A stretch of DNA of 64,000 bases, from IMG/VR virus record IMGVR_UViG_3300024521_000001, positions 44,391 to 108,390 of that record, one strand, 5' to 3'. The position numbers and the translations under genes are program-made. The notes under the pieces were generated by a model that saw nothing but the letters and a program-made list of their open reading frames with translations, was not told the origin of the DNA and did not search any database. Origin of the DNA: a virus. Its lineage: Duplodnaviria; Caudoviricetes. Shown one piece after another: positions 1-64,000 of this stretch. How positions within the stretch are numbered: position 1 is the first letter of the stretch; each line of letters opens with the position of its first letter.

Positions 1-1275
1 TTCTCCAAGTTGGTACATGTCTTTGTCGGTTGGAGATTCATAGGCTTTCTCTATTTCTTTAGGAGTCCTTACTCCAAATTCTCCAGGTAGCTTGAAGTCG
101 AATTTAATGGCAAGTTTCTCTAACGCAGATTGGGCAATGGCTGGTGTTTGAATAACACCAGCGAAGATATTCCCAAGACCCATGGCGATTCCACCTATGG
201 ACTGTTCCACTCTCCCCAATTCCTCGGGGCCAAGGTCTATCTTGGCCATGTCTACTTCTCGTTTACCCCAATCTTTGAAGTCCTTCCATGTGGTCCTCGC
301 AAGTCCTGGAAGTTTACTCATAAGCACCATTGGGTGAGCGGCATCAATCCAATCTATGGCAAGGGGATCTTTCTCTGGTCGCTGCTCAGGAGTAGAAATT
401 TGACGATGGGTATTTAACTGCCCTTCCTTCAGAGCGGCTTGTAGTTCCGGAAAGGGTTTCCCCGCTTTTGCAAAGGCATCAATGGTTCGAGAGATATTCA
501 GATCGCCCTGCCACTTTTCATCCAGCATGGACTGGCGGCTTTTATTATCCATGCCGACATAGTCCTGGTAGTCATCTTCGGCATGGACCGCATCTTCCCA
601 CCTACCGCCTTGAAATTTACTTTCCAGCTGGTACATCCATGTTCCACCATCCTCTGTCTCAAAGGCGTACCGCGCTCCAGGTGTTCCTTCATCTATCACG
701 GGCGGTCTATTGAAGTTGAATCGACCGGGCCGACCTCCCATCACTAGAGGTGGACTGTAGCCTGACGGGAGCTTTGGTGTGACCAACTCCGCTAGATCGG
801 GTTCGGGTTTCACTCCTGAGACCGCTAGATCGGGTTCGACTCCTGGGACCGAAGGTTCCACCAGTTCTGGAACTGGTGGGATGGTTTCCCCAATTTTCTG
901 ATGAGCAGACAGCAACGCAGCAGGGGGAAGTTCCATCTCCTTTGGCTTTTCCTCTGGCGTAGGAGCTATCGTTGCAGCGGGCGCAGCCTGGATCCGTTGA
1001 GCAGCTCCAGTAGGAGCTAGACTCGGAGTCGGAGTCGGAATTGGAGCGGGTGCAGCTGGCATCCGGCCCCACTTGAGATTCCAGATCGCCGCTTTCGTGG
1101 CATCGGGTATGTCGAGAGGATCAAGAACTCCCTGTAGGTTTTTGCCAGTGTAGTTGGTCCTAAAGACATGATCGGATATCTGAGTTTTCGACCCTTCTTC
1201 GATCGCAAGGGGGCGCAGGATTCCCTGGAGTGCATCCCGACGTTTTTGCTTGGGTCCCGTCTGTTCTTCAGCCAT
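1..1275 (-). CDS. large internal virion/ejection protein (5' part; runs off the window)
   Basis: Not in the ORF track. ATG at 1275 overlaps the stop of the upstream gene; my translation (MAEEQTGPKQKRRDALQGILRP...) stays open to base 1; it follows the other ejection-like genes. Confidence 0.65.
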   Translation of the reverse strand, partial: MAEEQTGPKQKRRDALQGILRPLAIEEGSKTQISDHVFRTNYTGKNLQGVLDPLDIPDATKAAIWNLKWGRMPAAPAPIPTPTPSLAPTGAAQRIQAAPAATIAPTPEEKPKEMELPPAALLSAHQKIGETIPPVPELVEPSVPGVEPDLAVSGVKPEPDLAELVTPKLPSGYSPPLVMGGRPGRFNFNRPPVIDEGTPGARYAFETEDGGTWMYQLESKFQGGRWEDAVHAEDDYQDYVGMDNKSRQSMLDEKWQGDLNISRTIDAFAKAGKPFPELQAALKEGQLNTHRQISTPEQRPEKDPLAIDWIDAAHPMVLMSKLPGLARTTWKDFKDWGKREVDMAKIDLGPEELGRVEQSIGGIAMGLGNIFAGVIQTPAIAQSALEKLAIKFDFKLPGEFGVRTPKEIEKAYESPTDKDMYQLGE

Positions 1276-3026
1276 TATTCATAGGGGTTAGGTTCAACAT
1301 CTTGGAGGTAATCTCTGAGCTTCGTAGCCGCGGCCTCATCCATGAAGTCCAGGAATGGAACGACTTGCTCTGGTCTCACAGCGCCCGTAGAAACCGACAG
1401 CATGACAAGTGCGGGATCTATGACCGCAGTTTCAACGAAGCCCATTCCGGTTGGGCTTGGACCCATTTGTTTAACCATCCAACTCTCCCAATCTATATTC
1501 TTTGGTATGAGCACGGGCTTACCATCGACCTTAACCACACCAGCCTTACCCTCAACGTCCCCACGCTGCGGGAATCTACCCATAACTGTCTGGCCGGTAG
1601 CGGGGTCTTGCATAGGCCTGTGGACCCAGACTTGCGTTGCCTGTTGCCCGCCTGGTCTCTTTTCCCAGGCTGTGATAGACAAGTCCTGCTGAGAGGTTCG
1701 TTGGTTCACAGGAGTGCCCTTGGCCTCAAAGTATTTTTGTTCCGCTCGCTGTGATGGAGTGAGACTTCCTTCCTTGGCAGTTTGCAACCACACATCGTAG
1801 GCTTGTTTAGCCTGTCTCAGTGCGGGGGGCCAATCCTTGATAGGTCGCGTCAGATCGAATCCTGTCCGTTGCGACTTATCGAGTTCTGCTGCAAAGGTTC
1901 GCTGCAATCCATCTCCAGCGTCAGGACGGTGTTGCCTCATTTCAGGGAAAGCAGCCGAGAGAGCATCTTGAAATGCTTGCCTATCCATGAGTCCCATTTC
2001 CACAGAACGTCGGCCAGCATTGTAGTGCAAGCGAAAGTTAGGATCTTGAAGGGCTTCTGTAAAGGTCTCCTGGGCTGGAGTGCTCAGGACGTATTCCAGC
2101 ATATTGTCGACCGCTCCAAATGCCTCTTGAGCCAGACGTTCCTCCTTCTGTTCAGCCGGTTCTTTGAACCGCGCGGATTGCCATGGAGGAATCTCCTCCA
2201 GCAAACCAGGATAAAGGCTCTTGGTTGTCGGAAGTACGCTCGGCGGTGCTGCTGCTGCTGGAGCTGCTGCCTGCTGGTCACCAAACACGGCCTGTCCCGG
2301 GGAAGTGAAGTCTCCGCGTGTTGGAGCTCCCGCCGGTTGCGTTCCCCCTAAAATGCTTTCCGGAGGTCCCGCTGCTCCACCAGCTGGAGGAGGAGCAGCT
2401 GACAATCCCGCCAGTGTTGACGCGGCCGGGGAGACTCCCGCTTGCATGGCTTCCCCGGTAGCGGATCCGACAGGCGGTAGCTGCGCAAAGGTTTGACCGG
2501 CTGTGGGTTCTGCGGGGGCTGATCCAGTCGGAGTCTGTGTTGCTCTGGCAATTCCCCCTTCAGGACTTCCTCCACCCCCCCCCCCCTTTCCCCCGCCAGT
2601 CATAATCGAAGAGACCATTTCTTGAAATTGCTGCCCCTGCTCTCCCCCTGGTCCCCGCCGTGTGAATGGATTAAGGAAACTCAACATTTGCATGGCAGGG
2701 TTCTGTTTCTTACCGCCTTTGGGTTTTTCGTCGATCATCCCAAAGAGTTCGCTCGCACCGGAGTAGAAACGCTCTCCCTCTTGTTCGAGCCTCTGAGCTT
2801 CTGACTCATGCTGCTCCCTGGCCTGAAGGGTGAGACTTTCATCCAAAGAAAGGGTGCGGGCCGTATCGGACTGCTTCTTTCTGGCTTCGGCAAAGTCAAA
2901 CATCGTGGAAACAGTATCGAGCCGACGGTCTTTCTCGGCCGCATTCGATGTTTCTATTTGCCCTCGCTTTTGCGAAAAGCCTTGGATGAACTCGCCAATA
3001 TTGCCTAAAGCACTCATGGCCATCAT
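1275..3026 (-). CDS. putative internal virion/ejection protein
   Basis: 583 aa, Gly/Ala/Pro/Gln-rich, located after the pilot-like gene. Confidence 0.55.
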   Translation of the reverse strand: MMAMSALGNIGEFIQGFSQKRGQIETSNAAEKDRRLDTVSTMFDFAEARKKQSDTARTLSLDESLTLQAREQHESEAQRLEQEGERFYSGASELFGMIDEKPKGGKKQNPAMQMLSFLNPFTRRGPGGEQGQQFQEMVSSIMTGGGKGGGGGGSPEGGIARATQTPTGSAPAEPTAGQTFAQLPPVGSATGEAMQAGVSPAASTLAGLSAAPPPAGGAAGPPESILGGTQPAGAPTRGDFTSPGQAVFGDQQAAAPAAAAPPSVLPTTKSLYPGLLEEIPPWQSARFKEPAEQKEERLAQEAFGAVDNMLEYVLSTPAQETFTEALQDPNFRLHYNAGRRSVEMGLMDRQAFQDALSAAFPEMRQHRPDAGDGLQRTFAAELDKSQRTGFDLTRPIKDWPPALRQAKQAYDVWLQTAKEGSLTPSQRAEQKYFEAKGTPVNQRTSQQDLSITAWEKRPGGQQATQVWVHRPMQDPATGQTVMGRFPQRGDVEGKAGVVKVDGKPVLIPKNIDWESWMVKQMGPSPTGMGFVETAVIDPALVMLSVSTGAVRPEQVVPFLDFMDEAAATKLRDYLQDVEPNPYE

Positions 3027-3517
3027 TTACCTCCAAACATAGAACCAAGCCCACCGAACAAACCACCTCTCGATTGCGAAGCGGACAGGTTTCCCAATGC
3101 TTGACCACCCTGCATACCCGTACCCAAAGCCGATATCCCCGCCTGCGTTCCACCAACCCCTAGTGAGGCTAGACGTGCCAGGCTTTCCGAAAACATCTGA
3201 GGCCCGAGGCTACCAATCGTGCCAGCTTCAGCCTTGGCAAGATCCCCGCGGGATTGTTCAAGAGTACCGCCACGAGGCAAACTCCTTTCTATGGACGACC
3301 TGGCTTGACCGAACTGGTTTCGTATTCCCTGGATAGAAGGGGCCAGGGCTTGGGTCGTCGTCTCCGGATCCCCACTCACCAGAGCTCTGTATTTCGCAAT
3401 GGGTATAGTCCGTGCTGGCTCGGTCTGCTCCTCGAGTTTTTCCGACAGGGCCAAGGCCCTCTCAGTGGACTGAGTCAATGCTGACTGAGCTGCCTTTCCT
3501 GCGCTTTTACCGCCCAT
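3023..3517 (-). CDS. putative DNA pilot/ejection protein (P22 gp7-like position and composition)
   Basis: MGGKSAGKAAQ start and Gly-rich C-terminus (GGLFGGLGSMFGGK); follows the GNAT-like gene. Confidence 0.6.
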   Translation of the reverse strand: MGGKSAGKAAQSALTQSTERALALSEKLEEQTEPARTIPIAKYRALVSGDPETTTQALAPSIQGIRNQFGQARSSIERSLPRGGTLEQSRGDLAKAEAGTIGSLGPQMFSESLARLASLGVGGTQAGISALGTGMQGGQALGNLSASQSRGGLFGGLGSMFGGK

Positions 3518-4166
3518 TGGTTTCCCCCTTTGCTAAATACTTGGCCTCGGCAATATTAAATTCTTCCTTGGTTTGAACCGCCACGAGTCCATCTACGGTT
3601 TCTCCGTGGTAGGTGGTGAAACCCGGGATCTCGGCTGCATAGTGGAATCCCAGGTTTCTGACATAGCGTTGTGCCAGCTTGTTTGGCTTCGGAGTCAGGC
3701 CGAAAACCAGATCAAACCCTTGACCTGTCGGCATGTTCTGAGCATCGAACTCCTCACCTTTCAATAGGAGCTTCCAAGGAAACCTAAACCACTGAGAGAC
3801 ACAGATCATTCCGAATCTTTGGGTGATCTTCGGATTCCAGAACTTACGAAAGAAGACGAAGGAGCCACAGCCTTTGAGCATGGAGTCAGTATGGTTGATA
3901 TCATTCAGCCAGCCGATTCCGTGATACTGATTGGTTTTCACATCGGTCAAAATGCTCAGAACCGTGTGAGGGTACATGCCCATGAAGTCGATAAACTCCT
4001 CTTTCGGTAGCTCCCGCTCGTGCATGACCTCACGATAGAGACCATCGGCATGCAGATCGTTGTAGATCCTCTCCAGCATGTCTTCCGGAAAGAGGTTCTT
4101 GTTGAAGGCGTACGGATAGACCCCGTATCGCTCCTCCTCAGCTACTTCTTCTTCAACTGCTAGCAT
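3507..4166 (-). CDS. GNAT-fold acetyltransferase-like protein
   Basis: VFGLTPKPNKLAQRYVRNLGF resembles the GNAT C-terminal motif; usual position between tail and ejection genes in podoviruses. Confidence 0.6.
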   Translation of the reverse strand: MLAVEEEVAEEERYGVYPYAFNKNLFPEDMLERIYNDLHADGLYREVMHERELPKEEFIDFMGMYPHTVLSILTDVKTNQYHGIGWLNDINHTDSMLKGCGSFVFFRKFWNPKITQRFGMICVSQWFRFPWKLLLKGEEFDAQNMPTGQGFDLVFGLTPKPNKLAQRYVRNLGFHYAAEIPGFTTYHGETVDGLVAVQTKEEFNIAEAKYLAKGETNGR

Positions 4167-4323
4167 GTTGACCTTTCAGTACAAACGTCTGTACTCATAC
4201 CCCCCCTACCCCGAGGCTTGAAAATTTTTAATTTTTTTTTCTAAAGCGACCACAAGGGCCTCCAGGTTTTTGAACACCTTTTTAATAGGAGCTCAAGTCC
4301 ATTTCAGAATATCCATTTTGTCC

Positions 4324-4755
4324 CTATCTCCATTTTAGTCGGCCCTTCAAGTAAAATGCCCCCAAATCCCACACTCTCCTCGCCAGATCGCTGAGTGATA
4401 AGCAGTTGCAGGGATTCTTTTCATTGTCCGGAGGCCAAGCCTTGGCACGATCGTACAGCGTGAATGTATCGGTCTCGGGATCGTAGGCAAACGCCGTCCA
4501 CCCTGGCCCATCCAAGTCGAGGCCCTCTTGTGTCCTACCTGTCACCTCAACAATATTCGGGGGGATCTCAGGTCCGTAACCTGGAACCCTGCGGGACTCT
4601 AGTACGGACATAACAAAAAACCCAATAACAGTTCCGTCTATCTCGATAGGTATATCCGGAACATACTGCGCAAACATTCTGTAGGTGCGCGAATACACCC
4701 TTGCCCTAGGGTTTTCTATTTCAATTCCAGTCTCAAAAGGATCCGAAGTGCTCAT
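4324..4755 (-). CDS. hypothetical protein
   Basis: 143 aa; ATGA overlap with the upstream gene. Confidence 0.6.
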   Translation of the reverse strand: MSTSDPFETGIEIENPRARVYSRTYRMFAQYVPDIPIEIDGTVIGFFVMSVLESRRVPGYGPEIPPNIVEVTGRTQEGLDLDGPGWTAFAYDPETDTFTLYDRAKAWPPDNEKNPCNCLSLSDLARRVWDLGAFYLKGRLKWR

Positions 4756-5192
4756 AGATACTCCACGAGTTTGGTAAAAAAGCGGTGCTCACAGCCATCC
4801 GTGCCATCGGGTGCCCCCGGGTTCGGGGTAGGTGAGCCACTTCTTTCCACGACAGCAGTAGTCGGACCAGTCAGTTCCAAGCGCCATTGGCTTATTTTTC
4901 CATCATTAATGACCCCCAGATCTCCTACCAAGCCAATAGGTCCCGGAGCTGGTGGAACCGCGAGACTACTGCAGCTGCTCCCTATCGAACCGTCAAAGGG
5001 AAGAACCCCCTGACACCTGAAAAAGCCGGCATTATACGCAGAGTGTTGGTGGTAGGCTCTTGTGACATCCACGGCTGAGATGACAACACCAGGCAGTATA
5101 AGGGTTGTATACGCCGCAGCCGCCGTATTGCCTGGAACAAAGCTGAAAGATATTCGCTGTACGTCTATAGGTAATGTCGTTCCGCCTGCCAT
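4752..5192 (-). CDS. small beta-rich virion protein (paralogue family A)
   Basis: Likely start MAGGTT at 5192; VQR...AVDVTRAY...LVEYL pattern shared with the two upstream genes. Confidence 0.6.
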   Translation of the reverse strand: MAGGTTLPIDVQRISFSFVPGNTAAAAYTTLILPGVVISAVDVTRAYHQHSAYNAGFFRCQGVLPFDGSIGSSCSSLAVPPAPGPIGLVGDLGVINDGKISQWRLELTGPTTAVVERSGSPTPNPGAPDGTDGCEHRFFTKLVEYL

Positions 5193-5203
5193 CGTTGTCC
5201 TTT

Positions 5204-6106
5204 TTATCCAGGTGGTGGAAACCAAATCAGGGACGCATAAACACCTAAACATTGAGCACCACAAGCATTTTGAGCAAGGGTGCGAAAGTTACTTCCATGT
5301 GCATAGTTACTGTATTCAATGACCGTAGCGAAACCACTTGCAGAGTTCGGAGCAGGAATACCTGCGCTCGACCTTACAAGGTTAAGTTGGCCCTGCCACT
5401 GTTCCGGATGGAAGCGAGATGTTGGGGGGGTGCTGAAGGAAGCACCCACCTCTGTGAACTCAAGGCCCCGGAAAATGGGAACGGCGTTAGTAATCCCACT
5501 GGCGATTCCAAGATCTAGGTCCAATCCAGTTGCAGGATCTACAACCCTAGCGCCTGCGGCGGTGTTCCCAAAAATCCCGCTGGTGTTGGGCACTTTTTGA
5601 CTTGAGGTGAAATCATAAGGACCGGGATCAGATGGGCTTGGTGAAGCTGAGCAAACAGGAGGACTGGCGGCCGGGCCCACATCTGCGACTTTCACATCTA
5701 TACTAGAACCTCCTGTGCCTGTGTAAGAGACCACTGTAAAACTAACATCTAGGCTCACTCCGGCAGTGGTCCTGGTTGCTAGAACCTCATCACTGAAACC
5801 GGCAGCAATAGATGTAAAAGCCAGGTGAACGCGCCAGGTGGCGAGGTTCGTGGTGGAGCTGTTCACGAACAGTCCAGTAAAGAGAATCCAACTTCTGGTA
5901 ACGTCGACTGGAGTTGCGAGCACTAAGCTAGCGGTGAGCGAACCAGAGCCTACGACGATCTTACCTCGTTGGACCAAAACTCCAGCTCCGCTAGCAATAG
6001 CGACAAAGGGATCCGGAAAGGAACGAACCCCTGCTGCGGTTCCAGAGGTGTTGAGACCCTGTGAATTAATATCCGGAAAAGTTTGAGCTATGCGTTCTGT
6101 CGTCAT
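5204..6106 (-). CDS. beta-rich virion protein (paralogue family A)
   Basis: VQRG...PVDVTRSW...VIEY pattern. Confidence 0.6.
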   Translation of the reverse strand: MTTERIAQTFPDINSQGLNTSGTAAGVRSFPDPFVAIASGAGVLVQRGKIVVGSGSLTASLVLATPVDVTRSWILFTGLFVNSSTTNLATWRVHLAFTSIAAGFSDEVLATRTTAGVSLDVSFTVVSYTGTGGSSIDVKVADVGPAASPPVCSASPSPSDPGPYDFTSSQKVPNTSGIFGNTAAGARVVDPATGLDLDLGIASGITNAVPIFRGLEFTEVGASFSTPPTSRFHPEQWQGQLNLVRSSAGIPAPNSASGFATVIEYSNYAHGSNFRTLAQNACGAQCLGVYASLIWFPPPG

Positions 6107-6471
6107 AGAAACTCAATCACGGCAATCTTAAGGGTTGCGAAACCCCCGCCGGAAACCTTCACGCTGCTAGTGCTCGCAAACTCCCAACGATTAGTGTGAA
6201 CCAACCCATTTTCGTCACCGCCGGCGCTAGGGATTCCATGCGGTGAACCCTGAATCTGTAGGTAGGCTCTCGTCAGGTCAGCCACGGCGGTAATGGCAAC
6301 CGTCACACTCCCAGCCACCAAAACAGCGGTGATCTCCTGAACCGCAACATCAATGTCAAATCCACCACCAGCCAGAAGCCCAGGGACGCTAGGGAACTGT
6401 TCCAGGTCACTCCCCGCCTTCGGGATACCCGGAAGAGTCTCAGCTTCATCTGTCGGGTCGTGCTGTGTCAT
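6103..6471 (-). CDS. small beta-rich virion protein (paralogue family A)
   Basis: VQEI...AVADLTRAY...VIEFL pattern. Confidence 0.6.
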   Translation of the reverse strand: MTQHDPTDEAETLPGIPKAGSDLEQFPSVPGLLAGGGFDIDVAVQEITAVLVAGSVTVAITAVADLTRAYLQIQGSPHGIPSAGGDENGLVHTNRWEFASTSSVKVSGGGFATLKIAVIEFL

Positions 6472-6833
6472 GCGTTCTCCATCTCGGCACAGCTGACGGT
6501 TATGGAAATGTCACCAAAGCCGCCCGATTGCTTTGCTGCTTCGATGACCCATTCTGATCCTGGCCTGATATGCAATCGCCAGATCTCGGTATTACCCGCT
6601 CGCAACTGTCCAGCTCCTCCTGTGGCCGATCCCCGCCAGAAGTGCTTATTGGCCGTGGCCTCACCTTCTGGCCTGACCTTCAAATCGTATCCAGTGTCAA
6701 TTAAGGAGAAATTACAGACGATGATCGTGATCTGGAGCGCAGTTCTCCCGGCGGTGATCGCGGTGATCTCGGTGAGGACCGTCGTCAATTCCTCTTGCGC
6801 TGGTTCTGGATAAAAAACGTCGCCTACTGCCAT
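6468..6833 (-). CDS. small virion protein (paralogue family B)
   Basis: LQITIIVCNF...GYDLKVRP...NKHFWRGS, similar to the adjacent gene. Confidence 0.65.
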   Translation of the reverse strand: MAVGDVFYPEPAQEELTTVLTEITAITAGRTALQITIIVCNFSLIDTGYDLKVRPEGEATANKHFWRGSATGGAGQLRAGNTEIWRLHIRPGSEWVIEAAKQSGGFGDISITVSCAEMENA

Positions 6834-7249
6834 TAGGCACACACCTCCGGGTTTCCTGAATTAAAGAGTTGAGAAGTACCGATAGTGGTTGCTACCGAAT
6901 CAGCTGCATCGGCTTCGACTAGCACTTCCCATTCTTCCCTGGGCCTCAGCCCAAACTCCATGAACTCAGTTTGTCCCGCCTGGATCTCCCGAACAAAACC
7001 GGCGGTATTTGAGCCACGCAATAAGTGTTTATCAGCATTTCCAGCCCCGCCTGGTTTCAATCTCAGGTCGTAGCCCACAGGGACGTTAGCGAAATTACAG
7101 ACGATGATCGTAAGCTGAAGACCGCTCTCTCCACCGTCAATTACGCAAGCTACGGTCAGTGCGTCTGGAATGACGAGCTGGCAGATATTCGTGAACTCAA
7201 CAAAGACAGGACCTCCTTCTGCTGCCAGGCTCGGTGGACAAATTCCCAC
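6833..7249 (-). CDS. small virion protein (paralogue family B)
   Basis: LQLTIIVCNF...GYDLRLKP...DKHLLRGS. Confidence 0.65.
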   Translation of the reverse strand: MGICPPSLAAEGGPVFVEFTNICQLVIPDALTVACVIDGGESGLQLTIIVCNFANVPVGYDLRLKPGGAGNADKHLLRGSNTAGFVREIQAGQTEFMEFGLRPREEWEVLVEADAADSVATTIGTSQLFNSGNPEVCA

Positions 7250-7716
7250 TAGAAAACTCCTGATACCATCGTGTGAATCTCATGAGGGTTGGACCATCTC
7301 CAGGCCCCGCGAGCCTGATTGTTGGTCACCAGCATCCGACTGTTCACGGCCTCTTCCGGTTGTGCAGAGCTTCCGTCGTTGGAAATGTCCATCGTGCGCC
7401 GATCAAAGCCCCGGCCAACATTGAACCGCGCATTGGCTCGGACGTTTAAGGGAGTATTGGGTTGATCTTGCAGCTCCGGAGGCTTAGCCAGGAAGTTGGT
7501 TTCAAGGTAGAGCTTTGTCACTAGATCCTGGTCCTCAGTCGGGTCAGCAGAATTGATGACCTTGTTACCACCAAGGTTGATGCTGTCCTGGTGGACGGTA
7601 CTCCCTCGATTTCCTCCGAGAGCGTCCAGGCGGTCCTGCACATCTCGCAGGACAAAGTTGAGGTATTCCCAATCACCTTCATTGACCTGAAAGTGACCAG
7701 CGGTTTCGTTAGGCAT
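7249..7716 (-). CDS. tail-associated protein
   Basis: INLGGNKVINSADPTEDQDLVTKLY resembles the trimeric fibre neck motif. Confidence 0.6.
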   Translation of the reverse strand: MPNETAGHFQVNEGDWEYLNFVLRDVQDRLDALGGNRGSTVHQDSINLGGNKVINSADPTEDQDLVTKLYLETNFLAKPPELQDQPNTPLNVRANARFNVGRGFDRRTMDISNDGSSAQPEEAVNSRMLVTNNQARGAWRWSNPHEIHTMVSGVF

Positions 7717-7727
7717 TTGTACTCCTT

Positions 7728-10700
7728 TTAAGCAGCTACGCCTGCCTCACGTCCTGAGACAAGTCTTGCTCGTTCGTAACCCCGTTCTCCTGCAAGTGGA
7801 TGCCATTCCACATCTGATTGCTCGAACCAGACCTTGAACGCACTCGGGGAAGTAAAGATAAAGCGGAACAGCTGACCCTTCAGGCCAGCGGGTAAACGAA
7901 TAGGTCCTTCTCTTTCCCATCCTGTCGTGGGATTGGTGAGGAAGGTCAGGGTATGATCAGCGGTTGCCGATTCATCCACGAAGATCTCCAAAGTGATAAT
8001 GTCGGCTCCCTGTGAAGAGATCCACAAACGTCGAATGAACTTGAACCGGCTGTAACCAAAGTCCAGCTCGTAGGTGTCCCAACGGGTAACATCGAGGGGA
8101 TCCCGGAGAAATTCAAAGTTGTGGTCGTAATAGGAGAAGGGTCCACCCTCGAATGTCAGGCGAACCAGTTTCCCAATCGTATCTGCATCCAGGGAAATGA
8201 TTTCTATCTGTCGATCACTGGTGGTAACGACAGGGGATTGAGTCACGACCCCATCGACCTCCACATTCACAGTCACGGGATTGCCCTGGGTGTCGATATC
8301 CAGCATGAGCTGTCGGAACCGTTTATCTCCGGGCCAGCTCTCTGAGGACCATTCGGTTTGGTTTGATCCAGGCGAAGCTCCTGTTGCTGGCCTGGGCTCA
8401 ACCAAGGTCTCAAAGTCATGCTTGTAGTAGATGAACTCCGTCGCTGCAGCGGTAGCCAACTTGAGACGAATCAGCGTTCCCTTGGTGTCCTTCGGGAAGG
8501 AAAGGTAAACCTTCTGCTGGCTGGTCGTGTTGACCGTGAATGGCGGGGCCAGGTCAACCCCGTCGATCTCTGGTGTCACCGTCACGTCAGCACTGTTGGT
8601 GTCGATCTCCAGCATGAGCTTGGTAAAGAACTTCTCCGTAGGTGCACCGACCTCTTCCCAAGGAGTTTGCATCCTCGTGGTCGATTCCAGGGAGTTGTCG
8701 AGCCAGTCGAAGCTGTGAGCATAGACCTTCACCGGAACGGTTGCAGAGGTTGACTCCACCAAGATCCGGGCGATCTTGCAGTCCGTGTCAAAGGGCAGCG
8801 ACAGAATCAGCCTTTCCCGGCCAGTCGACGATACAGCTGGAAACGTCTTTGCGGGTGAGCTGACCTGGGTTGAGCTGCCATCCAGGAACACGCTTACGTC
8901 AGCGGTCACTCCTCGGGTGTCGATCTCCAGGATGAGCTCTCGCAAGAACTTCCGTTTGGGTGATCCGTAATCGTCCCAATCGGTAGCGGTCTTGAGCAGC
9001 GTTCGAGGCTCGACCCAGAAGTTATAGATCACCTTGTAGAACTTCATCCGGGATGCGCCGTTATCGCCTGTCAAAGCGATTGAGCAGTTCCGGGCGTCCG
9101 TACCTATCCCTCCGTTGACAGGGAAGTGGATCTGATCCCTGGTCGCTGTGTTGAGGGTTCCCAGAACTACGCTGGTATCTCCGTTGTCGAAATGGGCGGT
9201 CACGGTCACGTCAGAACCAGCGGTATCTGCGTCCACAATGATCTCGGTAAAAGTCTTCTCCTCCTGCTTGGCCCCGAAGTCATAGAACTTCATGCGGAGG
9301 TCAAAGACGATATCTGATCCATCGTCTGTGTTTCCGGTCTCTCTCTGGAACACGAATCCAGAACTATCACCAGACTGGAACTCGCCCAGGTCGTCGAGAA
9401 GCAGATAGGAAGTGGCAGGCCTATCTGAAGGCTCCCACCTTTGCGTGACGAAGTCGTAAACGATTTCCCGGCGTACCGCTGAGGTGTCGGTGTAGGCAAA
9501 GTAGAGCTTATTGTCGAAGAACCCGAGCCGTTCGCTCTCGGCCTCTGCGGGATCAATCGGGGCAAATCCCTCTACGGTGAATCCTTCAAAGAGCGTGTCT
9601 ATCTTCTCGGTGAGCTTCTCAGCCCTACCGCTGCCTGTGAACGCATAGATCCCATCGTAGGCTCGGAAGAAGATCACTCCCGCTCCCAGGATCAGGGCGA
9701 ATCTCGAGAACAGACCTCTCTGCGCTCCCGTCTGGAGGGGTTGAAACGTAGTTGGGCCGCTACCCACTATCCGGTAAATGGTCCGATCGGTGAAGCAGTA
9801 GAGCTGATCGTTGTAGGCAAAGGGCCTTCTGACTCGATCACCGCCCTGTGAGGCCACGATAAAGCCACTGGAAGTGATCTCCTCAACCTTGATGCGCCGG
9901 GAGAAGATTAGCCTATCCGGATTGGCACTGTCGTCCATCCAGGACCGATTTTGATGGATAGCGATAACGCCTGACGTAGAAGGAATGTCGATCTGATCCG
10001 TATTAATGGATTCGCCAAGAGACAGATCTCCCAACCCATCGAAGAAAGTGTCCGTTCCTACTCCATTCGCAATGGAGTCAACGAATAGATACTCCCCGGG
10101 CAGCGTACCGCCCCTACGGTAAATGTCTACAAAGTCCACCTGGGGATCGGTCGAGAAGGTAATCAGAACCTCTGCACGGTTCCGGGTAACTGTGGTCTCA
10201 GAGCCAGCCGTGGGGGAAAGCGGGCTGATCGTTCCCGTCACGCTGTAGCGGTAAACGTATCGCCAGTCATAGTCTCCCTTGAGCCGAAAAGACAAACCAC
10301 CGACCATCTTGCCATCGTCGATGTTGACGTTTACAGCTCCACATTCAGTAGCTTCGACGACGACCCTGAAGGACATAACATCGGCCCAGGTGGTCGAAGC
10401 ACTACCTACTCTCTGGAAGTCTCTTTTCTTGATGAAGACCTCGGTCCACTGGTTCTCACCACCAACGGCCGAGAGGAAATTGAAAGATTCGAGACTGCGA
10501 GATTCGAGAGTGGTGTCGTCTACCTGCTGAATGTCGTCATCTTCGGTCAGGAAGGACTCATCCAAAGCAAATTCCCGCAGTCCTCCATCCCGACCTTCCT
10601 TGGAGGTGGCATCAAAATCAAAGACGCGAGTGAAATCGTTGGGAGCAACAGATTTGGTGTAGTAGTTCTGTGTGTAATCGTTTGTGGTCGGATCCACATC

Positions 10701-11426
10701 AAACATCAACCTGATTTCCTTCAGGTTCTTGGGAACGTCGATTCTGAGGAAGAAGTGAATAAAGTCCTCGTCGTCACTGTCACCTGGAGTAGTGAACTCA
10801 TCCAGGTCGATCACAATCCCTTTGGTCGCCGTACCCCTAACCCGCTCATCGACCGCAATATTCATCGAGAAGGTTCCCTCTTGAGGCTCGAAAGCGTCAT
10901 CGGATAGGACCGCATTGACACCTACATAGGACGCGGCAGACTCAAAGTCGTCGATGGTCTTGAACTGCTGCGTTCCCTCTACGGCCGTAGCCACTGGACC
11001 TGGAGCAATGCCAAAGCGGTGAGTGAGGCTCCCATCGTCCTTGATCCGCTTGGTCGGCTCGAAAGCGATCATTGAGGAAGTGGGCGAGTTATTGATCTTG
11101 TAGTCTTCGAAGACCACCGGAGATCCGGAATGACCCGTTGAAATGGAAACAAAGTCGCGGAAGATCTCCGTGCCGGCGCCCTGGTAGTTGATCCCCACAT
11201 CTGACACGATCTGGCGGGCCAGGGAGTGAACCACATCGGGAGCCGCGGGGATCGCTGTGACGTTCTGCTTCACGCTTCCCGCACGAGTCTCAATGAAGCC
11301 TGTGCGCCTGGAGGTCATGTTGTCCAGACGGACGTAGTGACCTTCCTCTATTACATCTCCCGGCCGGGAGAGCGTGAGGCCCAGGTTCTCCAGATCTATT
11401 GGAGCGTTGCGTTCTTCAGTCGGCAC
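7728..11426 (-). CDS. tail nozzle / DNA stabilisation protein (P22 gp10 / T7 gp12-like) with repeated C-terminal domains
   Basis: 1232 aa; N-terminal RLDNM...IETRAGS, a beta-propeller-like core, and IVYDFVTQRW and FYDFG...K motifs typical of podovirus nozzles. Confidence 0.7.
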   Translation of the reverse strand: MPTEERNAPIDLENLGLTLSRPGDVIEEGHYVRLDNMTSRRTGFIETRAGSVKQNVTAIPAAPDVVHSLARQIVSDVGINYQGAGTEIFRDFVSISTGHSGSPVVFEDYKINNSPTSSMIAFEPTKRIKDDGSLTHRFGIAPGPVATAVEGTQQFKTIDDFESAASYVGVNAVLSDDAFEPQEGTFSMNIAVDERVRGTATKGIVIDLDEFTTPGDSDDEDFIHFFLRIDVPKNLKEIRLMFDVDPTTNDYTQNYYTKSVAPNDFTRVFDFDATSKEGRDGGLREFALDESFLTEDDDIQQVDDTTLESRSLESFNFLSAVGGENQWTEVFIKKRDFQRVGSASTTWADVMSFRVVVEATECGAVNVNIDDGKMVGGLSFRLKGDYDWRYVYRYSVTGTISPLSPTAGSETTVTRNRAEVLITFSTDPQVDFVDIYRRGGTLPGEYLFVDSIANGVGTDTFFDGLGDLSLGESINTDQIDIPSTSGVIAIHQNRSWMDDSANPDRLIFSRRIKVEEITSSGFIVASQGGDRVRRPFAYNDQLYCFTDRTIYRIVGSGPTTFQPLQTGAQRGLFSRFALILGAGVIFFRAYDGIYAFTGSGRAEKLTEKIDTLFEGFTVEGFAPIDPAEAESERLGFFDNKLYFAYTDTSAVRREIVYDFVTQRWEPSDRPATSYLLLDDLGEFQSGDSSGFVFQRETGNTDDGSDIVFDLRMKFYDFGAKQEEKTFTEIIVDADTAGSDVTVTAHFDNGDTSVVLGTLNTATRDQIHFPVNGGIGTDARNCSIALTGDNGASRMKFYKVIYNFWVEPRTLLKTATDWDDYGSPKRKFLRELILEIDTRGVTADVSVFLDGSSTQVSSPAKTFPAVSSTGRERLILSLPFDTDCKIARILVESTSATVPVKVYAHSFDWLDNSLESTTRMQTPWEEVGAPTEKFFTKLMLEIDTNSADVTVTPEIDGVDLAPPFTVNTTSQQKVYLSFPKDTKGTLIRLKLATAAATEFIYYKHDFETLVEPRPATGASPGSNQTEWSSESWPGDKRFRQLMLDIDTQGNPVTVNVEVDGVVTQSPVVTTSDRQIEIISLDADTIGKLVRLTFEGGPFSYYDHNFEFLRDPLDVTRWDTYELDFGYSRFKFIRRLWISSQGADIITLEIFVDESATADHTLTFLTNPTTGWEREGPIRLPAGLKGQLFRFIFTSPSAFKVWFEQSDVEWHPLAGERGYERARLVSGREAGVAA

Positions 11427-11748
11427 TAGGCGGTTTGTCTCCGTTGGTTTGCTGTGCTTGCTGTCCAGCAGCCTGTTTCAGTTCTTCGGCGGTGATCTCC
11501 CGGACGAACATCTTCTCGGGATCCTTCATATCCAGACCCAACTTCATCCCCTTGGGAATCCCCAACTCCACTCTGAGTACGTTGACGGTATCCAGCAATT
11601 CGCGGCCGTGGTGTCTCTTGAGCATCATGACCACTTCTTGGATCTCTTTGTTCTGCTGGCCCACGATCCCCACGACCATCTGGCGTTGAGAGGCCCCCAG
11701 GTCCCACCTAGTTTGCTTTTTTGCGCTTCCTTTGCTTTTTGTTCCCAT
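11416..11748 (-). CDS. hypothetical coiled-coil protein
   Basis: Start MGTKSK preceded by AAGGAG. Confidence 0.55.
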   Translation of the reverse strand: MGTKSKGSAKKQTRWDLGASQRQMVVGIVGQQNKEIQEVVMMLKRHHGRELLDTVNVLRVELGIPKGMKLGLDMKDPEKMFVREITAEELKQAAGQQAQQTNGDKPPSAD

Positions 11749-11965
11749 TTTTCTTGGCTCCTTTCCCAAGTGCTTTTACGGCAGCTTTTTTCTGTTCCAG
11801 AGTTGCGTTGGCCCACTTCTGCTCGGCAAGTGTCGTTTCATAATGAGCAATCCTTCCGGACAGCAAACTCCAGAGACAGTCTTTCACTGTCATGTTTTTG
11901 TGGGAGGCCATTTCTTCGGCAATCGCCTGTTGTTCATCGTCTAAAGTGAAGGTGAATCGTGCCAT
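11708..11965 (-). CDS. hypothetical protein
   Basis: 85 aa with AGGAG Shine-Dalgarno (SD). Confidence 0.6.
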   Translation of the reverse strand: MARFTFTLDDEQQAIAEEMASHKNMTVKDCLWSLLSGRIAHYETTLAEQKWANATLEQKKAAVKALGKGAKKNGNKKQRKRKKAN

Positions 11966-11976
11966 TATTTCTCCTA

Positions 11977-12747
11977 TTAGTCGTCGATCAATTCTCCTGC
12001 GATGATCGCGGTTACGGCTGTGCTTGCAACCGAGCCGGTTGCCGAGAGTCTCAAGTGTGTGCCAGCCACGAACGTAGGCAAGGCAATAATTTCAGTCGTG
12101 AAGTCTCCCGCTTCCAGCCCAAACGGTCCCTGGATATACCACAGTACGCCATCGCTGCTTGTCTCAATGAATACCTCAACGTCTTTATTCGATGTACCAA
12201 TGGTCGCAATGAACTGTCTTAACACCAGCGTCTTTGCGTTAGGCACGACAAAATATCCCGACAAGGAAATGTTGAATCCAATCCCCATCGACAGCATTCG
12301 TACAGCGGGAACTCCTGCCGTGAAGACTCCAGTACCGCAATAAATGGTTCCAGTGTTGGCATTGTTGCTGCCAGCAGTAAGCACTGACAGTTGATGTACC
12401 GCCGAGAAAGTTGCTACCGTATTCACGGCGGTCGTTCCGGTCATTGTTACGTCTTCAGTGGCAGGGTCTCCAGAGGCATCCAGCCCGAAAACCCTGACCG
12501 TCAGCGCGCCAGTTCCACCGCCTGTGTCATTGGTGTTATCGGTAGAGGCAACCCCCACAACGGCGGGAGTAGCAGAAATCGCACTTTGGTCAATGGTAAA
12601 AGCATTCACCCCAAACGTCGGTGATAGGGTAAACGGTCCACCATTGGGGACAGTAGGATCATGCCCTCTGACAGATACTCTTGATCGTCCTGCGACATTG
12701 CCGAGAATGACCTCAGTTGTATAATCTCTGGTAAATTGTCGGCTCAT
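11977..12747 (-). CDS. virion structural protein
   Basis: VASTDNTNDTGGGTGALTVRVFGLDA...EDVTMTGTTAV pattern recalled from phage structural proteins. Confidence 0.65.
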   Translation of the reverse strand: MSRQFTRDYTTEVILGNVAGRSRVSVRGHDPTVPNGGPFTLSPTFGVNAFTIDQSAISATPAVVGVASTDNTNDTGGGTGALTVRVFGLDASGDPATEDVTMTGTTAVNTVATFSAVHQLSVLTAGSNNANTGTIYCGTGVFTAGVPAVRMLSMGIGFNISLSGYFVVPNAKTLVLRQFIATIGTSNKDVEVFIETSSDGVLWYIQGPFGLEAGDFTTEIIALPTFVAGTHLRLSATGSVASTAVTAIIAGELIDD

Positions 12748-12750
12748 TTT

Positions 12751-15700
12751 TTAATACCATCCATCTGTTGAATCAAAGGTAATATCCAACGACTCACCAT
12801 CAAAAAGAGTAAAGCTGGAGTTCACGCCAAGTAAATCTTCTGCACCGTCTGGGGCCACGGTGAGTTGGTTCCCACTAGATCCCGAGTTGATAATCCTAAG
12901 CGTTTGCCCACTCACTCCAGCCGGGAGAGTAGCTGTGAAACCCGCGGAGTCCGTATTACCGAAGACCACCGAGTCTGTCACTAGAACCGTATAGGTAGTC
13001 GTCTGTCTCGTAACGGTTTTGATCCGGCCAACCGTAGTCGTTGTGCCAGCTACATCTAGATCACCGCCGAAGAACACACTTCCTGAAATTACGCGGATAG
13101 CAAAATTACTGAGACCTTCTGTGGGGGCATTGACGATCAAAAGGGTCTGCGCGTTGGTAATGTCACCCGTCAGATTGTCGCTTATGAAGGGCTCATTTAT
13201 CTCGACCTGGGAAATATTGGCAATGCTCTCGGTCTCCGTTTGTGTGGTGATGGCCGAGATAAAGGTAGTTCCAGTTAAAGACGTAGTATCCCCTGACGCT
13301 CCTACCAGGGTTTGGGTGACGAAAATTCCAGAGGCCAGTGTGCTGGAGCCATCGGAGGTGAATGTTTCGGAAATGATCAGGCCGATGATACCGGACGGTG
13401 TACCAGCAATCGCATGGGGTCCTGCACCTGAAACAGCTAGATTCCCCCCTAAGATCACATCGCCCGACACGACGCGCAAAGCGTAGTTATTGACACCTTC
13501 CGTGGGCGCAGCGACGATCAAAAGGGTCTGCGCGTTCGTGATACTCGATCCAGCACCAACGGTGATTATGGGCTCCTCAATGCGGACCTGAAAAACATCG
13601 GTAACGACCTCGGCTACCGTCTGAGTGGTAACCCTGGCTGCGAAAAGCGCCCCGCCTAAAAAGACGGTATCACCCGAAACTCCGATTACGCTCTCTTCAA
13701 TCTCGAACTTCGCTGCCCGATTGGAAGTCCCGCCTGAAGTGAAATTTCCACGGATCTGAACTTGCCAAACGTCGGTTGGAATATTGGTCCCAATGGTGAA
13801 GGGTAGGCCAATGAACATCGACCTGGCTGGTCCGGTGGACCGCAGAGCATAGTTATTGACTCCTTCCGTGGGAGAACCCGTGAGAAGCAGAGTGTGAGCA
13901 TTGGTGATCACACCTGTCAGGTTGTCGGTGATGCTAGGATCGAAGATCTTGACCTGGGCGATATCGTTAATAGTCTCGGTGGCGGTCTGGGTGACAATCG
14001 AAGCCCCGAAGAAGGCCCCATTGAGAGTGCTATCCCCTGCAACCCCGGTCAGGCTACTTTCAACTTTGAATTTATCTGCTTCACTAGCAGATCCCCCTGA
14101 AGTGAATGCTCCGCTCACCACGACTTGATGCCAGTCCTCTAGCGTGGTCCGGCCGATGGCAAGCTGGAGACCTTGAAATATAGAAGGAGCGAGTGCAGTA
14201 GATCTGATTGTCCAGTTGGCCTCGCCTGCTGTGGGTGAAGCGGTTATGAACAAGGTTTGCGCGTTTGTTATGTCACCCGTCAAATTATCGGTGATGTTTG
14301 CCCCGTCGAAGCGGCACTGGCTGATATTGGCAATGTTCTCAGTCTCGGTTTGAGTGACAAAGGTTGCGTCGAAATAAGTACCGACCATCCCGGCGGTATC
14401 TCCCGATGCTCCGGTCAATGCCCCTTCTATTCTGAGCTTGGCCGATTCGTTTGAAGATCCCCCAGAGGTGAAATTTCCAGCAAGTAGAAGCTGCCAATTA
14501 TCATCTACGGCACTTTGCCCAATCGCATGTGGCCCTGCACCAGATACGACCAAGTTGCTGGCGAGGGTGACAAGGGTGGAGTAGAGATTAATTCTCGCCC
14601 AAGGAGTACCCGATAAACCAATTTCCAAGCGGTTGGTCGGAGCGACTGACAGAGCACTTAAACTACCGCCGCCACCGTCATCAAAAAGGAATGCCGATGA
14701 ATTGTCTATTTCAATGTCCCCGGCAAGGATGCGGAAAGCGAAATTACTCTCCCCTTCTGTGGGTGCGCCTGTGATCAGAAGCGTTTGGGCGTGGGTGATA
14801 TCTCCCGTCAAGTTGTCCAGAATATTTGGCTCGTCAATGCTTACAGTGGCGATATTCGCCACATTCTCTGTGGCGGTCTGGGTTCTGATGTTGCCGCCAA
14901 ACCAGGACTGGAAAATACCTACCGTTTGCCCACTTGCACCAGTGAGCCGGTTCTCAGTCTTGAATCTGGAGGCCGTGGTCCCGCCAGAGAGCAATGAGAA
15001 ATAGTCTCCGCTGAGGGTGAGCTGGCTTGATAGGTCGATTGCAGCACCGATGGCGTGTGAGGGCAAAGGAAGAGGAAAGTTGAACCCGCCATCGTCGGTT
15101 ATCGAAAAGTTAGTGACGAAGCCGCCCCCGTTTTTGTCGTCCTGGAGGGTCCAGATCGAATCGCCTCCGACGTTTATTACGTCAACAAATGTCCTCCATG
15201 TGGCTCTGTTGGCATTCTCGCCAGCTCCAATGAGGTCGATAGAGTGAGAATCCTCAAAAGCCGCCGCGCCTTGACCGGCAATGTCGATCTTCAGAGCTAC
15301 ACCAGCAGTACCCTCCTGGGGTCCAAAAACCGCAAAGCCGCTCAGATTGAGGCTATTAGAACCCATGGAAGTGATGGAGAAAGGAGTATTGAGCGAAGCC
15401 GAGCCGGTTGACATTTGGAGCAGCGCGGAACCGACCATCAGATTTAACCTACCGTCAGCCGAGGATCCAGACCGCGCCTCAATGTCAATGGAGATGCCCT
15501 GGTTGGCAACCGTAGACTCGGCAACGAACTCAATCGTTTTGAGCGGAGGACCGCCGCCGATGTAGATTGCCAGCCTGTCGTAGTCCGAGAGGCTGACGAA
15601 TCGGTCATACAACCGCCACTCCTGGGGATTAAGCCCGCGCCGTTGGGCGATAATATCAGCGGCATCCCTGTGCATTTGGGCGTCACTGGCAGCACCGAAG

Positions 15701-15906
15701 GCCAAAAAGGTGTCATCGGAAGCTAGCCTTACCGCTTCGTTGGTCGTATCGACGATGAATATATCCTCGGTATCACCATCTTTGCGGACCAGGAGAGCTT
15801 CCGCGTTGTCCACGTCGATGATCGTTTGACCATCGAAGGTCTGCCCTCCAGTGAAGGTGCTCATGCCGAAAACGATCAGATTGGTTGAAATTACAAAATC
15901 AGTCAT
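12751..15906 (-). CDS. tail fibre-like protein built from five internal repeats
   Basis: Likely start MTDFVIS at 15906; five TQT.TE....I..V.I..P.I.DNLTG.ITNAQTL.I..APTEG..N.A.R repeats; C-terminal TYTVLVTD...TATLPA...GQTLRIIN fibre motif. Confidence 0.75.
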   Translation of the reverse strand: MTDFVISTNLIVFGMSTFTGGQTFDGQTIIDVDNAEALLVRKDGDTEDIFIVDTTNEAVRLASDDTFLAFGAASDAQMHRDAADIIAQRRGLNPQEWRLYDRFVSLSDYDRLAIYIGGGPPLKTIEFVAESTVANQGISIDIEARSGSSADGRLNLMVGSALLQMSTGSASLNTPFSITSMGSNSLNLSGFAVFGPQEGTAGVALKIDIAGQGAAAFEDSHSIDLIGAGENANRATWRTFVDVINVGGDSIWTLQDDKNGGGFVTNFSITDDGGFNFPLPLPSHAIGAAIDLSSQLTLSGDYFSLLSGGTTASRFKTENRLTGASGQTVGIFQSWFGGNIRTQTATENVANIATVSIDEPNILDNLTGDITHAQTLLITGAPTEGESNFAFRILAGDIEIDNSSAFLFDDGGGGSLSALSVAPTNRLEIGLSGTPWARINLYSTLVTLASNLVVSGAGPHAIGQSAVDDNWQLLLAGNFTSGGSSNESAKLRIEGALTGASGDTAGMVGTYFDATFVTQTETENIANISQCRFDGANITDNLTGDITNAQTLFITASPTAGEANWTIRSTALAPSIFQGLQLAIGRTTLEDWHQVVVSGAFTSGGSASEADKFKVESSLTGVAGDSTLNGAFFGASIVTQTATETINDIAQVKIFDPSITDNLTGVITNAHTLLLTGSPTEGVNNYALRSTGPARSMFIGLPFTIGTNIPTDVWQVQIRGNFTSGGTSNRAAKFEIEESVIGVSGDTVFLGGALFAARVTTQTVAEVVTDVFQVRIEEPIITVGAGSSITNAQTLLIVAAPTEGVNNYALRVVSGDVILGGNLAVSGAGPHAIAGTPSGIIGLIISETFTSDGSSTLASGIFVTQTLVGASGDTTSLTGTTFISAITTQTETESIANISQVEINEPFISDNLTGDITNAQTLLIVNAPTEGLSNFAIRVISGSVFFGGDLDVAGTTTTVGRIKTVTRQTTTYTVLVTDSVVFGNTDSAGFTATLPAGVSGQTLRIINSGSSGNQLTVAPDGAEDLLGVNSSFTLFDGESLDITFDSTDGWY

Positions 15907-15911
15907 AGCCT

Positions 15912-18900
15912 TTAAGCCGCTGAGGTCTGGAGTGTCGTGTAGTGAACAGTAATTCGAACCGTACCGGCCGTGAAATCCACCCCGGTTGATGTGAGCACCA
16001 CATCGTTTGCAGCCGGGAAGGTGGTAACGGCCCCGGAGGTAAAATCTGTAATATCGGTAGTTGTCCCGATCCCAGACGCAATGGAAGCACCCCAACGGTC
16101 CACATCAATTCCGTCACCCACGTCGAAGCTAGCTGGACCGCCGACATTACTGATCACCCGAACAGTGATTCCGATTAAGAAACTTCCAGCCGGGATAAGA
16201 CTCGCTGCCGTCACCGAAGATCCAGCCGATGTTGCCACATCAACAAATGTGGTCTGCATTTGAGTTTCTGCGAGGTGGTCGGCCAAGTTTGCAACGCTGA
16301 CCAGCTGACCAACCGCTCGCACCTGAGTTCGAGAGACTCTGAAAAGCTCTTCGTTTGGAGTTAAGCTTCGAACCTGAAATGGGTTGGTGGCGTCCGTAAA
16401 AACCGTCACGTCATCGGCGGGCCTTAAATCTATCGAGCCAAGAGAGTAGATATTGACTCTCTCCCACTCTCCCGCGCCTACTCCCCCAATTTCCAAGAAG
16501 TCGGTAGGAGCGTTTGAGAGAGCGGTTAAATCCCCGCTGTTGCCGTTGTTTCGGAAAAGGATTGCCGATGAAGCAGCTACTTGGAAGTCACCGCCGAGGA
16601 TCCGCTGTGCATAATTGCTCTCCCCTTCTGTGGGTGCGCCAGTGATCAGCAGGGATTGGGCGTTGGTGATCTCCCCCGTCCCCGTCAGGTTGTCTTGAAT
16701 ATTGGGTTCATCAATTCGGACCTGGGAGATATTGGCAACATTCTCGTCGGCCTCTACCTGGGTTCTGAGTGTGCCCTCGAAAAAGGTCCCCGTAATATGG
16801 TCCGTGGTCCCATCCGTGGCTTGCAATGTTGAATGAACGTGCAGCAACATAGCCTCAGTCTGCAATCCATCGGGTTGGTAAAAATTGGTGAGGCGCATCT
16901 GGGCAGTACCCTCTATATTCTCAGCCCCAACACCGCCACCGACCAGTAACTTCATACCCTGATTAAAAGATTTTCCGATCCGTGTAAGGGCGGTCAGAGT
17001 GGTCGCTGATGAGGTGCTGTCCACAAGCAACCCATAGTTTTGGGTTGCGTTCGTGGGATGGTTCGTGACTTTCAGGGTGTACCCTATGTTGATCGTGTCC
17101 GAGCCTGGAACGAGGAATGGAGCGGTCAGGAACATTCCTCCGGCCTCATTAACAACCTCACTGTTACTTTGGGTGAAAATGTTCCCTTCGAGATCAAAGA
17201 TGGTCTGCCTATTAGTCCGTCCTGCATCTCCCGTCTGGGAACCTTGGATCTTGACCTTATGGGTGGTTGTTGGCCCCCCCCCATAGTCGTCAATGAAAGA
17301 TCCGGTGATGTTCACCTGGACGTTGTCGATGAAGGACTGAGAGCCAATGGAGACCTGTTCAGGTTGGGCGATAGCAAAGCGCCCCTCGTCGGTGACGAAC
17401 ACTAGATTCACATTGCCTCCACCATCAAAGCGAGACCTGAGCGTCCATTGACCGGCCCCGGCATTGGTCTCCATATCGACGAAGGTGATGAACTGTTGCG
17501 TGTGGGGTGTGGAGTCGAAGGATTTTCCCTCGTAGATCACACTCGGGGAATCCTCAAAACCCGCACCAGTGAGATCTGGCTGAGTGAGCACAACCCTGCT
17601 AGGTGCAAAACTCTGTCCAACGAAAAGATCCCCGGCAGAGGTATCCACGCGGAAGAGAATAAGGTTGCTGTCGTTGTTAACTTCAAAAGCCGCTGCGTTG
17701 GTATGGGTAATTCGGATTCGATTTGTGATCAAGCGACCCGCGTTGATATCCATCCTCGGTATACCGGCTTCACCGAAGAGCATCTGGTTCGAGTCGTCAA
17801 AAGAAATAATGCTCAAATCCCCGTCGTCGGCGGTGTTCCTGAAGGTGATTGAGTCAGCGTAGGACAGTCGGATCGAGCCTGCTGCCGCAGGAGTAGCACC
17901 TATCTCGAGGACCGCACCACCTCTCAGTTGAACCAGGTTGCCGGAGGTATCGACGTTGAACACATCCCCGCCATCAGCATTCTTGCGGACCAGGAAAGCC
18001 TCTGTGGAGGTAACGTCGACGATCAGGCCATCAATGGTGAAGCTGCCTGGAACCGTGAGATCTCCAGTATCAGAAAGGGTGAAGACCGTGGTGGGTCCTC
18101 CAGCGTCGATTTCAGCGGTGATCTTAAAGACCGATTGCCCATCAAAGCCTGTCCCGGTCAGAGGCTCAACGAACATCCTCCAGTTGGAATCGTGATTCAC
18201 GCCTCCAGCTTCTCTGGACTTACCAACGAGCAAAAAGGTATGAGAAAAACCCACGGTGGAGTTCACGGTCAGGTTTGGAGCGTCGATGTTGAGGCGATCC
18301 ACAGATGAGGATGGCGCAAGAGCAACACCCTCTCCGATGGTCACGTCCTGATTAACCCCATCGGCTTTGAATATGATTGGACTTAATCCAGCTCCAAGCA
18401 TAGAAAGATTACCCGTGTCGCTGGTAACGCCGATCGAATCGAAAGCTCTCAATTCTGGAACCACCCCGATAAAAGGACCGCTGGTGCTCTCTCCCAGGAG
18501 TAATTGATCCGATGCCCCAATAGAGAACCAGACGTTGTCGCCGGCGTCGCCACTGTTGCGCCAGCGAATGTCGTCCGTATTTCGAAACCGGACGGTTCCC
18601 GATTGGGCTGGCCCGTTAGCCCCGATTGGACCAAAGGCCAAGGCCCCATCAGTCGAGCCTGGGCCGATATGAGCGAGCGTGGGAGAGGTCGTAGCCGTGA
18701 TGGTAAATTCGTCCACAAAGGACGCACCATCAATCCTGGCCTGGATGGTGAAGATCGAGCCTGTGCCATCATTGGCGGTCACGTCTACAAACTGCTTCCA
18801 GTCAATGTCGTGGGGAGACCCATCGTTGGACAAGCCGGTAAGGATAATCGCCCCTGAGTCTTGCTGACCTGGAGCAGCCAGATCCGTCCCATCAATGGTT

Positions 18901-19823
18901 ATCGCATCATAGGCTGCGATCTGATCCTGGCCGAGAAAGACGCGGTTGGTGAAAACGTCCCTTACCGCTAGAAGTGTAGTTCCAATGTCGTATCTGTTGG
19001 TGATAATGGGTCTGATTTCGGCATCAAAGCCTCCACTCAAGGATCCGAAGTTCCAGCGTTGCACCCCATCAGTCCAGATCTCAACATTACCCGAGGAGGT
19101 GAAAAGTTCTAAATCGAAACGACCTCCTCCATCGGCTCGTAGAGCTGAAACCCGAGCTTGACTGGTCCCATTTGCCAATAGCTGTAGGTATCTCTCCACT
19201 CCTGGATCGTCCCTTGCGACAATACGAAGTTCGTTGTCGCTGTCTGCAAGAGGATCGGAGTTCATCTGAAGGACCCGCGCCGAAACTCTCTCCAAGATAA
19301 CGTCACTGGAACCGCCGAAGGTCAGTAAGGTCGTGTCTGAAGCCATCCTCACCGCATCGTTGACCGTATCGACGATAAAAACGTCCCCGGCATCCCCATC
19401 CTTCCGGATCAGCACGGCCTCGGTGTTGTCCGAGTCGATGATGAGCTGGTCCATGGTGAAGGTCGCACCGCTGACCGTCAGCAGCCCGTTGTCGTCGACG
19501 GTCAAAATGTCGGTGTAAGGAGCCCCATCAATGCGAGTCTGGAGGGTCCAGAGCGAACCTGTCCCATCGTCGGCGGTTACATTGACAAAGGCTTTCCAGT
19601 CAATCGTGTGAGGACTTCCGTTGTGGGAGTGGCCCTTCCACAAGAAAGCATGGGAATCGAGCTGCCCTGGCGCACCAAGGGGTAGTGCGTCGAGAATCAC
19701 CGCGTCAATGGGCGAGCTTTCCTGAGTCCCCGCTGTGAGCGAGCGTTGAACAACCTTATCCTCTGGAAAGGTTGGAGCCTCGAAATTCCCGCCAAGTATT
19801 GCTACGCCGCCTACTGCACCCAT
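15912..19823 (-). CDS. tail fibre/spike-like protein with mosaic repeats
   Basis: 1303 aa, beta-rich; repeats shared with the downstream fibre; C-terminal IPAGSFLIGITVRV...FDVGD...RWG domain. Confidence 0.75.
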   Translation of the reverse strand: MGAVGGVAILGGNFEAPTFPEDKVVQRSLTAGTQESSPIDAVILDALPLGAPGQLDSHAFLWKGHSHNGSPHTIDWKAFVNVTADDGTGSLWTLQTRIDGAPYTDILTVDDNGLLTVSGATFTMDQLIIDSDNTEAVLIRKDGDAGDVFIVDTVNDAVRMASDTTLLTFGGSSDVILERVSARVLQMNSDPLADSDNELRIVARDDPGVERYLQLLANGTSQARVSALRADGGGRFDLELFTSSGNVEIWTDGVQRWNFGSLSGGFDAEIRPIITNRYDIGTTLLAVRDVFTNRVFLGQDQIAAYDAITIDGTDLAAPGQQDSGAIILTGLSNDGSPHDIDWKQFVDVTANDGTGSIFTIQARIDGASFVDEFTITATTSPTLAHIGPGSTDGALAFGPIGANGPAQSGTVRFRNTDDIRWRNSGDAGDNVWFSIGASDQLLLGESTSGPFIGVVPELRAFDSIGVTSDTGNLSMLGAGLSPIIFKADGVNQDVTIGEGVALAPSSSVDRLNIDAPNLTVNSTVGFSHTFLLVGKSREAGGVNHDSNWRMFVEPLTGTGFDGQSVFKITAEIDAGGPTTVFTLSDTGDLTVPGSFTIDGLIVDVTSTEAFLVRKNADGGDVFNVDTSGNLVQLRGGAVLEIGATPAAAGSIRLSYADSITFRNTADDGDLSIISFDDSNQMLFGEAGIPRMDINAGRLITNRIRITHTNAAAFEVNNDSNLILFRVDTSAGDLFVGQSFAPSRVVLTQPDLTGAGFEDSPSVIYEGKSFDSTPHTQQFITFVDMETNAGAGQWTLRSRFDGGGNVNLVFVTDEGRFAIAQPEQVSIGSQSFIDNVQVNITGSFIDDYGGGPTTTHKVKIQGSQTGDAGRTNRQTIFDLEGNIFTQSNSEVVNEAGGMFLTAPFLVPGSDTINIGYTLKVTNHPTNATQNYGLLVDSTSSATTLTALTRIGKSFNQGMKLLVGGGVGAENIEGTAQMRLTNFYQPDGLQTEAMLLHVHSTLQATDGTTDHITGTFFEGTLRTQVEADENVANISQVRIDEPNIQDNLTGTGEITNAQSLLITGAPTEGESNYAQRILGGDFQVAASSAILFRNNGNSGDLTALSNAPTDFLEIGGVGAGEWERVNIYSLGSIDLRPADDVTVFTDATNPFQVRSLTPNEELFRVSRTQVRAVGQLVSVANLADHLAETQMQTTFVDVATSAGSSVTAASLIPAGSFLIGITVRVISNVGGPASFDVGDGIDVDRWGASIASGIGTTTDITDFTSGAVTTFPAANDVVLTSTGVDFTAGTVRITVHYTTLQTSAA

Positions 19824-19830
19824 AATTATC

Positions 19831-20148
19831 CTAGGTCAATGCCAAATACTGCACGTTCACACCGTCTAATCCGACTTCACCGTGAATGAAGATCTCATTC
19901 AGATTGATACTCGTATTTCCCGGCCCCGGGAGCGTGGTGAAAGGCAACGTATTGCCAATCACAGGAGTTTGCAGCTCCACGCCGGCCAGTCCATCATTGA
20001 GGACCGTGCTGTCACCCACAAAGATCTTCCCGCCGTTCCCGCGCAAGACCTGGAGCAAGACCCAAACCGCTTCGATCGACAGTCCACTGAGTACCGTGGC
20101 CGCTGGAGAAGCTGGTATGGTGACATTTGAGAGCAAACGAATCGGCAC
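19831..20148 (-). CDS. small virion protein (paralogue family C)
   Basis: LQV..GNGGKIFVGDSTV...INLNEIFIHG..LDGVNVQY; similar to the N-terminus of 20733-21710 and to 38079-38411. Confidence 0.65.
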   Translation of the reverse strand: MPIRLLSNVTIPASPAATVLSGLSIEAVWVLLQVLRGNGGKIFVGDSTVLNDGLAGVELQTPVIGNTLPFTTLPGPGNTSINLNEIFIHGEVGLDGVNVQYLALT

Positions 20149-20447
20149 TACCTAAGTCCCCCGAGAAGATCAACGGATGGATCATCCGGTTCTTCTGGAT
20201 TTTTCCCGTCCGTGTGGGACTTGTAGATAAACCGGCTTCCACAGAAGTAATCCCCCTCATTCGGCTGCCGTACCGGGATTCCTTCTTCCCCATCGGTCTG
20301 AGAGTTGATATCCAGCGGCTTGGCCGTGGTTAAGATCCCCTCATCGTTGTCGTATTTCTCCTGGGTGGTATCGACTTCGGCGTAGTCGCTATACCTGTCT
20401 TCGTTGCCCGGAGTGACTTTCCCGGGGTTCTTTTGTGCGTGACTCAT
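20148..20447 (-). CDS. hypothetical acidic protein
   Basis: 99 aa with AAGGAGG SD. Confidence 0.65.
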   Translation of the reverse strand: MSHAQKNPGKVTPGNEDRYSDYAEVDTTQEKYDNDEGILTTAKPLDINSQTDGEEGIPVRQPNEGDYFCGSRFIYKSHTDGKNPEEPDDPSVDLLGGLR

Positions 20448-20458
20448 GGTTTCCTCCT

Positions 20459-20761
20459 TTAAGGTAAAACTATGGTAACTGGAACTCTTTTCATTCCAAG
20501 TTCCCTCGCTGCTATCAGCCGATGGTTGCCGTCGATCAATAAGGCATCCACGTTCATCCTCTCAAGTCTTGGGCCGCTGCATTCAAGACGGAGTGGCTTT
20601 TTGATACCGTCCTTCTTGATCTGTTCCTTGAGCCAATCGATGGTGGCTCGATCCTTTTCTTCCGATGTGGCCACCGCGAACGGCTCCAGGAACTCAACCG
20701 GAAGCTCGTCGCCGTACAGACGCCTGTACTCATCAACCTGCTTGCGCAAATAGTCTTTCAA
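20459..20761 (-). CDS. ParB/Srx N-terminal domain protein
   Basis: LKEQIKKDGIKKPL...LLIDGNHRLIAARELGMKRVPV. Confidence 0.8.
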   Translation of the reverse strand: MKDYLRKQVDEYRRLYGDELPVEFLEPFAVATSEEKDRATIDWLKEQIKKDGIKKPLRLECSGPRLERMNVDALLIDGNHRLIAARELGMKRVPVTIVLP

Positions 20762-21710
20762 TGGTCCTCTGTTCTGATCTCATGAAAGTAAGCACAATGG
20801 CTACTCCTGCCTCATACCGTGCGTGACAATACTTTTCTTTGCCCAAGTCCTGGCCTTCACCTTGCTTCCCAAGCATCTTCTCGAGTACGCCGTAGAGGAT
20901 GTAGTGAAAGAACTCTGGAGTGATGTTCAAGAGGTCCCCAGAGCTCGTCAGCTTGGCGGGCAATATCGTGTAGGTCAGGGTGAAGTCCTGACCGACAGGC
21001 CCCACATCTCGATCCACTTCAAACCGCTTGGTCGTCAGGAGGTCCTGGTGGTACTGCTTGGGCACACCCGATGGCTGGTTCTTCCAGTTCCGGTCCTCCA
21101 TATCGAGCATCCAGCGATCGGTTCGGTGCAAGGGAACCTTGTTGAAGGTAATTCGATCAATACTCATAGAGTCAGTCGGCTCTGCGAACACGCGGTCACC
21201 AGCCGTAGCACCAACGGTGTCCTGTCTCTTGAAACAGCCTGTTCTGTCGAAAAAGTCCTTCTCAACATCATTGATGTAGCTGATGATCTCTGACTCGGTC
21301 CAGAAACCAGATGAGAAGGTGTCGTCCTCCTGGGTCATGAAAATGATCTGATCGAGCATGTCTTGAACCGTTTGAGGTCCCAGAGCGGCAGCGACAGATA
21401 GGGCATAGACGATATTGACCCCTTCCCCGGTTACATCTACATCAATAAAGATCGCGTCCAGGTCAATGAGAACGTCTGACCGCTTGCTTTCGAGGGCCTC
21501 AAAGGGCAGGGACATACCCACAAGCGGTGCTTCAAGGGTCACTCCGGCCAGGTCGGTATTGTCCACAGTGGAATCCCCGACGTAGACCTTTCCGGTGTTG
21601 GTCCGAAGCACCTGGATAAACACCCAATTCGTCTCAATCGACGTAGCCGAGAGTGGTACGGCTGTCCCGGCCGTGGTCGCAATAAAGTTATTGATCGTCG
21701 CCAACGTCAT
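20733..21710 (-). CDS. head-tail adaptor-like protein with an N-terminal family C domain
   Basis: FWTESEIISYINDVEKDF...LTYTILP...FFHYILYGV adaptor-type pattern. Confidence 0.65.
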   Translation of the reverse strand: MTLATINNFIATTAGTAVPLSATSIETNWVFIQVLRTNTGKVYVGDSTVDNTDLAGVTLEAPLVGMSLPFEALESKRSDVLIDLDAIFIDVDVTGEGVNIVYALSVAAALGPQTVQDMLDQIIFMTQEDDTFSSGFWTESEIISYINDVEKDFFDRTGCFKRQDTVGATAGDRVFAEPTDSMSIDRITFNKVPLHRTDRWMLDMEDRNWKNQPSGVPKQYHQDLLTTKRFEVDRDVGPVGQDFTLTYTILPAKLTSSGDLLNITPEFFHYILYGVLEKMLGKQGEGQDLGKEKYCHARYEAGVAIVLTFMRSEQRTIERLFAQAG

Positions 21711-21958
21711 CTTCTACCGCTCACCCTTCTCGCTTTCCGCTTCATACTTCTTCTTTCCTGCTTCTTCACCCGTCCAGCTTCCTTGTAAAAACTGCGGCTC
21801 CTCATACCCCTTCTTCGCTTCTTGGCAATTTGCCCAACCTGCCTGCCCGCCAAAGTTGTGTCACCCGGGACTCCAGTCATAGCAGTAGACCCCAGAGAGC
21901 TTTGTAAACTCCCCCCCTGTCCGGAGGTCCCAGGAATATCTCCTGTATTCGATACCAT
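21707..21958 (-). CDS. small protein with Arg/Lys-rich C-terminus
   Basis: Ends RRSMKRKARRVSGRR. Confidence 0.6.
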   Translation of the reverse strand: MVSNTGDIPGTSGQGGSLQSSLGSTAMTGVPGDTTLAGRQVGQIAKKRRRGMRSRSFYKEAGRVKKQERRSMKRKARRVSGRR

Positions 21959-22630
21959 CTATCTCCCTCGATTCGGAGTTGAGTATGAAGGCCCCGTATC
22001 CAAAGCGGGTTCTGCTGTCCAAATGACTGGCTGTTGGCTGTAAACCTTGCGGGCCACATCCCCCATTCGGTTTATGGCTGCCTTGAAAGCCGTCATAGCG
22101 TGTGCGAACTCGGGCCCGCCTTCCTTGAAACGGGAAACATGGAAGGTGTAATCCTCGATCGACTCAATGAACTCGTCGTCCATATCAATCGGATCGCCGT
22201 TGTCTTCGATAGTGGCGGGCAGCTTTAAGACAGCGAAATCCACTGTGATCGAAGCTGCTACGGTAGGCCGGGGAAAAACGGCAAAGAGGTTGCAACCGAC
22301 CGGAGCCCAACGCTTCAGGATGGCCCCTGTTTTTCCTTCCCAAAAACGATCCTCGCGGTCCAGGTCCTCCAGGGTGGCCCGTTCTAGCGACTTGTCTCCA
22401 ACTGAAGCCGCCATGACCGCTATTGTGTTGGTGGGTGGTGCGTAGAAGTTGTCGGTAGAGTCGGTAACGACTCCACTCTCCAGGTGCAGTTTAGCTGCTA
22501 AGTTGTTCAGCTCCTTCATGCCCTCGTTGAGATAGAGGAGCATTTCGGGCCGAGTCCAGAAAATAGGGGAAATCGTCTCGTCCAGTCTTTTGAGGACTAG
22601 GTCGATAACTTCCGCACCTGATATCGCCAT
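21959..22630 (-). CDS. head-tail adaptor-like protein
   Basis: Likely start MAISGAE at 22630; FWTRPEMLLYLNEG...FAVFPRP motif. Confidence 0.65.
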   Translation of the reverse strand: MAISGAEVIDLVLKRLDETISPIFWTRPEMLLYLNEGMKELNNLAAKLHLESGVVTDSTDNFYAPPTNTIAVMAASVGDKSLERATLEDLDREDRFWEGKTGAILKRWAPVGCNLFAVFPRPTVAASITVDFAVLKLPATIEDNGDPIDMDDEFIESIEDYTFHVSRFKEGGPEFAHAMTAFKAAINRMGDVARKVYSQQPVIWTAEPALDTGPSYSTPNRGR

Positions 22631-22632
22631 AG

Positions 22633-23799
22633 CTATACATGCCCTGCGTATGAATCCCAATCGTGACTTTGATGCCAATCGGCGCCGAAGCCTCCGAAGG
22701 GCCAATCCGCATACGACCACTGTTGCCGCATGATCATGGTGTTGTCGTCTTCCATTTCCATTGCTTCTATGTCCATAACGGCCTGGGATTTGAGCCGAGT
22801 GGCTTCCGCTGGATCGTAATAGATCCCCCCCTCAATTATCTTGTGCTTAGGCCAAACCAGAGCGTCCGCTGTGGTCAGTCGCACCAAAACATCGGAGCGG
22901 ATCCCATTGGGAAGAATGTCCCCGTCATCCTCCAGTGGTGGAAACTGGAAGTGATAGAAGAACGGGATAGCCTGCTGTGAAATCGGTCGGGGATAAAGCT
23001 CATAGAGCTGAGATCCAGCTGGATCAACCTCATGACTCACTACCATGTAGGTCGTCTGGGTCAGCGTACGGTGCGGATCCGCATAGTCGATCGTATCCTT
23101 GGGCATATGGATGATGATTCGATACCGCCGTTCCAGATTGACCACGGAGATCAACATCTTCAGGTCGGGTGCAAAGTTGGTGTAAACCAAGCTGAGCGAA
23201 TAGGTGGCTCCTATTTCATCAGGCTGCGCAAACACTTTGTCCATTAAGAAACGAGTTGGACTAGAGATTCCGGTTACCGTGTAGAACGGCGAATTGATGC
23301 CGACCTTCAACTGCAAGTTGCTGAGCGAAGATACCGTGACTGTTTCGGTAGCAAGGTGGGTCTTGGCGAAAGCGGCCTGAAAGGTCGTCGCGGTGGTGGA
23401 AATGACGTAAACGGCTTCTTCGTTGGCCCCTCCACCGTCGATCAACACATAGGTGTTGGGTTCGATCCCCGCCATCGAAGTGGGAGTGGCATCCAGGACC
23501 TCGGCTGAGATCACATCGGCCGCAAGGTCTGTGCTAACCAGATCACCCACAGGCCAGGCCGTAGCCGTTCCTGTGACCACATTGGAGCCACTGATAGCGT
23601 CAATCGTGCCTACGGCATAAGCAGCAGGAACGGAGAGAATCTGTACCTTGGTCAGACCACTCCACACCCGCTTGGAAGTTACAAGACGGAGGTTGTCGTT
23701 AATCTTCCTGCGTAACAGCTGTGGGGGATATTTCGGGCAGACCGAGAGAACGTGGTCTTGCATCTCCCGAAAATTCTCTTGAAACCGTCCACCTGGCAT
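22633..23799 (-). CDS. head-tail adaptor-like protein with beta-rich insertion
   Basis: LRRKINDNLR...YELYPRP adaptor pattern around a GSNVVTGTATAW-type insert. Confidence 0.6.
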   Translation of the reverse strand: MPGGRFQENFREMQDHVLSVCPKYPPQLLRRKINDNLRLVTSKRVWSGLTKVQILSVPAAYAVGTIDAISGSNVVTGTATAWPVGDLVSTDLAADVISAEVLDATPTSMAGIEPNTYVLIDGGGANEEAVYVISTTATTFQAAFAKTHLATETVTVSSLSNLQLKVGINSPFYTVTGISSPTRFLMDKVFAQPDEIGATYSLSLVYTNFAPDLKMLISVVNLERRYRIIIHMPKDTIDYADPHRTLTQTTYMVVSHEVDPAGSQLYELYPRPISQQAIPFFYHFQFPPLEDDGDILPNGIRSDVLVRLTTADALVWPKHKIIEGGIYYDPAEATRLKSQAVMDIEAMEMEDDNTMIMRQQWSYADWPFGGFGADWHQSHDWDSYAGHV

Positions 23800-23816
23800 T
23801 CAACACCCCGCAACCC

Positions 23817-24140
23817 CTATCCGATACCCAAAGCCAAGACGCGCACTGTCAGAGCCGACAGATCCGTGGCGTTGATAACCTCTGCCATAGCCTGGGCAGC
23901 ACCAGCGGATTCAAAGGCCAGTAGCAGATCGTTGTCAGGGTCGTATTGGATTACCCTTCCATCGGCGGCTCCAAGCCCACCTTGATCGGAAATCAGCTGG
24001 TTCACGCGACCCAAACCCAAATCGGCGGCTGTCAGAGCCTCACCACCGGTGGGATAGGAAGAATCGAAGGTGATATCAACCCTCACACCCCGCTCGTTTC
24101 CTACCGACAGATCTTCTCGGTTCGCAAAAGTTAAAGGCAT
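23817..24140 (-). CDS. small structural protein
   Basis: ITFDSSYPTGGEAL...EVINATDLS motif recalled from genes downstream of capsid genes. Confidence 0.7.
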   Translation of the reverse strand: MPLTFANREDLSVGNERGVRVDITFDSSYPTGGEALTAADLGLGRVNQLISDQGGLGAADGRVIQYDPDNDLLLAFESAGAAQAMAEVINATDLSALTVRVLALGIG

Positions 24141-24220
24141 AGTTACACCTCTCCTTTGTTCAAAGTAGGAGGGGCCACAAGGACCCCTCCCGTTGTGCTT
24201 GCTTTACCGCTTCGCGCAGC

Positions 24221-24772
24221 CTACCAGTCGAGATTCGTGAGAATCACGGAGTTCTGGTTGCTTACACGCGCACTGATCACACCACCGTAGACGGTGTCGA
24301 TGGGTGCAGCTCCCGCTACACTCCTACCAAACACCAAATCGGTTGTGCTACCAATGACCTTGTCTCCAGCTGCTGTGGAGGCAGCGGTGTTGACCAAAGC
24401 CACACCACCCACCTGCAAGTAGCAGAAATTGCCGTCAGTGACGACATTTCCATAGACTCCAGCAACGGCGTTGACGCCACCGATACTATCGGTTTGGTCG
24501 GAAGTCACCGTATAGACACCGGTCTCGGGATCTAAAACGGAGAAATACGCGACTCCACCTACAGTAACGGCAACAGCACCGCTGCCTTCATCATGGAGGA
24601 CATAGCGGAAAAGGTTGCCCTCATGTCGGACAATCGCCCCTAAGACTCCCGGAGAGATACTTCCCGGCAAACCAGGAGACTCTTGGAATCTCTCTGCCTC
24701 GTTGACCGTTCTAGGGTCCCCGGTACTGATCTGGGTAGTCTGTGGTGAAAGTCCAAAGCGTTCGCCTGCCAT
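24221..24772 (-). CDS. capsid decoration/cement-like protein
   Basis: Directly after the major capsid gene; GNLFRYV...FCYLQVGG pattern. Confidence 0.65.
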   Translation of the reverse strand: MAGERFGLSPQTTQISTGDPRTVNEAERFQESPGLPGSISPGVLGAIVRHEGNLFRYVLHDEGSGAVAVTVGGVAYFSVLDPETGVYTVTSDQTDSIGGVNAVAGVYGNVVTDGNFCYLQVGGVALVNTAASTAAGDKVIGSTTDLVFGRSVAGAAPIDTVYGGVISARVSNQNSVILTNLDW

Positions 24773-24793
24773 AATTTATCTCCTTTCTTTCAC

Positions 24794-25762
24794 CTATTGA
24801 GCGATATCCGTCAGAATGAAATTGAGACGAGGAGCGGGGAACAGTAGGTTTCCTGCGAACAGGTACTGGCCGGCCACGTCATCCGTGTTCTGGGCTTCCT
24901 TCCAACCGGTGAACCCAAACTGGTACTTCCGGTTGGTGGTGATCCAAAACTGCGCATGTTTCGTGTTCATGCCAATCAACTGCTGTGCAGGTTGATACTG
25001 ATCCACGACCATCTGAGCTCCATTCCATCGAAGCGACATGAACCCGATCTTTGCCACATCGGAAGATTCCTCGAGGAATCTCTGCTGAGGCTGGATTTTA
25101 TTCCAGAACAGGTTCCACACTTCTTGGTCAGAAGTCATCAGATCGACGTGCTCCGCACCGAACCAGGCCGCACCAAACGCGGTTTGCACCCCGCTCAGTG
25201 TGAGTGTCGGGAGACTAGCGAAGTAGCCATTGACCCCGGCATTCTGCGTCCCGTCAGGAACGATATCGCTCCTGTCGATGCCGCCATACGAACCAAAATT
25301 CGTCCCGTTGTCGAAAGCCGCCTCCATACCGTCCAACTGGAGAGTTGAACTGTTGGTTCCCTGGCCATCCAGGTACATATCCGTGGCTAACAACTTCGCC
25401 ATTTTGCCTGCGGCATTGACGAGCTTGCTTTCCACATAGGACATGGCTGCTTCCGGACCTCGGTTGAGAACATTGTCCGTACCGAAGAGGGTGACGTTGA
25501 CGTAGTAGTACTTGACGTTGACCTCGACAGCGGTGTCGGTCTCAACATACGACGTATCAAACGTCCCACCTCGGCTAAAGGCATCACCAGTCAGCTCGGC
25601 GTAGATAATCGGATGACGAATCGTCCGACCACCCTCAAAACGCTCAGCGTTTCGAGTACGCAAACGAGTGAAGACCGGGGAAGCCTCGTAGACGTTGTCC
25701 ACCAACCGTGGGATGATGAATCGGTTCGTTTTCGAACTAATGTCATCAAAGGTTAGTGCCAT
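24794..25762 (-). CDS. major capsid protein
   Basis: 322 aa; LVDNVY.ASP.F..L...GGRTIRHPIIY and YGGIDRS motifs; follows the scaffold gene. Confidence 0.9.
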   Translation of the reverse strand: MALTFDDISSKTNRFIIPRLVDNVYEASPVFTRLRTRNAERFEGGRTIRHPIIYAELTGDAFSRGGTFDTSYVETDTAVEVNVKYYYVNVTLFGTDNVLNRGPEAAMSYVESKLVNAAGKMAKLLATDMYLDGQGTNSSTLQLDGMEAAFDNGTNFGSYGGIDRSDIVPDGTQNAGVNGYFASLPTLTLSGVQTAFGAAWFGAEHVDLMTSDQEVWNLFWNKIQPQQRFLEESSDVAKIGFMSLRWNGAQMVVDQYQPAQQLIGMNTKHAQFWITTNRKYQFGFTGWKEAQNTDDVAGQYLFAGNLLFPAPRLNFILTDIAQ

Positions 25763-25946
25763 TACTTCCTCCTTGAATTAACAAATAAAACAACAAGTGG
25801 CTTGCTTTGGCACTTTCGACTTCCCGAACAGCCTTGCACTTGTGGGTTGCGGCTGTGGTTTTCGAGGCCACGGCCTTCCCACTTGGCTTGCGGCGACGGG
25901 CTGCGACGGCTGAGCCTTGCAGACCTGTCCCTTTTCCCTATCCCTT

Positions 25947-26861
25947 CTAGTCGGGGGCCACTTTCCCTTCTTTACGAAGCTCGGCAGCAGCGGCCTGTGC
26001 CGCTTGCTTGGTTGTCAAGGCGCTACCGCCATCTGCTTCCTTGCCGAGCTGCTCTAGTCTCGTTTCAACGGGGCCTTTACCCATGCTTGCCGCCCCATCG
26101 TTGTCTAATGGAAACTGCATCTTGGACTCAATCTTCGTCCGTTCATCCTTGCGGGCAGCTTCGATCTTTGCGTCCACTCGCTTGTCGCTCACATAGAGAT
26201 CGTAAGCGTTCTTGAAGTCCTCCTGGGACCCGACCATCTTCCTTTCGGTCGCATACTTGATGAACTCTTCACGGTCCAGGGCCGCACCGAACTCTGTGTT
26301 GTGGTTTTGATTGAGATCCATCAAAAGGAACACATTGTCGTAGATGTTGCCTGCGAGTCGATTACCACCCTCCATCAACATTTTTTCAGCCTCTTCCTGG
26401 GTGAAGGCATCTCCATTGGACGCGACATTTTTCAGTTCCTTGACTTCCGCACGAAGGCCTGTGAGTTCCTTCAGCATCTCGCCTTCTTCTCCAGCTTCAA
26501 AGTTCCCCGAGCGAATTTTGTCTTCAAGCTGAGTGATCTTTTCATCCCTTTCGGTCAACTTCGATTCCATGCCCTCTCGGGCAGAGACATTGTCCTTGAC
26601 GACCTTTTCCGCATCCTCTTTCCACTTGCTCCACTTTTCAGATCGGTCATTGACCTCGGTCTCTTTCTTTGTGAGTTCGTCTTCTTTGGTCTTCAGCTCC
26701 TCCTTACCCTCATTCATCTTCCGGTCGTAGTCGGACTGACGGAGCCAACCAGCCTGAAGTTCATCCGGAGCGTTCTCCATAGTCTTGAGGAGCTGGCTCC
26801 GATAAGCGTCAGTCATGTCAGTTTTTTCGATAAATTCTTTCAGTTCTGGTCTCAAAGGCAT
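25947..26861 (-). CDS. capsid scaffolding protein
   Basis: Charged coiled coil with GWLRQSDYDRKM motif, immediately upstream of the capsid gene. Confidence 0.85.
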   Translation of the reverse strand: MPLRPELKEFIEKTDMTDAYRSQLLKTMENAPDELQAGWLRQSDYDRKMNEGKEELKTKEDELTKKETEVNDRSEKWSKWKEDAEKVVKDNVSAREGMESKLTERDEKITQLEDKIRSGNFEAGEEGEMLKELTGLRAEVKELKNVASNGDAFTQEEAEKMLMEGGNRLAGNIYDNVFLLMDLNQNHNTEFGAALDREEFIKYATERKMVGSQEDFKNAYDLYVSDKRVDAKIEAARKDERTKIESKMQFPLDNDGAASMGKGPVETRLEQLGKEADGGSALTTKQAAQAAAAELRKEGKVAPD

Positions 26862-27048
26862 CGTTTCAACTCCTTCAGCTTCCTTTCGCTTTCCCCGAAG
26901 GGATTGCGCGAGAGGTTGCGCATTAGGGATTAAAAATATTTAATCTGGAGAAGGACTATGCTAGGATGGGTTTTCCTATTACCCCATCTGGAGTCCTTCT
27001 CCGGATCAACTGCCCTGGGGGAACCATTCCCCCGGGGCTTTTGCGTTT

Positions 27049-27600
27049 TTACACGCTTACAGGAACCTTCGTTCCCATATTTACTGCTGGCATCGCACCC
27101 AACGGCGGTTGTTCGGGTTTAGCTCCACCGACCTGATCTCTAGTGACCTCTTCTCTCATAGTGGCGATAAAATAGCGAATATCAGGGAGAAGTTCTGGAA
27201 AGTCCACCTTCGCCAGTTCCGCTTCCAGGGCAACCGCTGTCTGAATCGCACCACCTGAATCTGGCATAGCATCCAGGGGTGTAGCCGGTACCGCAGTCCC
27301 CGATTCCGATATCTTCTTCGTCAGCTTCGTGATCAGCCCATCGGCGACGGGAGCAAGTCCCGGTTTCATTTGGACCAGTTTCGCGGCGAGCGAAGTAATA
27401 AGATTCAGATTGGGTTCTCCAGGGATTTCCCCCGGAAGTCCTGGGGGTTGCTGCGCTCCTGGCGGTGCTGGAGCTGGACCTGGAGCTGGTTGCGCACCTA
27501 ACTGCGCTCCGGGAGTTTGTTGAGCTGGTCCCGGCGGCTGCATTTGCGCTGCCACATCCAGTGACGGTGGGGGCGGGATGCCTAGATCGGTGTAAGCCAT
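27049..27600 (-). CDS. Pro/Gln-rich hypothetical protein
   Basis: 183 aa, between portal and scaffold. Confidence 0.6.
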   Translation of the reverse strand: MAYTDLGIPPPPSLDVAAQMQPPGPAQQTPGAQLGAQPAPGPAPAPPGAQQPPGLPGEIPGEPNLNLITSLAAKLVQMKPGLAPVADGLITKLTKKISESGTAVPATPLDAMPDSGGAIQTAVALEAELAKVDFPELLPDIRYFIATMREEVTRDQVGGAKPEQPPLGAMPAVNMGTKVPVSV

Positions 27601-27615
27601 GTTAGAAGGTGCTCC

Positions 27616-27837
27616 CTAGTAGCCCTTCCCCATTCCCTTACCGGAGTCTCCACCTCTCTCACCGCCTGGCCGCTTCTGGTTCACAGAAATCGGCTCAGGA
27701 GAGTGCGGGCAGAACACGGCCGGGGAAGTGAATCCATCGGGAGACGACCCCGGAGGGTAGGTCCCTGGATCGTGACCGGGATAAGCGGCCGGGGTAACGA
27801 GATCGTGACCGCCGCCTTTCTTGTTGCTGTAAGCCAT
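27616..27837 (-). CDS. small Gly/Pro-rich protein
   Basis: GGAGG SD; 73 aa. Confidence 0.55.
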   Translation of the reverse strand: MAYSNKKGGGHDLVTPAAYPGHDPGTYPPGSSPDGFTSPAVFCPHSPEPISVNQKRPGGERGGDSGKGMGKGY

Positions 27838-27843
27838 TGCTTT

Positions 27844-28062
27844 TTACCTCCTGTTGTGTCGCCCTTTTGAGCGACGGGTTTTCCGTCGCGTTTCCCGAGT
27901 CGCTTTGCGCTGCTCGGAAGCTGCTATTGCGGTAGCTACCTTTACGTCCCTGACGATTTCACCACTACCGCCATGGTGAAGTGTTCGGTTGCCATACTCG
28001 CCCATGACCCTCTTGAATTTCGGGCCAACTGGCATTTTCCCTTTGGGCGGTTGTTTAGCCAT
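27844..28062 (-). CDS. small basic protein
   Basis: KFKRVMGEY..RTLHHG.SG.IV...KVATAIAASE motif recalled from phage head modules, plus an Arg-rich tail. Confidence 0.7.
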   Translation of the reverse strand: MAKQPPKGKMPVGPKFKRVMGEYGNRTLHHGGSGEIVRDVKVATAIAASEQRKATRETRRKTRRSKGRHNRR

Positions 28063-28091
28063 ACACTTCTATTCTCAGCATAAATAGCTTG

Positions 28092-29990
28092 TCAAGCTAG
28101 TTGCAGTAAATTCCCTATGTTTTGGGAGCCTTTTCCTCCGGGCCCGCCTGCTCCTCCTCCTGCCTGTTGAGCGAGCATTTGACTCAGAGCCATCCTGCGA
28201 ATCATGGCTACTTCTTCTTCGCCCAACTCCTTCATGACTCTCTTGTATTCGTTCTCCATTCCAAGTTTCCGGAACAACGCTTGCGTGCTGTACCTTCCTT
28301 CCTTGGCTAAGGCGAAAGCCACAAGAGCTTCTTTCTCGCGGGTAGCATTGAGTGTGCTTCCTTGCGCCATCAGAAAGACGAACTGCTTTCTGTGATCTCT
28401 GGGATGGATGCCATGGGGAACCATCGTTCCCGGATCCCAATCAAAAACGTCCTCGAAGGTCACTCCGTCAGAACCCAAAAGGAACATTCGCCGCCGCACG
28501 TCATAGAACTGCATGAAATTGGAGATCATCTGTTCGCCCATCTCCCTCAGTGCCACTTCCATGTAACGACCCCGGAGCCTCATGATGGTCTGTTGGTTTT
28601 CTCTGAGCTGCTCCAAGGTGTTTCCAGCTGGCGTGATTTTCTTGCGGGACAATCCTCCAACATCGAGTAGGCCCGAATCGTCATCCATTTCCTGCTGAGC
28701 ATAGAGAAGTGTGTTTTGAACAAAACTTGGTAGATCAGGAATCCGACCATACTGTGGCGCAGCGGGGGACTGTGGGCTGTACCCAATCTTGGCGTTGGGC
28801 ATATTCGGATCCATCTGTGCCTTGACCGCGTAGCTGAAAGCGTTGTCCGGGAAGATGAGCGGAGGGTTGACTGCCTTCTTGATCATATCCAAGATCCCGG
28901 CCAGGACCGTGTTGACGATATCCTGCATCGGGATCTTGGTACGCAATTCGCTGACACCATGAAATTGCCAGGGGACCGGCTTGAGTCGAACCGTAATGAA
29001 AGGGTAACGACCGTGCCAGTAAGGATTAGGACCATCGTACATCAGATCGAACTCGTCCCCACCCGTGATGATGAGTCTGCCACGAGGGTAGAGCTGGTTC
29101 CCAGGTTCAACTCGATAGGCCCAATTCGTATCAGTCGGACCCATGATCACAGCATTATCGCTGGTATTGAGTTGATAATCTTTAATCCAAAACTCTGTGT
29201 ATGGTGCTTGTTGAAGGACACCTGGGAGATACTGAGGGACTCCACCAATAACTCGCTTCATCTGAGGAGACAGAAGCTCAAAGGCATGCTGGCCGACATA
29301 CTTGGGCCGCGAGAACGGACGAGCGTAACTGCTGTGCTCAACGCTTGGTTTTACTTTCCATCCGGCGAGGGGAAACCGCCTTTTGAAAAAGGACAGCGAT
29401 CGGCTCGTTCTATAAACAACCCCTTCCCAATCCTGTAATTCATAGCTTGGTCCTATTGGCATCACTTCAGCGATACCAAGTGGGACCAGCTGAAAGTCAC
29501 CTTCTCCACCCATAAGGCTGGAGTTCCAGACAATTCTCAAGAAGCCGGTACTGAGGTAGGCGTGAATGGTCGCCATGGCTAGCTTCAGGTCATTGTCCTG
29601 CATGAGCCACCACGCTTTTGTGGTCTTTGAGTAAATTTCAGCTTGTTCGTGGTAGATAGAATTGAGGGCCTGGACTTCGAAGGTGGGTCGAACATCGGTC
29701 AGAACGGCTGTCACTTCCTCAAGCTGTCTCAGTAGACGGTTGTTGATTGGTGCAGCCTTATAAGAGGGTCTCTTGGTAGGCCACTGGTTCCCCATCAAGT
29801 AGGAGATGTGTTGATCTATCTGGCGTACTTCCTCAGAAGCCGACATGTATTGCCAAGCCTGTTCATGGGCGGTGTGGCAATAGTCCTTTAGCCTCTTCTC
29901 CTGCTTCACTGGATCGAGTCCTGGCTGGTACTGGAGAAGCTCCCAGGGCTGTTCTGGAATTGTGTCGTCTAAATTGTCAAATACTGCCAT
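28092..29990 (-). CDS. portal protein (P22-like)
   Basis: 632 aa; YLMGNQW, NRL, PYWHGRYPF and QDIVN motifs; downstream of TerL. Confidence 0.9.
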   Translation of the reverse strand: MAVFDNLDDTIPEQPWELLQYQPGLDPVKQEKRLKDYCHTAHEQAWQYMSASEEVRQIDQHISYLMGNQWPTKRPSYKAAPINNRLLRQLEEVTAVLTDVRPTFEVQALNSIYHEQAEIYSKTTKAWWLMQDNDLKLAMATIHAYLSTGFLRIVWNSSLMGGEGDFQLVPLGIAEVMPIGPSYELQDWEGVVYRTSRSLSFFKRRFPLAGWKVKPSVEHSSYARPFSRPKYVGQHAFELLSPQMKRVIGGVPQYLPGVLQQAPYTEFWIKDYQLNTSDNAVIMGPTDTNWAYRVEPGNQLYPRGRLIITGGDEFDLMYDGPNPYWHGRYPFITVRLKPVPWQFHGVSELRTKIPMQDIVNTVLAGILDMIKKAVNPPLIFPDNAFSYAVKAQMDPNMPNAKIGYSPQSPAAPQYGRIPDLPSFVQNTLLYAQQEMDDDSGLLDVGGLSRKKITPAGNTLEQLRENQQTIMRLRGRYMEVALREMGEQMISNFMQFYDVRRRMFLLGSDGVTFEDVFDWDPGTMVPHGIHPRDHRKQFVFLMAQGSTLNATREKEALVAFALAKEGRYSTQALFRKLGMENEYKRVMKELGEEEVAMIRRMALSQMLAQQAGGGAGGPGGKGSQNIGNLLQLA

Positions 29991-30357
29991 GGGATTTCTT
30001 TGCTTGTTCCTGTCGTCGGTATTCGCCTGGGCTCATGATTATTTTTGAGCCAGGGATTTCTTCAACCTTCGGTGGTCTGGACACTTCTATCTCGGCATCA
30101 CACCCATACTGATTGCAATAGAACACAACATCTCCGTTTTCTCGGAGGTAGATCACATCGTAGGCGACTCGTTTTTGTCGACGGTCACATTTCGGGCAGA
30201 TGAAAGTCATGTACTCGGAGCCTTCTTCCTTGTACCGCATGATCCGCTTCATCATGCGACCCGTAACGGTGTCCTTATACTTTTCTTTGCGGTCGACCAG
30301 GCCCCCGCCACTGTTGGTGATTTTCAGGGCTGTCGCATGAAGAACGAGTCGCGTCAT
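29977..30357 (-). CDS. zinc-ribbon protein
   Basis: CPKC...CNQYGC. Confidence 0.6.
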   Translation of the reverse strand: MTRLVLHATALKITNSGGGLVDRKEKYKDTVTGRMMKRIMRYKEEGSEYMTFICPKCDRRQKRVAYDVIYLRENGDVVFYCNQYGCDAEIEVSRPPKVEEIPGSKIIMSPGEYRRQEQAKKSHGSI

Positions 30358-30713
30358 CGGCCCTTTCTCCCCGCATCGAAATAGGTGCGGTTCGCTGTGT
30401 CTTTGTGCCTGAATCGCTGGTTGTGAGGTTTGGTTCCCTCGGAGATTAGGTTGGGATCAGCGATCTGCTGCACTCCAAATCTGTTTTGAAGGTGACTCAG
30501 ATCTTTTTGAGTGCGCACTTTCAGCGGTTTTCCTTCAGGATGAATGTGAGTCGTGGTGAAAGGCTCAAAGGGAGCGTTGACCGCTGTACTGAACAGCATT
30601 TCCATACGCTCCCCACAGCAGCTCGGCCAGATTGGTTCTGGGTCGAATTGCACGTTGGGAACGTCGAGTTCCTTACGTCCACATTTTGAGCACTCAAAAT
30701 CCCAAATGGGCAT
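30354..30713 (-). CDS. FmdB-like zinc-ribbon protein
   Basis: MPIWDFECSKCG...CCGERM. Confidence 0.75.
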   Translation of the reverse strand: MPIWDFECSKCGRKELDVPNVQFDPEPIWPSCCGERMEMLFSTAVNAPFEPFTTTHIHPEGKPLKVRTQKDLSHLQNRFGVQQIADPNLISEGTKPHNQRFRHKDTANRTYFDAGRKGR

Positions 30714-30715
30714 GA

Positions 30716-31336
30716 TTAAGCGGTCTGTTCCGCTTGCTTGTCCTTTGGCTGCTCGATATAGAGACCCCGGAGGTACTCTTCAAATTGCTGATTGGCAAAT
30801 TCCTGAAGCGGAATCCCCATGCCCTGCGCGAAGTCCTTGAAAGACTCGGCGCACCACTCAGGCAACTGGATCACGATCTGATCATCCCGGAGAGCCAATC
30901 CATCGACCGCTGATTTCCCTTGAGCGTCTTTGATAGCACCCTGCGCGATCTTGAGCTCCTCTTTCATGGAGAAGATTGCCCCAAAGAGATCAGATGGCCC
31001 TGTCACGTCCTGTCCCAGAAGTTTCTGGATGCGATCACGGTTCTCCTGATCGACGACGAGGACCTGGCCGGCGTATTCTCGTGCTGGTTCCTTCTCCTCC
31101 TCCGGAGCTGGCTTCACTTCTTCCTGGGCCGGTACAGGCGTCTGTACTCGCTCCGGCTTTCCGAATTTCGCGTCGGCCCGCTTGATCGCGTCCTGCATAT
31201 CGCCGGTATCGTTGAACATGTGGCCTGCGTCACAGAAAGTCCCAAACACGCCCTCGCGGTTTTTGAGATAGTTGTCGTTAATGCCCCCGAAGCGGCATGT
31301 TGGACAAAGAACTTCAGATACGGTTACTCCTGGCAT
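30716..31336 (-). CDS. hypothetical protein with N-terminal Zn motif
   Basis: CPTC...CDAGH; AAGGAGG SD. Confidence 0.65.
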   Translation of the reverse strand: MPGVTVSEVLCPTCRFGGINDNYLKNREGVFGTFCDAGHMFNDTGDMQDAIKRADAKFGKPERVQTPVPAQEEVKPAPEEEKEPAREYAGQVLVVDQENRDRIQKLLGQDVTGPSDLFGAIFSMKEELKIAQGAIKDAQGKSAVDGLALRDDQIVIQLPEWCAESFKDFAQGMGIPLQEFANQQFEEYLRGLYIEQPKDKQAEQTA

Positions 31337-31373
31337 AGTGCCTCCTTCTTAATTGTGCGTGTCGCGTCAACCC

Positions 31374-31922
31374 CTACTCGACGATTTCCATTCTCGCCGT
31401 GGGCGCACGCAGTTTCTTTCCCTTCAGCTCACATGGAACGCCTAGGGCGATTGACGGGGTAAAAGGGTGAAGGTAATACGCCTGCTTGAAGCCCGTCTTG
31501 GAGTTTCCTGAGAGCTTCTGTCCACACTTGGGACAATAGGCATCCGGGAAAATCGGAGCGTCGATGAATTGCGGAACAGCAAGTTTTGATTCCTGTCCAC
31601 CGTACATCTTCTCGGACAACTCCTGGCGTTCCTTCCGGATCTTTTCCTGGATTCCAGTTGTGGGTGCAGCTGCTTCCTCAACGGCGGGAATGACCTCCTC
31701 GGTTGTGCTGGCCGGGGGTTCCAACTGGTCGATCTTTTTTGCCCCGTTGGTCACTGTTTCTGGCTCCGGAGCTGCTTCCGTTTCGGGGGCCGCTGCCGTT
31801 TCGACCTTCTCAGGTTCGGGCTTTGCTGCCTTGGCCTTGGTAGCCTTCTTGGTCTTTTTCTGTGGCTTTTCTCCAGCTTCTTCGGGACTGACCTGGGCCA
31901 TGTTTCCTGTCGCTTCTGCCAT
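31374..31922 (-). CDS. hypothetical protein (disordered N-terminus, C-terminal Zn finger)
   Basis: CPKCG...H...C. Confidence 0.65.
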   Translation of the reverse strand: MAEATGNMAQVSPEEAGEKPQKKTKKATKAKAAKPEPEKVETAAAPETEAAPEPETVTNGAKKIDQLEPPASTTEEVIPAVEEAAAPTTGIQEKIRKERQELSEKMYGGQESKLAVPQFIDAPIFPDAYCPKCGQKLSGNSKTGFKQAYYLHPFTPSIALGVPCELKGKKLRAPTARMEIVE

Positions 31923-31931
31923 GTTTTCCTC

Positions 31932-33878
31932 CTAAAGTAGATTAAAAGTGGATTCTTTCCCGTATGCGTTGTCTGGATAGCGATCATGAATGGGAGAGTA
32001 ATCCGTGTTGTGAAAGTCCTTGCGGGGGTCCCGCATAACTACGCTCTGTTTTTCTTCCAACAGATCCGGATGGACCTGTCCGAGACATTTGGTAGCGATC
32101 ATTCCTGCAAAGAGGGCATCATCGAATGTTCCCGCTCGGGCCTCGTAGCGATTATCACCTGAGTCGATGAAGGTCCAGCACTCATTGAGCAGCCGTTGTG
32201 AGCGAATGTGGAGCAAATCTTCATCCATCATCGTCTTGAAATTGTCGATCAAAGCATTGCGGCTGCGCGTCTGAGTCACCCATCCGAAGTAGTTGGTGAG
32301 ATGCCCTTTCGTTTTATCTGCCCACCGCCAACGGTAGAGGTTAGGATACTTCAAGTGGTGAAGTAAACTTTCCAGAACCGTTTGAATGTTGTACTCGACG
32401 GAGAACTGACAGGTGTTGTAGAGAAAGCCCAGGGCTGCGATCCGTCGAGCAAAGGGAGTTCCCCCCTTGTGGCCTCTGTACTCAGCGACCTGGGGAATCG
32501 GCAAGTGGGTTTGTGTGACTCTCCACATCGAAGCAGCTGAGTAATCCTTGCCTGGAACGCCATGGCCCGGGTCAGCTCCCCCGTAATAGACCTTGTTCAT
32601 CTTTGGAAATTCCCAAATCCAAAGAGGAGCATCGTTCATATTCCCGTACTCAATCAACTGAGGCGTTTTCTGCCCATTCTTCTGTGTGACCAGCTCGATA
32701 TCTCCAAACCAGACCGGCTTGCGAATGTAACGCTTTTGGATCCTTCGCAGTTTCCTCTGTTCCCAGGGGATCGTCCCTTGGACTCGAAAGGCTGCTTCCG
32801 GAAAGGACGGATACTCCTGCTCAACCATTTCGGGGTCCTGGTCGACAGCCTCAAAGTCAGCAGCGGTTTCCCTTCTCCAGTTCAACTGCTCCCGGCTCAG
32901 CTCGACTCCGTTATCCTCTCGGATCTTGAGGACCAGGTCCCTCTCGTCCTCGGTAGCTTTGAAATCATCTCGTTCCTCTCTGTTGACAAACGGCTTGCTG
33001 TATTCCTTCTGCTTCCACCAGGGACAGAACTTCGGCCTCCAGCTCAAAGCTCCTTGCTCGGCACGCTGATAGAGACGATGGTAAGGATCTTCTATGCCCT
33101 CAGCAGTTCCTTCCATGACCCAGACAGACAGCCTGTTCGCTTTGGTAGCTGCAGGAAACAGATCTCGAGTGAGGATCTTCAGGTCGCGCCACAAGCTGAT
33201 CTCTGTCAGGTGTCCATTTTGCAGGGTGAAGCCACGACTTGATCCAGTCGGTTTATTGGCCGCATCCACGAAGAAGTTAGAACGGAGGCCTGGGCGTTCC
33301 AACCGCTGTTTCTTATCTTTCCGATCGAACCGCATGAACTCACCATGCACTTCGTACTGGATCTCGGGACGCAACCACCAGGGCAAACAATCGTAGGCCA
33401 ACCGGCTCATATCGAAGATATGAGAGGAGCGAATCCGCTCGTCGGCAATCACTAGACTATTCGTGAGTTCGTTGAAGATAGTCCGGTAGAAAATCATGGC
33501 CTGGACCATCGTAGACCAACCGATTTGACGAGCTTTGAGGAGAATCCATTTGATGGGAATGTTGGCTTCCCAGGATTCCTCAACGTCTTCCCAAAGGATC
33601 TCCTGGCTCTCCCAGAGGGGATAGAGTGTAATCAACTTAGGTGCGCTGTACTCGTCACCCTTCGTGGCGATCACATGATAGTTTTCAAGGTAGTACCGGA
33701 CGTTCTCCGGGGCATTTCCGTAGATACGTCCCAATTCCCTGTTTAGCGTTCTGCTTTCGTCTGGAAGGAGGTTCTGCCAACACGAACGAACATCCCCATC
33801 GAAGCCTTTGAGCTTCTCATCGAAATGCTCGATGATCCCTTCAACGTACTTATCTTTCCTTTGAACAACGTGCGGCAT
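31932..33878 (-). CDS. terL: terminase large subunit
   Basis: Walker A ILLKARQIGWST, HLTEISLW (Walker B region), MEGTA, QEYP, and nuclease GADP...DYS and FDDALFA motifs. Confidence 0.95.
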   Translation of the reverse strand: MPHVVQRKDKYVEGIIEHFDEKLKGFDGDVRSCWQNLLPDESRTLNRELGRIYGNAPENVRYYLENYHVIATKGDEYSAPKLITLYPLWESQEILWEDVEESWEANIPIKWILLKARQIGWSTMVQAMIFYRTIFNELTNSLVIADERIRSSHIFDMSRLAYDCLPWWLRPEIQYEVHGEFMRFDRKDKKQRLERPGLRSNFFVDAANKPTGSSRGFTLQNGHLTEISLWRDLKILTRDLFPAATKANRLSVWVMEGTAEGIEDPYHRLYQRAEQGALSWRPKFCPWWKQKEYSKPFVNREERDDFKATEDERDLVLKIREDNGVELSREQLNWRRETAADFEAVDQDPEMVEQEYPSFPEAAFRVQGTIPWEQRKLRRIQKRYIRKPVWFGDIELVTQKNGQKTPQLIEYGNMNDAPLWIWEFPKMNKVYYGGADPGHGVPGKDYSAASMWRVTQTHLPIPQVAEYRGHKGGTPFARRIAALGFLYNTCQFSVEYNIQTVLESLLHHLKYPNLYRWRWADKTKGHLTNYFGWVTQTRSRNALIDNFKTMMDEDLLHIRSQRLLNECWTFIDSGDNRYEARAGTFDDALFAGMIATKCLGQVHPDLLEEKQSVVMRDPRKDFHNTDYSPIHDRYPDNAYGKESTFNLL

Positions 33879-34486
33879 TAAGCGTCAGCTCCCACGCCCA
33901 TCTTTTCGATTTTCTCTTTCAGGTCCGTGTACTCATCATCCGACATGCTTGGGCTCTCCGCTTTCAGCTTGTCGAGTTCCTCGTGCATAGCTGCCGTTTC
34001 CTCATCAAACGGATTGAAACTGCCCTCGCTCTGGACCAGGCGCCCGTGAAACTGATCTATCGCTTTGCGGGTAACTCCAAATTCCCTGGCGAGTTGAGCG
34101 TCAAGGGATCGAGCGATTGTGATGAAATACCAGCTGGTATAGAGAATGGCTGCTATCCCGGCAAAAAAGATTCCAGCTCCTACTCCCGCAACTCCTATAG
34201 CCAAGACAAACCAACTGGCCGACGCGGGGATCGGCGGTAATTGAGCGAGGTTCATGACTATCGTCGATAAGACCGCCGGCATGACCAGCCAAGCACCATA
34301 CAGGAGGGTTCCCCAAAGGAAGCACCAAAAGGCAACTCTAGGTAGGCCCGATCTAGCTACCTCTCTACCGATAGACTTCAACCATTCCCAGGGTGTAAAG
34401 GAATACCAAGCGGTGAGGGCCACACCGAGAAGCACTTGCAATATCTGGTGTCTGGATACGAAAGCTCGTACAGCTAGAAATCCCAT
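33878..34486 (-). CDS. membrane protein
   Basis: Three hydrophobic segments and an acidic tail. Confidence 0.65.
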   Translation of the reverse strand: MGFLAVRAFVSRHQILQVLLGVALTAWYSFTPWEWLKSIGREVARSGLPRVAFWCFLWGTLLYGAWLVMPAVLSTIVMNLAQLPPIPASASWFVLAIGVAGVGAGIFFAGIAAILYTSWYFITIARSLDAQLAREFGVTRKAIDQFHGRLVQSEGSFNPFDEETAAMHEELDKLKAESPSMSDDEYTDLKEKIEKMGVGADA

Positions 34487-35124
34487 TCGGGTCCTTTCTC
34501 TTCTTCTACTTCCTCGACTGGATTGGATTCAATATCGACAACCTTGGCCGCGGCAATACTCTCTTCCTGTTCTTTGCGGAGCCTCCGAATCCGTTCCTCG
34601 AAGTCCTCGCCCTGTCCGACTATGGCGTTATTGGTCTGATTCACATTGACGACCGTGCCAACCACAGCCGGTTTCTGCTCCAGTGAGACGAGCTTCTGAA
34701 ATTCTTTTACGGCCTGGAGCATCATATTCCAGTCCTTCGCGGTAGCGGTGATGACCTTCCCTTTTGCTTGGTCAAAGAAAACGAACTTCTTATTGCCCGT
34801 CACCATATGATCCAGAGCCTTGAGAACCTTGGAGTGAAGTTTGTCGCGGATCAGCTTGCGGATTTTCTCGTTAGCCAACTCCCCGTCGAGCCGGTCCCGC
34901 ATGACTGCATTTTGAACAAGGGTCTCGAACTTCTTTTCGTAGGCAAGAATATCTGCCCTTACCGTGCCTTCCTTGACCTCGTCTGCTACGGCAATTTGCT
35001 CGATCGTTTCCCCGTTCCTGTAGCGTTGATAGCGTTTCCCGGCCATCGTGTTTTCGGCTACGCTCAGTTTTTCCAGTTCTGCGTAATCGGGGGCAAGAGC
35101 CAGGGCTTCGTTGTTTTTAGCCAT
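34474..35124 (-). CDS. putative terminase small subunit
   Basis: N-terminal HTH (GETIEQIAVADEVKEGTVRAD), helical core and VNVNQTNN tail; upstream of TerL. Confidence 0.55.
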   Translation of the reverse strand: MAKNNEALALAPDYAELEKLSVAENTMAGKRYQRYRNGETIEQIAVADEVKEGTVRADILAYEKKFETLVQNAVMRDRLDGELANEKIRKLIRDKLHSKVLKALDHMVTGNKKFVFFDQAKGKVITATAKDWNMMLQAVKEFQKLVSLEQKPAVVGTVVNVNQTNNAIVGQGEDFEERIRRLRKEQEESIAAAKVVDIESNPVEEVEEEKGPEWDF

Positions 35125-35656
35125 TCTCTCTCCTGCACTCTTTGAGCTTCCTTTTTGCGTACGTCACTTGCTTTTGCAGCAATAAGATTTTCGATTTGTA
35201 TTTCAACCGAATCTGTGTGATCAGCTCCTTCTTGTGGCGGTGGAGGATATATTCGAGAAGTCCTTCAGGTGATAGAGCCAGAGTTCCTCTCTGGCACGCT
35301 TCACTCACAGCCGTTGCTTTCATTCCCAGGATACGAGCTGCCAGGCAAACCGGAATCTTCCGTACAGTATGGGGATTGATCCAGTCAGAGCGATTCCTAC
35401 CCACGAGTCCGTTACTGCAATCGTTCTCAGTCATGAGACGATTCAGTTCTTCAAGACGAACCCGGATGAGTTTCGGTACGATTCTGTGGGGAATATGGAA
35501 AGCGCGAACGAAGCCTTCTTTGATGAGCCTCCTGAGTGTGGCGCGGGTGATTCCCAGGAGTACAGCCGCTTCTCCCTGGCTGACTGACCTATGCCTTTGC
35601 GTTACTTCAGGCGGGATCGGTTCAGGATACTCTACGTTGGTCGCCAATATGTTCAT
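35117..35656 (-). CDS. excisionase/MerR-like HTH DNA-binding protein (two HTH units)
   Basis: SQGEAAVLLGITRATLRRLIKEG and LAARILGMKATAVSEACQRG. Confidence 0.7.
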   Translation of the reverse strand: MNILATNVEYPEPIPPEVTQRHRSVSQGEAAVLLGITRATLRRLIKEGFVRAFHIPHRIVPKLIRVRLEELNRLMTENDCSNGLVGRNRSDWINPHTVRKIPVCLAARILGMKATAVSEACQRGTLALSPEGLLEYILHRHKKELITQIRLKYKSKILLLQKQVTYAKRKLKECRRENG

Positions 35657-35774
35657 TCAGCCTCTATTCTGAGCATACTGAGGCTGTCAAGGGTAAACTT
35701 GAACTTGGTCAGGGGGATTGGTTAAGATAGTAATGTAAGTTCCCTAAGATATTCCCTATCCTGGGTGAACCACT

Positions 35775-35802
35775 GAACAGGCTCTCTTCGGAGGGCCTGT
35801 TC
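35775..35802. terminator. hairpin (putative terminator)
   Basis: GAACAGGCTCTC-TTCG-GAGGGCCTGTTC, just after the stop of 35813-37411. Confidence 0.55.
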
Positions 35803-35812
35803 TAATTTTAGC

Positions 35813-37411
35813 CTAGCCGTAATCAACTATTGTTCCGGGCGGTGTGTGGTTCCTGGAAATTCCACCAAGCCCTGATCCCCCGATTGACGCGAAAGGATCA
35901 AATTCACCTGGAACTGGAATCCGTTGAACCTGCACAAGGGGTTCAGCGGGAAAGTCTCCACCATCGAAGGGATCGTTCTCGTAGGCTGTGCCAGGAACGG
36001 TCACAGTGATGGCTTCACCGGCGGTAATATCGTAGGCGGGTGATGCTGTCAGGGTGATTGTCACCACCGTATCGCTGGTGCGCACGACAGCCCCGACCAC
36101 TTCCTTGTCCCGAACCTCGTTATTCCAACCCGTCAGCTCCGACTGTGCGGAGTCCATACCGTCGATGATGTTCTGTCGCTGCGCCTCAAACGTGGCCCCG
36201 GCCGCAACCCAGGTCGCGTTGGTCAGGGTGATAGTGAGAACTTTCCCGCCATCGACAATATTCTGCTCCACGGTCAGGTCGGCCAGGGTCCCGCCGAGAT
36301 CCGCTAACGCGGCCAGCTCGTTGTACTTGATGACCCCGCCATCGTTGACGAAGTAGGCGAGTGTGGGTCTTCCCTCTCGGGTGAAGAAATTACCCGAAAC
36401 AAAGGTAACCGATCCGGCGAACTCCAAGGTATCTACTCCCCAACCTCCGCTGTTGGTGTTCTCGTCACGGTACAGATCACCGTCACTCTGCCTCGCGTAA
36501 AGGGCGTAGACTCGGTCCACATCGGACTTGACGAAAAGGGAAGCCATCACTTGTTCGTTGTCGACAACGGGAGAGCTGTCGCTGACCTGTTCTTGAGCTC
36601 CTGGCACTCCATCGGCGTCGATCTCTGCGGAGAACAGTTCCCCACTCGTCATGTGTGCGGTGGTGATCCGCTCCACCCCGGTTGCATCGTAAAAGGCAGG
36701 ACGAGGAAGTATGAAATCTTCGGTGTCCGTTGCCGTATCGTTGGTGTTTTCGGCAGCGGAAAGGGTATTTCCTGAAGTCAGGCTCTTGTGGACCGCATTG
36801 GAGTTGGTGTCGTCGTGATAGACGAAATGCACCTTATCACCGGCCCCTAAGACACAGCCGCAAAAGAAAAAATCGACCTCGCCTCCGTCGTCCAGGGCGA
36901 TATCCGAAGTCCACACGGCCCCGTCTTTACGAGCGAAGTTGGCTCTCTGCTTCTGCCCCATGTTTGATACGGTTGGCCCCTGGTAACCGATGACAGGCCC
37001 TCCGCTTCTCACGGCTATGTCGATGTTCTTATTGGCATCGGTGGGTGTTACGCCTTCTCCTCCAGTGTCTTCATTGCTGGTGGTGAAAGTGTCGCTGGAC
37101 ATTGAAAAGACGTGATAAAGGATCGGCTCGGTGGGACCTGTGGCACGAATCGTGGTTGCGATATGAATGTTGTCCCCAAGTTGAGTCGCAGCATAAGAGA
37201 AGATTTCAGGATTGCCTCCGGACTGAGTAAGGCTGGCTGCCAGAGTGAAGCCATCCTCCGGAGAGGCTAACTTGATGATATCCAGGTCGCCTAAGTTTGT
37301 GTCGTTCTGAAAGACGCCATAGACAGCCCCGCTGCTGGACACAAAGGGACCGCTCTTTCCAGCTGCTCTTGCGAGGGCGGTTACGCCAGTGATCGTGGTC
37401 GGAAAAGGCAT
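35813..37411 (-). CDS. beta-propeller plus Ig-like virion-type protein
   Basis: Repeated blade-like motifs; C-terminal VVRTSDTVVTITL Ig-like segment. Confidence 0.6.
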   Translation of the reverse strand: MPFPTTITGVTALARAAGKSGPFVSSSGAVYGVFQNDTNLGDLDIIKLASPEDGFTLAASLTQSGGNPEIFSYAATQLGDNIHIATTIRATGPTEPILYHVFSMSSDTFTTSNEDTGGEGVTPTDANKNIDIAVRSGGPVIGYQGPTVSNMGQKQRANFARKDGAVWTSDIALDDGGEVDFFFCGCVLGAGDKVHFVYHDDTNSNAVHKSLTSGNTLSAAENTNDTATDTEDFILPRPAFYDATGVERITTAHMTSGELFSAEIDADGVPGAQEQVSDSSPVVDNEQVMASLFVKSDVDRVYALYARQSDGDLYRDENTNSGGWGVDTLEFAGSVTFVSGNFFTREGRPTLAYFVNDGGVIKYNELAALADLGGTLADLTVEQNIVDGGKVLTITLTNATWVAAGATFEAQRQNIIDGMDSAQSELTGWNNEVRDKEVVGAVVRTSDTVVTITLTASPAYDITAGEAITVTVPGTAYENDPFDGGDFPAEPLVQVQRIPVPGEFDPFASIGGSGLGGISRNHTPPGTIVDYG

Positions 37412-38079
37412 TAGAGGAAGTCCCAGGTCCGATAGTCAATAAAACTTTGGTCAGGTTTAAGAGCCTTCCAATCTGCAAGCGATTGGCGGTTGAAGGCAGG
37501 ATCAACCTTCCAGTCATCATCCGTTGGCTCAAAAGTCTTAATCATGTGAATCACATGATCGTTGGGTGTCGGGCCAAACAGCCGAGCTGCTGAGGTATTG
37601 AAGAAGGGGATCAGCTCAATGTCGTCGTAGCTCTCCAGGACGCTCTCAGTAATCACCCAATCGAACTGAGTGCCTCCGGTCAGGGCGTTGATCTCTGCGG
37701 GTGTGATGGAGTTGATTCCCCGCTCCGCAAAGGAAACGTCAGGTCGTGCTTCAACGGCCCGGACGTTGGCAACGTGGGTACTGCTGTCCTGTCCCCAGAT
37801 GTTGGTGAAGCCCAGGTCGATGAAGGCTTCGATCAGGTAGCCCAGGCCGCAGCCCATCACCCAGATCCGGTCTGTCGCTCCAAGCCCGAACGCGCTGATC
37901 AGTTCGTTGGCTCGATCTTCGTACTCGGTGATATCGCTGTTGTAGGGATTGCTGAAGTGCTGAGCGAACAAACGCCCGTAGCCTACCCATTGCCCGAATT
38001 GAGGATGATTGGGATCCCGAATGTTTTGCCGATAGTGATCGTCAAACTCAGCTTCGGTGTCCCACGTTACACGCGGCAT
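37411..38079 (-). CDS. class I SAM-dependent methyltransferase-like protein
   Basis: IWVMGCGLGYLI motif I and FDWVITESVLE. Confidence 0.75.
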   Translation of the reverse strand: MPRVTWDTEAEFDDHYRQNIRDPNHPQFGQWVGYGRLFAQHFSNPYNSDITEYEDRANELISAFGLGATDRIWVMGCGLGYLIEAFIDLGFTNIWGQDSSTHVANVRAVEARPDVSFAERGINSITPAEINALTGGTQFDWVITESVLESYDDIELIPFFNTSAARLFGPTPNDHVIHMIKTFEPTDDDWKVDPAFNRQSLADWKALKPDQSFIDYRTWDFL

Positions 38080-38411
38080 CAGTATTCTTCAAAGAGTACG
38101 GTCGCGCCATCATCAGCGGTGTCGGCGTTGATGAAATAGTCAGCCAGGTTGTAGGGATTGGGTCCAACTCCCGAAGGAGGGGGAGAATAGGACTGTCCAG
38201 TGGCTAGCCTGGTTCCAAACGCATCTTGAGGGGTCCCTGAGCCATTGCCGACGTTTTCACTACCGACGTAGATATCTCCGGTGTTCGTTCCTGGGGAAGC
38301 TCCGGTTTTACCTGCCTGGATGGTGAAGTGATTGACCGATTTCGACGTTGCCGAAAGCGGAACAGGTGTTCCCGGAGCGGTGACCACTACTTCTAATTCT
38401 CCTACTGCCAT
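38079..38411 (-). CDS. small virion-type protein (paralogue family C)
   Basis: PGTPVPLSATS...IQA...NTGDIYVG. Confidence 0.65.
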   Translation of the reverse strand: MAVGELEVVVTAPGTPVPLSATSKSVNHFTIQAGKTGASPGTNTGDIYVGSENVGNGSGTPQDAFGTRLATGQSYSPPPSGVGPNPYNLADYFINADTADDGATVLFEEY

Positions 38412-38414
38412 TTG

Positions 38415-38597
38415 TTACCTCCTACTTGACGATCTTCCAGTTGCGGTCCTGGTCGGTTTTCTTTTGGTGAGTCTGCTTTTCACCGGGGACAATAACTCTT
38501 TGATTGTCCTGGCCGCTCCCGTTGGCGGGGGCTTGATCGGGACCTGTTTCTTGGGTGCGCTTTTCTTTTTCCCGCCCAATAAACCAAAAAGTGCCAT
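38415..38597 (-). CDS. small basic protein 5
   Basis: K/R-rich; ends KRKPTRTATGRSSSRR. Confidence 0.65.
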   Translation of the reverse strand: MALFGLLGGKKKSAPKKQVPIKPPPTGAARTIKELLSPVKSRLTKRKPTRTATGRSSSRR

Positions 38598-39055
38598 TAC
38601 CGTCCTCCGTATCGAGTGGACCGCCTGGTGGTCCTGGTCGATTTTCTTTTGAAGGGCCTGTTTAACTCTTGGATTGTTCGTTCTGAGGCTGTAGCCAGAG
38701 GTGTTCCTGCTGTTCCAGCGATCTTAGGGATCACATCTCCTACCATTTCGCGGGTTGTTTCCCTGGTCCTGAGAGCTCCTCCGACTCCCCTTAGAGCTCC
38801 CCTGACTGCTTTCTTTCTCCTGCTGACAGGTTTCGTTCTTGCAGCCTCGATCTTCTCTTTTGTGAGCGTCGGAGTTTGCGTTTTTGCTGGTGGGGCCGGT
38901 GTGTCCTTGTTGAAGACTTCCCGGACACGCTTCACGCGGGGATCAGTTAAGACTGCTTTCTTCGCAGCACCAGCGGTCTTTTTCGCTCCCCGGCCAATGG
39001 CACGGCCCACTGTGCCGAGGAGAGTGCCCTTTTTCTTTTTTTCTTCGTCGGCCAT
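38597..39055 (-). CDS. small basic protein 4
   Basis: K/R-rich; ends KRKSTRTTRRSTRYGGR. Confidence 0.7.
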   Translation of the reverse strand: MADEEKKKKGTLLGTVGRAIGRGAKKTAGAAKKAVLTDPRVKRVREVFNKDTPAPPAKTQTPTLTKEKIEAARTKPVSRRKKAVRGALRGVGGALRTRETTREMVGDVIPKIAGTAGTPLATASERTIQELNRPFKRKSTRTTRRSTRYGGR

Positions 39056-39262
39056 TTAATGTCTCCTTGACTCACGACTGGACTTGCGGGCTTTCTCTCG
39101 CTTGTGGTCTTCTCTTTGTTTCTTCGCAGCGCGGCCATAGACTGTAGTCCCGGCTCGCTTCTTGAGCGATTGCACACGCTGATCCCGCGCAATTTGAGCG
39201 TCCATTCGTTTAATCACGCCCTTTTGTTCAGCGGAAAGATGTGGACTGAGCTTCTCGGCCAT
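39056..39262 (-). CDS. small basic protein 3
   Basis: Ends KARKSSRESRRH. Confidence 0.7.
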   Translation of the reverse strand: MAEKLSPHLSAEQKGVIKRMDAQIARDQRVQSLKKRAGTTVYGRAAKKQREDHKREKARKSSRESRRH

Positions 39263-39265
39263 GGG

Positions 39266-39607
39266 TTATCTCCCTGACTTGCGGGCTGAGTCACGACTGG
39301 ACTTGCGGGTTTTCTTTCGTAAGGGCTTAAGACCAATTCTACCCCGCTCAAAAGGAACTTTTGGACTCCTGGGTTTTCTGCCCTCCTTGGTTCGTCCTAA
39401 GCCGATATAGCTGTGCTTCTTGAGCTCTCGCTTCTTGAACTGCTTTGGAATGATCTCTTTTTTGATGAACATTGAGGCCATACTGCCAGACCCCCGAGGA
39501 ACATCGCCTTTGGGAGCAGGGCGGCTTATTCTCTCGGACTTCATCTTGAAGCCAGCCTTCTTTTGCCCTTTTTCCCTCAATGCTCTGATTGCGTCTTTCC
39601 CAGGCAT
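39266..39607 (-). CDS. small basic protein 2
   Basis: Ends KKTRKSSRDSARKSGR. Confidence 0.7.
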   Translation of the reverse strand: MPGKDAIRALREKGQKKAGFKMKSERISRPAPKGDVPRGSGSMASMFIKKEIIPKQFKKRELKKHSYIGLGRTKEGRKPRSPKVPFERGRIGLKPLRKKTRKSSRDSARKSGR

Positions 39608-39610
39608 AGG

Positions 39611-39964
39611 TTACCTCCCTGAGCTTCGAGTTGACTTGCGGGTGGATTTGCGAGCCTTCTTCCTCATGCCAACAGGAAGCGATTCAGTGGCTCCCCTGGC
39701 TGCTCCCCCTCTCGCTGCCTCTCTAGCTTCCTTGAGCTTCTTCTGCCTTTCTGTTTCGGCTTTGGGAAACACGGCTCCTCGAAGTGTCTGACCAATGCTT
39801 CTGCCTGCACCGAGGACAATGTCGGAAACGCTGCGCTTGGGTGGGGGATTCTTCCGGACCATTTCGTGACCGGCACGTTCACTTCGACCGGCCTGGATAT
39901 CGGCGGCTCGTTGAGCCACGGTCGCTCCTTTTGGGAGCGGTTTCCTTTTTGTTGACTCTGCCAT
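39611..39964 (-). CDS. small basic protein 1
   Basis: AGGAGG SD; ends KKARKSTRKSTRSSGR. Confidence 0.7.
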   Translation of the reverse strand: MAESTKRKPLPKGATVAQRAADIQAGRSERAGHEMVRKNPPPKRSVSDIVLGAGRSIGQTLRGAVFPKAETERQKKLKEAREAARGGAARGATESLPVGMRKKARKSTRKSTRSSGR

Positions 39965-40009
39965 GGTGACTTCCTCCTATGTCCAGTATCCGCAGCTTGT
40001 CAACACCAA

Positions 40010-40041
40010 AAAGAAAAGGAGCAGCCGAAGCCGCTCCTTTT
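40010..40041 (-). terminator. intrinsic terminator
   Basis: AAAAGGAGCGGC-TTCG-GCTGCTCCTTTT followed by CTTTT on the minus strand. Confidence 0.8.
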
Positions 40042-40199
40042 AATGGCGGGAGAAAAGTTCGCCATGGTGTGGGTCACCACTTTCAGTATGGCGAAGCTGT
40101 CAAGCTGTCAGGGGAGTTATGCTACACTCTCGGTGTTCGTTTGAGTTTTTCTATCCTAGAGGCGGTAGTTGGTTGGTCCTGGCTACCGCCTCTTTTCCT

Positions 40200-40544
40200 T
40201 TATGGGCCAGTCCTGGGCCACTTCCATCCAAAGCCCCATCGAAACGGAGCCGGGATAACACCCATGCCGCCGATCTGCACACCCAGGAACATAAGCGGGG
40301 CCATCACCAGTCGAGGAACGGCCTTCGGGTAGTTTCGCCAGTTGCCTAAATCACGGAGTTTTAGAAGAGGGACCCTCTTCGTTTTGAATGTTCACCAAAA
40401 TAGAGCAGCGTCAGCCTTCACGCGCTGCCAGTATGTCCCGCCCATCCAGTAGGCCAGATCGTGCGCGTAACAGCATTGGCGCCAGTTCCCATCAAACCAC
40501 TTACTACAGCCATCGAAATGGAAGTCGTAGTCGGTTTTTATCAA
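40200..40544 (-). CDS. phospholipase A2-like protein with in-frame UGA (candidate selenoprotein)
   Basis: DGCS...CCYAHDLAY...RVKADAALFW[TGA 40392-40394]TFK...MFLGVQIGG...PFRWGFGW; the frame continues to TAA at 40200; SECIS-like hairpin at 40364-40380. Confidence 0.75.
40364..40380 (-). promoter_or_regulatory. bacterial SECIS-like hairpin
   Basis: GAAGAGG-GUC-CCUCUUC, 17 nt, starting exactly 11 nt after the UGA. Confidence 0.65.
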
Positions 40545-40909
40545 AGCAGAATGATCATCGTTGCAATACCCGCACCCCAACCGCCCAGGTCCCAGAGGGA
40601 CTTCTTCAGGGTGTAACGCGGGTCCTGCAAGGAGATGATCGCACGTTGCTCTAACTCCTGTTGACTTTCACTATTGTCGATGAGGTCTTGTAAGATCAGC
40701 CCTCTGATCTTAGCCAGCTTATTGGCATCGAAGATCTCCCGGCCGGCAATCACAGCCATCATGAAAGCTGTAGCCATGACTTTACCCAGGATGCCCGGAT
40801 CCGCATGGGACAGCGGCTCGGCCAGGAACCTCCAAACCATCATCCACACTCCGAAAGCTGAGAAGTAGTGGATTACGAATCGCTTGGCGATATGCTTTCT
40901 TTCAGACAT
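40541..40909 (-). CDS. membrane protein
   Basis: Three hydrophobic segments. Confidence 0.65.
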   Translation of the reverse strand: MSERKHIAKRFVIHYFSAFGVWMMVWRFLAEPLSHADPGILGKVMATAFMMAVIAGREIFDANKLAKIRGLILQDLIDNSESQQELEQRAIISLQDPRYTLKKSLWDLGGWGAGIATMIILL

Positions 40910-41065
40910 ATCAGAACCTCGACGGCTTTGTAGTCTTTAAGATTATCCAGGCTTTTGTTTATTGCTCTAAATTCTTGGAGAAGTAGGTGTCTGTGAGGAC
41001 CGAGATAACGGTAGCAGATCCGCCCAACAGGATCAACGATAGACCATGCCGTAACAGGAGGCACT

Positions 41066-41428
41066 TCACGCTCTATCATCTGGAGCCTCACCGTCATGGG
41101 CTTTTGCGCTTCTGAGGAAATAACCGATTTTATCGAGAATCGCGTCACCGCCCGTACAGGTGGGACACTTACACCTTTTCGATCCCGCGTCCGGATGAGA
41201 CTTCCGAAAGCGGTCAAAGGCTTCCCGATCCGATTCGCCTTCCCTCATGACGGGGATATGATGCTCGTCTTCGATGTGGTCGTAGAGATCGTTTTCAGTC
41301 TTGGGGAGATTCTTAATGTCTTCTGCTGTAAGACCCTTCAGGGCAATACAGTATTTGCAGGCAATAGGCATTTCATCGGAAAGCGGCTGTGGCGTGATGA
41401 AAGGGCTTCGGAGATTCGATATCGCCAT
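41066..41428 (-). CDS. Cys/His-rich hypothetical protein
   Basis: CKYC...H...HH...CKCPTC; the start is probably the internal MPIACKYC. Confidence 0.6.
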   Translation of the reverse strand: MAISNLRSPFITPQPLSDEMPIACKYCIALKGLTAEDIKNLPKTENDLYDHIEDEHHIPVMREGESDREAFDRFRKSHPDAGSKRCKCPTCTGGDAILDKIGYFLRSAKAHDGEAPDDRA

Positions 41429-41822
41429 CCAACTGCTTCAAGATCTGTTCTCGTACAGCGTCGGGATTCAATCCCAGGACCGCTGACCAAAAGTTGAAGC
41501 CCCACTCTTTGTCGTCCATCAACCAATGCAGGGCATCGTTTTTATAAAGAGTCGATTCGGTTTGCTTGTTCTTACACTTGTGGTGGTAGGGATTCTCTTT
41601 GGCATCCTTGAAGGCTTGCATCATCACACTGACAGCCAAGTGTCGTTCGCCCTGGCTGATATTGGATTCCTTCTTGACGGTTTTAACGTAGCGTCGTTTC
41701 TTCATTCTTTTGAAGATTTCATTGCCCACCGCACTATTCTCTGTCTCAAAGGATCTGTTACCCGCCATAGTCTTTCCAGTAGCCCCGGCTTCTTGTAGAT
41801 GAACGGCACTCGGATCGGCCAT
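41373..41822 (-). CDS. hypothetical phage protein
   Basis: ERHLAVSVMMQAFKDA...DALHWL...FNFWSAVLGLNPD. Confidence 0.6.
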   Translation of the reverse strand: MADPSAVHLQEAGATGKTMAGNRSFETENSAVGNEIFKRMKKRRYVKTVKKESNISQGERHLAVSVMMQAFKDAKENPYHHKCKNKQTESTLYKNDALHWLMDDKEWGFNFWSAVLGLNPDAVREQILKQLDGDIESPKPFHHATAAFR

Positions 41823-42023
41823 TGCCTACCATCTACCGCTTCCTTGCCGTGGACAATGTCTATTGGCTTAAAGGGTACATTATCGGCATGAAAGATCTGA
41901 CAGTTGGCGCAGTAGAGATTCTTCACATCTTCGATATACCAGCTGGTCCGTTCACAGACGAGGCACTTGATTCCGGTGAGTTCCCGGCCGGTGACGCTGT
42001 CAAGCTGTCGGACAATCGCGTAA

Positions 42024-42191
42024 CTAGCTCCCAAGGTAAGCGTCAATCGCCCTCCTGACAATCTCACCCTGGCTGACGTTTTTCTTTTTCGCTTCCTTCT
42101 CGAGTGTGGGCAACTGTCGAAGTTCTATGAAGTAGTTACGGCGCACCATCGTACGCCCTGGTTTGATCATGTGGACTGAGTCTTTGGTCAT
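42024..42191 (-). CDS. ribbon-helix-helix (CopG-like) regulator
   Basis: My translation: MTKDSVHMIKPGRTMVRRNYFIELRQLPTLEKEAKKKNVSQGEIVRRAIDAYLGS. Confidence 0.7.
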   Translation of the reverse strand: MTKDSVHMIKPGRTMVRRNYFIELRQLPTLEKEAKKKNVSQGEIVRRAIDAYLGS

Positions 42192-43228
42192 GCTGCTACC
42201 CGATGAACGATTGCCTGTTTCCAGAGTTTCGTTTCGTCACACTGACAGAGCATGTAGTGGATACCGACCTGATCTCCCTCGACCCAATAACCGCCAGCTG
42301 CATGAATACAGAGGCTCTCTTTCTGCTCGATCCATTTGCCCTGACGGTCCTGTTTCAGAAGTCCAATTCTCCGGTGCGCTCTGAGCCTAAAGCCTACCCC
42401 TGGCTTTTGGATGCTCGGCAAGTCCACATAGCCGTTCTTCTCGTAGTGATGGTAGAGGATATCGCCCAGGAGTTTCTTGAGGAGATTATTACCGCGGACT
42501 TCGGCAATGGCGCGGGGAGTCTCAAGGTTGGGTGGTTCGGGATGCCGTGGCTGGCCCTGGAGACCGCCTCCGAAGGGACGGTAGACGTTATCGTAATCGT
42601 TGATATTGTACCGTTGTGCCTGTAAAGCCCGATTGTCGAGAGCGTTCTGATAGTTGTCAGTATTGTACCGCTGTTGGGGCTGACCCTGAATCCGCGCTGC
42701 ATACCTCTGAGCGTCGAGTTGATCGTCGCCAAATAATTGCGCTCGCTGATTGTCGACTTGCTGATTCAGATGGTCGTTGATCCTGCCCTGGATATACTGC
42801 CCCGCTCCTCTCGCGCCTTGCTGAAAGCGGTAGTCCCACTCGGTAATCCGGAGGTTCTGGATCGCTGCGGTGGTGGTTCCATTGTTCCAGGTCGCAACCG
42901 AGTTGTCAGCCGTACCGCCAGCGTTATTGTCGAAGACAATGAGGCGATCCATGTTGTTCTGATCGTAATGAGTGCGGAGTGTTATGTCGCCGCCGAGCGC
43001 ACCTGACTGAATGGTGAGATTCGTTCCCGGCTCCAGGATGAGATTGTTGTTGGTCGCCGTCACCGCGAAATTCATGTGGTCGTCGAAGGAGATATTCGTC
43101 GGTGTTGTATCTGTAGCCGGGGTCTGAAGGCGGGCCATCCCGCCTACTGGTGGATCACCTGTTGCCACTCGACCTCCTCGACCGATAAAGCCAAAGATAT
43201 TCTCTAAAAGACTCTGCCAGAAACTCAT
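42188..43228 (-). CDS. hypothetical protein (Q/N-rich middle, LCIH...GD C-terminal domain)
   Basis: 346 aa; ATGA overlaps on both sides. Confidence 0.7.
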   Translation of the reverse strand: MSFWQSLLENIFGFIGRGGRVATGDPPVGGMARLQTPATDTTPTNISFDDHMNFAVTATNNNLILEPGTNLTIQSGALGGDITLRTHYDQNNMDRLIVFDNNAGGTADNSVATWNNGTTTAAIQNLRITEWDYRFQQGARGAGQYIQGRINDHLNQQVDNQRAQLFGDDQLDAQRYAARIQGQPQQRYNTDNYQNALDNRALQAQRYNINDYDNVYRPFGGGLQGQPRHPEPPNLETPRAIAEVRGNNLLKKLLGDILYHHYEKNGYVDLPSIQKPGVGFRLRAHRRIGLLKQDRQGKWIEQKESLCIHAAGGYWVEGDQVGIHYMLCQCDETKLWKQAIVHRVAA

Positions 43229-43482
43229 CCCCCAACGGTCTGAGGGATTCCCAGGATGCTCTCAATCTTCGGGTCGAACTTGCTGATTTTCTCGCCCTTC
43301 TTCCCGCCAAAGTTCATCTTGAAGAAGGCGTAGCCTTTCTTCTTCAGCTTGTCGAAGGTCAGCTGTGTTGCGGCCACTTCGTCTTTGTCGTCCGGATCCC
43401 ATTGCAGCTTAACGTCGCCTTCTTTAATGTCCATGAAAGCCAGTGTGTGTTTCGGTTTCTCAAGGGTTGCTGTCGGTGTCAT
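43225..43482 (-). CDS. hypothetical phage protein
   Basis: GDVKLQWDPDDKDEV...FDKLKKKGY; AAGGAG SD. Confidence 0.75.
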   Translation of the reverse strand: MTPTATLEKPKHTLAFMDIKEGDVKLQWDPDDKDEVAATQLTFDKLKKKGYAFFKMNFGGKKGEKISKFDPKIESILGIPQTVGG

Positions 43483-43600
43483 TGGTTCTCCTTTTGGGGG
43501 TTAAGTGGCCGCTTCGGGGTGTGTCGATGTAAACACTCGTTGGGCTTTCTGACTGGAGGAGAGAAGGTCACAACGAAATGAAGCGGCCACATTCATAATA

Positions 43601-44074
43601 CTATTTTCCGGTGAGTAGTTTCGGCATTTGCCCTGTTTCTCTCAGTTGGGTCAGTCCCGGGACCAGCTTTTCGCCCACGGTCACACCATCGGGTAGCATG
43701 ATGTGGGCCATGAACTCCTCTTGAAAGGTGCTGATCCCGGAATCTATTGCCTCCAGCTTTGCCTTGATCACCAGGGACAGGGCGCGCCACCGCTGCCGAC
43801 AGGCTTGCTCCCAACGCTTATGGGCGGTATCCGCTGCCAGGGGCTTCCGCTGCCAATCGTTTACATGGCTGCTCATGGTAAATTCTTCGCTCTTTCGATC
43901 AGGCATGGGAAGGTTAAAGGCGATCTTGAGGTTCTCGATGGTGAACTGCACCAGGGCCTTGTCGTCCTCAAGCCAGAACCCGAACCCACTGGCCCCATAT
44001 CGCTGAAGGGTCCGTTCGATTTCGTTTCGGGACTTCTCGCTTGAGACTTTGGTGTTGGAAGCATAACGGGCCAT
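43601..44074 (-). CDS. conserved phage protein
   Basis: YASNTKVS.EKSR.EIE...EQACRQRWRAL.LVIKAKLEA...FMAHIMLPDG, recalled as a widespread phage family. Confidence 0.8.
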   Translation of the reverse strand: MARYASNTKVSSEKSRNEIERTLQRYGASGFGFWLEDDKALVQFTIENLKIAFNLPMPDRKSEEFTMSSHVNDWQRKPLAADTAHKRWEQACRQRWRALSLVIKAKLEAIDSGISTFQEEFMAHIMLPDGVTVGEKLVPGLTQLRETGQMPKLLTGK

Positions 44075-44373
44075 TACAGGTCCAGGTGTCTCAATACAGT
44101 TTCGTTCTGCACAAGGATCACGCGCAGCTTTTGAACGACGGTGACCAACTGAACGGCCAGGGGGCTTTTACCGTGTACTTGTGTCGGCACAGGGGACAGT
44201 TCCTCTTTCTTTTCGATGGTAGGATTTCTCTCTCTGCTCACACCCTGGAGCCTCGTCTTGAAGGACTCAGATTGCTTCTCCAAGAGGTTGGCTGACTCAT
44301 CGAGTTCCTTTACGCAAGTCTCGATAGAACTGACTTCTACTGCTCCTGCTATGTCTGATTCACTCAATCCCAT
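44074..44373 (-). CDS. hypothetical coiled-coil protein
   Basis: Start MGLSES preceded by AAGGAG. Confidence 0.6.
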   Translation of the reverse strand: MGLSESDIAGAVEVSSIETCVKELDESANLLEKQSESFKTRLQGVSRERNPTIEKKEELSPVPTQVHGKSPLAVQLVTVVQKLRVILVQNETVLRHLDL

Positions 44374-44548
44374 ATCCACTCCTTTGAACGGTTTTGGCGT
44401 TATTCGGGGAGCCGCCGAACTCTCACCCCCGACGACTCCCCTACCTGTGAAGTCCCGGACACACGGCCTGCGTGAACAAGAACCGTGGACAGACTCCACC
44501 AGGGATACTAGCACAGACGGGTGTGTATGTCGTTAAAAGAATTTAAGA

Positions 44549-44625
44549 GGGGGATCATACGGGAATCGAACCCGTGTCACCTGATTGAGCGTCAGGTATC
44601 TTTGCCAGTTAGACCAGGACCCCCC
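44549..44625 (-). tRNA. degenerate tRNA-Glu(CUC)-like element
   Basis: D arm GTCT/AGAT, anticodon arm CCTGA-CGCTCAA-TCAGG, T arm ACGGG-TTCGATT-CCCGT; G at position 33, irregular acceptor junction, no CCA. Confidence 0.7.
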
Positions 44626-44633
44626 ATGAAAAT

Positions 44634-44701
44634 AGTTGTCAATAAACCGACTCGAAGTTGTCAATAAACCGACTTCAAGTTGTCAATTATAATTGACAGC
44701 T
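44634..44701. repeat. 22-bp-period direct repeats ending in a palindrome
   Basis: AGTTGTCAAT at 44634, 44656 and 44678; the first two extend to AGTTGTCAATAAACCGACT; the last forms TGTCAATTA-TAATTGACA. Confidence 0.85.
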
Positions 44702-45188
44702 AGGGCGTTGTTCTCAAACCACTGACAAACTTCCCAACGACCTCATCCACCTGGGGCCCATTCTCTCGAATGATGAAAGTGAGCGTAGTGGTTGTCCTCG
44801 GTTTACCCGGAACATCGGGTAGCGGTTCCAGCCAGATCAGCTCAAGTTCATCCGAGAACGCGCTTTCACCCCCGCTGCCATTCAAAGCTGTGATCCGATA
44901 GAAAGTGCTTTGCTCGAACACGACCGGACCTGGATCAGTCCAGGTGATGCAATCGGGTGTGCAGACGGTGAGCGGAGTATGAGGAACCGTCGCTACCTGG
45001 GTGAAGGCCACGCAGTTTGCTGGACTCGGATTCGGGTCCGTGCATGAGGTAGAGGAACTGTACGCTCCATACGTTACCGTCACCCCATCTGTATTCGCGT
45101 CCCAAAAGAGCGGTGCGGGGAAAGTGATTTGGTCCGCTTGCCCCAACGCTGGACAGATAAAGAAAAGCAGAAGGAATAGCTTTCTCAT
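44700..45188 (-). CDS. secreted fibronectin-III-like protein
   Basis: Signal peptide; LFWD...YGAY...FYRITALNGSGGESAFSDE. Confidence 0.75.
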   Translation of the reverse strand: MRKLFLLLFFICPALGQADQITFPAPLFWDANTDGVTVTYGAYSSSTSCTDPNPSPANCVAFTQVATVPHTPLTVCTPDCITWTDPGPVVFEQSTFYRITALNGSGGESAFSDELELIWLEPLPDVPGKPRTTTTLTFIIRENGPQVDEVVGKFVSGLRTTP

Positions 45189-45427
45189 ACGGTCCCTCCT
45201 GGGCCACCTGGACGAGTCTGCGTACCACCGGTGGTCGGTGTCGTCCGCTTCTCAATTTCCGACTTGATCACTTGAACCAGGCCCACAATGGCAGCACCAG
45301 CCGTACCGATGCCGAGCCAGAGCTCAGGGGATAGAAAGATCCCCGCAGCCGTGAGTATGGTTGCCAAACCCTGGTAAGTGCTTGGCTCCTTGAGCCTCGC
45401 TGCAATCCATTTCAGTAATCCTTCCAT
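45185..45427 (-). CDS. holin-like membrane protein
   Basis: RLKEPSTYQGL followed by two transmembrane segments. Confidence 0.7.
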   Translation of the reverse strand: MEGLLKWIAARLKEPSTYQGLATILTAAGIFLSPELWLGIGTAGAAIVGLVQVIKSEIEKRTTPTTGGTQTRPGGPGGTV

Positions 45428-45448
45428 GATTTACCTCCTTTTTGGTGG

Positions 45449-46468
45449 TTAATCTTTGTCTTCCTCTATTTTCCCTAGATCGTCAAGGTGTTTCTCGAAA
45501 TCTGCCGCCGCTTTCTCGATGTGCTTGTCTATTTTTTCCCTCATTCCTTCAAGGACTCCCAATTTCTCAAGGGGAACTGAGGTCCGCTGCTTCACCCAGA
45601 GGTTCGTCGCAAAAGTTCTGTCCCGGATCCGGACCAGGATCTTTTCGGAGACCTCCGCGATCTGTCCATTTAAATCCCCTCCAAGCAGCGTCAGGCACAA
45701 CCCCATGTTCGATGCAGCCCACTGTGCACACTCTGAGGGAAGCACGTCGGCCCTCATCCATTGGTGCAAGACGCAGATGGCCCGATCCTTGGCCTCCAGG
45801 TCCTGCGCCACGCCATCCAGGACCTTCAGGGATTCTTCCATGTGGGGAGTCTGGTCTTTGATCGCCTTGGCGGTCTTATCGGCCTTCTCTTTACCTCCTC
45901 CAGTGGCTCCGTGCCAGACCTGTTCGGCAATGTTCGTCACGATCTCCACATCTGTTTTATATTTGTCGTTGGCCGTGTAGCAGACCACGCCGGCCAGCAG
46001 CCAGGCCAAGAAATCAGTGGCCGAATCGTAATCTTCCTTGTAGAGCCGGTTGGTGATGAAGAACAGCTGGATTCCGTACCTCTCCGTCTTCCACTCCCGG
46101 TGCAGCGTCATGAACCTTTCCATGGATTCAATTCCCAACTGAAGCGACTTGGGCTCCGCGCACAGGATCACGCACCGGTCCCCTATCATTCGCTGAAGGA
46201 GGTCTTCCGCAATCGGACCCCCCCCGGCCGTACTCATGATCGAGGCCAGGGCCTTCGTGGATATGTCTTTTTTCGGAAGGGCGATCACTGGCGGTAGGCC
46301 TGTTACACGGTAGGACTTGGGCGGGTGAAGCATCAATTTGGATAATGCGCCTATGATCGCTGTGACAGGTAGGAAATCAATGATCAGAAGGAGCCAATGG
46401 TCCTTTGCATCCAGGAGCGCGAACATCTCATCCAGGTCGTCGCTTGGAAGGAGGTCTTTCAGGTTCAT
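45449..46468 (-). CDS. hypothetical protein
   Basis: 339 aa; no motif recognised. Confidence 0.7.
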   Translation of the reverse strand: MNLKDLLPSDDLDEMFALLDAKDHWLLLIIDFLPVTAIIGALSKLMLHPPKSYRVTGLPPVIALPKKDISTKALASIMSTAGGGPIAEDLLQRMIGDRCVILCAEPKSLQLGIESMERFMTLHREWKTERYGIQLFFITNRLYKEDYDSATDFLAWLLAGVVCYTANDKYKTDVEIVTNIAEQVWHGATGGGKEKADKTAKAIKDQTPHMEESLKVLDGVAQDLEAKDRAICVLHQWMRADVLPSECAQWAASNMGLCLTLLGGDLNGQIAEVSEKILVRIRDRTFATNLWVKQRTSVPLEKLGVLEGMREKIDKHIEKAAADFEKHLDDLGKIEEDKD

Positions 46469-46489
46469 GGTACAGGCGTCTGTACTGAA

Positions 46490-47112
46490 TTATACCTCGT
46501 CCTGACGATCGTCGAACCGATGGACGAGCGTATCAGACGAGATAGAGTCCTTGAGGTCCTTCGCCATTTCCTCCTCTGTGGTCACATAAAACACCACAAT
46601 ATGCTTCAAATCCGTGAGTTCTCCGTGTTTGATGCCCCCCCCTGGCGATATCATTTCGTCCAGGTCGATCTTGATGGGTTTGCCTTCCTTGAGCAGTTCG
46701 ACATTGCGCTCTGAGAGACCTATCCCAAGCATGTTACCGCTCTCGCTTTTCGCCAGGAACTTAATCATTTGGCCCTTCCTATCCCAGACTCCTCGGCCCA
46801 CTTCCTACCCATTTCAAAGATCTCCTCATCGGATGGTAAGTCTTCAGCCGATTCCACTTTACCGAATATGTAATGCTCGCAGTCAAACAGTTTGTGGACC
46901 CGGATCATGGCTTCCGTTCCGTAGTAGCCACAGTAGTACCCCAGGTTCCCTTTCTCGATGCGCTCCGCTTCCTCTCGGCTGTTGTCGAAATGCTTCATGC
47001 TTCTTTCGATGAGAGCTTCCAGATATTCCTTGGCCTTATCAGGATCGGTTATCTCCAGGGCAGGCTTGTAGCACTCTTCGGTTGTCATGTCTTTGGCTAA
47101 ATTCATTGTCAA
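46490..47112 (-). other. two small overlapping hypothetical genes (46490-46768 and 46765-47112)
   Basis: ATGA coupling; GIGLSERNVELLKEGKPI and NLGYYCGYY motifs. Confidence 0.65.
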
Positions 47113-47336
47113 CCTACCTCTTTCTTCGTCTGTTCAACCTCGATCTTGTCTATCGCGGTCTCGATCCAGCGCAGAGTGAGTTTGTTCGCTCGAGCGACTC
47201 TTTTGTTGGCATACCGGAAGAGAGTCGTGTGGGATGGGCCTTCCTCGCCGTTGACGCGGTGCATTTCCCGGCACATCCTCTCCCAACTCCATTTGGTCCT
47301 TTTCTGTAGTCTGAGTAGCCTTCTCGTGATTTTCAT
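47109..47336 (-). CDS. Cro-like HTH regulator
   Basis: WSWERMCREM...PSHTTLFRYANK. Confidence 0.65.
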   Translation of the reverse strand: MKITRRLLRLQKRTKWSWERMCREMHRVNGEEGPSHTTLFRYANKRVARANKLTLRWIETAIDKIEVEQTKKEVG

Positions 47337-47361
47337 TCCCTATCCCTCTCAGCTAAGCGGT

Positions 47362-49145
47362 CTAACATTCCCCTCTCCCCTTCGACTCAATCTGAATCCG
47401 GATCACTTCTACAGCGCACTTGGAGCAAGCGACGACAAGATACTCATTGCCGTACTCAAAGCTGACGGATAGCCCTTCGTAGTCGTGGCAGCGGGCATGA
47501 AGGAACAGAGGGCCAGCGTGTTTGTGATCGCAGCCAGGGGATTGACAGCCCTGGGCAGCGGCGTTCTCCAGATCTTCCAAATAAGCGACTTTCACCCGTG
47601 TATTCCCATTTTTACCAACCAGGGAAAGCCAGCTTTTACCCATATTTGCCAGCTTTCCCCGCACAAACACCCATTTTTACCCATATATGCCAACAATCCG
47701 CCGATTATCACAATAAAGTGATATTCCCCTAGAACGGCGGGTCCGGTTCATCCGGTTCCTCCTCGTCGACAGCTGGCCCCCCCTCGTAAACGACAATCCC
47801 TTCATCCAGGCTGTCGGCTATCCGCTCCAGCTGCAGGATCTGTTCCACCATCAACTGAGTGAAAGAGTCTGGGCCATCCTTGTCTACCAAGAGAGTCAAT
47901 CGTTCTTTCAATTCCATAGCTTCCTCCGGTTTAATTTTTGAACGCCTGACAAACTCATCAACATACCGTTGAATGCCGAGCTTCATGGGTCGATCACTTC
48001 GAGCTTGTCCGGATCCCCCGTCATTGGGCGACCCCACCCGTCATAGTAACCTTCCTTGGTGAAAAAATACTCCGTCCCGTTGGCGCATTTGATCTTGTCC
48101 AGGTGCTTCCCCTCCGTCACTTCCACTGGCAACTCCAGCCGAATTTTCTTGCACTTCCCATCCTCATAGACCACCACCAGGAACATTTCAAATATCCCCA
48201 ATCCGCATTTTAATATCCGATTTCGGTGTTTTAATATCAGGTGAAGGACACCAAATCCCCGCGCCCGAGAGAACCAGCAGAAGGAACCACAAGAGCAGAG
48301 TGATGTTGATTCTCATTGCTTCTTGACTTTGGTTTCCATCGTGAACACTGGAACTGGCGTCCCATCCCACATCACAAAATACCCGTACCGACAGCCCAGG
48401 ACCGGATCATCCAGCGGTCCCATGCTCCCCACGATCTTTCCTCGCTGGCCATCAGGGTGACCGTCTTTCGGTTGAGAGTTTTGCTTCTCTACCAGCGTCC
48501 CGTTCGGCATGGCCCCCTCTGCTTCCTCGTTCGAAAATACGAAGCTCATTCGTGCGGTCCTGTCGGGTTCTCCCTCTGCTCGTTGGCCCACTTCAGAAAT
48601 GCGACCATTTCGCATTCCGAAGGAATCCCCCCGGTGTGTTCGATCCAGTCTGCCAGCAATTCATCCAGCATCCGGTGTAGATACTTGTGTCGCTTTTTGT
48701 GGGATTCCAGATCTGTGACAGGTAAGTATTCGTGTTCCATCCCTATCCCAATGTTTCCGCTCTAACATTCCCTGAGTAGGTCCCTCACTGAATCGCCCCG
48801 GCCCCGCCCACATTGAGGGGTATGGTTGGGGTTTAACCCGCGCGAGGCCCAGGGCGAACTTAAATCATCTGCGCTGCGTATGCTAACAATCCCCAATCAA
48901 GAAACGTACTTCAGTTCCTCGAACTGCTCGAAGATCGCCCTCGCTATCTTCTCAGGCAGCTTCGATCCGTTGTCCAAAGTGAATTTCTCATCATGCGAGA
49001 TCGACTGGCCCTGCACCGCTGCACAGTAAGCCGACCACGCTCCCTCGATCCGCGTCCGCGCTACCACCATCACGTTCGGTCCCAAGCTGTACCTCGCTAT
49101 CACTGGCTTAAATTCGGAGCCTGTAACTTCACTCGTTTCAACCAT
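47362..49145 (-). other. cluster of small hypothetical genes (47362-47670, 47729-47986, 47983-48201, 48313-48549, 48546-48740, 48897-49145)
   Basis: Co-oriented and mostly overlapping short ORFs. Confidence 0.55.
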
Positions 49146-49565
49146 TCTTTCACTCCTTTCAGTTCCTCTCTCGTGCTAACATTTCCCCGGAAGCCTACTG
49201 CCTAACATTCCCCGCATGACAAACAACTAACATTCCCTTGATTAAATAACCGCCCTGGCCGATCCTTTCGGAACACCCCATTGTCAAAGACCAAGGAGCG
49301 ATCCACGACCAGGGCGAAAAAGAGATGTTCTTATGACTCGCGCAGTTTCCCTTTCAGGCTCGGAGTCAAGCACACACCCCAGGAAGCGCAGAAAGAGGAT
49401 AACACGTCCAGGTGTGTATGTGTAGGTCAAAGCGGAGAGAAAAAAAATAAAATTACTGATACGCGGTTACAGGGTAAGCATAGAGCATGGAGTTAGGGAC
49501 TCCTGCTCCGCTGGAGGATTCCGAGGATTCGGACCCCTTCCTTACTCCCTTCCTTCCTTCTTTCT

Positions 49566-49636
49566 TCGGTCTGGTCTGGTCGGCCTGGTCTGGGTGGTGG
49601 TGGTCTGGTCTGGCTGGTCTGGTCTGGTGGACTGGC
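49566..49636. repeat. GGTCT/CTGG/GGT low-complexity tract in the divergent intergenic region
   Basis: cggtctggtctggtcggcctggtctgggtggtggtggtctggtctggctggtctggtctggtggactgg, preceded by a polypyrimidine tract. Confidence 0.8.
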
Positions 49637-49915
49637 CGATGGTGAGCCGCCGACAAATATGCTCCCCGCGTCACCGGCCAGTCCGTTTCGTTTGAGCGTG
49701 AACCATCCTATACTATCCCCTTGCCTACTTCGAGTAAACGCTGTCACGGCCATCCTCGTCGCATCTATTCGTGAGATCGGTGTCCCGTAGACTCCTGACT
49801 ACGGGACAGGCCAATTCGAGGATTTGACCGCTGGTTCCACTGGCTTGTGGCCTGCACATTCTCAAGGGTTTGCGGGACACCATCGAGCGAAATCGAGCGG
49901 CCAGTCATTTGGACG

Positions 49916-49945
49916 TTGACCATGGTCATACGATCATGGTAATAT
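49916..49945 (+). promoter_or_regulatory. sigma70-like early promoter overlapping an inverted repeat
   Basis: TTGACC-N18-TAATAT with a TG extension; imperfect palindrome ACCATGGTC-ATAC-GATCATGGT; a 20-mer recurs at 54337. Confidence 0.75.
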
Positions 49946-49969
49946 GAATATAAGAAAGGATAGGGAAAT

Positions 49970-50152
49970 ATGAGAACACCAAAAGACCAGCAAGTTTCAA
50001 CACTCCACACCGAGCGAATCACCAAGGCAATCAAAGCCGAGCCAGTCACTGAGGAGGAGATTGATATCTTCGCTCAGTATGCTCCGCACCAAGTCGAGAG
50101 CCACTGGGATGCTATCGCCAATCACATCTACACCATGGGTTTAGGGGAATAG
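49970..50152 (+). CDS. first early gene, hypothetical
   Basis: GGATAGGGAA leader, directly after the promoter. Confidence 0.65.
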   Translation: MRTPKDQQVSTLHTERITKAIKAEPVTEEEIDIFAQYAPHQVESHWDAIANHIYTMGLGE

Positions 50153-50229
50153 TTCCCCCCCCCTGGTTCGTGTTTTCCTCTACCTGGACACGGACCCGGC
50201 TGCAAGGTAGGGAGAAGGATAGGGAATCC

Positions 50230-50493
50230 ATGTTTGACGAAAGCCTAGACAAAGAAATCGCAACCAAGGAAGTCTACTCCGTGGGTGGGGTCAGATTGAC
50301 GGTCGGGATTTACCAGTACAACGGAAGCACACCCAAGGTCCAGATCAAAAGAGAACGCAACACCAAGAACGGTTCTTGGAAGTTTGCCAAGCTGGGCAGA
50401 CTGACAGCCGACGAGGTGAGACAGGTCACCACTGGCTTACAGTGGGCAGCCGAAACGCTGGACACAATGGACGGAGAAGGGAGCCAAGTATGA
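50230..50493 (+). CDS. PC4-like single-stranded nucleic-acid-binding protein (tentative)
   Basis: Start MFDESLD; LTVGIYQYNG.PKVQIKR...W.FAKLGRLT. Confidence 0.5.
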   Translation: MFDESLDKEIATKEVYSVGGVRLTVGIYQYNGSTPKVQIKRERNTKNGSWKFAKLGRLTADEVRQVTTGLQWAAETLDTMDGEGSQV

Positions 50494-50783
50494 AAAACCA
50501 GTACGCAGTTACACCGGCACAAATGAGGGAGAAGTTAGCTCCCATGTATCGGGATGCAATGGCAGTTCAGGACGCGTGTAATCTTTCGGGAGTCGTTTCC
50601 TCGTTTGCTCGTCACATGCACACGCTATGCGAAATGGGATTCGATACGGACCAGAGGAACCGGCATCCGGTTAGCATTCTCTTCTCCAGCAAGATCGCCA
50701 GTCTGACAGGGAGCGAGTCACTGACTGCATTCTCCGAAGCGTACGAACGTGCAACGGAAGTAAATGAAGGGAGCCAAGTATGA
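50490..50783 (+). CDS. hypothetical protein
   Basis: Start MKNQYAV; AMAVQDACNLSGVVSSF...NRHP. Confidence 0.7.
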   Translation: MKNQYAVTPAQMREKLAPMYRDAMAVQDACNLSGVVSSFARHMHTLCEMGFDTDQRNRHPVSILFSSKIASLTGSESLTAFSEAYERATEVNEGSQV

Positions 50784-51019
50784 AAGCACCAGCAATCCAG
50801 TTTGCCAAGATCCCCAACAATATCATCGGTCATTTGTTCCTTTGGGTTTTACGTCGATGGTTAAACAGTGACCGCTACTCACTCGTGACCAGAGGAAGAA
50901 AACCCAGACGTGTTATCCGCTACTCCTATGACGTGCCAAAGGCGAACGCGCAACAGTTGGGAATCTACATCGTTGACCGATGGGAGAACAAGATGAGGAT
51001 GGAAGGGAGCCGAGTATGA
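50780..51019 (+). CDS. hypothetical protein
   Basis: ATGA-coupled on both sides. Confidence 0.6.
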   Translation: MKAPAIQFAKIPNNIIGHLFLWVLRRWLNSDRYSLVTRGRKPRRVIRYSYDVPKANAQQLGIYIVDRWENKMRMEGSRV

Positions 51020-51441
51020 TCCAAGCGAATTTTGTGAACGATCAACACATCACACCAGACGACAGGGACCACGATATTCTGACCGCTCGTGTCTACCAGT
51101 GGGACAAAAGAGAAGGCGCAAGGGTAGGGGATTATATCGAGTTTGCCGATGGTGTCACACACCGATTCTCACACGATTGGGGTAAGGAGGAGGGGATGGG
51201 AATCCAGACCAGTCCCATCGGAGGTAGCTTCTACTTCGGTGACGGTTACCTGAGTTATTCGGGTGGACTGGAGCCTTGCATCCAACACGATCAACTGGAA
51301 GACACCGGAGAGCAGCGGTTAGGATCGGTCTGGTTCTTCCATCGTGATTACCACACGGCCCACAATGGAATCAATGCGGTGATCCCTTGCAGAGTGTTCA
51401 AGACTTCGGCCAATAGCGACCACTGGAAGGGAGGAGAATGA
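51016..51441 (+). CDS. DUF4121-like mobile-element protein
   Basis: RVGDY...RFSHDWG...IQT...GSFY...YSGGL...WFFH. Confidence 0.65.
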   Translation: MIQANFVNDQHITPDDRDHDILTARVYQWDKREGARVGDYIEFADGVTHRFSHDWGKEEGMGIQTSPIGGSFYFGDGYLSYSGGLEPCIQHDQLEDTGEQRLGSVWFFHRDYHTAHNGINAVIPCRVFKTSANSDHWKGGE

Positions 51442-51791
51442 TGCACGTTATCCACCTACCAGCTAGTACCAAAACGGTGAGTGTCGGTCACTACGTCCAA
51501 GCCTGGAAGGATTGCAAGGCTGCACCAGTTGGCACGGCCTACAGTCACGGCCTATGTGGATGGTCACCGACAACACGCGAGAGAATACTGCGCGAGTTTG
51601 AGGAAGGGATGCACGATAGGATCAACAGGAAGATCGAAGGCTATGGAGTCGGCAGGAAATGGGACAGCGATTACCAGAGGGACATGGGACACGCTGCCAG
51701 GGCTGTGAATACTGCGCGTCTGATTGTTCGGTATGTCCCCATGGATCTTCGCAAACGGTTAGCACATCGGCTCTATAAGGAGGAAGAATAA
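51438..51791 (+). CDS. hypothetical protein
   Basis: GGGAGG SD; FEEGMHDRINR. Confidence 0.65.
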   Translation: MMHVIHLPASTKTVSVGHYVQAWKDCKAAPVGTAYSHGLCGWSPTTRERILREFEEGMHDRINRKIEGYGVGRKWDSDYQRDMGHAARAVNTARLIVRYVPMDLRKRLAHRLYKEEE

Positions 51792-51794
51792 CCA

Positions 51795-51855
51795 TAGCGT
51801 GGCAACACCGCTTCGTGACTCCGTCGCGGGGGGGTGTGGCTGCACTAAAGCAGTC
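51795..51855 (+). ncRNA. structured intergenic motif, copy 1
   Basis: Long hairpin plus an overlapping 3' hairpin; similar elements at 52920 and 53217. Confidence 0.7.
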
Positions 51856-51869
51856 AGGAAGGGGATAGG

Positions 51870-52067
51870 ATGAGACAATTAAGCAAACGCGAACAACGTC
51901 AACGTCAGGCTTGGATGAGTCGGTTCGATACTCTGATGACCGAGCGAAAACCAGAGACAGCGGGAAGGCAGGATTGGGACACCGCTCTGTTTTACTACCT
52001 CCAAGGTGTGACACCGCTAGAGGCAGTCGAGTTTATATGCCAACCAAAACCGGAAGGGATCGAATAA
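51870..52067 (+). CDS. hypothetical protein
   Basis: 65 aa with GGATAGG leader. Confidence 0.6.
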   Translation: MRQLSKREQRQRQAWMSRFDTLMTERKPETAGRQDWDTALFYYLQGVTPLEAVEFICQPKPEGIE

Positions 52068-52900
52068 TGACACCGATAGTCGAAGTGAAGCTATGGAAGT
52101 ATGACGCGATCATGGTCAACACGTCAGGCGGGAAGGATAGCCAGACCGCGTTGAGGGCTGTTGTCCAGTTGGCAAAGCGTCAAGGCTATCCCTTGTCACG
52201 CATCGAGGCAGCACACGCGGATCTTGATAAGGTCGAGTGGGAAGGCTGTCCAGAATTAGCCCGAGAACAAGCAGAGCATTATGGCGTGAGGTTTAGCGTG
52301 GTCAGGCGAAGAACCAAAGACGGTGATGAGAGTACGAATCTTCTGGACTACGTCAGACAGCGAGGAATGTGGCCTAGCAACACGGCACGATACTGCACCA
52401 GTGACTTTAAGAGAACGCCATGCAGCCGAGTGTTGACCGCGCTGGACAGGAAAGTACGCAGGGACAGGAGACACCACACCAAGATCCTGAACGTCTTTGG
52501 GTTCAGAGCGGAGGAATCACCAGCACGGAAGAAGAAGCCAGTCTTTGAGAGGAACAAGACCGCGAGTACCAAGAGCCGCACGGTTTACAACTGGCTACCG
52601 ATTCACAACTGGACGGAGGTCGAAGTCTGGGCAGATATCAAGGCTTCGGGAGTACGACACCATCGAGCGTATGACATTGGAATGCCGAGGCTGTCTTGTT
52701 GCTTTTGCATCTTCGCGCCAAAGGCTGCCTTGGTGATCGCGGGGAAGGATAAGCCAGAGCTACTCCAAGAGTACGTCGATGTGGAAAGGGAGATCGGTCA
52801 CACGTTCAGGGTTAACCTGTCACTGGCCGAAGTTCAAAGAGCAGTACAGGAAGATGAGCAGCCAGACTTAGTCGCGCTAGACGGAGCCTGGAACATGTAG
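52067..52900 (+). CDS. PAPS-reductase-family (PP-loop) protein
   Basis: Start MTPIVEV; SGGKDS PP-loop, RYCTSDFK, GFRAEESPAR and RLSCCFC. Confidence 0.9.
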   Translation: MTPIVEVKLWKYDAIMVNTSGGKDSQTALRAVVQLAKRQGYPLSRIEAAHADLDKVEWEGCPELAREQAEHYGVRFSVVRRRTKDGDESTNLLDYVRQRGMWPSNTARYCTSDFKRTPCSRVLTALDRKVRRDRRHHTKILNVFGFRAEESPARKKKPVFERNKTASTKSRTVYNWLPIHNWTEVEVWADIKASGVRHHRAYDIGMPRLSCCFCIFAPKAALVIAGKDKPELLQEYVDVEREIGHTFRVNLSLAEVQRAVQEDEQPDLVALDGAWNM

Positions 52901-52919
52901 GGAGGAGGATAACAATGTA

Positions 52920-52980
52920 TCCGTGACGCAATAACGCTCCGTGACTTGTCGCGGGGCGTGGTGGCTGCACGGAGTAGCCA
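52920..52980 (+). ncRNA. structured intergenic motif, copy 2
   Basis: TCCGTG/CACGGA pairing replaces TAGCG/CACTA of copy 1. Confidence 0.7.
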
Positions 52981-53015
52981 AATGGCGGTAGACCGCCGGA
53001 AAGGATAGGGAAACC

Positions 53016-53219
53016 ATGGGAACATCAACACAGCTTCCCACACTGGACCAAGCGAGGATGGACACCGGCCAACTGGCCGAGGCTGTCTTGTTTCGTCCGG
53101 GTCAAGGCCAGGGAGTACCGTTTTATCGCGGTTACTGGTGTCACGAGTGTGGCTCCAACTTCAGGCCAGCAATCAAGGCGCAGCGAGTCTGCGTGTGTTG
53201 TGCAAGGACCGAAGTCTAG
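53016..53219 (+). CDS. small Zn-finger protein
   Basis: CHEC...CVCC. Confidence 0.55.
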   Translation: MGTSTQLPTLDQARMDTGQLAEAVLFRPGQGQGVPFYRGYWCHECGSNFRPAIKAQRVCVCCARTEV

Positions 53220-53281
53220 CATGGCAGAACCGCTCCCCGCGACTTCGTCGCGGGGGGTGTGTCGGCTGTACTATCAGTCGG
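53217..53281 (+). ncRNA. structured intergenic motif, copy 3
   Basis: CCCCGCGAC-TTC-GTCGCGGGG core with the same flanking stems. Confidence 0.7.
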
Positions 53282-53299
53282 GAAAGAAAGGATAGGGAA

Positions 53300-53626
53300 A
53301 TGATTCACTACCAAAGAAAGTACCAAGTAAAGAAGTACCTCACCGTTGACGAGTTGACGGAGGCTCTGATTGAACGCACATGGACGGTGTCCAGTGGCTT
53401 CGAGTTGGAGGGTCTACTGTTTTTCAATGACGCGTTCAGTGAAGACGGAGCGCAGGAGTACGCAGTCTACCGCGACGGCCAGCAGATCGAGAGCATTACA
53501 TTCAGTTGGTGCAACTACGACAGAGCCAAGGAGATCATCTTGGAACTGGTCGAAGGTACGCTCGATACTGCTGATATGTTTACCGGCAGGATTCAACCAC
53601 AGTTCACCATAGTGGGGAGCCTGTAA
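53300..53626 (+). CDS. hypothetical protein
   Basis: Start MIHYQRK; FNDAFSEDGAQEYAV...QIESITFSW. Confidence 0.7.
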   Translation: MIHYQRKYQVKKYLTVDELTEALIERTWTVSSGFELEGLLFFNDAFSEDGAQEYAVYRDGQQIESITFSWCNYDRAKEIILELVEGTLDTADMFTGRIQPQFTIVGSL

Positions 53627-54090
53627 TGACGAAGGGGAAAGCCTACTCAATCAAGGAAGTGTTTCTCACCGTCAGGGATAAGCCAGTGGTTCCCGTCGTC
53701 TTGGGGAAGTTCAAGGCAAAGGTGGTCAATAGTCAGGAAGTCTTTAGAGCATTTGTCTCCCTGAATGAGCGGGACGTTGAGCAGTTCATAGCTCTCCACC
53801 TGGATACGGGTAACTCTGTACGCTCGATTCATGTGGTGTCCAGTGGCATTGTCAATGCTGCCTTGGTTCATTGTCGGGAAGTATTCCGCGCGGCAATCGT
53901 CAACGGAGCCACTAAGATCATCGTGCTACACAATCACCCGAGCGGATCCCCATCACCGAGCGAAGAAGACGTGAGCATCACGGAGAAGCTCGTAAAGGCG
54001 GGAAAGATCATCGGTATCCCTGTGCTGGATCACATCATAGTGGGTGGTTCAACCTACTACAGTTTTGCTGACAAAGGGAGGATGGGATAG
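53626..54090 (+). CDS. radC: RadC-like JAB-domain protein
   Basis: REVFRAAI...HNHPSGSPSPSEED...LDHIIVG. Confidence 0.95.
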   Translation: MTKGKAYSIKEVFLTVRDKPVVPVVLGKFKAKVVNSQEVFRAFVSLNERDVEQFIALHLDTGNSVRSIHVVSSGIVNAALVHCREVFRAAIVNGATKIIVLHNHPSGSPSPSEEDVSITEKLVKAGKIIGIPVLDHIIVGGSTYYSFADKGRMG

Positions 54091-54644
54091 TGGCATACAA
54101 CAAGAAGAAAGCCTACAAGCTGAGTGACGCGGAGAAACAGATGGCAAGCGGGTATGTTGGATGCCCTATCAAGCGAACGCGGATTCAGGTCGCGTTATGC
54201 GGAAAGATGCAAGCCGAGTGCCGAAAGAAGTGTGAGCAGATGAACATGGGGAATGGTTGCCAACACCTTGATTACACCGAGGCAACGGACGCATGGACCG
54301 AGTATCAACGAGCGAAACAGGGCTAAAAGTGTGTGTATGGTCATACGATCATGGTACACTAACAGAAAAGGAGGATAGGGAATATGCCGAAGGCTACGTT
54401 TGAGATCCAAAAGCAACCCAAACCCACAAAGGAAATGCCCTGGACGTTTTCGATTCTGGAGGAGAACGACGAGGGTGACCCCAACCCTGACACATGGGTG
54501 GTCGCCAAAGATGAGGGTGAGTACATTCACGGTATCTGCACCGAGAGGGGCTTGGAACATGCCCACGATTGGGCCATGTGGAACTACGGTTACACCGGCT
54601 TCCGAGCGCACCTTCCGGGGGAGCCTTGGGAGCCAGTATTTTGA
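54090..54644 (+). other. two small hypothetical genes (54090-54326 and 54384-54644)
   Basis: A Cys-rich ORF, and an ORF preceded by the promoter-like repeat and GGATAGGGAA. Confidence 0.6.
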
Positions 54645-54660
54645 AAGGAGGTAAGCAATA

Positions 54661-54733
54661 GCGAAAAGGCCAGGGGTAACCTTGGTCTTTGCTCCGTGAG
54701 TCAACCTAGTCGGAGCCTGACGAGCATGGTTGA
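54661..54733 (+). ncRNA. type II hammerhead ribozyme with pseudoknot
   Basis: GC-GAAA-[stem III AGGCCAGGG/GUAA/CCUUGGUCU]-UU-[stem I GCUCCG/CGGAGC]-CUGACGA-GC; loop I UCAACC pairs with 3' GGUUGA. Confidence 0.85.
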
Positions 54734-54754
54734 GGAAAAAAAGGAGGATAGGAA

Positions 54755-55459
54755 ATGGGTAAAGCAAAGGCCGTAACAGCGGAAGCATTGTTCAATGCTC
54801 CCGAGATCCAAACCGCACCGAAGCCGAAGAAGGGCAAAAGCACAAACAGACTGGTGGTTCCCTTCATTGACTTCGACCTTGTCGCTGCACTTGGCATAGT
54901 TGAGAAGGCGATCAAGTCTGTATCGGTGCAGATGAAAGACGCGATCAAGGAACTGGCTACGGATGAGTTCGTAACGCAGATCCTTGCGACAGGGACCAAG
55001 CCTGACAGCTTCACCGCGAGGGGTGACCATGCTACGGGTCTGGTAAGTCTGCGTAAACGTGGAAGCAACACCAGACTGGACGAGGAAACCGCGCTCAAGC
55101 TGATCGAGAAGGGCATCCATGTTGACGAGATCGAAGCAGTACCGGAGCGTTTGGTTATCAACCCTGAAATTCTGAAGGACCAGAAGATCATCGGAGCGGT
55201 AGCCGAAGCAATCCAGAACCACCCGAAGCTGAAAGGCGTGACGGTGGTAATGAAGCAGACCGCCGAGAAGCACTACGCGGTGAGTGAGCAGACGCTCCCA
55301 CAGTTGGCACACGCAGCAGAGAAGGAAGACGAGTTGCGTGAAGTGTTGGGCAAGCTGGCCGTGATAAGTGTTGGCCGGTTCGTGCTGGAAGACTGCAAGG
55401 ACAGCGGAGAGCAGAAAAAGAAGGCTCTCAAGATTCTGTTTGACGCGGAGATCCTGTAA
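54755..55459 (+). CDS. hypothetical protein
   Basis: 234 aa with AGGAGG SD. Confidence 0.75.
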   Translation: MGKAKAVTAEALFNAPEIQTAPKPKKGKSTNRLVVPFIDFDLVAALGIVEKAIKSVSVQMKDAIKELATDEFVTQILATGTKPDSFTARGDHATGLVSLRKRGSNTRLDEETALKLIEKGIHVDEIEAVPERLVINPEILKDQKIIGAVAEAIQNHPKLKGVTVVMKQTAEKHYAVSEQTLPQLAHAAEKEDELREVLGKLAVISVGRFVLEDCKDSGEQKKKALKILFDAEIL

Positions 55460-55462
55460 GGC

Positions 55463-56089
55463 ATGAGCTTCAGCGAGTGGCGGTATCTATTCCCCCCCCG
55501 GCCAGAGTCGGCGGTGACGTGCGACTTGATACGCATGTATCAACGGCGGGGGTGGGTTGGTCAGTTCAAGAAGAACGGGACCTGTGCTGTTATTGGCATC
55601 GGTCCCGAGCAGACCTTCCAGTGGTTCAACAGACACCAAGACACGCTGAAGTGGGAGCCTCCACCAGACACGGTCCAGTTGCTTTGGGAAATGTTCGGAA
55701 GCAAGGCATGGACCGTGTTGATAGGGGAGTTAATCCATTCCAAGGTGAAGGACATTAGGAACCGGCTGTACCTCTTTGATTACGTTGTGTTGGAGGGTCA
55801 CTACGCCCTTGGTTCGACGTTTACGGAGCGTCAGAGCGTGTTGTATGAGCGGGTTGAGCCGTTTATTGCAGCCGAATCGAAGTCACACTACTTGGCTTCG
55901 CGGAATGTCTGGTTAGCCAGGACGATCAAGAAGGAACTTACGAGCGTGTTTCATGCGATCACCAGTCCAGAGGACGAAGGGCTAGTGTTGAAAGATCCAT
56001 GGGGCAAGCTGCGCGATTGCGAGCGGGAGAATACCAACGGCCATTGGCAAGTGAAGGTAAGACACCCGAGAACCAACTTTGCATTTTAG
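55463..56089 (+). CDS. minimal ATP-dependent ligase/nucleotidyltransferase-domain protein
   Basis: Motif I QFKKNG, III LIGEL, IIIa YLFD, IV EGLVLK and V WQVKVR; no OB domain. Confidence 0.8.
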   Translation: MSFSEWRYLFPPRPESAVTCDLIRMYQRRGWVGQFKKNGTCAVIGIGPEQTFQWFNRHQDTLKWEPPPDTVQLLWEMFGSKAWTVLIGELIHSKVKDIRNRLYLFDYVVLEGHYALGSTFTERQSVLYERVEPFIAAESKSHYLASRNVWLARTIKKELTSVFHAITSPEDEGLVLKDPWGKLRDCERENTNGHWQVKVRHPRTNFAF

Positions 56090-56100
56090 GAGGATAGGGA

Positions 56101-59100
56101 ATGATTTTAGAACCAGATGAAAAGAGTGTGCTAGAGGACTTGCGACACGACACAGCGTTGCAGGATATGGCACGTTTCGCGGGTGAGGAAGGAAGCGAGT
56201 ACGTTGACCATTGGGTGAGCTACTACGCTTGCCAGTACACCGACGCAATCGGCATCAAAGATGCCAGGGTGTACGAGATCCTGAACGCGATCTTGGCCGA
56301 CGATTACTTTGAGTTTGAGGGAGAGGACCCAGAGCCAGCAGCCTGGGATAATCCCAACAACACCTTTGAGGAGAACAAGCGCGAGTATCTGTTGAGCTAC
56401 GGACCTGACACCTACTTTGAAGCAGGATTGGAGGACTGATGAAGGTTCACGTTGTAATGATTCACCACAAACACGGAATCAACCTATCGGCTCACGACAC
56501 GGCCAAGGGAGCAGAGGAAGAAGTGGGCCGGTATGTTGCCGACGAATGGAGTGCGGAGATCGAACCCAAGGAGCCGTACCCCGAAGACAATCAAGTGGAA
56601 GCCTACTTTGAGAAAGTGGAGTCGGAGTATTACGAGATCGAGGAATTAACCATCCAAGCGGAGGGGCAATGAAACACAGACTTGAGTTTTACGAGTGCGA
56701 ACACAGCGGTGACGAGCAAGGGTATGTCGATAACCTCAACGATCATCCTATGATCCAGACCGTCACGGTAGTCCAACGGCCTTACAACATGGAGTACGGC
56801 GAGGAAGTCGTGATTATCGAGGTCGAATCAGACCTGACTCACAATGAAATCCACGACATAGGGTGGGGGGTTGAAGACGAACCGCCGTACGCGCACCAGT
56901 CACCAGGGATAGTCCGAGAAGATATGGCCGACAAACTAGGAAAGGAGAAAGAGTAATGCCTTACATTTATGAATGGGTAGAGCCTGACTTGTTCTTGGAA
57001 CACAAGGGAGTGGAGGTCTACCACAGCTACAGAAACGACGACTACGGTAACGGACCTTGGGAGTATTGGTTTCAGGTCCAGTTGACTGACGACACCGAGG
57101 GAACCACAGAAGACGATATGCGCGAGTTTGACGTGCGGGACCTGGATGCCTGGAAGGTTATTTCCCGGCGTTGCCGTGTCGAGCCAAAGGAAGCTATTCG
57201 GAAAGCCTTAGACAAAGGCGGGAGACAGGAGCTTCTGAAACCCGTACCAAACCGTTGCCGATTTTGCAGGGAAATCCCTGAAGATTGCGAGTGTGCAGCA
57301 GGAAGGATGGCGAAATGAAAGAACACTTTGAGTGCGACAACTGCGCCAAGCAGTTCACCGAGGACCAGTGCAACGAGGCCAAGGATATTCTCATGCGTAT
57401 GGAGCGCGGGAGTATCTTCACGGACCTGGAGTGTCCAGAGTGCGGAGCCTTGTGCTATTCGGTTGGAGAGAAGGCCGAGCCAGACGAGCCAATGACAGCG
57501 AAGCGGTGGGATTCAATGACACCAGTAGAGCGCGAGGACTTCGTTGACGAATCAGGACTGGACGAAAGGTTCACGCGCTACTACCTGTCAGGGGAGCGCG
57601 TCGAAGTCACCGAAGAAGACGGAAACAAGAAGCGATTCTATGTGGGGAAGTCTACGGGTTGGAAGCCGATCTACCTGGAGATACTCCGCAGGGATTCAAG
57701 CGGAGGCGCGGGGATCCTCTCCAGTTGGGTTACCAGTATCAGGGGGGTTGGGGTCTACGACGACAGGAGGCGAAGACTATGATGAGGCAATCGCTAATCA
57801 CCCAAGGCAAAATCTCCAAGCTGCAAACGGCCTTGTCCAGAAAGATGGAAGGCAACGGAGAGGACATTGATACGGAGATCCTTGAGGCCATGAGGGAGCT
57901 ACACCGATACATTCAGTTGGTGGAACACAAGCTGGATGAAGTAGAGGTCCAAGCGAACCGGCGACGATTTTATTAACCAGAAAGGAGGACGAATGAAAGA
58001 CCTGTATTTGATCTACGTCAGGCAGTCTGACGACAACCGAAGGGGTTTTGCTGGTGAGGTTCGGGCCAACTCCAAGCAAGAAGCGTTCCTGAAGGCCAGG
58101 GATGATCTTGGGGTGACCGCTCCAACGAAGCAAGTGGACGTTGTGCGGGGAGTCCCGCAGGTCGAACACCAGCTTGACGACAATTTTGCCAGGACGAAAG
58201 AAGAACTGGTTGTGCGGGGACTTCTTGAGACAGAGCTATACCAATGGGACGACGACAGCCTTGATACGTTGGTTCACGAGTTGGCATTGACGCAGATATC
58301 AGAAATCAACACCAGAGGGAAGGTAGCGCAGGTTGAGTACGTCATAAGAAGACTGCGCGGGACACGGACAGAGGTCGAGATTCTCAAGATGAGAAGGGAG
58401 GCATCGTGAGCGAATTGCAAGTTTTCGTGTGGGCTGCGCTCATACAGTTCGTTGTCCTCGTTGAAGTGGCGGTGATTGTCAGTGTGGCGAGATTCGCCTG
58501 GATAGGAGGGTTCAATGACTTTTGAAGGAATGTTTGAACAGGCCAAAGAGCGGTTACTGCCTCATCTTGGTCACAACATCGAGATAGGAAATTACGGGAC
58601 CGAGAAGTTCCCAATAAACATCGCCATCGAGTGTATGGATTGCAATGAGGTTTTGATCGACTTCACCGATGAGCCAAAGAAAGGCGACGAGGCTGCCCAA
58701 GATCCGCAGCGGCCAACGGAGTCTGAGGTACGACTGCTTGCCTATGCGTACACAGACAGTTCTTTGGTCGCAGAAGACTCTGAGGATCGTGAACAAGCGA
58801 TTGAAGATGAGGTCCAAGGGCCGGGGGGTGGACTGGAACAGGTGCAATCGGCCTATATCGCGGTGTTTCGGAACTACATCACTGGTGGGCCAGGATACAT
58901 GGGAGCGGTCTACGCGATTGTTTGGGACGGTGCGCCAGAGTTCGTGTCGGTTGCCTATTGGGAGAAGGAGCCGAAGCGACTCAAGATGATTCACTACGGC
59001 GACGTGTGAGAACAGGATAGGGGGAAGAAAGGATGGGGAATGAACAACGTAGGTAAATGGGTATCGGTAAACGGTTCGATTGAACTGCCTTATGAAAGCG

Positions 59101-59545
59101 ACTTCGTGTTGGTGAAGGCTGCGTTCATAGGGGAAGACGGTTGCACGGTCAAGAGTCTAGGAGGACGGTACTACTTCGTGAGAAAGGGCCGCTTCGCAGA
59201 CTTCCCAGGTCCAAAGTTCGTGATTGACGCAACGAAGGATACGTTTCTTAAAAAGGGGGGACTATGAAGCACAACGTCCACTTTTATGTGACGGTCAGGG
59301 TTGTGGTTGAGGACGTGGAAGCTGACTCGCAGCGGGAAGCTATTGACGAGGCTGAAAAGATCCTACTGCCCAAGCTCAATCACGGAATGTTGGACAATTA
59401 TTCTGGTCACCCAACGGAGTACGCCGACGAGGTCATCGGCTATCTGGTGGACGAGCAAGGCGACGAGGAGTATCTCCAGACCAGGGCTTATGACCAGAAC
59501 AAAAACCCAGGGAAACTATCGCCCACAACCGGGCAACCGATATGA
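56101..59545 (+). other. array of small, mostly acidic hypothetical genes (56101-56439, 56439-56672, 56669-56956, 56956-57318, 57315-57782, 57779-57976, 57993-58409, 58515-59009, 59040-59267, 59264-59545)
   Basis: Tightly coupled ORFs with SD sequences; several are D/E-rich or carry CxxC pairs. Confidence 0.7.
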
Positions 59546-60294
59546 CACCGCGCGGGGGCAAGAGAAAGTATTTCTGGACCGAGGAGCAGGACGAGTTCAT
59601 GCGCCAGCACTACAACGGAAAGGTTGCAGGTCGAGCAGCCTGGATTGCCAAGGAGTTTGACGACTGGTATCCAGTTTGGCAAATCAAGAAACGTGCTGGA
59701 GTGTTGGGCCTGACAGTAGCAGCAGACCGGCGCAACTGGACGGAGGTTGAGGAGAAGTTCCTCCGTGATTACCTATGCTCTGCCAGTGCGCAGTACATAG
59801 CCAAGAAGCTCAAACGCAGCCTTGCTGCGGTCATGCTCAAGGCCAAGCGGGAGAAGATTCGGCGCGTAGCGATCAGGGAAGGCTACACCTTGCACCTATT
59901 GGAGCAATGCTTCGGGATGGATCACAGAGTTATCCAGCGTTGGATGAAGGAGAAGAAGCTCAAAGGGAAACGGCGCGGAGAGAACGGAGATCGAAGCACT
60001 TGGCATTTCACCGAGCGGGACGTGCTGGAGTTCGTGATTGCCTATCCGTTGGAGTTTCGGTTGGACAAGGTCAATCAGGCTTGGTTCATGGACTTGCTTA
60101 CTGGAGGCCGGGAGAACGCGGAGCGGTCAACGGTCTGTGTCATGTGTGAAAGATGGCCGGGGGATGATCCTTATGTGCATCACAGGCCGACAGGCGACAA
60201 CGAGGCCATGGAGATCTGGATTTACTGTCGAGGGTGCAGCGTTGTACCGAAGAAAATGGCGAAGAAGGAGGAACAGAATGGGTTTAACGATTGA
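59542..60294 (+). CDS. multi-HTH DNA-binding protein
   Basis: Repeated WTEEQDEF / WTEVEEKF...IAKKLKRS units plus a MerR-like HTH. Confidence 0.75.
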   Translation: MTPRGGKRKYFWTEEQDEFMRQHYNGKVAGRAAWIAKEFDDWYPVWQIKKRAGVLGLTVAADRRNWTEVEEKFLRDYLCSASAQYIAKKLKRSLAAVMLKAKREKIRRVAIREGYTLHLLEQCFGMDHRVIQRWMKEKKLKGKRRGENGDRSTWHFTERDVLEFVIAYPLEFRLDKVNQAWFMDLLTGGRENAERSTVCVMCERWPGDDPYVHHRPTGDNEAMEIWIYCRGCSVVPKKMAKKEEQNGFND

Positions 60295-60496
60295 AGAAAA
60301 GGTCCCTGAAACCGTCAGTGGTGAGTGTCCGTTCTGCAAATGCGACGACATACAGGGAGACTCGTTTGACGTTGAAGGGAACCACGTCTACCAGAGAATG
60401 TTTTGCCTTGGGTGTGAATCATCATGGGACGACGAGTACAGGTTGGTGCGCCAAGCGAACACGGACGGGCGCACGATCACAAAGGAGGACAAATGA
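60278..60496 (+). CDS. zinc-ribbon protein
   Basis: CPFC...CLGC..W.DEY. Confidence 0.7.
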   Translation: MGLTIEEKVPETVSGECPFCKCDDIQGDSFDVEGNHVYQRMFCLGCESSWDDEYRLVRQANTDGRTITKEDK

Positions 60497-60779
60497 AACA
60501 GATAACAGTGGATGAGATCAAAGAGGAGATCCGCTTTCAGATCAAAGCATTGGAAGCGAACGTCAACCTGGAATTACCCCAAACCGTATACGCTCGGCTC
60601 TTGGAGTGGATTGAACTGAAACGCTAGGAGGTTGATTGGAACTGTTTTTGTTTATCACTGGACTCTCACTGGCTGTGTGTACCGATGGTGGACCAGAGTG
60701 GGTGAGGAAACTGGCATTGCATGGATGGGTGGTCGCATGGCTGCTGCACGTCTATTGCTGTGCATGAGAAAGGACCGGA

Positions 60780-61385
60780 ATGCCACTGGATAGCCTGAAG
60801 TCGGCCAAGGAACTGGCGAAGAACAAGCCTCACGGTACGAGGATGAAGTATCTAGGCGGGTGTCGTTGTCTGCCTTGCAGGGGAGCCTACTCGCAGTACG
60901 AAACGGATCGGCAGCGGGAGATCCGTGAGAGTGGACGAAGTACAGGTTGGGTTTCTGCTTCCAAAGCCAGAGAACACCTGATCGGGCTGTCAAAGAATGG
61001 TGTCGGCAGAAGATCCGTGCATCATGCCAGTGGAGTGGCTGACTCGATTTTGCACGAAATCAAAATGGGTAGGCGCAAGCGGATCTTTGCGAAGACGGAA
61101 CATCGGATTCTACAGGTTGACGAAACAGCCAAGGGTGCAGCGGGGATCGTACCAGCTGGACCGACGTGGGAACTTATCAACGAATTACTCGAAGAAGGCT
61201 TTACCAAGTCGTACTTGGCGAAGCGTCTAGGGCGCAAGGTTCCTGCACTTCAGGTACACAAGGAGAGGGTAACGGTAAAGACCGCAGTCGCAATCGAGCG
61301 GCTGTACGGCGACATTATGAGGAACGGGAGATCGGAAGGGCCAGAGGCCAGACAGATACGGAAGAATTACCATGACCGACGTTAG
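60780..61385 (+). CDS. HTH DNA-binding protein with GCRC..C motif
   Basis: HGT...Y..GCRCLPC; AREHL..L...GVGRRSV. Confidence 0.75.
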   Translation: MPLDSLKSAKELAKNKPHGTRMKYLGGCRCLPCRGAYSQYETDRQREIRESGRSTGWVSASKAREHLIGLSKNGVGRRSVHHASGVADSILHEIKMGRRKRIFAKTEHRILQVDETAKGAAGIVPAGPTWELINELLEEGFTKSYLAKRLGRKVPALQVHKERVTVKTAVAIERLYGDIMRNGRSEGPEARQIRKNYHDRR

Positions 61386-61514
61386 ACAAAAGAAAGGAGG
61401 GCCATTGGATGAACGAAAGAAAATGACCAGGACAGACGTTTTTGAACGAATCGTGCTGCTAGGCCTGTCGGTAGCGGCAGCGGTAGCACTCAACGGTTGC
61501 TGAAAGGAGGACAA

Positions 61515-61694
61515 ATGAAACAGCCAATCAAGATCACGGTCGAGAAATCGGTACTGATTGCAGCGAGACAGAAGGCCATGGGGAAGGAGACTGTAATCAG
61601 CAACATCATTGAGGGGTTCTTGTCCCTGTGGATTGCGGGGAAGCTCGCGGATCCGGAGGAGTTGATGAGGGAAGTGGAGGAGGCCCAGGTATGA
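61515..61694 (+). CDS. small RHH-like regulator
   Basis: IKITVEKSVL..AR.KA...ISNIIEGFL. Confidence 0.6.
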   Translation: MKQPIKITVEKSVLIAARQKAMGKETVISNIIEGFLSLWIAGKLADPEELMREVEEAQV

Positions 61695-62275
61695 AACGCG
61701 CTGCGATTTACGCACGGATCTCAACGGTGCGCCAAGACGAAGGCATGCAGTTGGAGGACTTGCGGGAGATGGCGAAACGGCGCAAGTGGGAGGTCGTCGA
61801 GGAGTACGTTGACCGAGGGGTGAGCGGAACCAAGGAGTCCCGAGAGGCTCTGGATCGAATGATGGCAGACGCGAAGCGGGGGAAGTTCGACATTGTCATG
61901 GTGTGGAAGTTTGACCGCTTTGCGCGAAGCCTACACCATCTGGTTTCTGCCTTGAGGGAGTTCAGCGAATTGGGGGTCCAGTTCGTTTCACACCAGGAAG
62001 CCGTGGATACGTCAACACCGATGGGCCGAGCTATGTTCGGGTTAATAGGCATCATGGCCGAATTTGAGCGCGAGCTTATTAACGAACGGGTATTGGCTGG
62101 ACTGGACAGAGCCAGAAGGAACGGGACTCAACTTGGTCGCAGGGAGACACAGTTCGACGAGGCTTGGGCTCTTGTGCTGCGCCACGAAGGGAAATCCTGG
62201 AGGAAGATCGCTGAACTGGTAGGGGTCTCAAAGTCTGTGCTGCACCGAAGGATGAAAGAGAAAGGAGTGATATGA
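61691..62275 (+). CDS. small serine recombinase (resolvase/invertase family)
   Basis: Start MKRAAIYARIST; DRGVSG, DRFARS, AEFERELINER and a C-terminal HTH. Confidence 0.95.
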   Translation: MKRAAIYARISTVRQDEGMQLEDLREMAKRRKWEVVEEYVDRGVSGTKESREALDRMMADAKRGKFDIVMVWKFDRFARSLHHLVSALREFSELGVQFVSHQEAVDTSTPMGRAMFGLIGIMAEFERELINERVLAGLDRARRNGTQLGRRETQFDEAWALVLRHEGKSWRKIAELVGVSKSVLHRRMKEKGVI

Positions 62276-62685
62276 AACCAAAGAAAGAGGAATGGAGATA
62301 TCTAGGAAGGCGTCTCGACCCGAAGAATAAAGTCTTCCATGTCTGGCACGACGGCGACGAAGAGCGTCACTTCAACAAGCTCCCGTCAAGCTCGCCCGGA
62401 TCCTTTTACGAAGTCGAGGTCTCGCGGAAAGGAGATTCGGTAGTCGTTCATGGGAAACCCACCTTCTTGATGATCGCAGAGAAGGACGACCCCATTAGCC
62501 TGAAGGCATGCGCGGATGATCGAGCCGTGTCGATAGAGGTCGAGTCGAAACGCGCTGAGAAGGCTGGAGCGTATAAGGAGCTAGAGGAAAACCTGGAGGC
62601 TTTGCGATCTCTATATTTTCGACAAACAGGAGGCCGACGTGCTGCGTTTCTGGCTCACGTCATCCAAAGATTAACGAAACGATAG
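62272..62685 (+). CDS. hypothetical protein
   Basis: 137 aa, ATGA-coupled. Confidence 0.65.
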   Translation: MKPKKEEWRYLGRRLDPKNKVFHVWHDGDEERHFNKLPSSSPGSFYEVEVSRKGDSVVVHGKPTFLMIAEKDDPISLKACADDRAVSIEVESKRAEKAGAYKELEENLEALRSLYFRQTGGRRAAFLAHVIQRLTKR

Positions 62686-62696
62686 GAGGGACGAAG

Positions 62697-63317
62697 ATGA
62701 AAGTATACCAAGGCCGAAGGGGAGAGAACGGAATTTTTGTTGTTGTTAAAAACGTGACGGAGAATCTACACGATAATTTACCCCACGTTGAGTGCCACTC
62801 ACCGGATGGGTTCGAGTGGGGTTACGGGGGCAGCGGACCAGCGGATCTGGCTCTGGCGATCCTGACCGACTGGTTTGAGGAAGATCCAGTCAAAGTACAG
62901 ACGTATGCACGAACAGGCGAGGGTGATCCGTCGTCGTCGGTCCACTTCCACCAACAGTTCAAGGAAAAGCTCATCGTGGGGTTGCCAAGGAAAACCTGGA
63001 CGATCACGGACGAGGAGGTCAAGAAGTGGTTCGGTAAGATCGGTGCGCTGTGCAAGGACTGTAAGCGGGGCATGTACGAGTCGGACGGGTGTCGGGAGTT
63101 TGTTATCCCGATGAAAGACGGGACCAATGCACCGCCGGTCAAGCACGGCGAGGAAACCAGAGCGGATTGGGGAAGTGACGGAGGTCGCTGCCACGACTGT
63201 GGCGCGAAGGTTGGGCAGTTTCATCACCCAGGCTGTGACGTGGAGGAATGCCCGAAGTGCGGGGGTCAGTTAATTGGCTGCAGCTGCGTGAAATACGCGG
63301 ACGAGGAGGAAGAGTGA
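62697..63317 (+). CDS. DUF6166-like domain fused to a Cys/His-rich domain
   Basis: HSPDGFEWGYGGSGPADLALAIL; RCHDCG...HHPGCDVEECPKCGGQLIGC. Confidence 0.75.
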   Translation: MKVYQGRRGENGIFVVVKNVTENLHDNLPHVECHSPDGFEWGYGGSGPADLALAILTDWFEEDPVKVQTYARTGEGDPSSSVHFHQQFKEKLIVGLPRKTWTITDEEVKKWFGKIGALCKDCKRGMYESDGCREFVIPMKDGTNAPPVKHGEETRADWGSDGGRCHDCGAKVGQFHHPGCDVEECPKCGGQLIGCSCVKYADEEEE

Positions 63318-63527
63318 TTGATTTTATAGTGGAAATCCACGATCAATATGGTGCTTCGCATATTCTTGGTGTGATCGGTGTCGGGCTTTACGTCACCGCT
63401 TTAATACTGAGGCCTTTAGTGGTGCGCTACTGGCCCGACGCTAAAGAAAAGTTTGTTGACCCCTGCCCGTTCGCGGACCCGCGAGGAAGTTCTGCCCAGG
63501 TCAGAGCTTGGGAGAAATTAGAAGAGA

Positions 63528-63800
63528 ATGAAAAAACACGCCATTAAGCCTGGATCGAACGGGAAGGAAGGTTGGTGGTATGAGATCATGCCACTGACCT
63601 TCGACCGTGCCAGGATCGTCCTGACCGATGGGTACTCTGTTGACGATGGATGGTGATACGACTCACCAGGGTTGGCAGTTGTCGGCCTTGCGACATTTGA
63701 TCCTAAGACGATGGATGAACCGGAAGGATGGATGCGAAACCTGTCAACGGCTCGACGCCGGCCAGGGGGTGACCCCAAAAAGGAATATATTCGACGATGA
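63528..63800 (+). CDS. phage protein with in-frame UGA (candidate selenoprotein)
   Basis: MKKH...TDGYSVDDGW[TGA 63654-63656]YDSPGLA...EPEGWMRN..TARRRPGGDPKKEYIRR; SECIS-like hairpin at 63667-63690. Confidence 0.7.
63667..63690 (+). promoter_or_regulatory. bacterial SECIS-like hairpin
   Basis: CAGGGUUGGC-AGUU-GUCGGCCUUG, starting 10-11 nt after the UGA, with GU in the apical loop. Confidence 0.55.
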
Positions 63801-64000
63801 GGTTGGCCGTGACGCGGTTAACCGACAGTCCCGCAAGCTCTTACACCCCTCAAAGTAAAGAGTACCCTAACATTCCCATCCGTGACTGAACGGCTCAAAA
63901 AACCCTAGCAAGGCTCACTGAGAGTATCACTCCTCCGGAGGATCTACCAGTTCTGCTTCCGGGGTTTCCTCCGGGGGGCCCGCCTGTCGTGGAGGAAACC

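What the first reader, a model, noticed from the sequence alone, without database searches (positions are those of the whole stretch)
40200..40544. Candidate phage selenoprotein 1: phospholipase-A2-like gene with UGA at the expected Cys and a SECIS-like hairpin
Seen: the ORF track stops this gene at TGA 40392-40394, but the same frame continues 63 more codons (TFKTKRVPLLKLRDLGNWRNYPKAVPRLVMAPLMFLGVQIGGMGVIPAPFRWGFGWKWPRTGP) to TAA. A 17-nt hairpin GAAGAGG-GUC-CCUCUUC starts exactly 11 nt after the UGA. Established: prokaryotic and phage sPLA2-like proteins follow DGC...CCxxHDxxY...ADxxLxxC, and from memory homologues also carry the M..GV..GG...RWG.GW tail; the UGA sits at the C of ADxxLxxC. 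The minimal E. coli fdhF SECIS is a 17-nt stem-loop 11 nt after UGA with a loop GU. TGA is an ordinary stop elsewhere in this genome (many ATGA overlaps), so this is not genome-wide recoding. Inference: the phage uses host SelA/SelB/SelC to make a Sec-containing PLA2-like protein. I know of selenoproteins in eukaryotic poxviruses but not of a Sec-PLA2 in a phage.
Basis: partly seen in the sequence, partly recalled or inferred. Interest (0 to 1): 0.92.

Follow-up and report, generated by a model that had tools for sequence, protein, structure and literature searches.

The report
Phage phospholipase-like gene encoding selenocysteine
A small phospholipase-A2-like gene of an uncultured 108-kb phage runs through an internal UGA "stop" at a position where its relatives have cysteine, and an RNA hairpin of the bacterial selenocysteine-insertion type follows it, so the phage most likely makes a selenoprotein with its host's machinery.

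Summary
Observation confirmed. The minus-strand gene (window 40200-40580) has an in-frame TGA at 40392-40394, 63 further open codons, and a 7-bp/3-nt-loop hairpin starting exactly 11 nt after the TGA.

The read-through product is a full-length member of a large family: 871 hits. All 148 full-length proteins among the best 150 have Cys at the TGA column, as do 80 of 80 bacterial loci.

Eleven related metagenomic sequences all keep the TGA, the open frame and the hairpin. Three of them carry a compensatory A-U to C-G stem change. Codons just after the TGA are under purifying selection (dN/dS about 0.27). A 72%-identical relative has TGC.

TGA is the commonest ordinary stop in this phage, and the phage has no suppressor tRNA or tRNA-Sec. 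A second gene (window 63528-63800) shows the same signature.

Best reading: SelB/SECIS-type selenocysteine insertion by the host (confidence about 0.78). The host, its sel genes and selenium incorporation are untested.

I found no phage selenoprotein in the papers searched. This scan has noted similar candidates in other phage genomes.

The parts
40200..40580 (-). Whole read-through ORF of the PLA2-like gene, including the TAA stop (126 codons from TTG 40580; 114 from TTG 40544)
   Evidence: PHROG phrog_6098 improves from E 1.9e-4 (62-aa part, profile 7-43 of 78) to 2.4e-8 (read-through, profile 7-68 of 78). 871 homologues, most aligning across the TGA.
40542..40544 (-). Likelier start codon TTG, overlapping the TGA stop (40541-40543) of the upstream ORF as TTGA
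   Evidence: Sequence. The Cys-form relative L029 starts with ATG a few residues before the same DY[DE]F motif. Family alignments begin near residue 16-20. The start was not proven.
40392..40394 (-). In-frame TGA, proposed selenocysteine codon (residue 63 counted from TTG 40580)
   Evidence: Invariant in 11 of 11 relatives covering it. Aligned with Cys in 148 of 148 full-length homologues, 28 of 28 in A1 and 80 of 80 bacterial loci. TGC in L029.
40381..40391 (-). 11-nt spacer between UGA and hairpin; its length is conserved, its sequence is not
   Evidence: 8 of 11 columns vary among 12 sequences with no indel.
40364..40380 (-). SECIS-like hairpin GAAGAGG-GUC-CCUCUUC (7 bp, loop GUC; GGUC begins 17 nt after the UGA)
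   Evidence: local MFE -9.2 kcal/mol. 70 of 70 cells paired; pair 2 is A-U in 7 and C-G in 3 distinct rows. 2 of 17 columns vary. Meets the bSECIS model quoted.
40203..40391 (-). 63 codons after the UGA: variable insertion (about codons 68-89) and the conserved C-terminal half (M..GV..GG....RWG.GW)
   Evidence: Open in all relatives. dN/dS 0.27 (codons 64-91) and 0.12 (codons 92-126) for L003 against L028. Matches conserved family columns 94-118.
40541..40909 (-). Upstream 122-aa ORF with two to three hydrophobic stretches, translationally overlapped with the PLA2-like gene; syntenic in relatives
   Evidence: Hydropathy, and 92-97% identity in L005, L006, L025-L027. No Pfam or PHROG hit. A membrane or holin-like role is inference only.
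40158..40193 (.). 15-bp hairpin directly 3' of the gene's TAA stop
   Evidence: One search lists it as terminator-like on the + strand. A minus-strand terminator-like site lies at 40041-40014.
63528..63800 (+). Second gene of the same phage with the same signature: TGA at 63654-63656 in DDGW[TGA]Y, hairpin after it
   Evidence: 11 of 11 relatives at 64-87% identity keep the TGA, while L123 (41%) has Cys. 10 of 12 sequences have a GGUC tetraloop beginning 20 nt after the UGA; the window and L112 have AGUU.

Best explanation
The gene encodes a small phospholipase-A2-like protein in which UGA (window 40392-40394) is decoded as selenocysteine.

Proposed mechanism, which is inferred and follows the established bacterial pathway. 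As the ribosome approaches the UGA, the 17-nt hairpin 11 nt downstream is bound by the host's SelB carrying GTP and Sec-tRNA(Sec). That complex delivers Sec in competition with RF2. Ribosomes that terminate instead release a 62-residue (or 50-residue) fragment without the C-terminal half. The phage carries none of the machinery, so it must rely on a host with selA, selB, selC and selD.

Position of the Sec (inferred). It replaces the family's invariant Cys63. That Cys most likely bonds with Cys37 of the CCxxHD helix, so the product would have a selenenylsulfide bridge next to the catalytic His-Asp dyad.

Shown here:
- conserved UGA at a Cys column;
- translation of the downstream frame;
- a conserved, co-varying hairpin of bSECIS geometry;
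- no genome-wide recoding;
- a second gene with the same cassette.

Not shown: the host, SelB binding, selenium in the protein, lipase activity.
For: 1. Sec/Cys pairing. Cys stands at the UGA column in 148 of the best 150 hits; the other 2 are the separately called halves of this same gene type. It also stands there in 28 of 28 homologues in A1, in 80 of 80 bacterial loci, and as TGC in the 72%-identical L029.

2. UGA kept. 7 of 7 viral loci and 4 of 4 metagenome loci that cover the site have it.

3. The downstream frame is translated.
- There are no stops or indels in any relative.
- Among the 11 full-length TGA forms (the window plus 10 relatives; L007, cut at residue 118, left out), codons 64-91 have 12 synonymous-only variable codons against 7 with an amino-acid change.
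- dN/dS is 0.27 there, against 0.29 upstream.
- The other two frames carry stops, except one frame of L028.
- The first in-frame start after the UGA in the window is only at codon 92/93.

4. Hairpin.
- It has a 7-bp stem and a 3-nt loop beginning with G-U.
- 18 nt lie between the UGA and the loop, and the local MFE is -9.2.
- It therefore fits the published bSECIS model: loop 3-9 nt, stem 4-16 bp, G in the first two loop positions, 16-37 nt spacing, MFE at or below -7.5 (Fig. 2 legend of PMC13188914, passage seen).
- All 70 cells pair, with an A-U to C-G double change in 3 of 10 distinct rows.
- Only 1 of 6 third-codon positions in the hairpin varies, against 11 of 16 outside it.

5. No general recoding. 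TGA ends 79 of 161 ORFs. The genome has only tRNA-Met and tRNA-Glu and no tRNA-Sec.

6. A second gene in the same phage has UGA at a Cys position plus a hairpin with a GGUC or AGUU loop.

7. PHROG and family homology extend across the UGA.
Against: - The host is unknown, so its Sec machinery could not be checked. TerL has no close cultured or genomic relative.
- The phage has no SelA, SelD-type, SelB-type GTPase or tRNA-Sec of its own. That fits host dependence but gives no positive support.
- The TGA clade is shallow (88-97% protein identity). The single compensatory pair may be one evolutionary event.
- The hairpin is short. Its fold is not more stable than shuffles (z 0.27), and 2.6% of all TGAs in the genome have a comparable hairpin.
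- The Cys-form relative L029 also has a weaker 5-bp hairpin (loop AGCCA) at the same place. Part of the structure may therefore pre-date Sec or be independent of it.
- No Rfam family matches.
- Sec at a position that looks like a structural disulfide is unusual. By my recollection, most known bacterial selenoproteins have Sec in a redox-active site.
- The only contig from an RNA library (X17) covers 40117-40388 and stops short of the UGA, and DNA carry-over in that library cannot be excluded.
Confidence: 0.78

Rival explanations
1. Sec-independent programmed read-through. A fraction of ribosomes read UGA with a near-cognate standard tRNA (for example Trp), giving a short and a long product. 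The hairpin would act as a stimulator or be irrelevant.
For: The downstream frame is clearly translated. Nothing here shows which residue is inserted. Hairpins of this size are not rare after TGA. UGA read-through is known in phage Q-beta (recalled, not seen in a paper here).
Against: The UGA sits exactly on a column that is Cys in every full-length homologue examined. Any other residue would break a conserved Cys pair. A second gene of the phage again has its UGA at a Cys column. The hairpin fits the bSECIS rules, including the G-U loop start, and is kept by a compensatory change.
Confidence: 0.08
2. Split gene. The UGA is a true stop, and the C-terminal half is made separately by re-initiation. 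The two polypeptides assemble into one enzyme.
For: In 6 of the 11 relatives (L005, L006, L025-L028) the codon after the TGA is GTG, a possible start. Gene callers have called the two halves as separate proteins (P0002, P0003).
Against: In the window and in L001-L004 and L007 the codon after the TGA is ACA, and the next in-frame start is at codon 92/93. Yet codons 64-91 are under purifying selection in this frame. The split would fall exactly at, and delete, an invariant Cys. No full-length homologue among the best 150 is split there.
Confidence: 0.05
3. Recent nonsense mutation. The gene is a pseudogene in a young clade, and the downstream frame has not yet decayed.
For: All TGA forms are close to each other (88-97% identity). 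The nearest more distant relative has Cys.
Against: Twelve sequences, 10 distinct over the 76-nt region, have synonymous divergence up to about 0.4-0.6. They show no further stop, no indel and dN/dS of 0.1-0.3 downstream. The hairpin is kept by a compensatory change. The same phage has a second such gene in a deeper clade, down to 64% identity.
Confidence: 0.03
4. Genome-wide or late-gene reassignment of UGA (code 4 or 25 type) in the phage or its host.
For: Stop-codon recoding is known in some phages (recalled, not seen in a paper here).
Against: TGA is the most frequent stop (79 of 161 ORFs; 23 of 66 ORFs of 150 aa or more). There is no suppressor tRNA. A scan for further TGA-plus-hairpin sites with open frames on both sides found no other convincing case.
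Confidence: 0.01

Closest known systems
Bacterial selenoprotein genes with an in-ORF SECIS read by SelB (prototype E. coli fdhF)
   Same: In-frame UGA at a position that is Cys in homologues. A stem-loop lies inside the coding region just downstream, with a small apical loop that starts with G-U. The UGA-to-loop spacing of 18 nt is within the 16-37 nt of the consensus model. In E. coli, recoding competes with termination and is 30-40% efficient (abstract of PMC4513850).
   Different: The gene is carried by a phage that has none of the machinery. Sec appears to replace a disulfide Cys rather than a catalytic redox Cys (inference). The stem has no bulged U; the fdhF detail is recalled.
Poxvirus selenoproteins (molluscum contagiosum and fowlpox glutathione peroxidases)
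   Same: A virus carries a selenoprotein gene and depends on the host's Sec machinery. In fowlpox the SECIS lies in the coding region (passages of PMC8310308).
   Different: Those are eukaryotic viruses with eukaryotic-type SECIS elements and captured host GPx genes. Here it is a virus of bacteria with a bacterial-type hairpin, and the closest Cys homologues are other phage or bacterial PLA2-like genes.
Microbial secreted phospholipases A2 (Streptomyces violaceoruber PLA2, PDB 1faz/1lwb; Tuber borchii TbSP1, PDB 4aup; Pfam PF09056)
   Same: Small, helical, Cys-bridged proteins with a C..HD..Y His-Asp motif. The family profile hits 1faz_A at E 0.001, and 8k1w, 4aup and 7ygk more weakly. The best structural match of the AF2 model is 4aup_B (Z 7.5, rmsd 4.3 over 89 residues; next row Z 5.8).
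   Different: No Pfam PLA2 model reaches its cut-off on the query or on 10 homologues. Foldseek gives nothing at E 0.001 or better. This family has its own CC pair and a conserved C-terminal GV.GG....RWGYGW tail. Activity is untested.
Phage stop-codon recoding and Q-beta-type UGA read-through (both recalled)
   Same: A phage gene whose translation continues past a stop codon.
   Different: Here a single codon in each of two genes is affected, and it sits on a Cys column followed by a SECIS-type hairpin. TGA otherwise terminates genes, and no suppressor tRNA is present.

Membership tests
Bacterial-type selenoprotein gene (UGA + in-ORF bSECIS) | In-frame UGA conserved among orthologues | tested here: met
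   11 of 11 relatives that cover the site keep TGA.
Bacterial-type selenoprotein gene (UGA + in-ORF bSECIS) | Homologues carry Cys at the UGA column (Sec/Cys pair) | tested here: met
   148 of 148 full-length proteins among the best 150 hits. 80 of 80 bacterial loci. L029 has TGC. Four divergent viral homologues have G or D there and have also lost Cys37.
Bacterial-type selenoprotein gene (UGA + in-ORF bSECIS) | Sequence after the UGA is coding in the same frame | tested here: met
   dN/dS 0.27 (codons 64-91) and 0.12 (codons 92-126). No stops or indels. Homology to the family's C-terminal half.
Bacterial-type selenoprotein gene (UGA + in-ORF bSECIS) | Stem-loop meeting the bSECIS consensus: loop 3-9 nt, stem 4-16 bp, G in the first two loop positions, 16-37 nt from the UGA, MFE at or below -7.5 | tested here: met
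   Loop GUC, 7-bp stem, 18 nt spacing, MFE -9.2. Criteria taken from the PMC13188914 passage. bSECISearch itself was not run.
Bacterial-type selenoprotein gene (UGA + in-ORF bSECIS) | Stem supported by covariation | tested here: inconclusive
   One of 7 pairs shows a double change (AU in 7, CG in 3 distinct rows), and the other 6 never vary. 5 of 500 shuffles reach the observed score. This may be a single event in a shallow clade.
Bacterial-type selenoprotein gene (UGA + in-ORF bSECIS) | selA, selB, selC and selD available in the translating cell | not testable with these tools
   The host is unknown. The phage itself has none of them.
Bacterial-type selenoprotein gene (UGA + in-ORF bSECIS) | Selenium actually incorporated at the UGA | not testable with these tools
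   Needs 75Se labelling or mass spectrometry.
Microbial secreted PLA2 (Pfam PF09056 and related PLA2 families) | Match to a Pfam PLA2 model above its curated cut-off | tested here: not met
   The query has 0 families. Homologues give only sub-threshold hits to PF09056, PF06951, PF08398 and PF07087.
Microbial secreted PLA2 (Pfam PF09056 and related PLA2 families) | His-Asp catalytic dyad in a C..HD..Y helix | tested here: met
   H40, D41 and Y44 are invariant. They align with the HD of 1faz in the profile match.
Microbial secreted PLA2 (Pfam PF09056 and related PLA2 families) | PLA2 fold | tested here: inconclusive
   AF2 model with mean pLDDT 74.8. Foldseek gives no hit at E 0.001 or better. 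The top VIA-align hit is 4aup_B at Z 7.5, below the tool's own comfort level of 8.
Microbial secreted PLA2 (Pfam PF09056 and related PLA2 families) | Phospholipase activity | not testable with these tools
   Needs an enzyme assay.
PHROG phrog_6098 (phage proteins of unknown function) | Profile match | tested here: met
   E 2.4e-8, profile positions 7-68 of 78, with the read-through product.
Genome-wide UGA reassignment (codes 4/25 or phage recoding) | Many genes interrupted by in-frame TGA; a suppressor tRNA present | tested here: not met
   TGA ends 79 of 161 ORFs. The genome has only tRNA-Met and tRNA-Glu. No other convincing in-frame TGA was found apart from the second candidate.

The most novel reading that the evidence does not exclude
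A lineage of phages from marine sediments and cold seeps hijacks the host's selenocysteine machinery for at least two of its own genes. In the PLA2-like enzyme, Sec does not serve redox catalysis. It replaces one half of a helix-to-helix disulfide beside the active site, giving a selenenylsulfide bridge. Such a bridge could form and hold under reducing, sulfidic conditions where an ordinary disulfide would not. Production of the full-length enzyme would then depend on the host's selenium status and on the host being a Sec-decoder. Since the enzyme sits next to a small membrane protein, this may extend to lysis or membrane attack. The UGA-hairpin cassette would thus also mark host range.
Probability: 0.35. 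Interest if true: 0.88.

Novelty: new variant of a known kind. Interest (0 to 1): 0.8.

Why it matters
Selenoproteins are known from cells and from a few eukaryotic poxviruses. In the papers I could search I found none described for a virus of bacteria:

- Four full-text searches gave no such title or abstract in their listings, and the phrase 'phage selenoprotein' had 0 occurrences in the papers one search listed.
- The words phage, virus and phospholipase are absent from the main texts of a 2026 review of prokaryotic selenoproteomes and of the BSepDB paper. Their supplements were closed.

If confirmed, three things follow:

1. Phages can depend on an optional host translation trait. That constrains and predicts host range, since only Sec-decoding bacteria could make the full-length protein.
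2. It adds a protein family, and a structural rather than catalytic use of Sec, to the selenoproteome.
3. Standard gene callers split or truncate such phage genes. The two halves are on record as separate proteins.

It is directly testable with a reporter in selB+ and selB- cells.

Tried and rejected
Searches and scans that gave nothing
- Pfam on the query and its halves: no family.
- tblastn of the read-through protein against cultured phages: no match.
- Word-indexed protein search: nothing in the 'near' length range. Nothing in 'shorter' with A1, which searched only 30-52 residues and so could not see 62-67-residue halves.
- Rfam at the gathering threshold found only the tRNA. At E up to 10 on both cassettes it gave chance-level rows only and no SECIS family.
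- Foldseek against the PDB: nothing at E 0.001 or better.
- Pfam on ten neighbouring ORFs: nothing, so the genomic context gives no function.

Host inference failed
- TerL is at most 28% identical to any cultured phage.
- TerL has no relative in the genome collection.

Other candidate sites
- Other TGA-terminated ORFs with long in-frame extensions were looked at. They are adjacent in-frame genes or low-complexity off-frame stretches. One example is the 444 + 376 codon case outside the window, where an ATG follows the TGA by three codons.
- The TGA at window 43262-43264, with a hairpin 13 nt downstream, lies 36 nt before the ATG of the next gene. I did not take it as a recoding site.

Hairpin as an antisense terminator
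- The scan lists 40364-40380 on the + strand with tail GTTTTGAATG.
- I rejected this reading. The tail is the reverse complement of the spacer, which varies and loses its T-run in relatives, and no + strand gene ends there.

Sequencing runs
- Contigs of two DNA runs (X6 cold seep, X10 marine sediment) span the stretch at about 95% likeness. No change is listed at 40392-40394, but 54 rows were not shown.
- The RNA-library contigs of X17 and X18 cover only 40117-40388 (X17) or 40117-40340 (X18), plus 40736-40950 in both. They prove neither transcription nor its absence.
- Runs with small word shares that I did not lay are not used as evidence.

Alignment A1 was too diverse for the search for related loci (error). 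I used the smaller A2 instead.
Full report
WHAT IS THERE

The window is the right-hand 64 kb of a 108,390-bp virus record that CheckV rates as complete. PHROG matches identify a portal, a large terminase and a major head protein.

The finding lies on the minus strand. From TTG 40580 the frame runs to TGA at 40392-40394. A second TTG at 40544 overlaps the stop of the upstream ORF as TTGA. After the TGA the frame stays open for 63 codons to TAA 40200-40202. Eleven nucleotides follow the TGA, and then comes GAAGAGG-GUC-CCUCUUC at 40364-40380.

IS THE READ-THROUGH PRODUCT REAL?

- Pfam finds nothing.
- PHROG phrog_6098 matches the 62-residue part at E 1.9e-4 and the read-through product at 2.4e-8. 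The match extends from profile positions 7-43 to 7-68 of 78.
- A full HMMER pass over 1.84 billion representatives gave 871 hits at E 0.001 or better and 106 at 1e-10 or better.
- I aligned the best 150 hits. 148 have Cys in the column of the TGA. The other two (P0002, P0003) are the N- and C-halves of this same gene type, called as separate proteins.
- The C-terminal motifs (M97, G100, V101, G104, G105, R114, W115, G116, G118) are matched by the residues after the TGA.
- In a 29-sequence alignment, C25, C36, C37, H40, D41, Y44, D57 and C63 are invariant.
The best 80 come from Acidobacteriota, Desulfobacterota-type lineages, Gammaproteobacteria and others, and all 80 have Cys there.

IS THE TGA A LESION?

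No.

- Seven viral contigs (90-97% identity) keep it.
- Four metagenome contigs (88-92% identity) keep it too. Two further contigs cover only the C-terminal part.
- In 76 nt around the site there are 10 distinct sequences among 12.
- No relative has a further stop or an indel.
- For the most divergent TGA pair, dN/dS is 0.29 upstream, 0.27 for codons 64-91 and 0.12 for codons 92-126.
- In the window and five relatives the codon after the TGA is ACA, and the next in-frame start is at codon 92/93. Selection on codons 64-91 therefore means ribosomes pass the UGA.
- Contigs of two further DNA runs span the locus. No change is listed at the TGA, though that table was truncated.

THE HAIRPIN

By itself the hairpin is unremarkable:
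- 103 of 4016 TGAs in the genome have a comparable stem.
- The 71-nt fold has z 0.27 against shuffles.

Across the 12 sequences, however, it stands out:
- The 17 hairpin columns are invariant except for one pair that changes on both sides (A-U to C-G in L006, L026 and L028). All 70 cells pair, and slid controls pair in only 53-71% of cells.
- The spacer keeps its length of 11 nt while 8 of its 11 columns vary.
- Only 1 of 6 third-codon positions in the hairpin varies, against 11 of 16 outside it.

The structure meets the four criteria of the published bSECIS model: loop 3-9 nt, stem 4-16 bp, G in the first two loop positions, 16-37 nt from UGA to loop, and MFE at or below -7.5. I read these in the Fig. 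2 legend passage of PMC13188914. Here the values are a GUC loop, a 7-bp stem, 18 nt spacing and -9.2 kcal/mol.

If the closing G-C pair is left open, the loop reads GGUC(C). By my recollection that resembles the fdhF GGUC loop.

One caveat. The 72%-identical Cys form L029 (TGC) lies in an unrelated gene neighbourhood. It has a weaker 5-bp hairpin with loop AGCCA at the same place. That could be a relic of a Sec ancestor, a pre-existing structure later exapted, or chance.

NOT GENERAL RECODING

- TGA ends 79 of 161 greedily chosen ORFs.
- The genome has only tRNA-Met and tRNA-Glu.
- It has no tRNA-Sec, no SelA, no AIRS_C/SelD-type protein and no EF-Tu-type GTPase.

A SECOND CASE IN THE SAME PHAGE

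- That gene has TGA at 63654-63656 within DDGW[TGA]Y.
- Eleven viral relatives at 64-87% identity all keep the TGA and the open frame. A 41%-identical relative has Cys.
- Ten of the 12 sequences have a 6-bp stem with a GGUC tetraloop beginning 20 nt after the UGA. The window and L112 have AGUU in the same geometry.

Two independent genes with UGA on a Cys column and G-U loops 17-20 nt downstream are hard to explain other than by Sec decoding.

WHAT THE PROTEIN IS

- The family profile hits the Streptomyces violaceoruber PLA2 (1faz_A, E 0.001). It hits three other microbial secreted PLA2s more weakly.
- The AF2 model (mean pLDDT 74.8; helices 34-46, 50-66 and 90-105) has Tuber borchii PLA2 as its best structural match. 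That match is Z 7.5 over 89 residues, and the next row is Z 5.8.
- Foldseek is not significant, and Pfam PLA2 models stay below their cut-offs.

I therefore call it PLA2-like: it works like a His-Asp lipase scaffold, but membership of a curated PLA2 family is not shown.

Four divergent viral homologues that lack Cys63 (G or D there) have also lost Cys37 (CF instead of CC). Six with Cys63 keep CC. From this I infer a Cys37-Cys63 bridge and hence a Sec63-Cys37 selenenylsulfide in this phage.

Many bacterial homologues have signal or lipoprotein-like N-termini. The phage form has none. It is translationally overlapped with a 122-residue ORF that has hydrophobic segments and is syntenic in relatives. 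A role in lysis or membrane attack is speculation.

HABITAT

Runs labelled seawater, sediment, cold-seep and marine-sediment metagenomes hold the stretch or relatives. I laid two of them, X6 and X10, and their contigs span it. [quoted passage not shown] So Sec-rich hosts are plausible in such habitats, but no host was identified.

LITERATURE

- Four full-text searches listed no paper on a natural phage selenoprotein.
- A 2021 review of viral recoding names only the poxvirus cases in the passages I saw.
- The 2026 review and the BSepDB paper contain none of the words phage, virus, viral or phospholipase in their main texts. Their supplements were closed.
- This scan has noted similar phage candidates on other genomes. 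I did not test those.

VERDICT

Selenocysteine insertion is the best explanation (about 0.78). The main gaps are the unknown host, the shallow TGA clade with a single compensatory event, and the absence of any biochemical evidence.

Noticed in passing
window 63528-63800 (+), TGA 63654-63656: A second small gene with an in-frame TGA (DDGW[TGA]Y) and a hairpin after it. 11 of 11 relatives (64-87% identity) keep the TGA, and a 41% relative has Cys. 10 of 12 sequences have a GGUC tetraloop beginning 20 nt after the UGA. No PHROG family.
   Followed up: partly
window 38597-39964 (-): Four tandem small, very basic ORFs (152, 68, 113 and 117 aa) with similar Arg/Lys/Ser/Thr-rich C-terminal tails ending in ..GR or ..RH. 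Hairpins and TTGACA-like motifs separate them. No Pfam hit for the three tested. They could be packaged DNA-binding or internal proteins.
   Followed up: no
L029:743-1078: The closest Cys form (TGC, 72% identity) has the same roughly 20-residue insertion after the Cys and a 5-bp hairpin GCGAG-AGCCA-CUCGC at the position of the SECIS-like hairpin. It sits in an unrelated gene neighbourhood.
   Followed up: partly
window 40158-40193 and 40014-40041: A 15-bp hairpin lies directly after the gene's stop. A 12-bp terminator-like hairpin with a T-tail on the minus strand lies about 160 nt further downstream.
   Followed up: no
L021-L024 (viral contigs): Divergent phage members of the family have lost Cys37 and Cys63 together (CF..HD, with G or D at column 63). 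This suggests the two form a disulfide that is dispensable in some lineages.
   Followed up: partly
window 44549-44622 (-) and genome C1:22620-22696 (-): The phage carries only two tRNA genes, tRNA-Glu(CTC) and tRNA-Met(CAT).
   Followed up: no
window 43262-43264 (-): A TGA with an 8-bp hairpin 13 nt downstream lies 36 nt before the ATG of the 346-aa ORF 42188-43228. It has 46-48 open codons upstream. I took it for an ordinary gene boundary, but no homologue check was done.
   Followed up: partly
window 40117-40388: A 279-nt contig of a metatranscriptome-labelled run (X17) covers the part of the gene after the hairpin and its 3' flank, and ends 4 nt short of the TGA. Contig ends are not RNA ends, and DNA carry-over is possible.
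   Followed up: no

Follow-up and report, generated by a model that had tools for sequence, protein, structure and literature searches.

In bacteriophage T7, five RNase III signals lie in an early precursor of ~7000 nt; in the part of the published account on which we draw, the ideal substrate of E. coli RNase III measures ~22 bp, and internal loops or mismatches lead to single-strand RNase III cuts that leave stabilising 3′ hairpins (PMC3867540). The element described here, ~64 nt long and present in three copies on the + strand of the early block of a 108-kb IMG/VR phage, is similar to those signals, as far as that part of the account describes them, in that it comprises several sequence-related irregular hairpins of about two turns located between early cistrons (PMC3867540). 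With 25–27 stacked positions, its helix falls within the length that characterizes the T7 signals (~20 bp or more), and mismatches in the stem, which in the T7 signals can, according to the same passages, leave a stabilising upstream hairpin, are conserved here (A.G and C.A). Unlike the T7 signals, the element adds an alternative 3′ hairpin of nearly equal energy, an invariant apex and a stop codon embedded in the stem, and its cleavage is something we infer. To our knowledge, the alternative 3′ hairpin, the invariant apex and the embedded stop have not been described for T7 sites.

The element also resembles the SAS of Cluster K mycobacteriophages, for which the descriptions we draw on report a GGATAGG-containing motif a few nt before the starts of some non-structural genes, preceded at some sites by an imperfect inverted repeat (PMC3203893, PMC12699233). 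The criterion for a Cluster K SAS is GGGATAGGAGCCC with ≤2 mismatches, 3–9 nt before the start codon; at ≤3 mismatches the 13-mer gave 22 matches vs. 20.5 expected, i.e. chance level, and none of them at the starts associated with the element. The ESAS, in the portions of the sources that deal with it, has 17-bp arms, a 4–14 bp spacer and SigA-like −35/−10 hexamers (closer ESAS variants may exist), and its variation does not support RNA pairing, whereas that of the element does (PMC3203893, PMC11373665). Unlike the ESAS, the element has arms that span 25–27 positions, a loop of 2–4 nt and no promoter hexamers, and its phage (108 kb, 53% G+C, marine sediment) is not related to the Cluster K phages. 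Further, the element recalls the PeSLs of T4-type phages, repeated stem-loop cassettes among small non-essential early genes in a region of whole-gene indels; as the relevant passages of the source have it, however, PeSLs combine a strong sigma-70 promoter with an effective terminator, whereas the element has neither a promoter nor a U-tract (PMC2839356). No observed indel has a copy of the element on each side. Enterobacterial REPs, as presented in part of the source, are likewise imperfect palindromes that lie between cistrons or after stops and hinder exonucleases (PMC12320835), but these are host-genome repeats with hundreds of copies, whereas the element, which is longer, occurs as three phage copies and comes with a competing helix that is conserved.

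The window analysed here is the whole stretch of 64,000 nt taken from the record of this uncultivated marine-sediment phage (108,390 bp, 53% G+C). The first-pass annotation had placed three copies at 51795, 52920 and 53217, each between a stop codon and the next ribosome-binding site, and both their presence and their position were borne out. A covariance model built from the element's own family recovered copy 1 at 51793–51857 (80.5 bits), copy 2 at 52919–52981 (72.6 bits) and copy 3 at 53215–53281 (68.6 bits), all on the + strand, with E values from 4e-15 to 2e-12; a pattern search gave the same three of three matches on that strand, and in the rest of the window and the 108,390-bp genome no further copy was found, all scores being ≤23 bits. 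The three copies are intercistronic and on the same strand as the genes, each with a stop codon before it and an extended ribosome-binding motif after it; this motif, RGGATAGGGAA, occurs at 13 sites vs. 2.4 expected.

Each copy contains a long irregular hairpin and an alternative 3′ hairpin, all on the + strand. In copy 1 the long hairpin (51795–51847) consists of a lower stem, an A.G mismatch, an upper stem and a 3-nt loop, and the alternative hairpin (51837–51856, TGGCTGC/GCAGTCA) shares the 3′ strand of the lower stem. The corresponding hairpins are at 52920–52973 and 52962–52980 (TGGCTGC/GTAGCCA) in copy 2, the former resting on folding, pair counts and the model score, and at 53217–53273 and 53262–53281 (TCGGCTG/CAGTCGG) in copy 3. 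Copy 2 alone is followed by an extra 5-bp hairpin, GGCGG-TAGA-CCGCC (52984–52997). We found the following parts as originally claimed: the CGYGAC-loop-GTCGCGGGG hairpin at the center, an outer stem in which copies 1 and 3 have a C.A mismatch, and a competing 3′ hairpin that reuses the outer strand.

The stop codons upstream of the copies are located in or next to the lower stem. The 117-aa gene upstream of copy 1 (51438–51791, +) ends with a TAA 3 nt before that copy, and a TAG within copy 1 is in frame with it; downstream, a GGATAGG ribosome-binding motif and the ATG (51870) of a 65-aa gene follow (51863–51872, +). The PAPS-reductase-like gene (52067–52900, +), a cassette present in some relatives and absent in others, ends 19 nt before copy 2 and is followed by a three-codon mini-ORF (ATG TAT CCG TGA, 52915–52926, +) which is preceded by the Shine-Dalgarno sequence GGAGGAGG and whose TGA sits in the copy 2 lower stem. 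Beyond copy 2 are a AGGATAGGGAA ribosome-binding motif and the ATG (53016) of a 67-aa zinc-ribbon-like gene (53002–53018, +), the TAG stop codon of which constitutes the first three bases of the copy 3 long hairpin, and beyond copy 3 the AGGATAGGGAA motif recurs with the ATG (53300) of a 108-aa gene (53289–53302, +). Across four genomes the arrangement holds at 12 of 12 sites, where the upstream frame stops no more than 4 nt ahead of the lower stem or within its first 7 nt. Copy 3 has the TAG stop in all four; at copy 1 the stop is a TAG in the related contig L009 and a TAA just before the copy in the other three; and the TGA inside copy 2 terminates the homologue of the 65-aa gene in L009 and the mini-ORF in the others. 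The single-stranded distance to the start codon is 23 nt for copy 1, ~28 nt for copy 2 and 27 nt for copy 3, the value for copy 2 being brought into line with the others by its extra hairpin. Read-through of the stop codon across copy 3 was considered and rejected: although the window keeps the frame open, L009 has a TGA that closes it.

Pairing was assessed on 9 distinct sequences from four related contigs. The long hairpin spans 25–27 stacked positions, corresponding to a helix of about two and a half turns, with 16–19 Watson-Crick and 3–5 G.U pairs per copy; over its 25 pairs, 85.3% of cells were paired vs. 31–55% with the partner slid, and 7 pairs were changed on both sides. For the 7 pairs of the 3′ hairpin the values were 98.3% vs. 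13–63%, with 1 pair changed on both sides. Unaided, RNAalifold predicted the long hairpin with 21 pairs, 5 of them compensatory, and the A.G mismatch was kept in 9 of 9 sequences and the C.A mismatch in 7 of 9. Column 50 of the alignment changes in concert with each of its two possible partners, columns 14 and 69: copies 1 and 2 read A/U/A, and copy 3 reads G/C/G. Both helices thus survive base changes in homologues, as the earlier claim of covariation and competing stems had it. The + strand folds more stably than shuffled sequences (z of −2.85, −3.81 and −4.02 for copies 1–3), with weaker values for the − strand (−0.97, −1.93 and −2.73). There are 37 G.U cells vs. 10 A.C cells, but counted by alignment column the excess is 7 vs. 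3 (p = 0.17), so that this argument for the strand is suggestive only. The 9 sequences represent three paralogue lineages of a single phage clade, and in each lineage a 'compensatory' change probably reflects one event. We interpret these data as supporting a structured, sense-strand RNA with real covariation and two competing helices. Across all 9 sequences the energy gap between the two folds is 0.1–3.6 kcal/mol, and blocking of the first 14 nt is predicted to yield the 3′ hairpin in all three copies. The loop of this hairpin had been said to be complementary to the 5′ end; the pairing exists but is the very pairing of the outer stem, and hence no pseudoknot, as initially proposed, is required to account for it.

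Conservation is at the RNA level and concentrated in the G+C-rich stems, whereas loops differ between copies and strains. Between comparison strains that are 92–93% identical overall, the elements are 93.9–100% identical and the coding flanks 86–99%, with 79% for the non-element spacer at 52901–52919; within the stems nothing has changed except that C 53235 and its partner G 53252 are deleted together. The variants listed from three other metagenomes fall on loop positions (51820, after 52947, 53272 and 53274), except for a change at 51813 that converts U.G to C-G and the G deletion at 53252, already known as half of the paired stem deletion. Among the paralogues the 13-bp apical helix is nearly invariant, as is the region comprising it and a G-run (alignment columns 18–46), while their lower stems have diverged; the apical loops vary freely (TCC, TTC, CCC, TT, TTG, CA, TTT).

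The family is small, consisting of four related phage contigs with three copies each, i.e. 12 sites at 68.6–81.3 bits, and nothing else above 23 bits was found by the model in 334 kb of viral loci, both related and unrelated. Two DNA pattern scans of IMG/VR returned 6 loci each, three of which, L007, L009 and L011, are related contigs. The remaining three loci of each scan had one hit apiece, which in the first scan lay in coding DNA, and were rejected; four such loci searched with the model (L128–L130) reached at best 17 bits, and L006, L008 and L010 were judged by eye. A pattern scan of genome contigs gave at least 120 loci; the 80 listed had one match each and scored at best 21.1 bits with the model, so that none of these 80 is a member. 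The 108-aa protein has 70 homologues, and among 94 loci of its relatives (14 viral and 80 metagenomic, the latter the best 80 of 333) the element was present in 3, all on contigs already known. The loci of the PAPS-reductase-like protein (2), a 234-aa protein (4) and the large terminase (22) yielded no new copy, although L257, the single contig newly added by the 234-aa protein, has only 409 nt upstream of the gene and cannot reach the elements. Against cultured phages, blastn found nothing for the 2.3-kb region or for copy 2, and for copy 3 only a 30-nt match (E = 0.8).

The only + strand promoter-like site upstream of the copies, TTGACC-18-TAATAT at 49916–49945, is for that reason the likely start of a transcript carrying them. 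No promoter-like or terminator-like site occurs between 49945 and 54038, nor, specifically, at 51790–51870, 52915–53015 or 53210–53300, and it is from this alone that we infer a single transcript. Intrinsic terminators are not apparent, the hairpins being trailed by GGUGUGG, GCGUGGU and GGUGUGU instead of a U-tract, and none is listed by a terminator scan. We tend to see the copies as cis-acting RNA structures within a putative polycistronic early message. Among the listed runs that hold the sequence, none is on record as RNA. Contig ends were rejected as a proxy for RNA ends: those of run X20, which is only guessed to be RNA, abut the elements, but contigs of the DNA runs X5 and X6 end at almost identical positions, which makes such ends uninformative.

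Of the functions first offered for the element, RNase III-type processing or switching agrees best with its anatomy, given the irregular helix of 25–27 positions with conserved mismatches between cistrons of an apparent early operon. We tentatively favor a T7-like site for RNase III-type processing and mRNA stabilization in which the 3′ strand refolds into a 5′-terminal hairpin. An early transcript, probably beginning at 49916–49945, would be cut in the lower stem of each copy by a double-strand-specific endonuclease, putatively host RNase III or a similar enzyme, leaving the upstream message to end in the stable, G+C-rich upper hairpin and thus guarded against 3′ exonucleases. The released 3′ strand, GGCTGYAC, would pair with the tail downstream of it to form the alternative hairpin, with which the downstream message would now begin, ahead of an unstructured A-rich spacer and a strong ribosome-binding motif; there the hairpin may protect the new end and permit fresh initiation. 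RNase III needs no fixed sequence, and for this reason the near-invariant apical helix counts against such a reading; recent duplication or a sequence-specific binding partner would account for it no less well. A search of 30 early-region proteins against Pfam revealed no ribonuclease or RNA-binding domain, and the same search, together with PHROGs on 10 proteins and an Atlas search with the 65-aa protein, no trans-acting factor.

A ribosome-driven two-state switch or hand-over element, which we regard as doubtful, draws on the position of the stops. As the upstream stop lies in or beside the 5′ strand of the lower stem, each terminating ribosome would melt that stem and the 3′ strand would flip to the alternative hairpin, thereby coupling upstream translation to re-initiation at the motif 23–28 effective nt past the hairpin base, or gating a nuclease. 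The stops at 12 of 12 sites, the predicted response of all three copies to blocking of the first 14 nt, the almost equal energies of the two states and the evening-out of the single-stranded distance by the extra hairpin of copy 2 are all as expected of such a device. Overlapping stop codons, however, are frequent in compact phage genomes, and the mini-ORF may be a remnant of cassette insertion, its junction recurring in a variant that lacks the PAPS-reductase gene. Further, sequestration of the ribosome-binding site by either state was rejected because its predicted accessibility changes inconsistently from state to state (0.77 to 0.55, 0.57 to 0.62 and 0.59 to 0.58), which leaves the switch with no demonstrated output. 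More specifically, and with still less confidence, one may envisage a ribosome-actuated RNA with a stem-embedded stop in which the mini-ORF supplies that stop where a gene has been inserted and termination flips the 3′ strand; the ribosome would in this way be passed over the hairpin base to the ribosome-binding motif, or nuclease access would be timed to translation. Such a hand-over would be a bacterial counterpart of sORF-plus-hairpin shunting, and we know of no bacterial precedent for hairpin-bridged re-initiation.

The near-invariance of columns 18–46 in the face of diverged lower stems is also what would be expected of an operator for a sequence-specific RNA-binding protein, be it a translational repressor, a nut/put-type antitermination factor or a hairpin-specific endoribonuclease. 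We likewise hold this possibility to be doubtful. The two-hairpin state does resemble an adjacent stem-loop pair, and the small protein encoded directly downstream of copy 1 has an N-terminus rich in Arg and Gln, but the freely varying apical loops are unlike those of loop-read operators, it would be odd for antitermination to involve three copies in 1.5 kb of a single operon, the 30 neighboring proteins include no RNA-binding or nuclease family, and the 65-aa protein has no family match in Pfam, PHROGs or an Atlas search.

Considering that the apex is a near-perfect palindrome, a DNA-level site is conceivable though improbable, whether an inverted-repeat operator, a recombination site or a stereotyped junction for cassette shuffling like the T4-type PeSLs. 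Relatives have different genes immediately at the 5′ edges of copies 1 and 2, as seen from the additional gene in L009 and from the PAPS cassette, a serine recombinase (resolvase) with a helix-turn-helix domain is encoded 8 kb downstream (61628–62275), and the analogous ESAS repeats of Cluster K are, in the part of the source concerned, now read as promoter plus operator (PMC11373665). The non-Watson-Crick positions, however, are mostly G.T on the sense strand, the competing helix lies outside the palindrome yet is conserved and covaries, promoter hexamers are absent, and the observed indels do not run between two copies. No motifs matching the core of an integron attC, a retron or a CRISPR-repeat mimic were seen by eye, and Pfam detected no reverse transcriptase or integron integrase among the 30 early-region proteins. 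Equally improbable in our estimation is a generic REP-like intercistronic palindrome that spread by duplication, has no specific partner, and blocks 3′ exonucleases or possibly slows upstream termination; Liang, Rudd and Deutscher reportedly found in 2015 that REPs within ~15 nt of a stop codon affect upstream translation. A strong G+C-rich hairpin directly after stop codons and between cistrons would be in keeping with this, and structured, REP-bearing mRNAs are known obstacles to exonucleases in the passages of the source used here (PMC12320835), but the conserved competing 3′ hairpin, the conserved mismatches and the invariant apex would be left unexplained.

Rfam 15 at the gathering score detected only tRNA in the whole window, and at E ≤ 5 tRNA and 2 chance hits; at E ≤ 10, 49000–57000 contained 2 chance hits only, one of them, to the Mnt IRES (13.8 bits vs. 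a gathering score of 100), overlapping copy 3 but on the other strand, and 51780–53310 contained 2 chance hits, both off the elements, with no match to ribozyme or CRISPR repeat families. The element thus matches no described family, in agreement with the initial failure to fit it to a known ribozyme core, and we rate it as an undescribed RNA motif of an already known kind. Neither the whole window (E ≤ 5) nor 49000–57000 (E ≤ 10) yielded the hammerhead said to lie nearby. A new self-cleaving ribozyme class, in favor of which a multi-copy, structured intergenic phage RNA of no known family may be cited, is highly improbable, since the fold is a simple hairpin without a multi-helix junction, the helices and not the junctions or loops are conserved (the opposite of the pattern in known ribozyme cores), the sole invariant unpaired feature is one A.G mismatch, no ribozyme family matched at E ≤ 10 in the 1.5-kb search, and the supposed hammerhead neighbor is missing.

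The impact of these findings is limited by the very small size of the family, four contigs of one phage clade. Should the processing model be true, the element would act between phage cistrons as a compact, natural 'insulator' in which one hairpin has three functions: a cut mark, a cap for the upstream message, and a re-formed cap for the downstream message beside a strong ribosome-binding site. Such parts are of use in operon design. The stem-embedded stop and the near-equal fold energies make a link between translation and RNA refolding testable with simple reporters. If the model holds, T7-style message processing would also be extended to an unrelated lineage of uncultivated marine-sediment phages.

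The first-pass annotation had claimed a structured RNA motif in three copies, and all three are present in the window sequence at the positions that it gave them (51795, 52920 and 53217). The full elements, on the + strand, are copy 1 (51793-51857), copy 2 (52919-52981) and copy 3 (53215-53281). Every copy is a single long irregular hairpin whose lower stem (about 10 positions) and upper stem (about 15) are separated by an A.G mismatch in 9/9 sequences. The terminal helix of the upper stem, CGYGAC/GTCGCG, is invariant, backed by a C/U-run opposite a G-run and capped by an apical loop of 2-4 nt. The 3' strand of the lower stem can also pair within a competing 3' hairpin, and when each fold was enforced, the energy gap between the two was 0.1-3.6 kcal/mol in 9/9 sequences. 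A covariance model (R1) built from 9 distinct family sequences scored copies 1, 2 and 3 at 80.5, 72.6 and 68.6 bits, respectively, the next-best matches being the antisense strands of the same three sites at no more than 23 bits. Neither pattern search nor covariance model found an additional copy in the remainder of the 108,390-bp genome.

Relatives were sought by two DNA pattern scans of IMG/VR and by protein-guided searches, which together found the element in three other contigs only (L007, L011 and L009), each with three copies in unchanged order; the DNA of L007 and L011 is 92-93% identical to that of the window phage, and L009 is more divergent. The family of the 108-aa gene 3' of copy 3 is widespread (70 proteins and 333 metagenome relatives), and among the 94 loci fetched through it, including the best 80 of the 333 metagenome relatives, the element was again confined to these three contigs. 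It was found neither in cultured phages nor, for prokaryotic genomes, in 80 of at least 120 pattern-matched loci. In the 9-sequence alignment, the long hairpin comprises 25 pairs with 85.3% of cells paired, a value that drops to 31-55% when the partner strand is slid by 1-3 columns. Seven pairs changed on both sides, the 18 cells so changed were reached in 0/500 shuffles (7.1 ± 2.3), and RNAalifold recovered the long hairpin without guidance (21 pairs, including 5 compensatory ones). The 3' hairpin (7 pairs) is 98.3% paired, compared with 13-63% when slid, and shows both-side change in one pair, columns 50-69. Column 50 has two alternative partners, column 14 (long hairpin) and column 69 (3' hairpin), and the three columns change together (A/U/A in copies 1 and 2, G/C/G in copy 3). 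Such joint change is expected if two helices that exclude each other are selected together, and here it probably rests on a single event. We conclude that the element is a real, selected RNA motif.

Relative to L007 and L011, the element is 93.9-100% identical, the neighbouring genes 86-99%, and the 19-nt spacer 5' of copy 2, outside the element, 79%. The sole in-stem change in this comparison is the matched deletion of C 53235 and G 53252, which leaves the helix one pair shorter; since this loss would shift the reading frame over 17 nt, it argues against coding. In contigs from three additional metagenomes and from a run tentatively taken as RNA, the variants listed within the elements turn a U.G into a C-G pair (51813 T>C), fall in the apical loop (51820 T>C; G insertion after 52947) or the loop of the 3' hairpin (AC insertion after 53272; 53274 T>C), or delete G 53252. 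At least about 20 differences occur in the 100 nt of coding sequence 5' of copy 1; among the variants listed, this comparison is supportive evidence.

The virus record comprises 108,390 bp (53% G+C), of which the window is bases 44391-108390. Nearly all genes lie on the - strand, including those for the large terminase (31932-33878; identity to any cultured phage no more than 28%), portal (28092-29990) and major head protein (24794-25762), as does the window's sole tRNA gene (tRNA-Glu, anticodon CTC; 44549-44622). A giant 3710-aa open reading frame (window 1-1275, - strand) continues in the full record, where it spans 34533-45665. The ~14-kb + strand block at the right end of the window (~49950-63300) includes small genes without assigned function, a PAPS-reductase-like gene (52067-52900), a RadC-like JAB gene (53626-54090), a weak ligase-like match (55463-56089) and a serine recombinase (61628-62275); a short tandem GGTCTGG-type repeat (49568-49627; two 26-nt copies, 88% identical, repeat family D8) sits in the divergent region separating the two blocks. 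The PAPS-reductase-like gene is missing from L009 and one contig of a metagenome run, X6 (joint 52066 to 52904), and the RadC-like gene from L009. At 53016-54090 the gene order is zinc-ribbon, 108-aa and, in the window, RadC-like; this order looks like a module, and many metagenome relatives of the 108-aa family (loci L015-L105) have a small Cys-rich gene upstream. The neighbours of the 108-aa gene presumably resemble anti-restriction regions. Small early genes are also joined by a second stereotyped junction of the translational-coupling kind, GAAGGGAGCCAAGTATGA, in which the ATG overlaps the upstream TGA and which recurs in 4 copies, 75-100% identical (50476-50495, 50766-50785, 51002-51021 and 52053-52072; repeat family D1). 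Metagenomes containing the phage sequence came from seawater and marine sediment.

In anatomy, the element most resembles the RNase III processing signals of T7 early mRNA. Its sense-strand helix has conserved mismatches and runs to about two and a half turns, its upper hairpin is very stable, it recurs between cistrons of what looks like an early operon, and its 3' strand is able to re-pair with the downstream tail. According to the review PMC3867540, T7 carries five RNase III signals in one precursor of ~7000 nt, an ideal substrate measures ~22 bp, and mismatches limit the cut to one strand, leaving a stabilising 3' hairpin. We tentatively propose RNase III-type processing, a reading that is quite possible if short of probable, and of which we infer every step past the RNA fold. 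The lower stem would be cut, the upstream message keeping the upper hairpin, and the freed GGCUGYAC strand would pair with the tail to form a hairpin at the extreme 5' end of the downstream message, adjoining a strong ribosome-binding motif. Cutting and refolding would explain both helices and why the strand that they share is more strongly conserved.

The ribosome-binding motif, RGGATAGGGAA, follows an A-rich spacer 3' of every copy and lies 0-5 nt 5' of start codons, an ATG after each copy. At no more than one mismatch it has 13 sites in the window against 2.4 expected, each on the strand that is coding locally and most of them 5' of genes after an untranslated spacer; the sites include 49957-49967, 50216-50226, 53002-53012, 53289-53299, 54372-54382, 54745-54755 and 56091-56101 (+) and 25934-25944, 35752-35762, 47336-47346 and 48739-48749 (-). 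Its 5' half, AAGGA, stands at normal Shine-Dalgarno spacing, and the TAGGGAA 3' of it is also conserved.

A ribosome-driven switch or hand-over is rather unlikely, and bears on the stop codon found 5' of every copy. A reading frame terminates at the hairpin foot in 12/12 sites, where a terminating ribosome must open the lower stem. The TAG opening copy 3 is the upstream gene's stop codon in 4/4 genomes; that opening copy 1 ends an extra 65-aa gene in L009 (5411-5608), and the other three genomes have a TAA 0-3 nt upstream. The TGA within copy 2's lower stem terminates, in L009, the 65-aa gene that follows copy 1 and, in the three genomes with the PAPS-reductase gene inserted, a three-codon mini-ORF (Met-Tyr-Pro-stop; 52915-52926) with its own GGAGG (strong GGAGGAGG Shine-Dalgarno), retained in L007, L011 and a metagenome variant without that gene. 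With the first 14 nt blocked, the 3' hairpin was predicted to form in 3/3 copies; predicted accessibility of the ribosome-binding site showed no consistent change between states.

Recognition by a sequence-specific RNA-binding partner is likewise doubtful; it concerns how little the apical helix varies among paralogues, the main fact that RNase III processing leaves unexplained. The 65-aa protein encoded 3' of copy 1 (51870-52067; L009 5681-5866) has an Arg/Gln-rich N-terminus and no family match in Pfam, PHROGs or Atlas, and is a possible candidate nucleic-acid binder.

That the copies act as DNA, as an operator or a recombination or shuffling site, seems quite improbable. Compared with dinucleotide shuffles, the + strand gave folding z-scores of -2.85, -3.81 and -4.02, and the - strand weaker ones (-0.97, -1.93 and -2.73); G.U cells outnumber A.C cells in the alignment (37 vs 10), a difference that is not significant when counted per column (7 vs 3; p = 0.17). 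All three copies lack a sigma-70-like promoter and a hairpin-plus-T-run terminator. The single promoter-like site upstream of them on the + strand (49916-49945, TTGACC-18-TAATAT) has in its spacer a 20-nt sequence (49922-49941) repeated exactly at 54337-54356, both followed by the ribosome-binding motif, and resembles an operator-bearing early promoter. This site is closer than the three-copy hairpin to the ESAS of Cluster K mycobacteriophages, which has 17-bp arms, a 4-14 bp spacer and promoter hexamers, with RNA pairing unsupported; the hairpin does not fit this definition of an ESAS, nor that of a PeSL of T4-type phages, which is a promoter plus terminator. The Cluster K SAS 13-mer occurs in the window at chance level only, having just the GGATAGG core in common with RGGATAGGGAA.

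A generic REP-like stabiliser is also a remote prospect, and a new ribozyme is highly improbable. No Rfam 15 family, in a search that included hammerhead, twister, pistol, hatchet, HDV-like and CRISPR-repeat families, matched the element at gathering score, and the sole overlap at E<=10 in 8-kb and 1.5-kb searches was a chance-level opposite-strand match over copy 3 (13.8 bits vs a gathering score of 100). The first-pass annotation had invoked a nearby hammerhead; Rfam found none in the window at E<=5, so that the ribozyme-rich context is unsupported. The stretch at 54690-54745, which holds CTGACGAG and GAAA, may be what was taken for one; no Rfam hammerhead model matched it at E<=10, and stem II could not be drawn by eye.

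The distribution of the element is very narrow, spanning four contigs of one uncultivated clade. It is an undescribed RNA motif of a general kind already known, the intercistronic hairpin of a phage early operon, made unusual by its two-state design and embedded stop codon.

What the first reader, a model, noticed from the sequence alone, without database searches (positions are those of the whole stretch)
63528..63800. Candidate phage selenoprotein 2: W-[UGA]-Y in place of a WCY motif, with its own SECIS-like hairpin
Seen: this 90-residue gene is absent from the ORF track because of TGA at 63654-63656, and both halves are in one frame (…RIVLTDGYSVDDGW*YDSPGLAVVGLATFDPKTMDEPEGWMRNLSTARRRPGGDPKKEYIRR). 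A 10-bp hairpin with an AGUU loop begins 10-11 nt after the UGA. Recalled family knowledge: a small phage protein family has D.WCY...EP.GW.R...GRRRP.GD...EY, which puts the UGA at the Cys. The bacterial SECIS model needs a G among the first loop bases about 16-37 nt from the UGA, which is met. Inference: two unrelated genes in opposite arms, each with a Cys-position UGA and a correctly placed hairpin, are hard to explain as chance nonsense mutations. They point to a phage selenoproteome, and selenium supply could gate their expression.
Basis: partly seen in the sequence, partly recalled or inferred. Interest (0 to 1): 0.88.

Follow-up and report, generated by a model that had tools for sequence, protein, structure and literature searches.

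The report
Phage selenoprotein gene with SECIS hairpin
A small gene of an uncultured 108-kb marine phage runs through an internal UGA "stop" that dozens of related phages keep exactly where other relatives have cysteine, always followed by a co-evolving RNA hairpin of the kind bacteria use to insert selenocysteine, so it most likely encodes a selenium-containing protein made by a virus of bacteria.

Summary
One frame runs from ATG 63528 to TGA 63798-63800, broken only by TGA 63654-63656. All 4 full-length homologues first found have W-C-Y at that column. Among 82 phage rows, the column is TGA in 58, TGC/TGT in 21 and TAG in 1; two were unparsed.

TGA forms carry a hairpin whose loop starts 20 nt after the UGA. 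The loop is GGUC in 42 of 56, and AGUU here. The stem covaries (0 of 500 shuffles reach it). Cys forms show no such structure. The published bacterial SECIS criteria are met by 50 of 59 TGA/TAG forms, 1 of 18 Cys forms and 1 of 40 true terminal TGAs.

The part after the UGA is under purifying selection. TGA is also the normal stop.

The protein family is large, phage-specific, of unknown function, and has no detectable known fold.

Neither the host nor its Sec machinery could be identified.

My searches found no paper on phage selenoproteins. This scan has noted such candidates before on other DNA, including a W-U-Y one.

The parts
63528..63800 (+). Whole gene: 90 codons (ATG ... UGA-as-Sec at codon 43 ... 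) plus the terminal TGA
   Evidence: Searches give the frame. Searches show homologues spanning both halves. One search shows purifying selection on both halves.
63654..63656 (+). In-frame UGA, read as selenocysteine (residue 43, W-U-Y); aligned with Cys of homologues
   Evidence: 4 of 4 full-length homologues have Cys here. TGA 58, TGC 15, TGT 6, TAG 1 and 2 unparsed, of 82 rows; relatives' contigs from other studies list no difference at these bases.
63667..63690 (+). SECIS-type hairpin inside the ORF: arms 63667-63676 / 63681-63690, loop AGUU 63677-63680
   Evidence: 10 bp, -12.4 kcal/mol, 20 nt from UGA to loop, G at the second loop position; covariation across 57 relatives; absent in 18 Cys forms; two variant bases inside the arms (63667 C>T, 63672 T>C) keep the pairs.
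63798..63800 (+). True stop codon (TGA) of the gene, without a SECIS-like hairpin behind it
   Evidence: 39 of 56 TGA-form relatives also end on TGA; 1 of 40 terminal TGAs has a SECIS-like hairpin.

Best explanation
The gene encodes a 90-residue selenoprotein. During infection the host's selenocysteine machinery reads UGA 63654-63656 as selenocysteine. That machinery is SelD, SelA, tRNA-Sec and the elongation factor SelB. SelB carrying Sec-tRNA(Sec) binds the hairpin 63667-63690, which lies inside the coding sequence 11 nt after the UGA, and delivers Sec to the ribosome paused at the UGA. Translation then continues to the true stop at 63798.

Shown by computation:
- a conserved UGA at a Cys column;
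- a conserved, covarying hairpin that meets the bacterial SECIS model and occurs only in UGA forms;
- purifying selection after the UGA;
- TGA used as an ordinary stop elsewhere.

Inferred: binding by SelB, actual insertion of selenium, and that the host decodes Sec.

The protein belongs to a large phage-specific family of unknown function. In the model the Sec sits at the end of strand 3, just before the only helix. That placement suits a reactive nucleophilic or redox residue, but this is inference only.
For: 1. Sec/Cys pair.
- W-C-Y stands at the UGA column in 4 of 4 full-length homologues: three Caulobacter jumbo phages and one metagenome protein.
- Cys stands there in 103 of 152 further database proteins. 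Four N-terminal fragments end exactly at W42.

2. The UGA is conserved across deep divergence.
- Of 82 rows (80 IMG/VR loci, L007 and the window), 58 have TGA, 21 have TGC/TGT and 1 has TAG.
- Identity to the query ranges from 33 to 87%.
- The median end branch of the tree is 0.52 changes per column.
- A MAG contig also has TGA.

3. The hairpin.
- Columns 27-30 of a gapless alignment read GGTC in 42, AGTT in 5 and CGTG in 6 of 56 TGA forms. None of 18 Cys forms has GT at columns 28-29.
- In TGA forms 77.4% of cells are paired against 61.0 +/- 1.4 in shuffles (0 of 500 reach it). The covariation score is 0.471 against 0.201 (0 of 500), and slid controls reach at most 0.239.
- Pair 24-33, two synonymous third positions, shows GC 16, AU 12, CG 7 and UA 7.
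- Cys forms give 41.7% against 39.2% (111 of 500 shuffles reach it).

4. Published bSECIS criteria. These are a 3-9 nt loop, a 4-16 bp stem, a G in the first two loop positions, 16-37 nt spacing and MFE <= -7.5 kcal/mol (Fig. 2 legend of PMC13188914, passages read).
- They are met by 50 of 59 TGA/TAG forms and by 1 of 18 Cys forms (Fisher p = 1e-9).
- They are met by 1 of 40 terminal TGAs of the same genes.
- The window's hairpin passes at -12.4 kcal/mol.

5. Likeness to the prototype. In E. coli fdhF the UGA is followed by 18 nt and then a GGUC loop. In the phage family it is followed by 20 nt and then GGUC.

6. Translation continues past the UGA.
- Downstream dN/dS is 0.19 (window vs L010) and 0.11 (L012 vs L013).
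- Against more distant relatives dS is saturated while dN is 0.18-0.26.
- In 53 of 56 TGA forms the frame stays open for 46-49 codons to the family's C-terminus.

7. No code change.
- 39 of 56 TGA forms end on TGA.
- Long ORFs of the window are intact under table 11.
- The phage carries only tRNA-Met and tRNA-Glu.

8. At least 2 Sec/Cys switches are forced by well-supported branches of the tree, and the ML tree needs 6.

9. Caulobacter vibrioides, the host of the cultured Cys-form phages, gave no SelB-wing match in the control set.
Against: - No experiment shows selenium in the protein.
- The host is unknown. The phage itself has no tRNA-Sec or SelB. Five large related phage records have no tRNA-Sec either; their best hits are Tyr, Leu, Arg and Ser tRNAs.
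- Only one cellular-genome bin holds a TGA form (G001, 3.2 Mb). It gave no SelA match, no SelB match above cut-off (best 189 bits over the GTPase part only) and no tRNA-Sec above cut-off. Its completeness is not given, and the 84-kb contig may be a binned phage.
- The column is not invariant in the family. Of 152 database relatives, 44 have a residue other than Cys (Asp 15, Glu 5, Gln 4 and others) and 5 have a gap.
- 9 of 59 TGA/TAG forms fail my strict bulge-free SECIS filter.
- The single-sequence fold is unremarkable (z = -1.57).
- The covariance model built from the phage hairpins did not match the E. coli fdhF SECIS. That model is dominated by family-specific coding sequence.
Confidence: 0.85

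Rival explanations
1. SelB-independent read-through. A near-cognate tRNA (Trp or Cys) reads the UGA at low frequency, and the hairpin merely slows the ribosome or release factor 2. The full-length product would then carry a standard residue.
For: The host's Sec machinery is not shown. A UGA followed by a hairpin could in principle stimulate read-through; this rests on established knowledge and was not tested here.
Against: - The stop is always UGA (58 rows) apart from one UAG, and always falls at a Cys column.
- The loop sequence itself is conserved (GGUC in 42 of 56 and GU in 53 of 56), as is its exact 20-nt spacing (43 of 59).
- Both match the SelB-bound fdhF element and the bSECIS model. 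A mere roadblock would not need a fixed loop.
Confidence: 0.08
2. Split gene. The UGA is a real stop, and two peptides of 42 and about 47 residues are made, the second by re-initiation.
For: Table 11 ORF calling gives two 42-aa ORFs, the second from TTG 63672. Public protein sets hold N-terminal fragments that end at W42.
Against: - In the model (pLDDT 90.1) strand 3 runs across the site, residues 38-44.
- The codons straight after the UGA (Y-D/E) are conserved and under selection.
- No start codon is conserved after the UGA. The next codon is TAC, TAT, TTC or TTT in all 57 rows.
- Cys forms are single proteins.
Confidence: 0.03
3. Pseudogene or chance nonsense mutation, or an assembly error.
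For: TGA is one base away from TGC/TGT. The single-sequence hairpin is not significant.
Against: - TGA stands at the same column in 58 of 82 rows, down to 33% identity.
- dN/dS is well below 1 after it.
- Independent assemblies give the same bases.
Confidence: 0.01
4. Stop-codon reassignment: TGA read as Trp or Gly throughout the phage (NCBI tables 4 or 25).
For: Two database relatives show W and one shows G at the column, with TGA-form-like neighbouring residues (P0007, P0098, P0012). I infer these are gene calls made under tables 4 or 25.
Against: - The gene and 39 of 56 TGA-form relatives end on TGA.
- Long ORFs of up to 1303 aa are intact under table 11.
- The phage has no suppressor tRNA.
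- The in-frame TGA is confined to one column.
Confidence: 0.01

Closest known systems
Bacterial selenoprotein genes with an in-ORF SECIS read by SelB (prototype E. coli fdhF, formate dehydrogenase H)
   Same: - In-frame UGA at a Cys column.
- A hairpin inside the ORF just downstream, with a G-U in a small apical loop.
- Comparable spacing: fdhF has 18 nt and then GGUC, while the phage family has 20 nt and then GGUC, or AGUU here.
- All four constraints of the bSECIS model are met.
   Different: - The gene is carried by a virus of bacteria that has no Sec machinery of its own.
- The protein is unrelated to any known selenoprotein family: no Pfam hit and no PDB fold match.
- The fdhF stem has a bulged U, which the window's 10-bp stem lacks.
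- A covariance model of the phage element does not pick up fdhF.
Poxvirus glutathione peroxidases (molluscum contagiosum, fowlpox): the viral selenoproteins listed in the 2021 recoding review PMC8310308 (passages read)
   Same: A virus-encoded selenoprotein that depends on the host's Sec machinery. In fowlpox the SECIS also lies inside the coding region.
   Different: Those are eukaryotic viruses with captured cellular GPx genes and eukaryotic SECIS/SBP2-type decoding. This is a phage gene with a bacterial-type SECIS and no cellular counterpart. The family turned up in 2 of 400 sampled bacterial genomes.
Uncharacterised phage protein family W-C-Y ... EPxGWxRH..GRRRPxGDPxKEY (phrog_24748 matches 6 of 40 members; Cys forms are annotated 'hypothetical protein' in Caulobacter phages BL47, CcrBL9 and CcrSC)
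   Same: One alignable domain of about 75 residues. The window protein is 42% identical to the BL47 gene and 63% identical to the nearest Cys-form protein, P0005.
   Different: The window gene has UGA plus SECIS where those have TGC/TGT and no such hairpin. No function is known for any member.

Membership tests
Bacterial-type (SelB/bSECIS) selenoprotein gene | In-frame UGA inside one conserved ORF, with the part after it still coding | tested here: met
   (frame); downstream dN/dS is 0.11-0.19 in close pairs; 53 of 56 TGA forms stay open for 46-49 codons to the family's C-terminus.
Bacterial-type (SelB/bSECIS) selenoprotein gene | Sec/Cys pair: UGA aligned with Cys in homologues | tested here: met
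   4 of 4 full-length homologues. Cys in 103 of 152; 21 TGC/TGT against 58 TGA of 82 rows.
Bacterial-type (SelB/bSECIS) selenoprotein gene | UGA-bearing homologues in other genomes | tested here: met
   57 further TGA rows from IMG/VR contigs; one in a MAG; relatives in two further studies.
Bacterial-type (SelB/bSECIS) selenoprotein gene | bSECIS model: loop 3-9 nt, upper stem 4-16 bp, G in the first two loop positions, 16-37 nt from the UGA, MFE <= -7.5 kcal/mol (PMC13188914, Fig. 2 legend) | tested here: met
   The window has loop AGUU, 10 bp, 20-nt spacing and -12.4 kcal/mol. 50 of 59 TGA/TAG forms pass, against 1 of 18 Cys forms and 1 of 40 terminal TGAs.
Bacterial-type (SelB/bSECIS) selenoprotein gene | Hairpin supported by covariation and specific to UGA forms | tested here: met
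   covariation 0.471 against 0.201, 0 of 500 shuffles. Cys forms 0.169 against 0.136, 67 of 500 shuffles.
Bacterial-type (SelB/bSECIS) selenoprotein gene | selA, selB, selC and selD present in the organism that translates the gene | tested here: inconclusive
   - The host is unknown.
- The phage record has no tRNA-Sec or SelB.
- MAG G001, which holds a TGA form, has no SelA match and no SelB or tRNA-Sec match above cut-off; its completeness is not given.
- Five large related phages carry no tRNA-Sec.
Bacterial-type (SelB/bSECIS) selenoprotein gene | Selenium shown in the protein (75Se label or mass spectrometry) | not testable with these tools
   This needs an experiment.
Phage W-C-Y / GRRRPxGD small-protein family (unnamed; phrog_24748 in part) | Significant alignment over both halves, with the conserved motifs W42, Y44, A50, W57, E64-P65, G67-W68, R70, R76-R78, P79, G81-D82 and E86-Y87 | tested here: met
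   462 representatives at E <= 1e-3, best 7e-21; invariant and near-invariant columns; phrog_24748 matches 6 of 40 members, though not the query itself.
Global stop-codon reassignment (tables 4 / 25) | TGA not used as a stop; many in-frame TGAs across genes | tested here: not met
   39 of 56 TGA forms end on TGA; long ORFs are intact under table 11. TGA ends 54 of 130 long open frames.

The most novel reading that the evidence does not exclude
Viruses of bacteria may have a selenoproteome of their own. This gene is one member of a large, phage-restricted selenoprotein family with no detectable known fold. The family is kept as UGA plus SECIS over deep divergence and has switched between Sec and Cys several times. 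The same phage carries a second, unrelated UGA/SECIS gene. If so, host Sec competence and selenium supply would act as fitness or host-range determinants for such phages. A UGA/SECIS form would mark a Sec-decoding host. The one relative with UAG plus an intact SECIS (L037) would then track a host whose tRNA-Sec reads UAG.
Probability: 0.7. Interest if true: 0.85.

Novelty: new variant of a known kind. Interest (0 to 1): 0.8.

Why it matters
- Selenocysteine decoding is known for cells and for two poxviruses. The library held no paper describing a phage selenoprotein gene.
- The 2026 review of prokaryotic selenoproteomes does not contain the words phage, virus or viral.
- One 2023 paper only speculates from tRNA-Sec calls in huge phages.
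- A phage family with dozens of UGA/SECIS members would mean phage gene callers systematically split or miss such genes. Fragments ending at W42 are in the public protein sets.
- UGA/SECIS genes could serve as a host-prediction marker for a Sec-decoding host.
- Phage fitness could depend on selenium.
- The family offers a very regular natural SECIS series (8 bp, GGUC loop, fixed 20-nt spacing) for studying SelB recognition.
- It also offers a new small protein fold with a reactive Sec/Cys whose function is open.

Tried and rejected
- Function. Pfam and PHROGs gave nothing for the query or its halves. Among 40 members, Pfam gave one chance SH3 hit, and phrog_24748 (unknown function) matched 6 of 40.
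- PDB by profile: one chance hit, acylphosphatase, E = 0.69.
- Fold searches: best Foldseek E = 3.1 and best VIA-align Z = 4.6, an SPO1 capsid chain. No shared fold can be claimed. The weak rows included unrelated toxin chains, which I did not use.
- ESM Atlas: only hypothetical viral clusters.
- Gene neighbourhood: neighbours are conserved only among the 13 closest relatives, so they give no clue for the wider family.
- Rfam on the whole window at gathering threshold: only the tRNA.
- Covariance model R1: no match to E. coli fdhF. Cys forms scored 7-21 bits through coding similarity.
- Host. The large terminase is at most 28% identical to those of cultured phages of various Proteobacteria, which is not informative.
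- 400 genomes of the class of G001: the family was found in 2.
- No RNA holder was listed for this stretch, so there is no evidence either way on expression.
- Partial holders (share 0.13-0.25) carry cold-seep and marine-sediment labels. Only X5 and X8 were laid. I draw no habitat conclusion beyond the labels of the runs laid.
- Supplementary files of papers were not opened.

Full report
THE OBSERVATION

The window is the last 64 kb of a 108,390-bp IMG/VR virus record that CheckV rates as 100% complete. The first 126 nt of the record repeat at its end, so the assembly closes on itself.

On the + strand one frame runs from ATG 63528 to TGA 63798-63800. It is interrupted only by TGA 63654-63656. 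Table 11 sees two 42-aa ORFs.

The hairpin is as described. Its arms are 63667-63676 and 63681-63690, and its loop AGUU is 63677-63680. It has 10 bp, four of them G-U, and starts at the 11th nt after the UGA.

Taken alone it is unremarkable. The fold has z = -1.57. In the phage's own genome 17 of 461 TGAs with open frames on both sides pass the same filter. The case therefore rests on comparison.

HOMOLOGUES AND THE COLUMN

tblastn against cultured phages found 11 records, all Caulobacter jumbo phages. Single annotated genes span both halves.

The word-indexed protein search found two proteins. One is a 91-aa protein with W-C-Y. The other is a 49-aa fragment, 83% identical, that ends at the W before the column. 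In alignment A1 all 4 full-length homologues have Cys at the UGA column.

A full HMMER pass over 1.84 billion representatives gave 462 proteins at E <= 1e-3. I aligned the best 150 together with the three earlier proteins. Across those 152 the column holds:
- Cys in 103;
- Asp in 15, Glu in 5 and Gln in 4;
- scattered other residues;
- gaps in 5, of which four are N-terminal fragments ending exactly at W42.

Two W and one G at the column sit in sequences that otherwise look like TGA forms. I infer these are gene calls made under tables 4 or 25.

PHAGE DNA

Two scans of IMG/VR gave 6 and then 112 relatives, of which the best 80 were kept. The 82 rows are the 80 loci, L007 and the window. The codon at the column is:
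- TGA in 58;
- TGC in 15 and TGT in 6;
- TAG in 1;
- unparsed by my pattern in 2, which read Y and C by eye.

Identity to the query runs from 33 to 87%. A MAG contig also has TGA.

Of 56 distinct TGA forms, 39 end on TGA, 10 on TAG and 7 on TAA. TGA is therefore an ordinary stop in these phages. In 53 of the 56 the frame after the internal TGA stays open for 46-49 codons, as in Cys forms. One row (L021) is cut short and looks degraded.

THE HAIRPIN

The 57 distinct TGA/TAG rows align without gaps from the TGG before the stop to 45 nt after it.

Loop composition at columns 27-30:
- GGTC in 42 of 56 TGA forms, AGTT in 5 (the window among them), CGTG in 6 and other in 3;
- none of 18 Cys forms has GT at columns 28-29.

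For the 8-bp helix (columns 19-26 with 31-38) in TGA forms:
- 77.4% of cells pair, against 61.0 +/- 1.4 in shuffles (0 of 500 reach it);
- the covariation score is 0.471 against 0.201 (0 of 500);
- slid controls reach at most 0.239;
- pair 24-33 joins two synonymous third positions and shows GC 16, AU 12, CG 7, UA 7, UG 3, GU 2 and unpaired 10.

The same structure on the 18 Cys forms gives 41.7% against 39.2% (111 of 500 shuffles reach it) and covariation 0.169 against 0.136 (67 of 500).

I applied the published bacterial SECIS constraints with a strict bulge-free stem. They come from the Fig. 2 legend of PMC13188914 (passages read). Results:
- 50 of 59 TGA/TAG forms pass;
- 1 of 18 Cys forms passes (Fisher p = 1e-9);
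- 1 of 40 terminal TGAs of the same genes passes;
- 43 of 59 have exactly 20 nt and then GGUC.

In E. coli fdhF, fetched from the K-12 record, the UGA at codon 140 is followed by 18 nt and then a GGUC loop on a stem with a bulged U.

SELECTION, TREE AND READS

Downstream of the UGA, dN/dS is 0.19 (window vs L010) and 0.11 (L012 vs L013, and L013 vs L020). Against the other close relatives dS is saturated while dN is 0.18-0.26. Upstream values are 0.14-0.57.

The tree has 79 rows (59 Sec-type, 20 Cys) and is poorly resolved. The ML tree needs 6 Sec/Cys changes, and well-supported branches force at least 2. Shuffled labels need 18 on average.

Contigs of two runs from two studies match the 601 bases exactly, though these runs may be the source. 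Contigs 90-95% alike from two other studies cover the site with no change at 63654-63656. Two changes inside the arms (63667 C>T and 63672 T>C) keep the pairs.

WHAT IT IS

The gene has every computational hallmark of a bacterial-type selenoprotein gene:
- a Sec/Cys pair;
- a UGA kept over deep divergence;
- an in-ORF hairpin that meets the bSECIS model, covaries, and is present only with UGA;
- purifying selection after the UGA;
- normal use of TGA as a stop elsewhere.

The most likely mechanism is SelB-dependent insertion of selenocysteine by the host's machinery.

The weak point is the host.
- The phage has no tRNA-Sec or SelB and only tRNA-Met and tRNA-Glu.
- Five large relatives carry tRNA arrays but no tRNA-Sec.
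- The one genome bin with a TGA form showed no SelA, and no SelB or tRNA-Sec above cut-off. Its completeness is unknown, and the contig may be a binned phage.
- The family is rare in cellular genomes, in 2 of 400 sampled.
- One consistent point: the cultured Cys-form phages infect Caulobacter vibrioides, which gave no SelB-wing match in the control set.

THE PROTEIN

AlphaFold2 with 40 aligned relatives gives a confident model (pLDDT 90.1). It has three strands (17-22, 28-33, 38-44), one helix (47-56) and an ordered C-terminal stretch carrying the EPxGWxR and GRRRPxGD motifs. Residue 43 ends strand 3, just before the helix.

No solved structure matches. No Pfam family matches, and only phrog_24748 of unknown function does. 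The Atlas shows only viral hypothetical clusters.

The window protein has no other Cys. I infer a reactive nucleophile or redox role for the Sec. Since 44 of 152 relatives have a residue other than Cys at this column, often Asp or Glu, the family's function does not always need a thiol or selenol.

KNOWN OR NEW

Full-text searches on selenoprotein or selenocysteine combined with bacteriophage, phage genomes, virome, prophage or Caudoviricetes found no paper that describes a phage selenoprotein gene.
- The 2021 review of viral recoding names only the two poxvirus glutathione peroxidases (PMC8310308, passages read).
- The 2026 review of prokaryotic selenoproteomes has no occurrence of phage, virus or viral (PMC13188914).
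- A 2023 paper on huge phages reports tRNA-Sec calls and only suggests that such phages might encode selenoproteins (PMC10747093, passages read).
- Supplements were closed, and subscription journals are not in the library.

This scan has noted phage selenoprotein candidates before: 25 findings in at least 22 genomes, one with the same W-U-Y motif on another genome. The sister candidate on this phage has also been noted. I did not see their data, so they are not independent support.

VERDICT

This is a new variant of a known kind: bacterial-type Sec recoding in a phage gene of a new protein family. Confidence that Sec is inserted is 0.85.

Noticed in passing
L037:1570-1572 (IMG/VR contig of 63 kb): One relative has TAG rather than TGA at the Sec column. 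It keeps an intact GGUC hairpin at the usual spacing (-11.4 kcal/mol) and ends on TGA. The stretch read is G+C-rich. The only tRNA match on the record is a tRNA-Trp (CCA). Some bacteria recode UAG to Sec through a tRNA-Sec with a changed anticodon (PMC10778597, passage read), so this phage may track such a host. TGA to TAG needs two base changes.
   Followed up: partly
window 40392-40394, minus strand (gene about 40200-40544): This is the other candidate selenoprotein gene of the phage. It reads TGG-TGA with open frames of 91 and 63 codons on either side. A 7-bp hairpin follows (GAAGAGG/CCUCUUC) with loop GUC, or GGUCC if the closing pair opens, 17-18 nt after the UGA, at -7.8 kcal/mol.
   Followed up: partly
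L001:1588-1638 (Caulobacter phage BL47, Cys form): This Cys-form gene still has a short G+C-rich hairpin (CGGC/GCCG, loop ACGU) at the place where TGA forms have the SECIS. It scored highest of the Cys forms with model R1 (21 bits). It may be a relic of a former Sec form, or chance.
   Followed up: no
window 63870-63995 and the first 126 nt of the record: A 126-nt exact direct repeat joins the two ends of the 108,390-bp record, and the last 5 nt differ. This is an assembly overlap that indicates a circular or terminally redundant genome. The gene therefore lies next to the junction with the record's start.
   Followed up: yes
window 54642-54644 (+) and hairpin about 54665-54690: This TGA is followed by the strongest hairpin of the genome-wide scan: 11 bp, loop GUAA, -15.7 kcal/mol, with the loop 31 nt after the TGA. 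Open frames of 93 and 43 codons flank it. It looks more like a gene end with a terminator than a SECIS, but I did not examine it.
   Followed up: no
record positions 13110, 26391, 16788 and 16032 (outside the window) and window 43264 (-): These further TGAs have open frames on both sides and a hairpin that passes the bSECIS filter. At a 3.7% background rate most are probably chance. None was checked for Cys-aligned homologues.
   Followed up: no
L031:685-690 and L007:3073-3078: Two TGA forms have Cys two residues before the Sec (D-D-C-W-U-Y), a possible C-x-U redox pair. Most members, including the window, lack it.
   Followed up: no
window 51911-52900 (+): This ORF matches phage PAPS-reductase families (phrog_424, E = 3.5e-36), an auxiliary sulfur-metabolism-type gene in the same phage.
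   Followed up: no
P0007, P0098, P0012 (public protein sets): These database relatives show W or G at the Sec column, with TGA-form-like residues after it (TPEAAVAAL). They are probably TGA forms translated by a gene caller under tables 4 or 25. That would show how such genes get mis-annotated.
   Followed up: no
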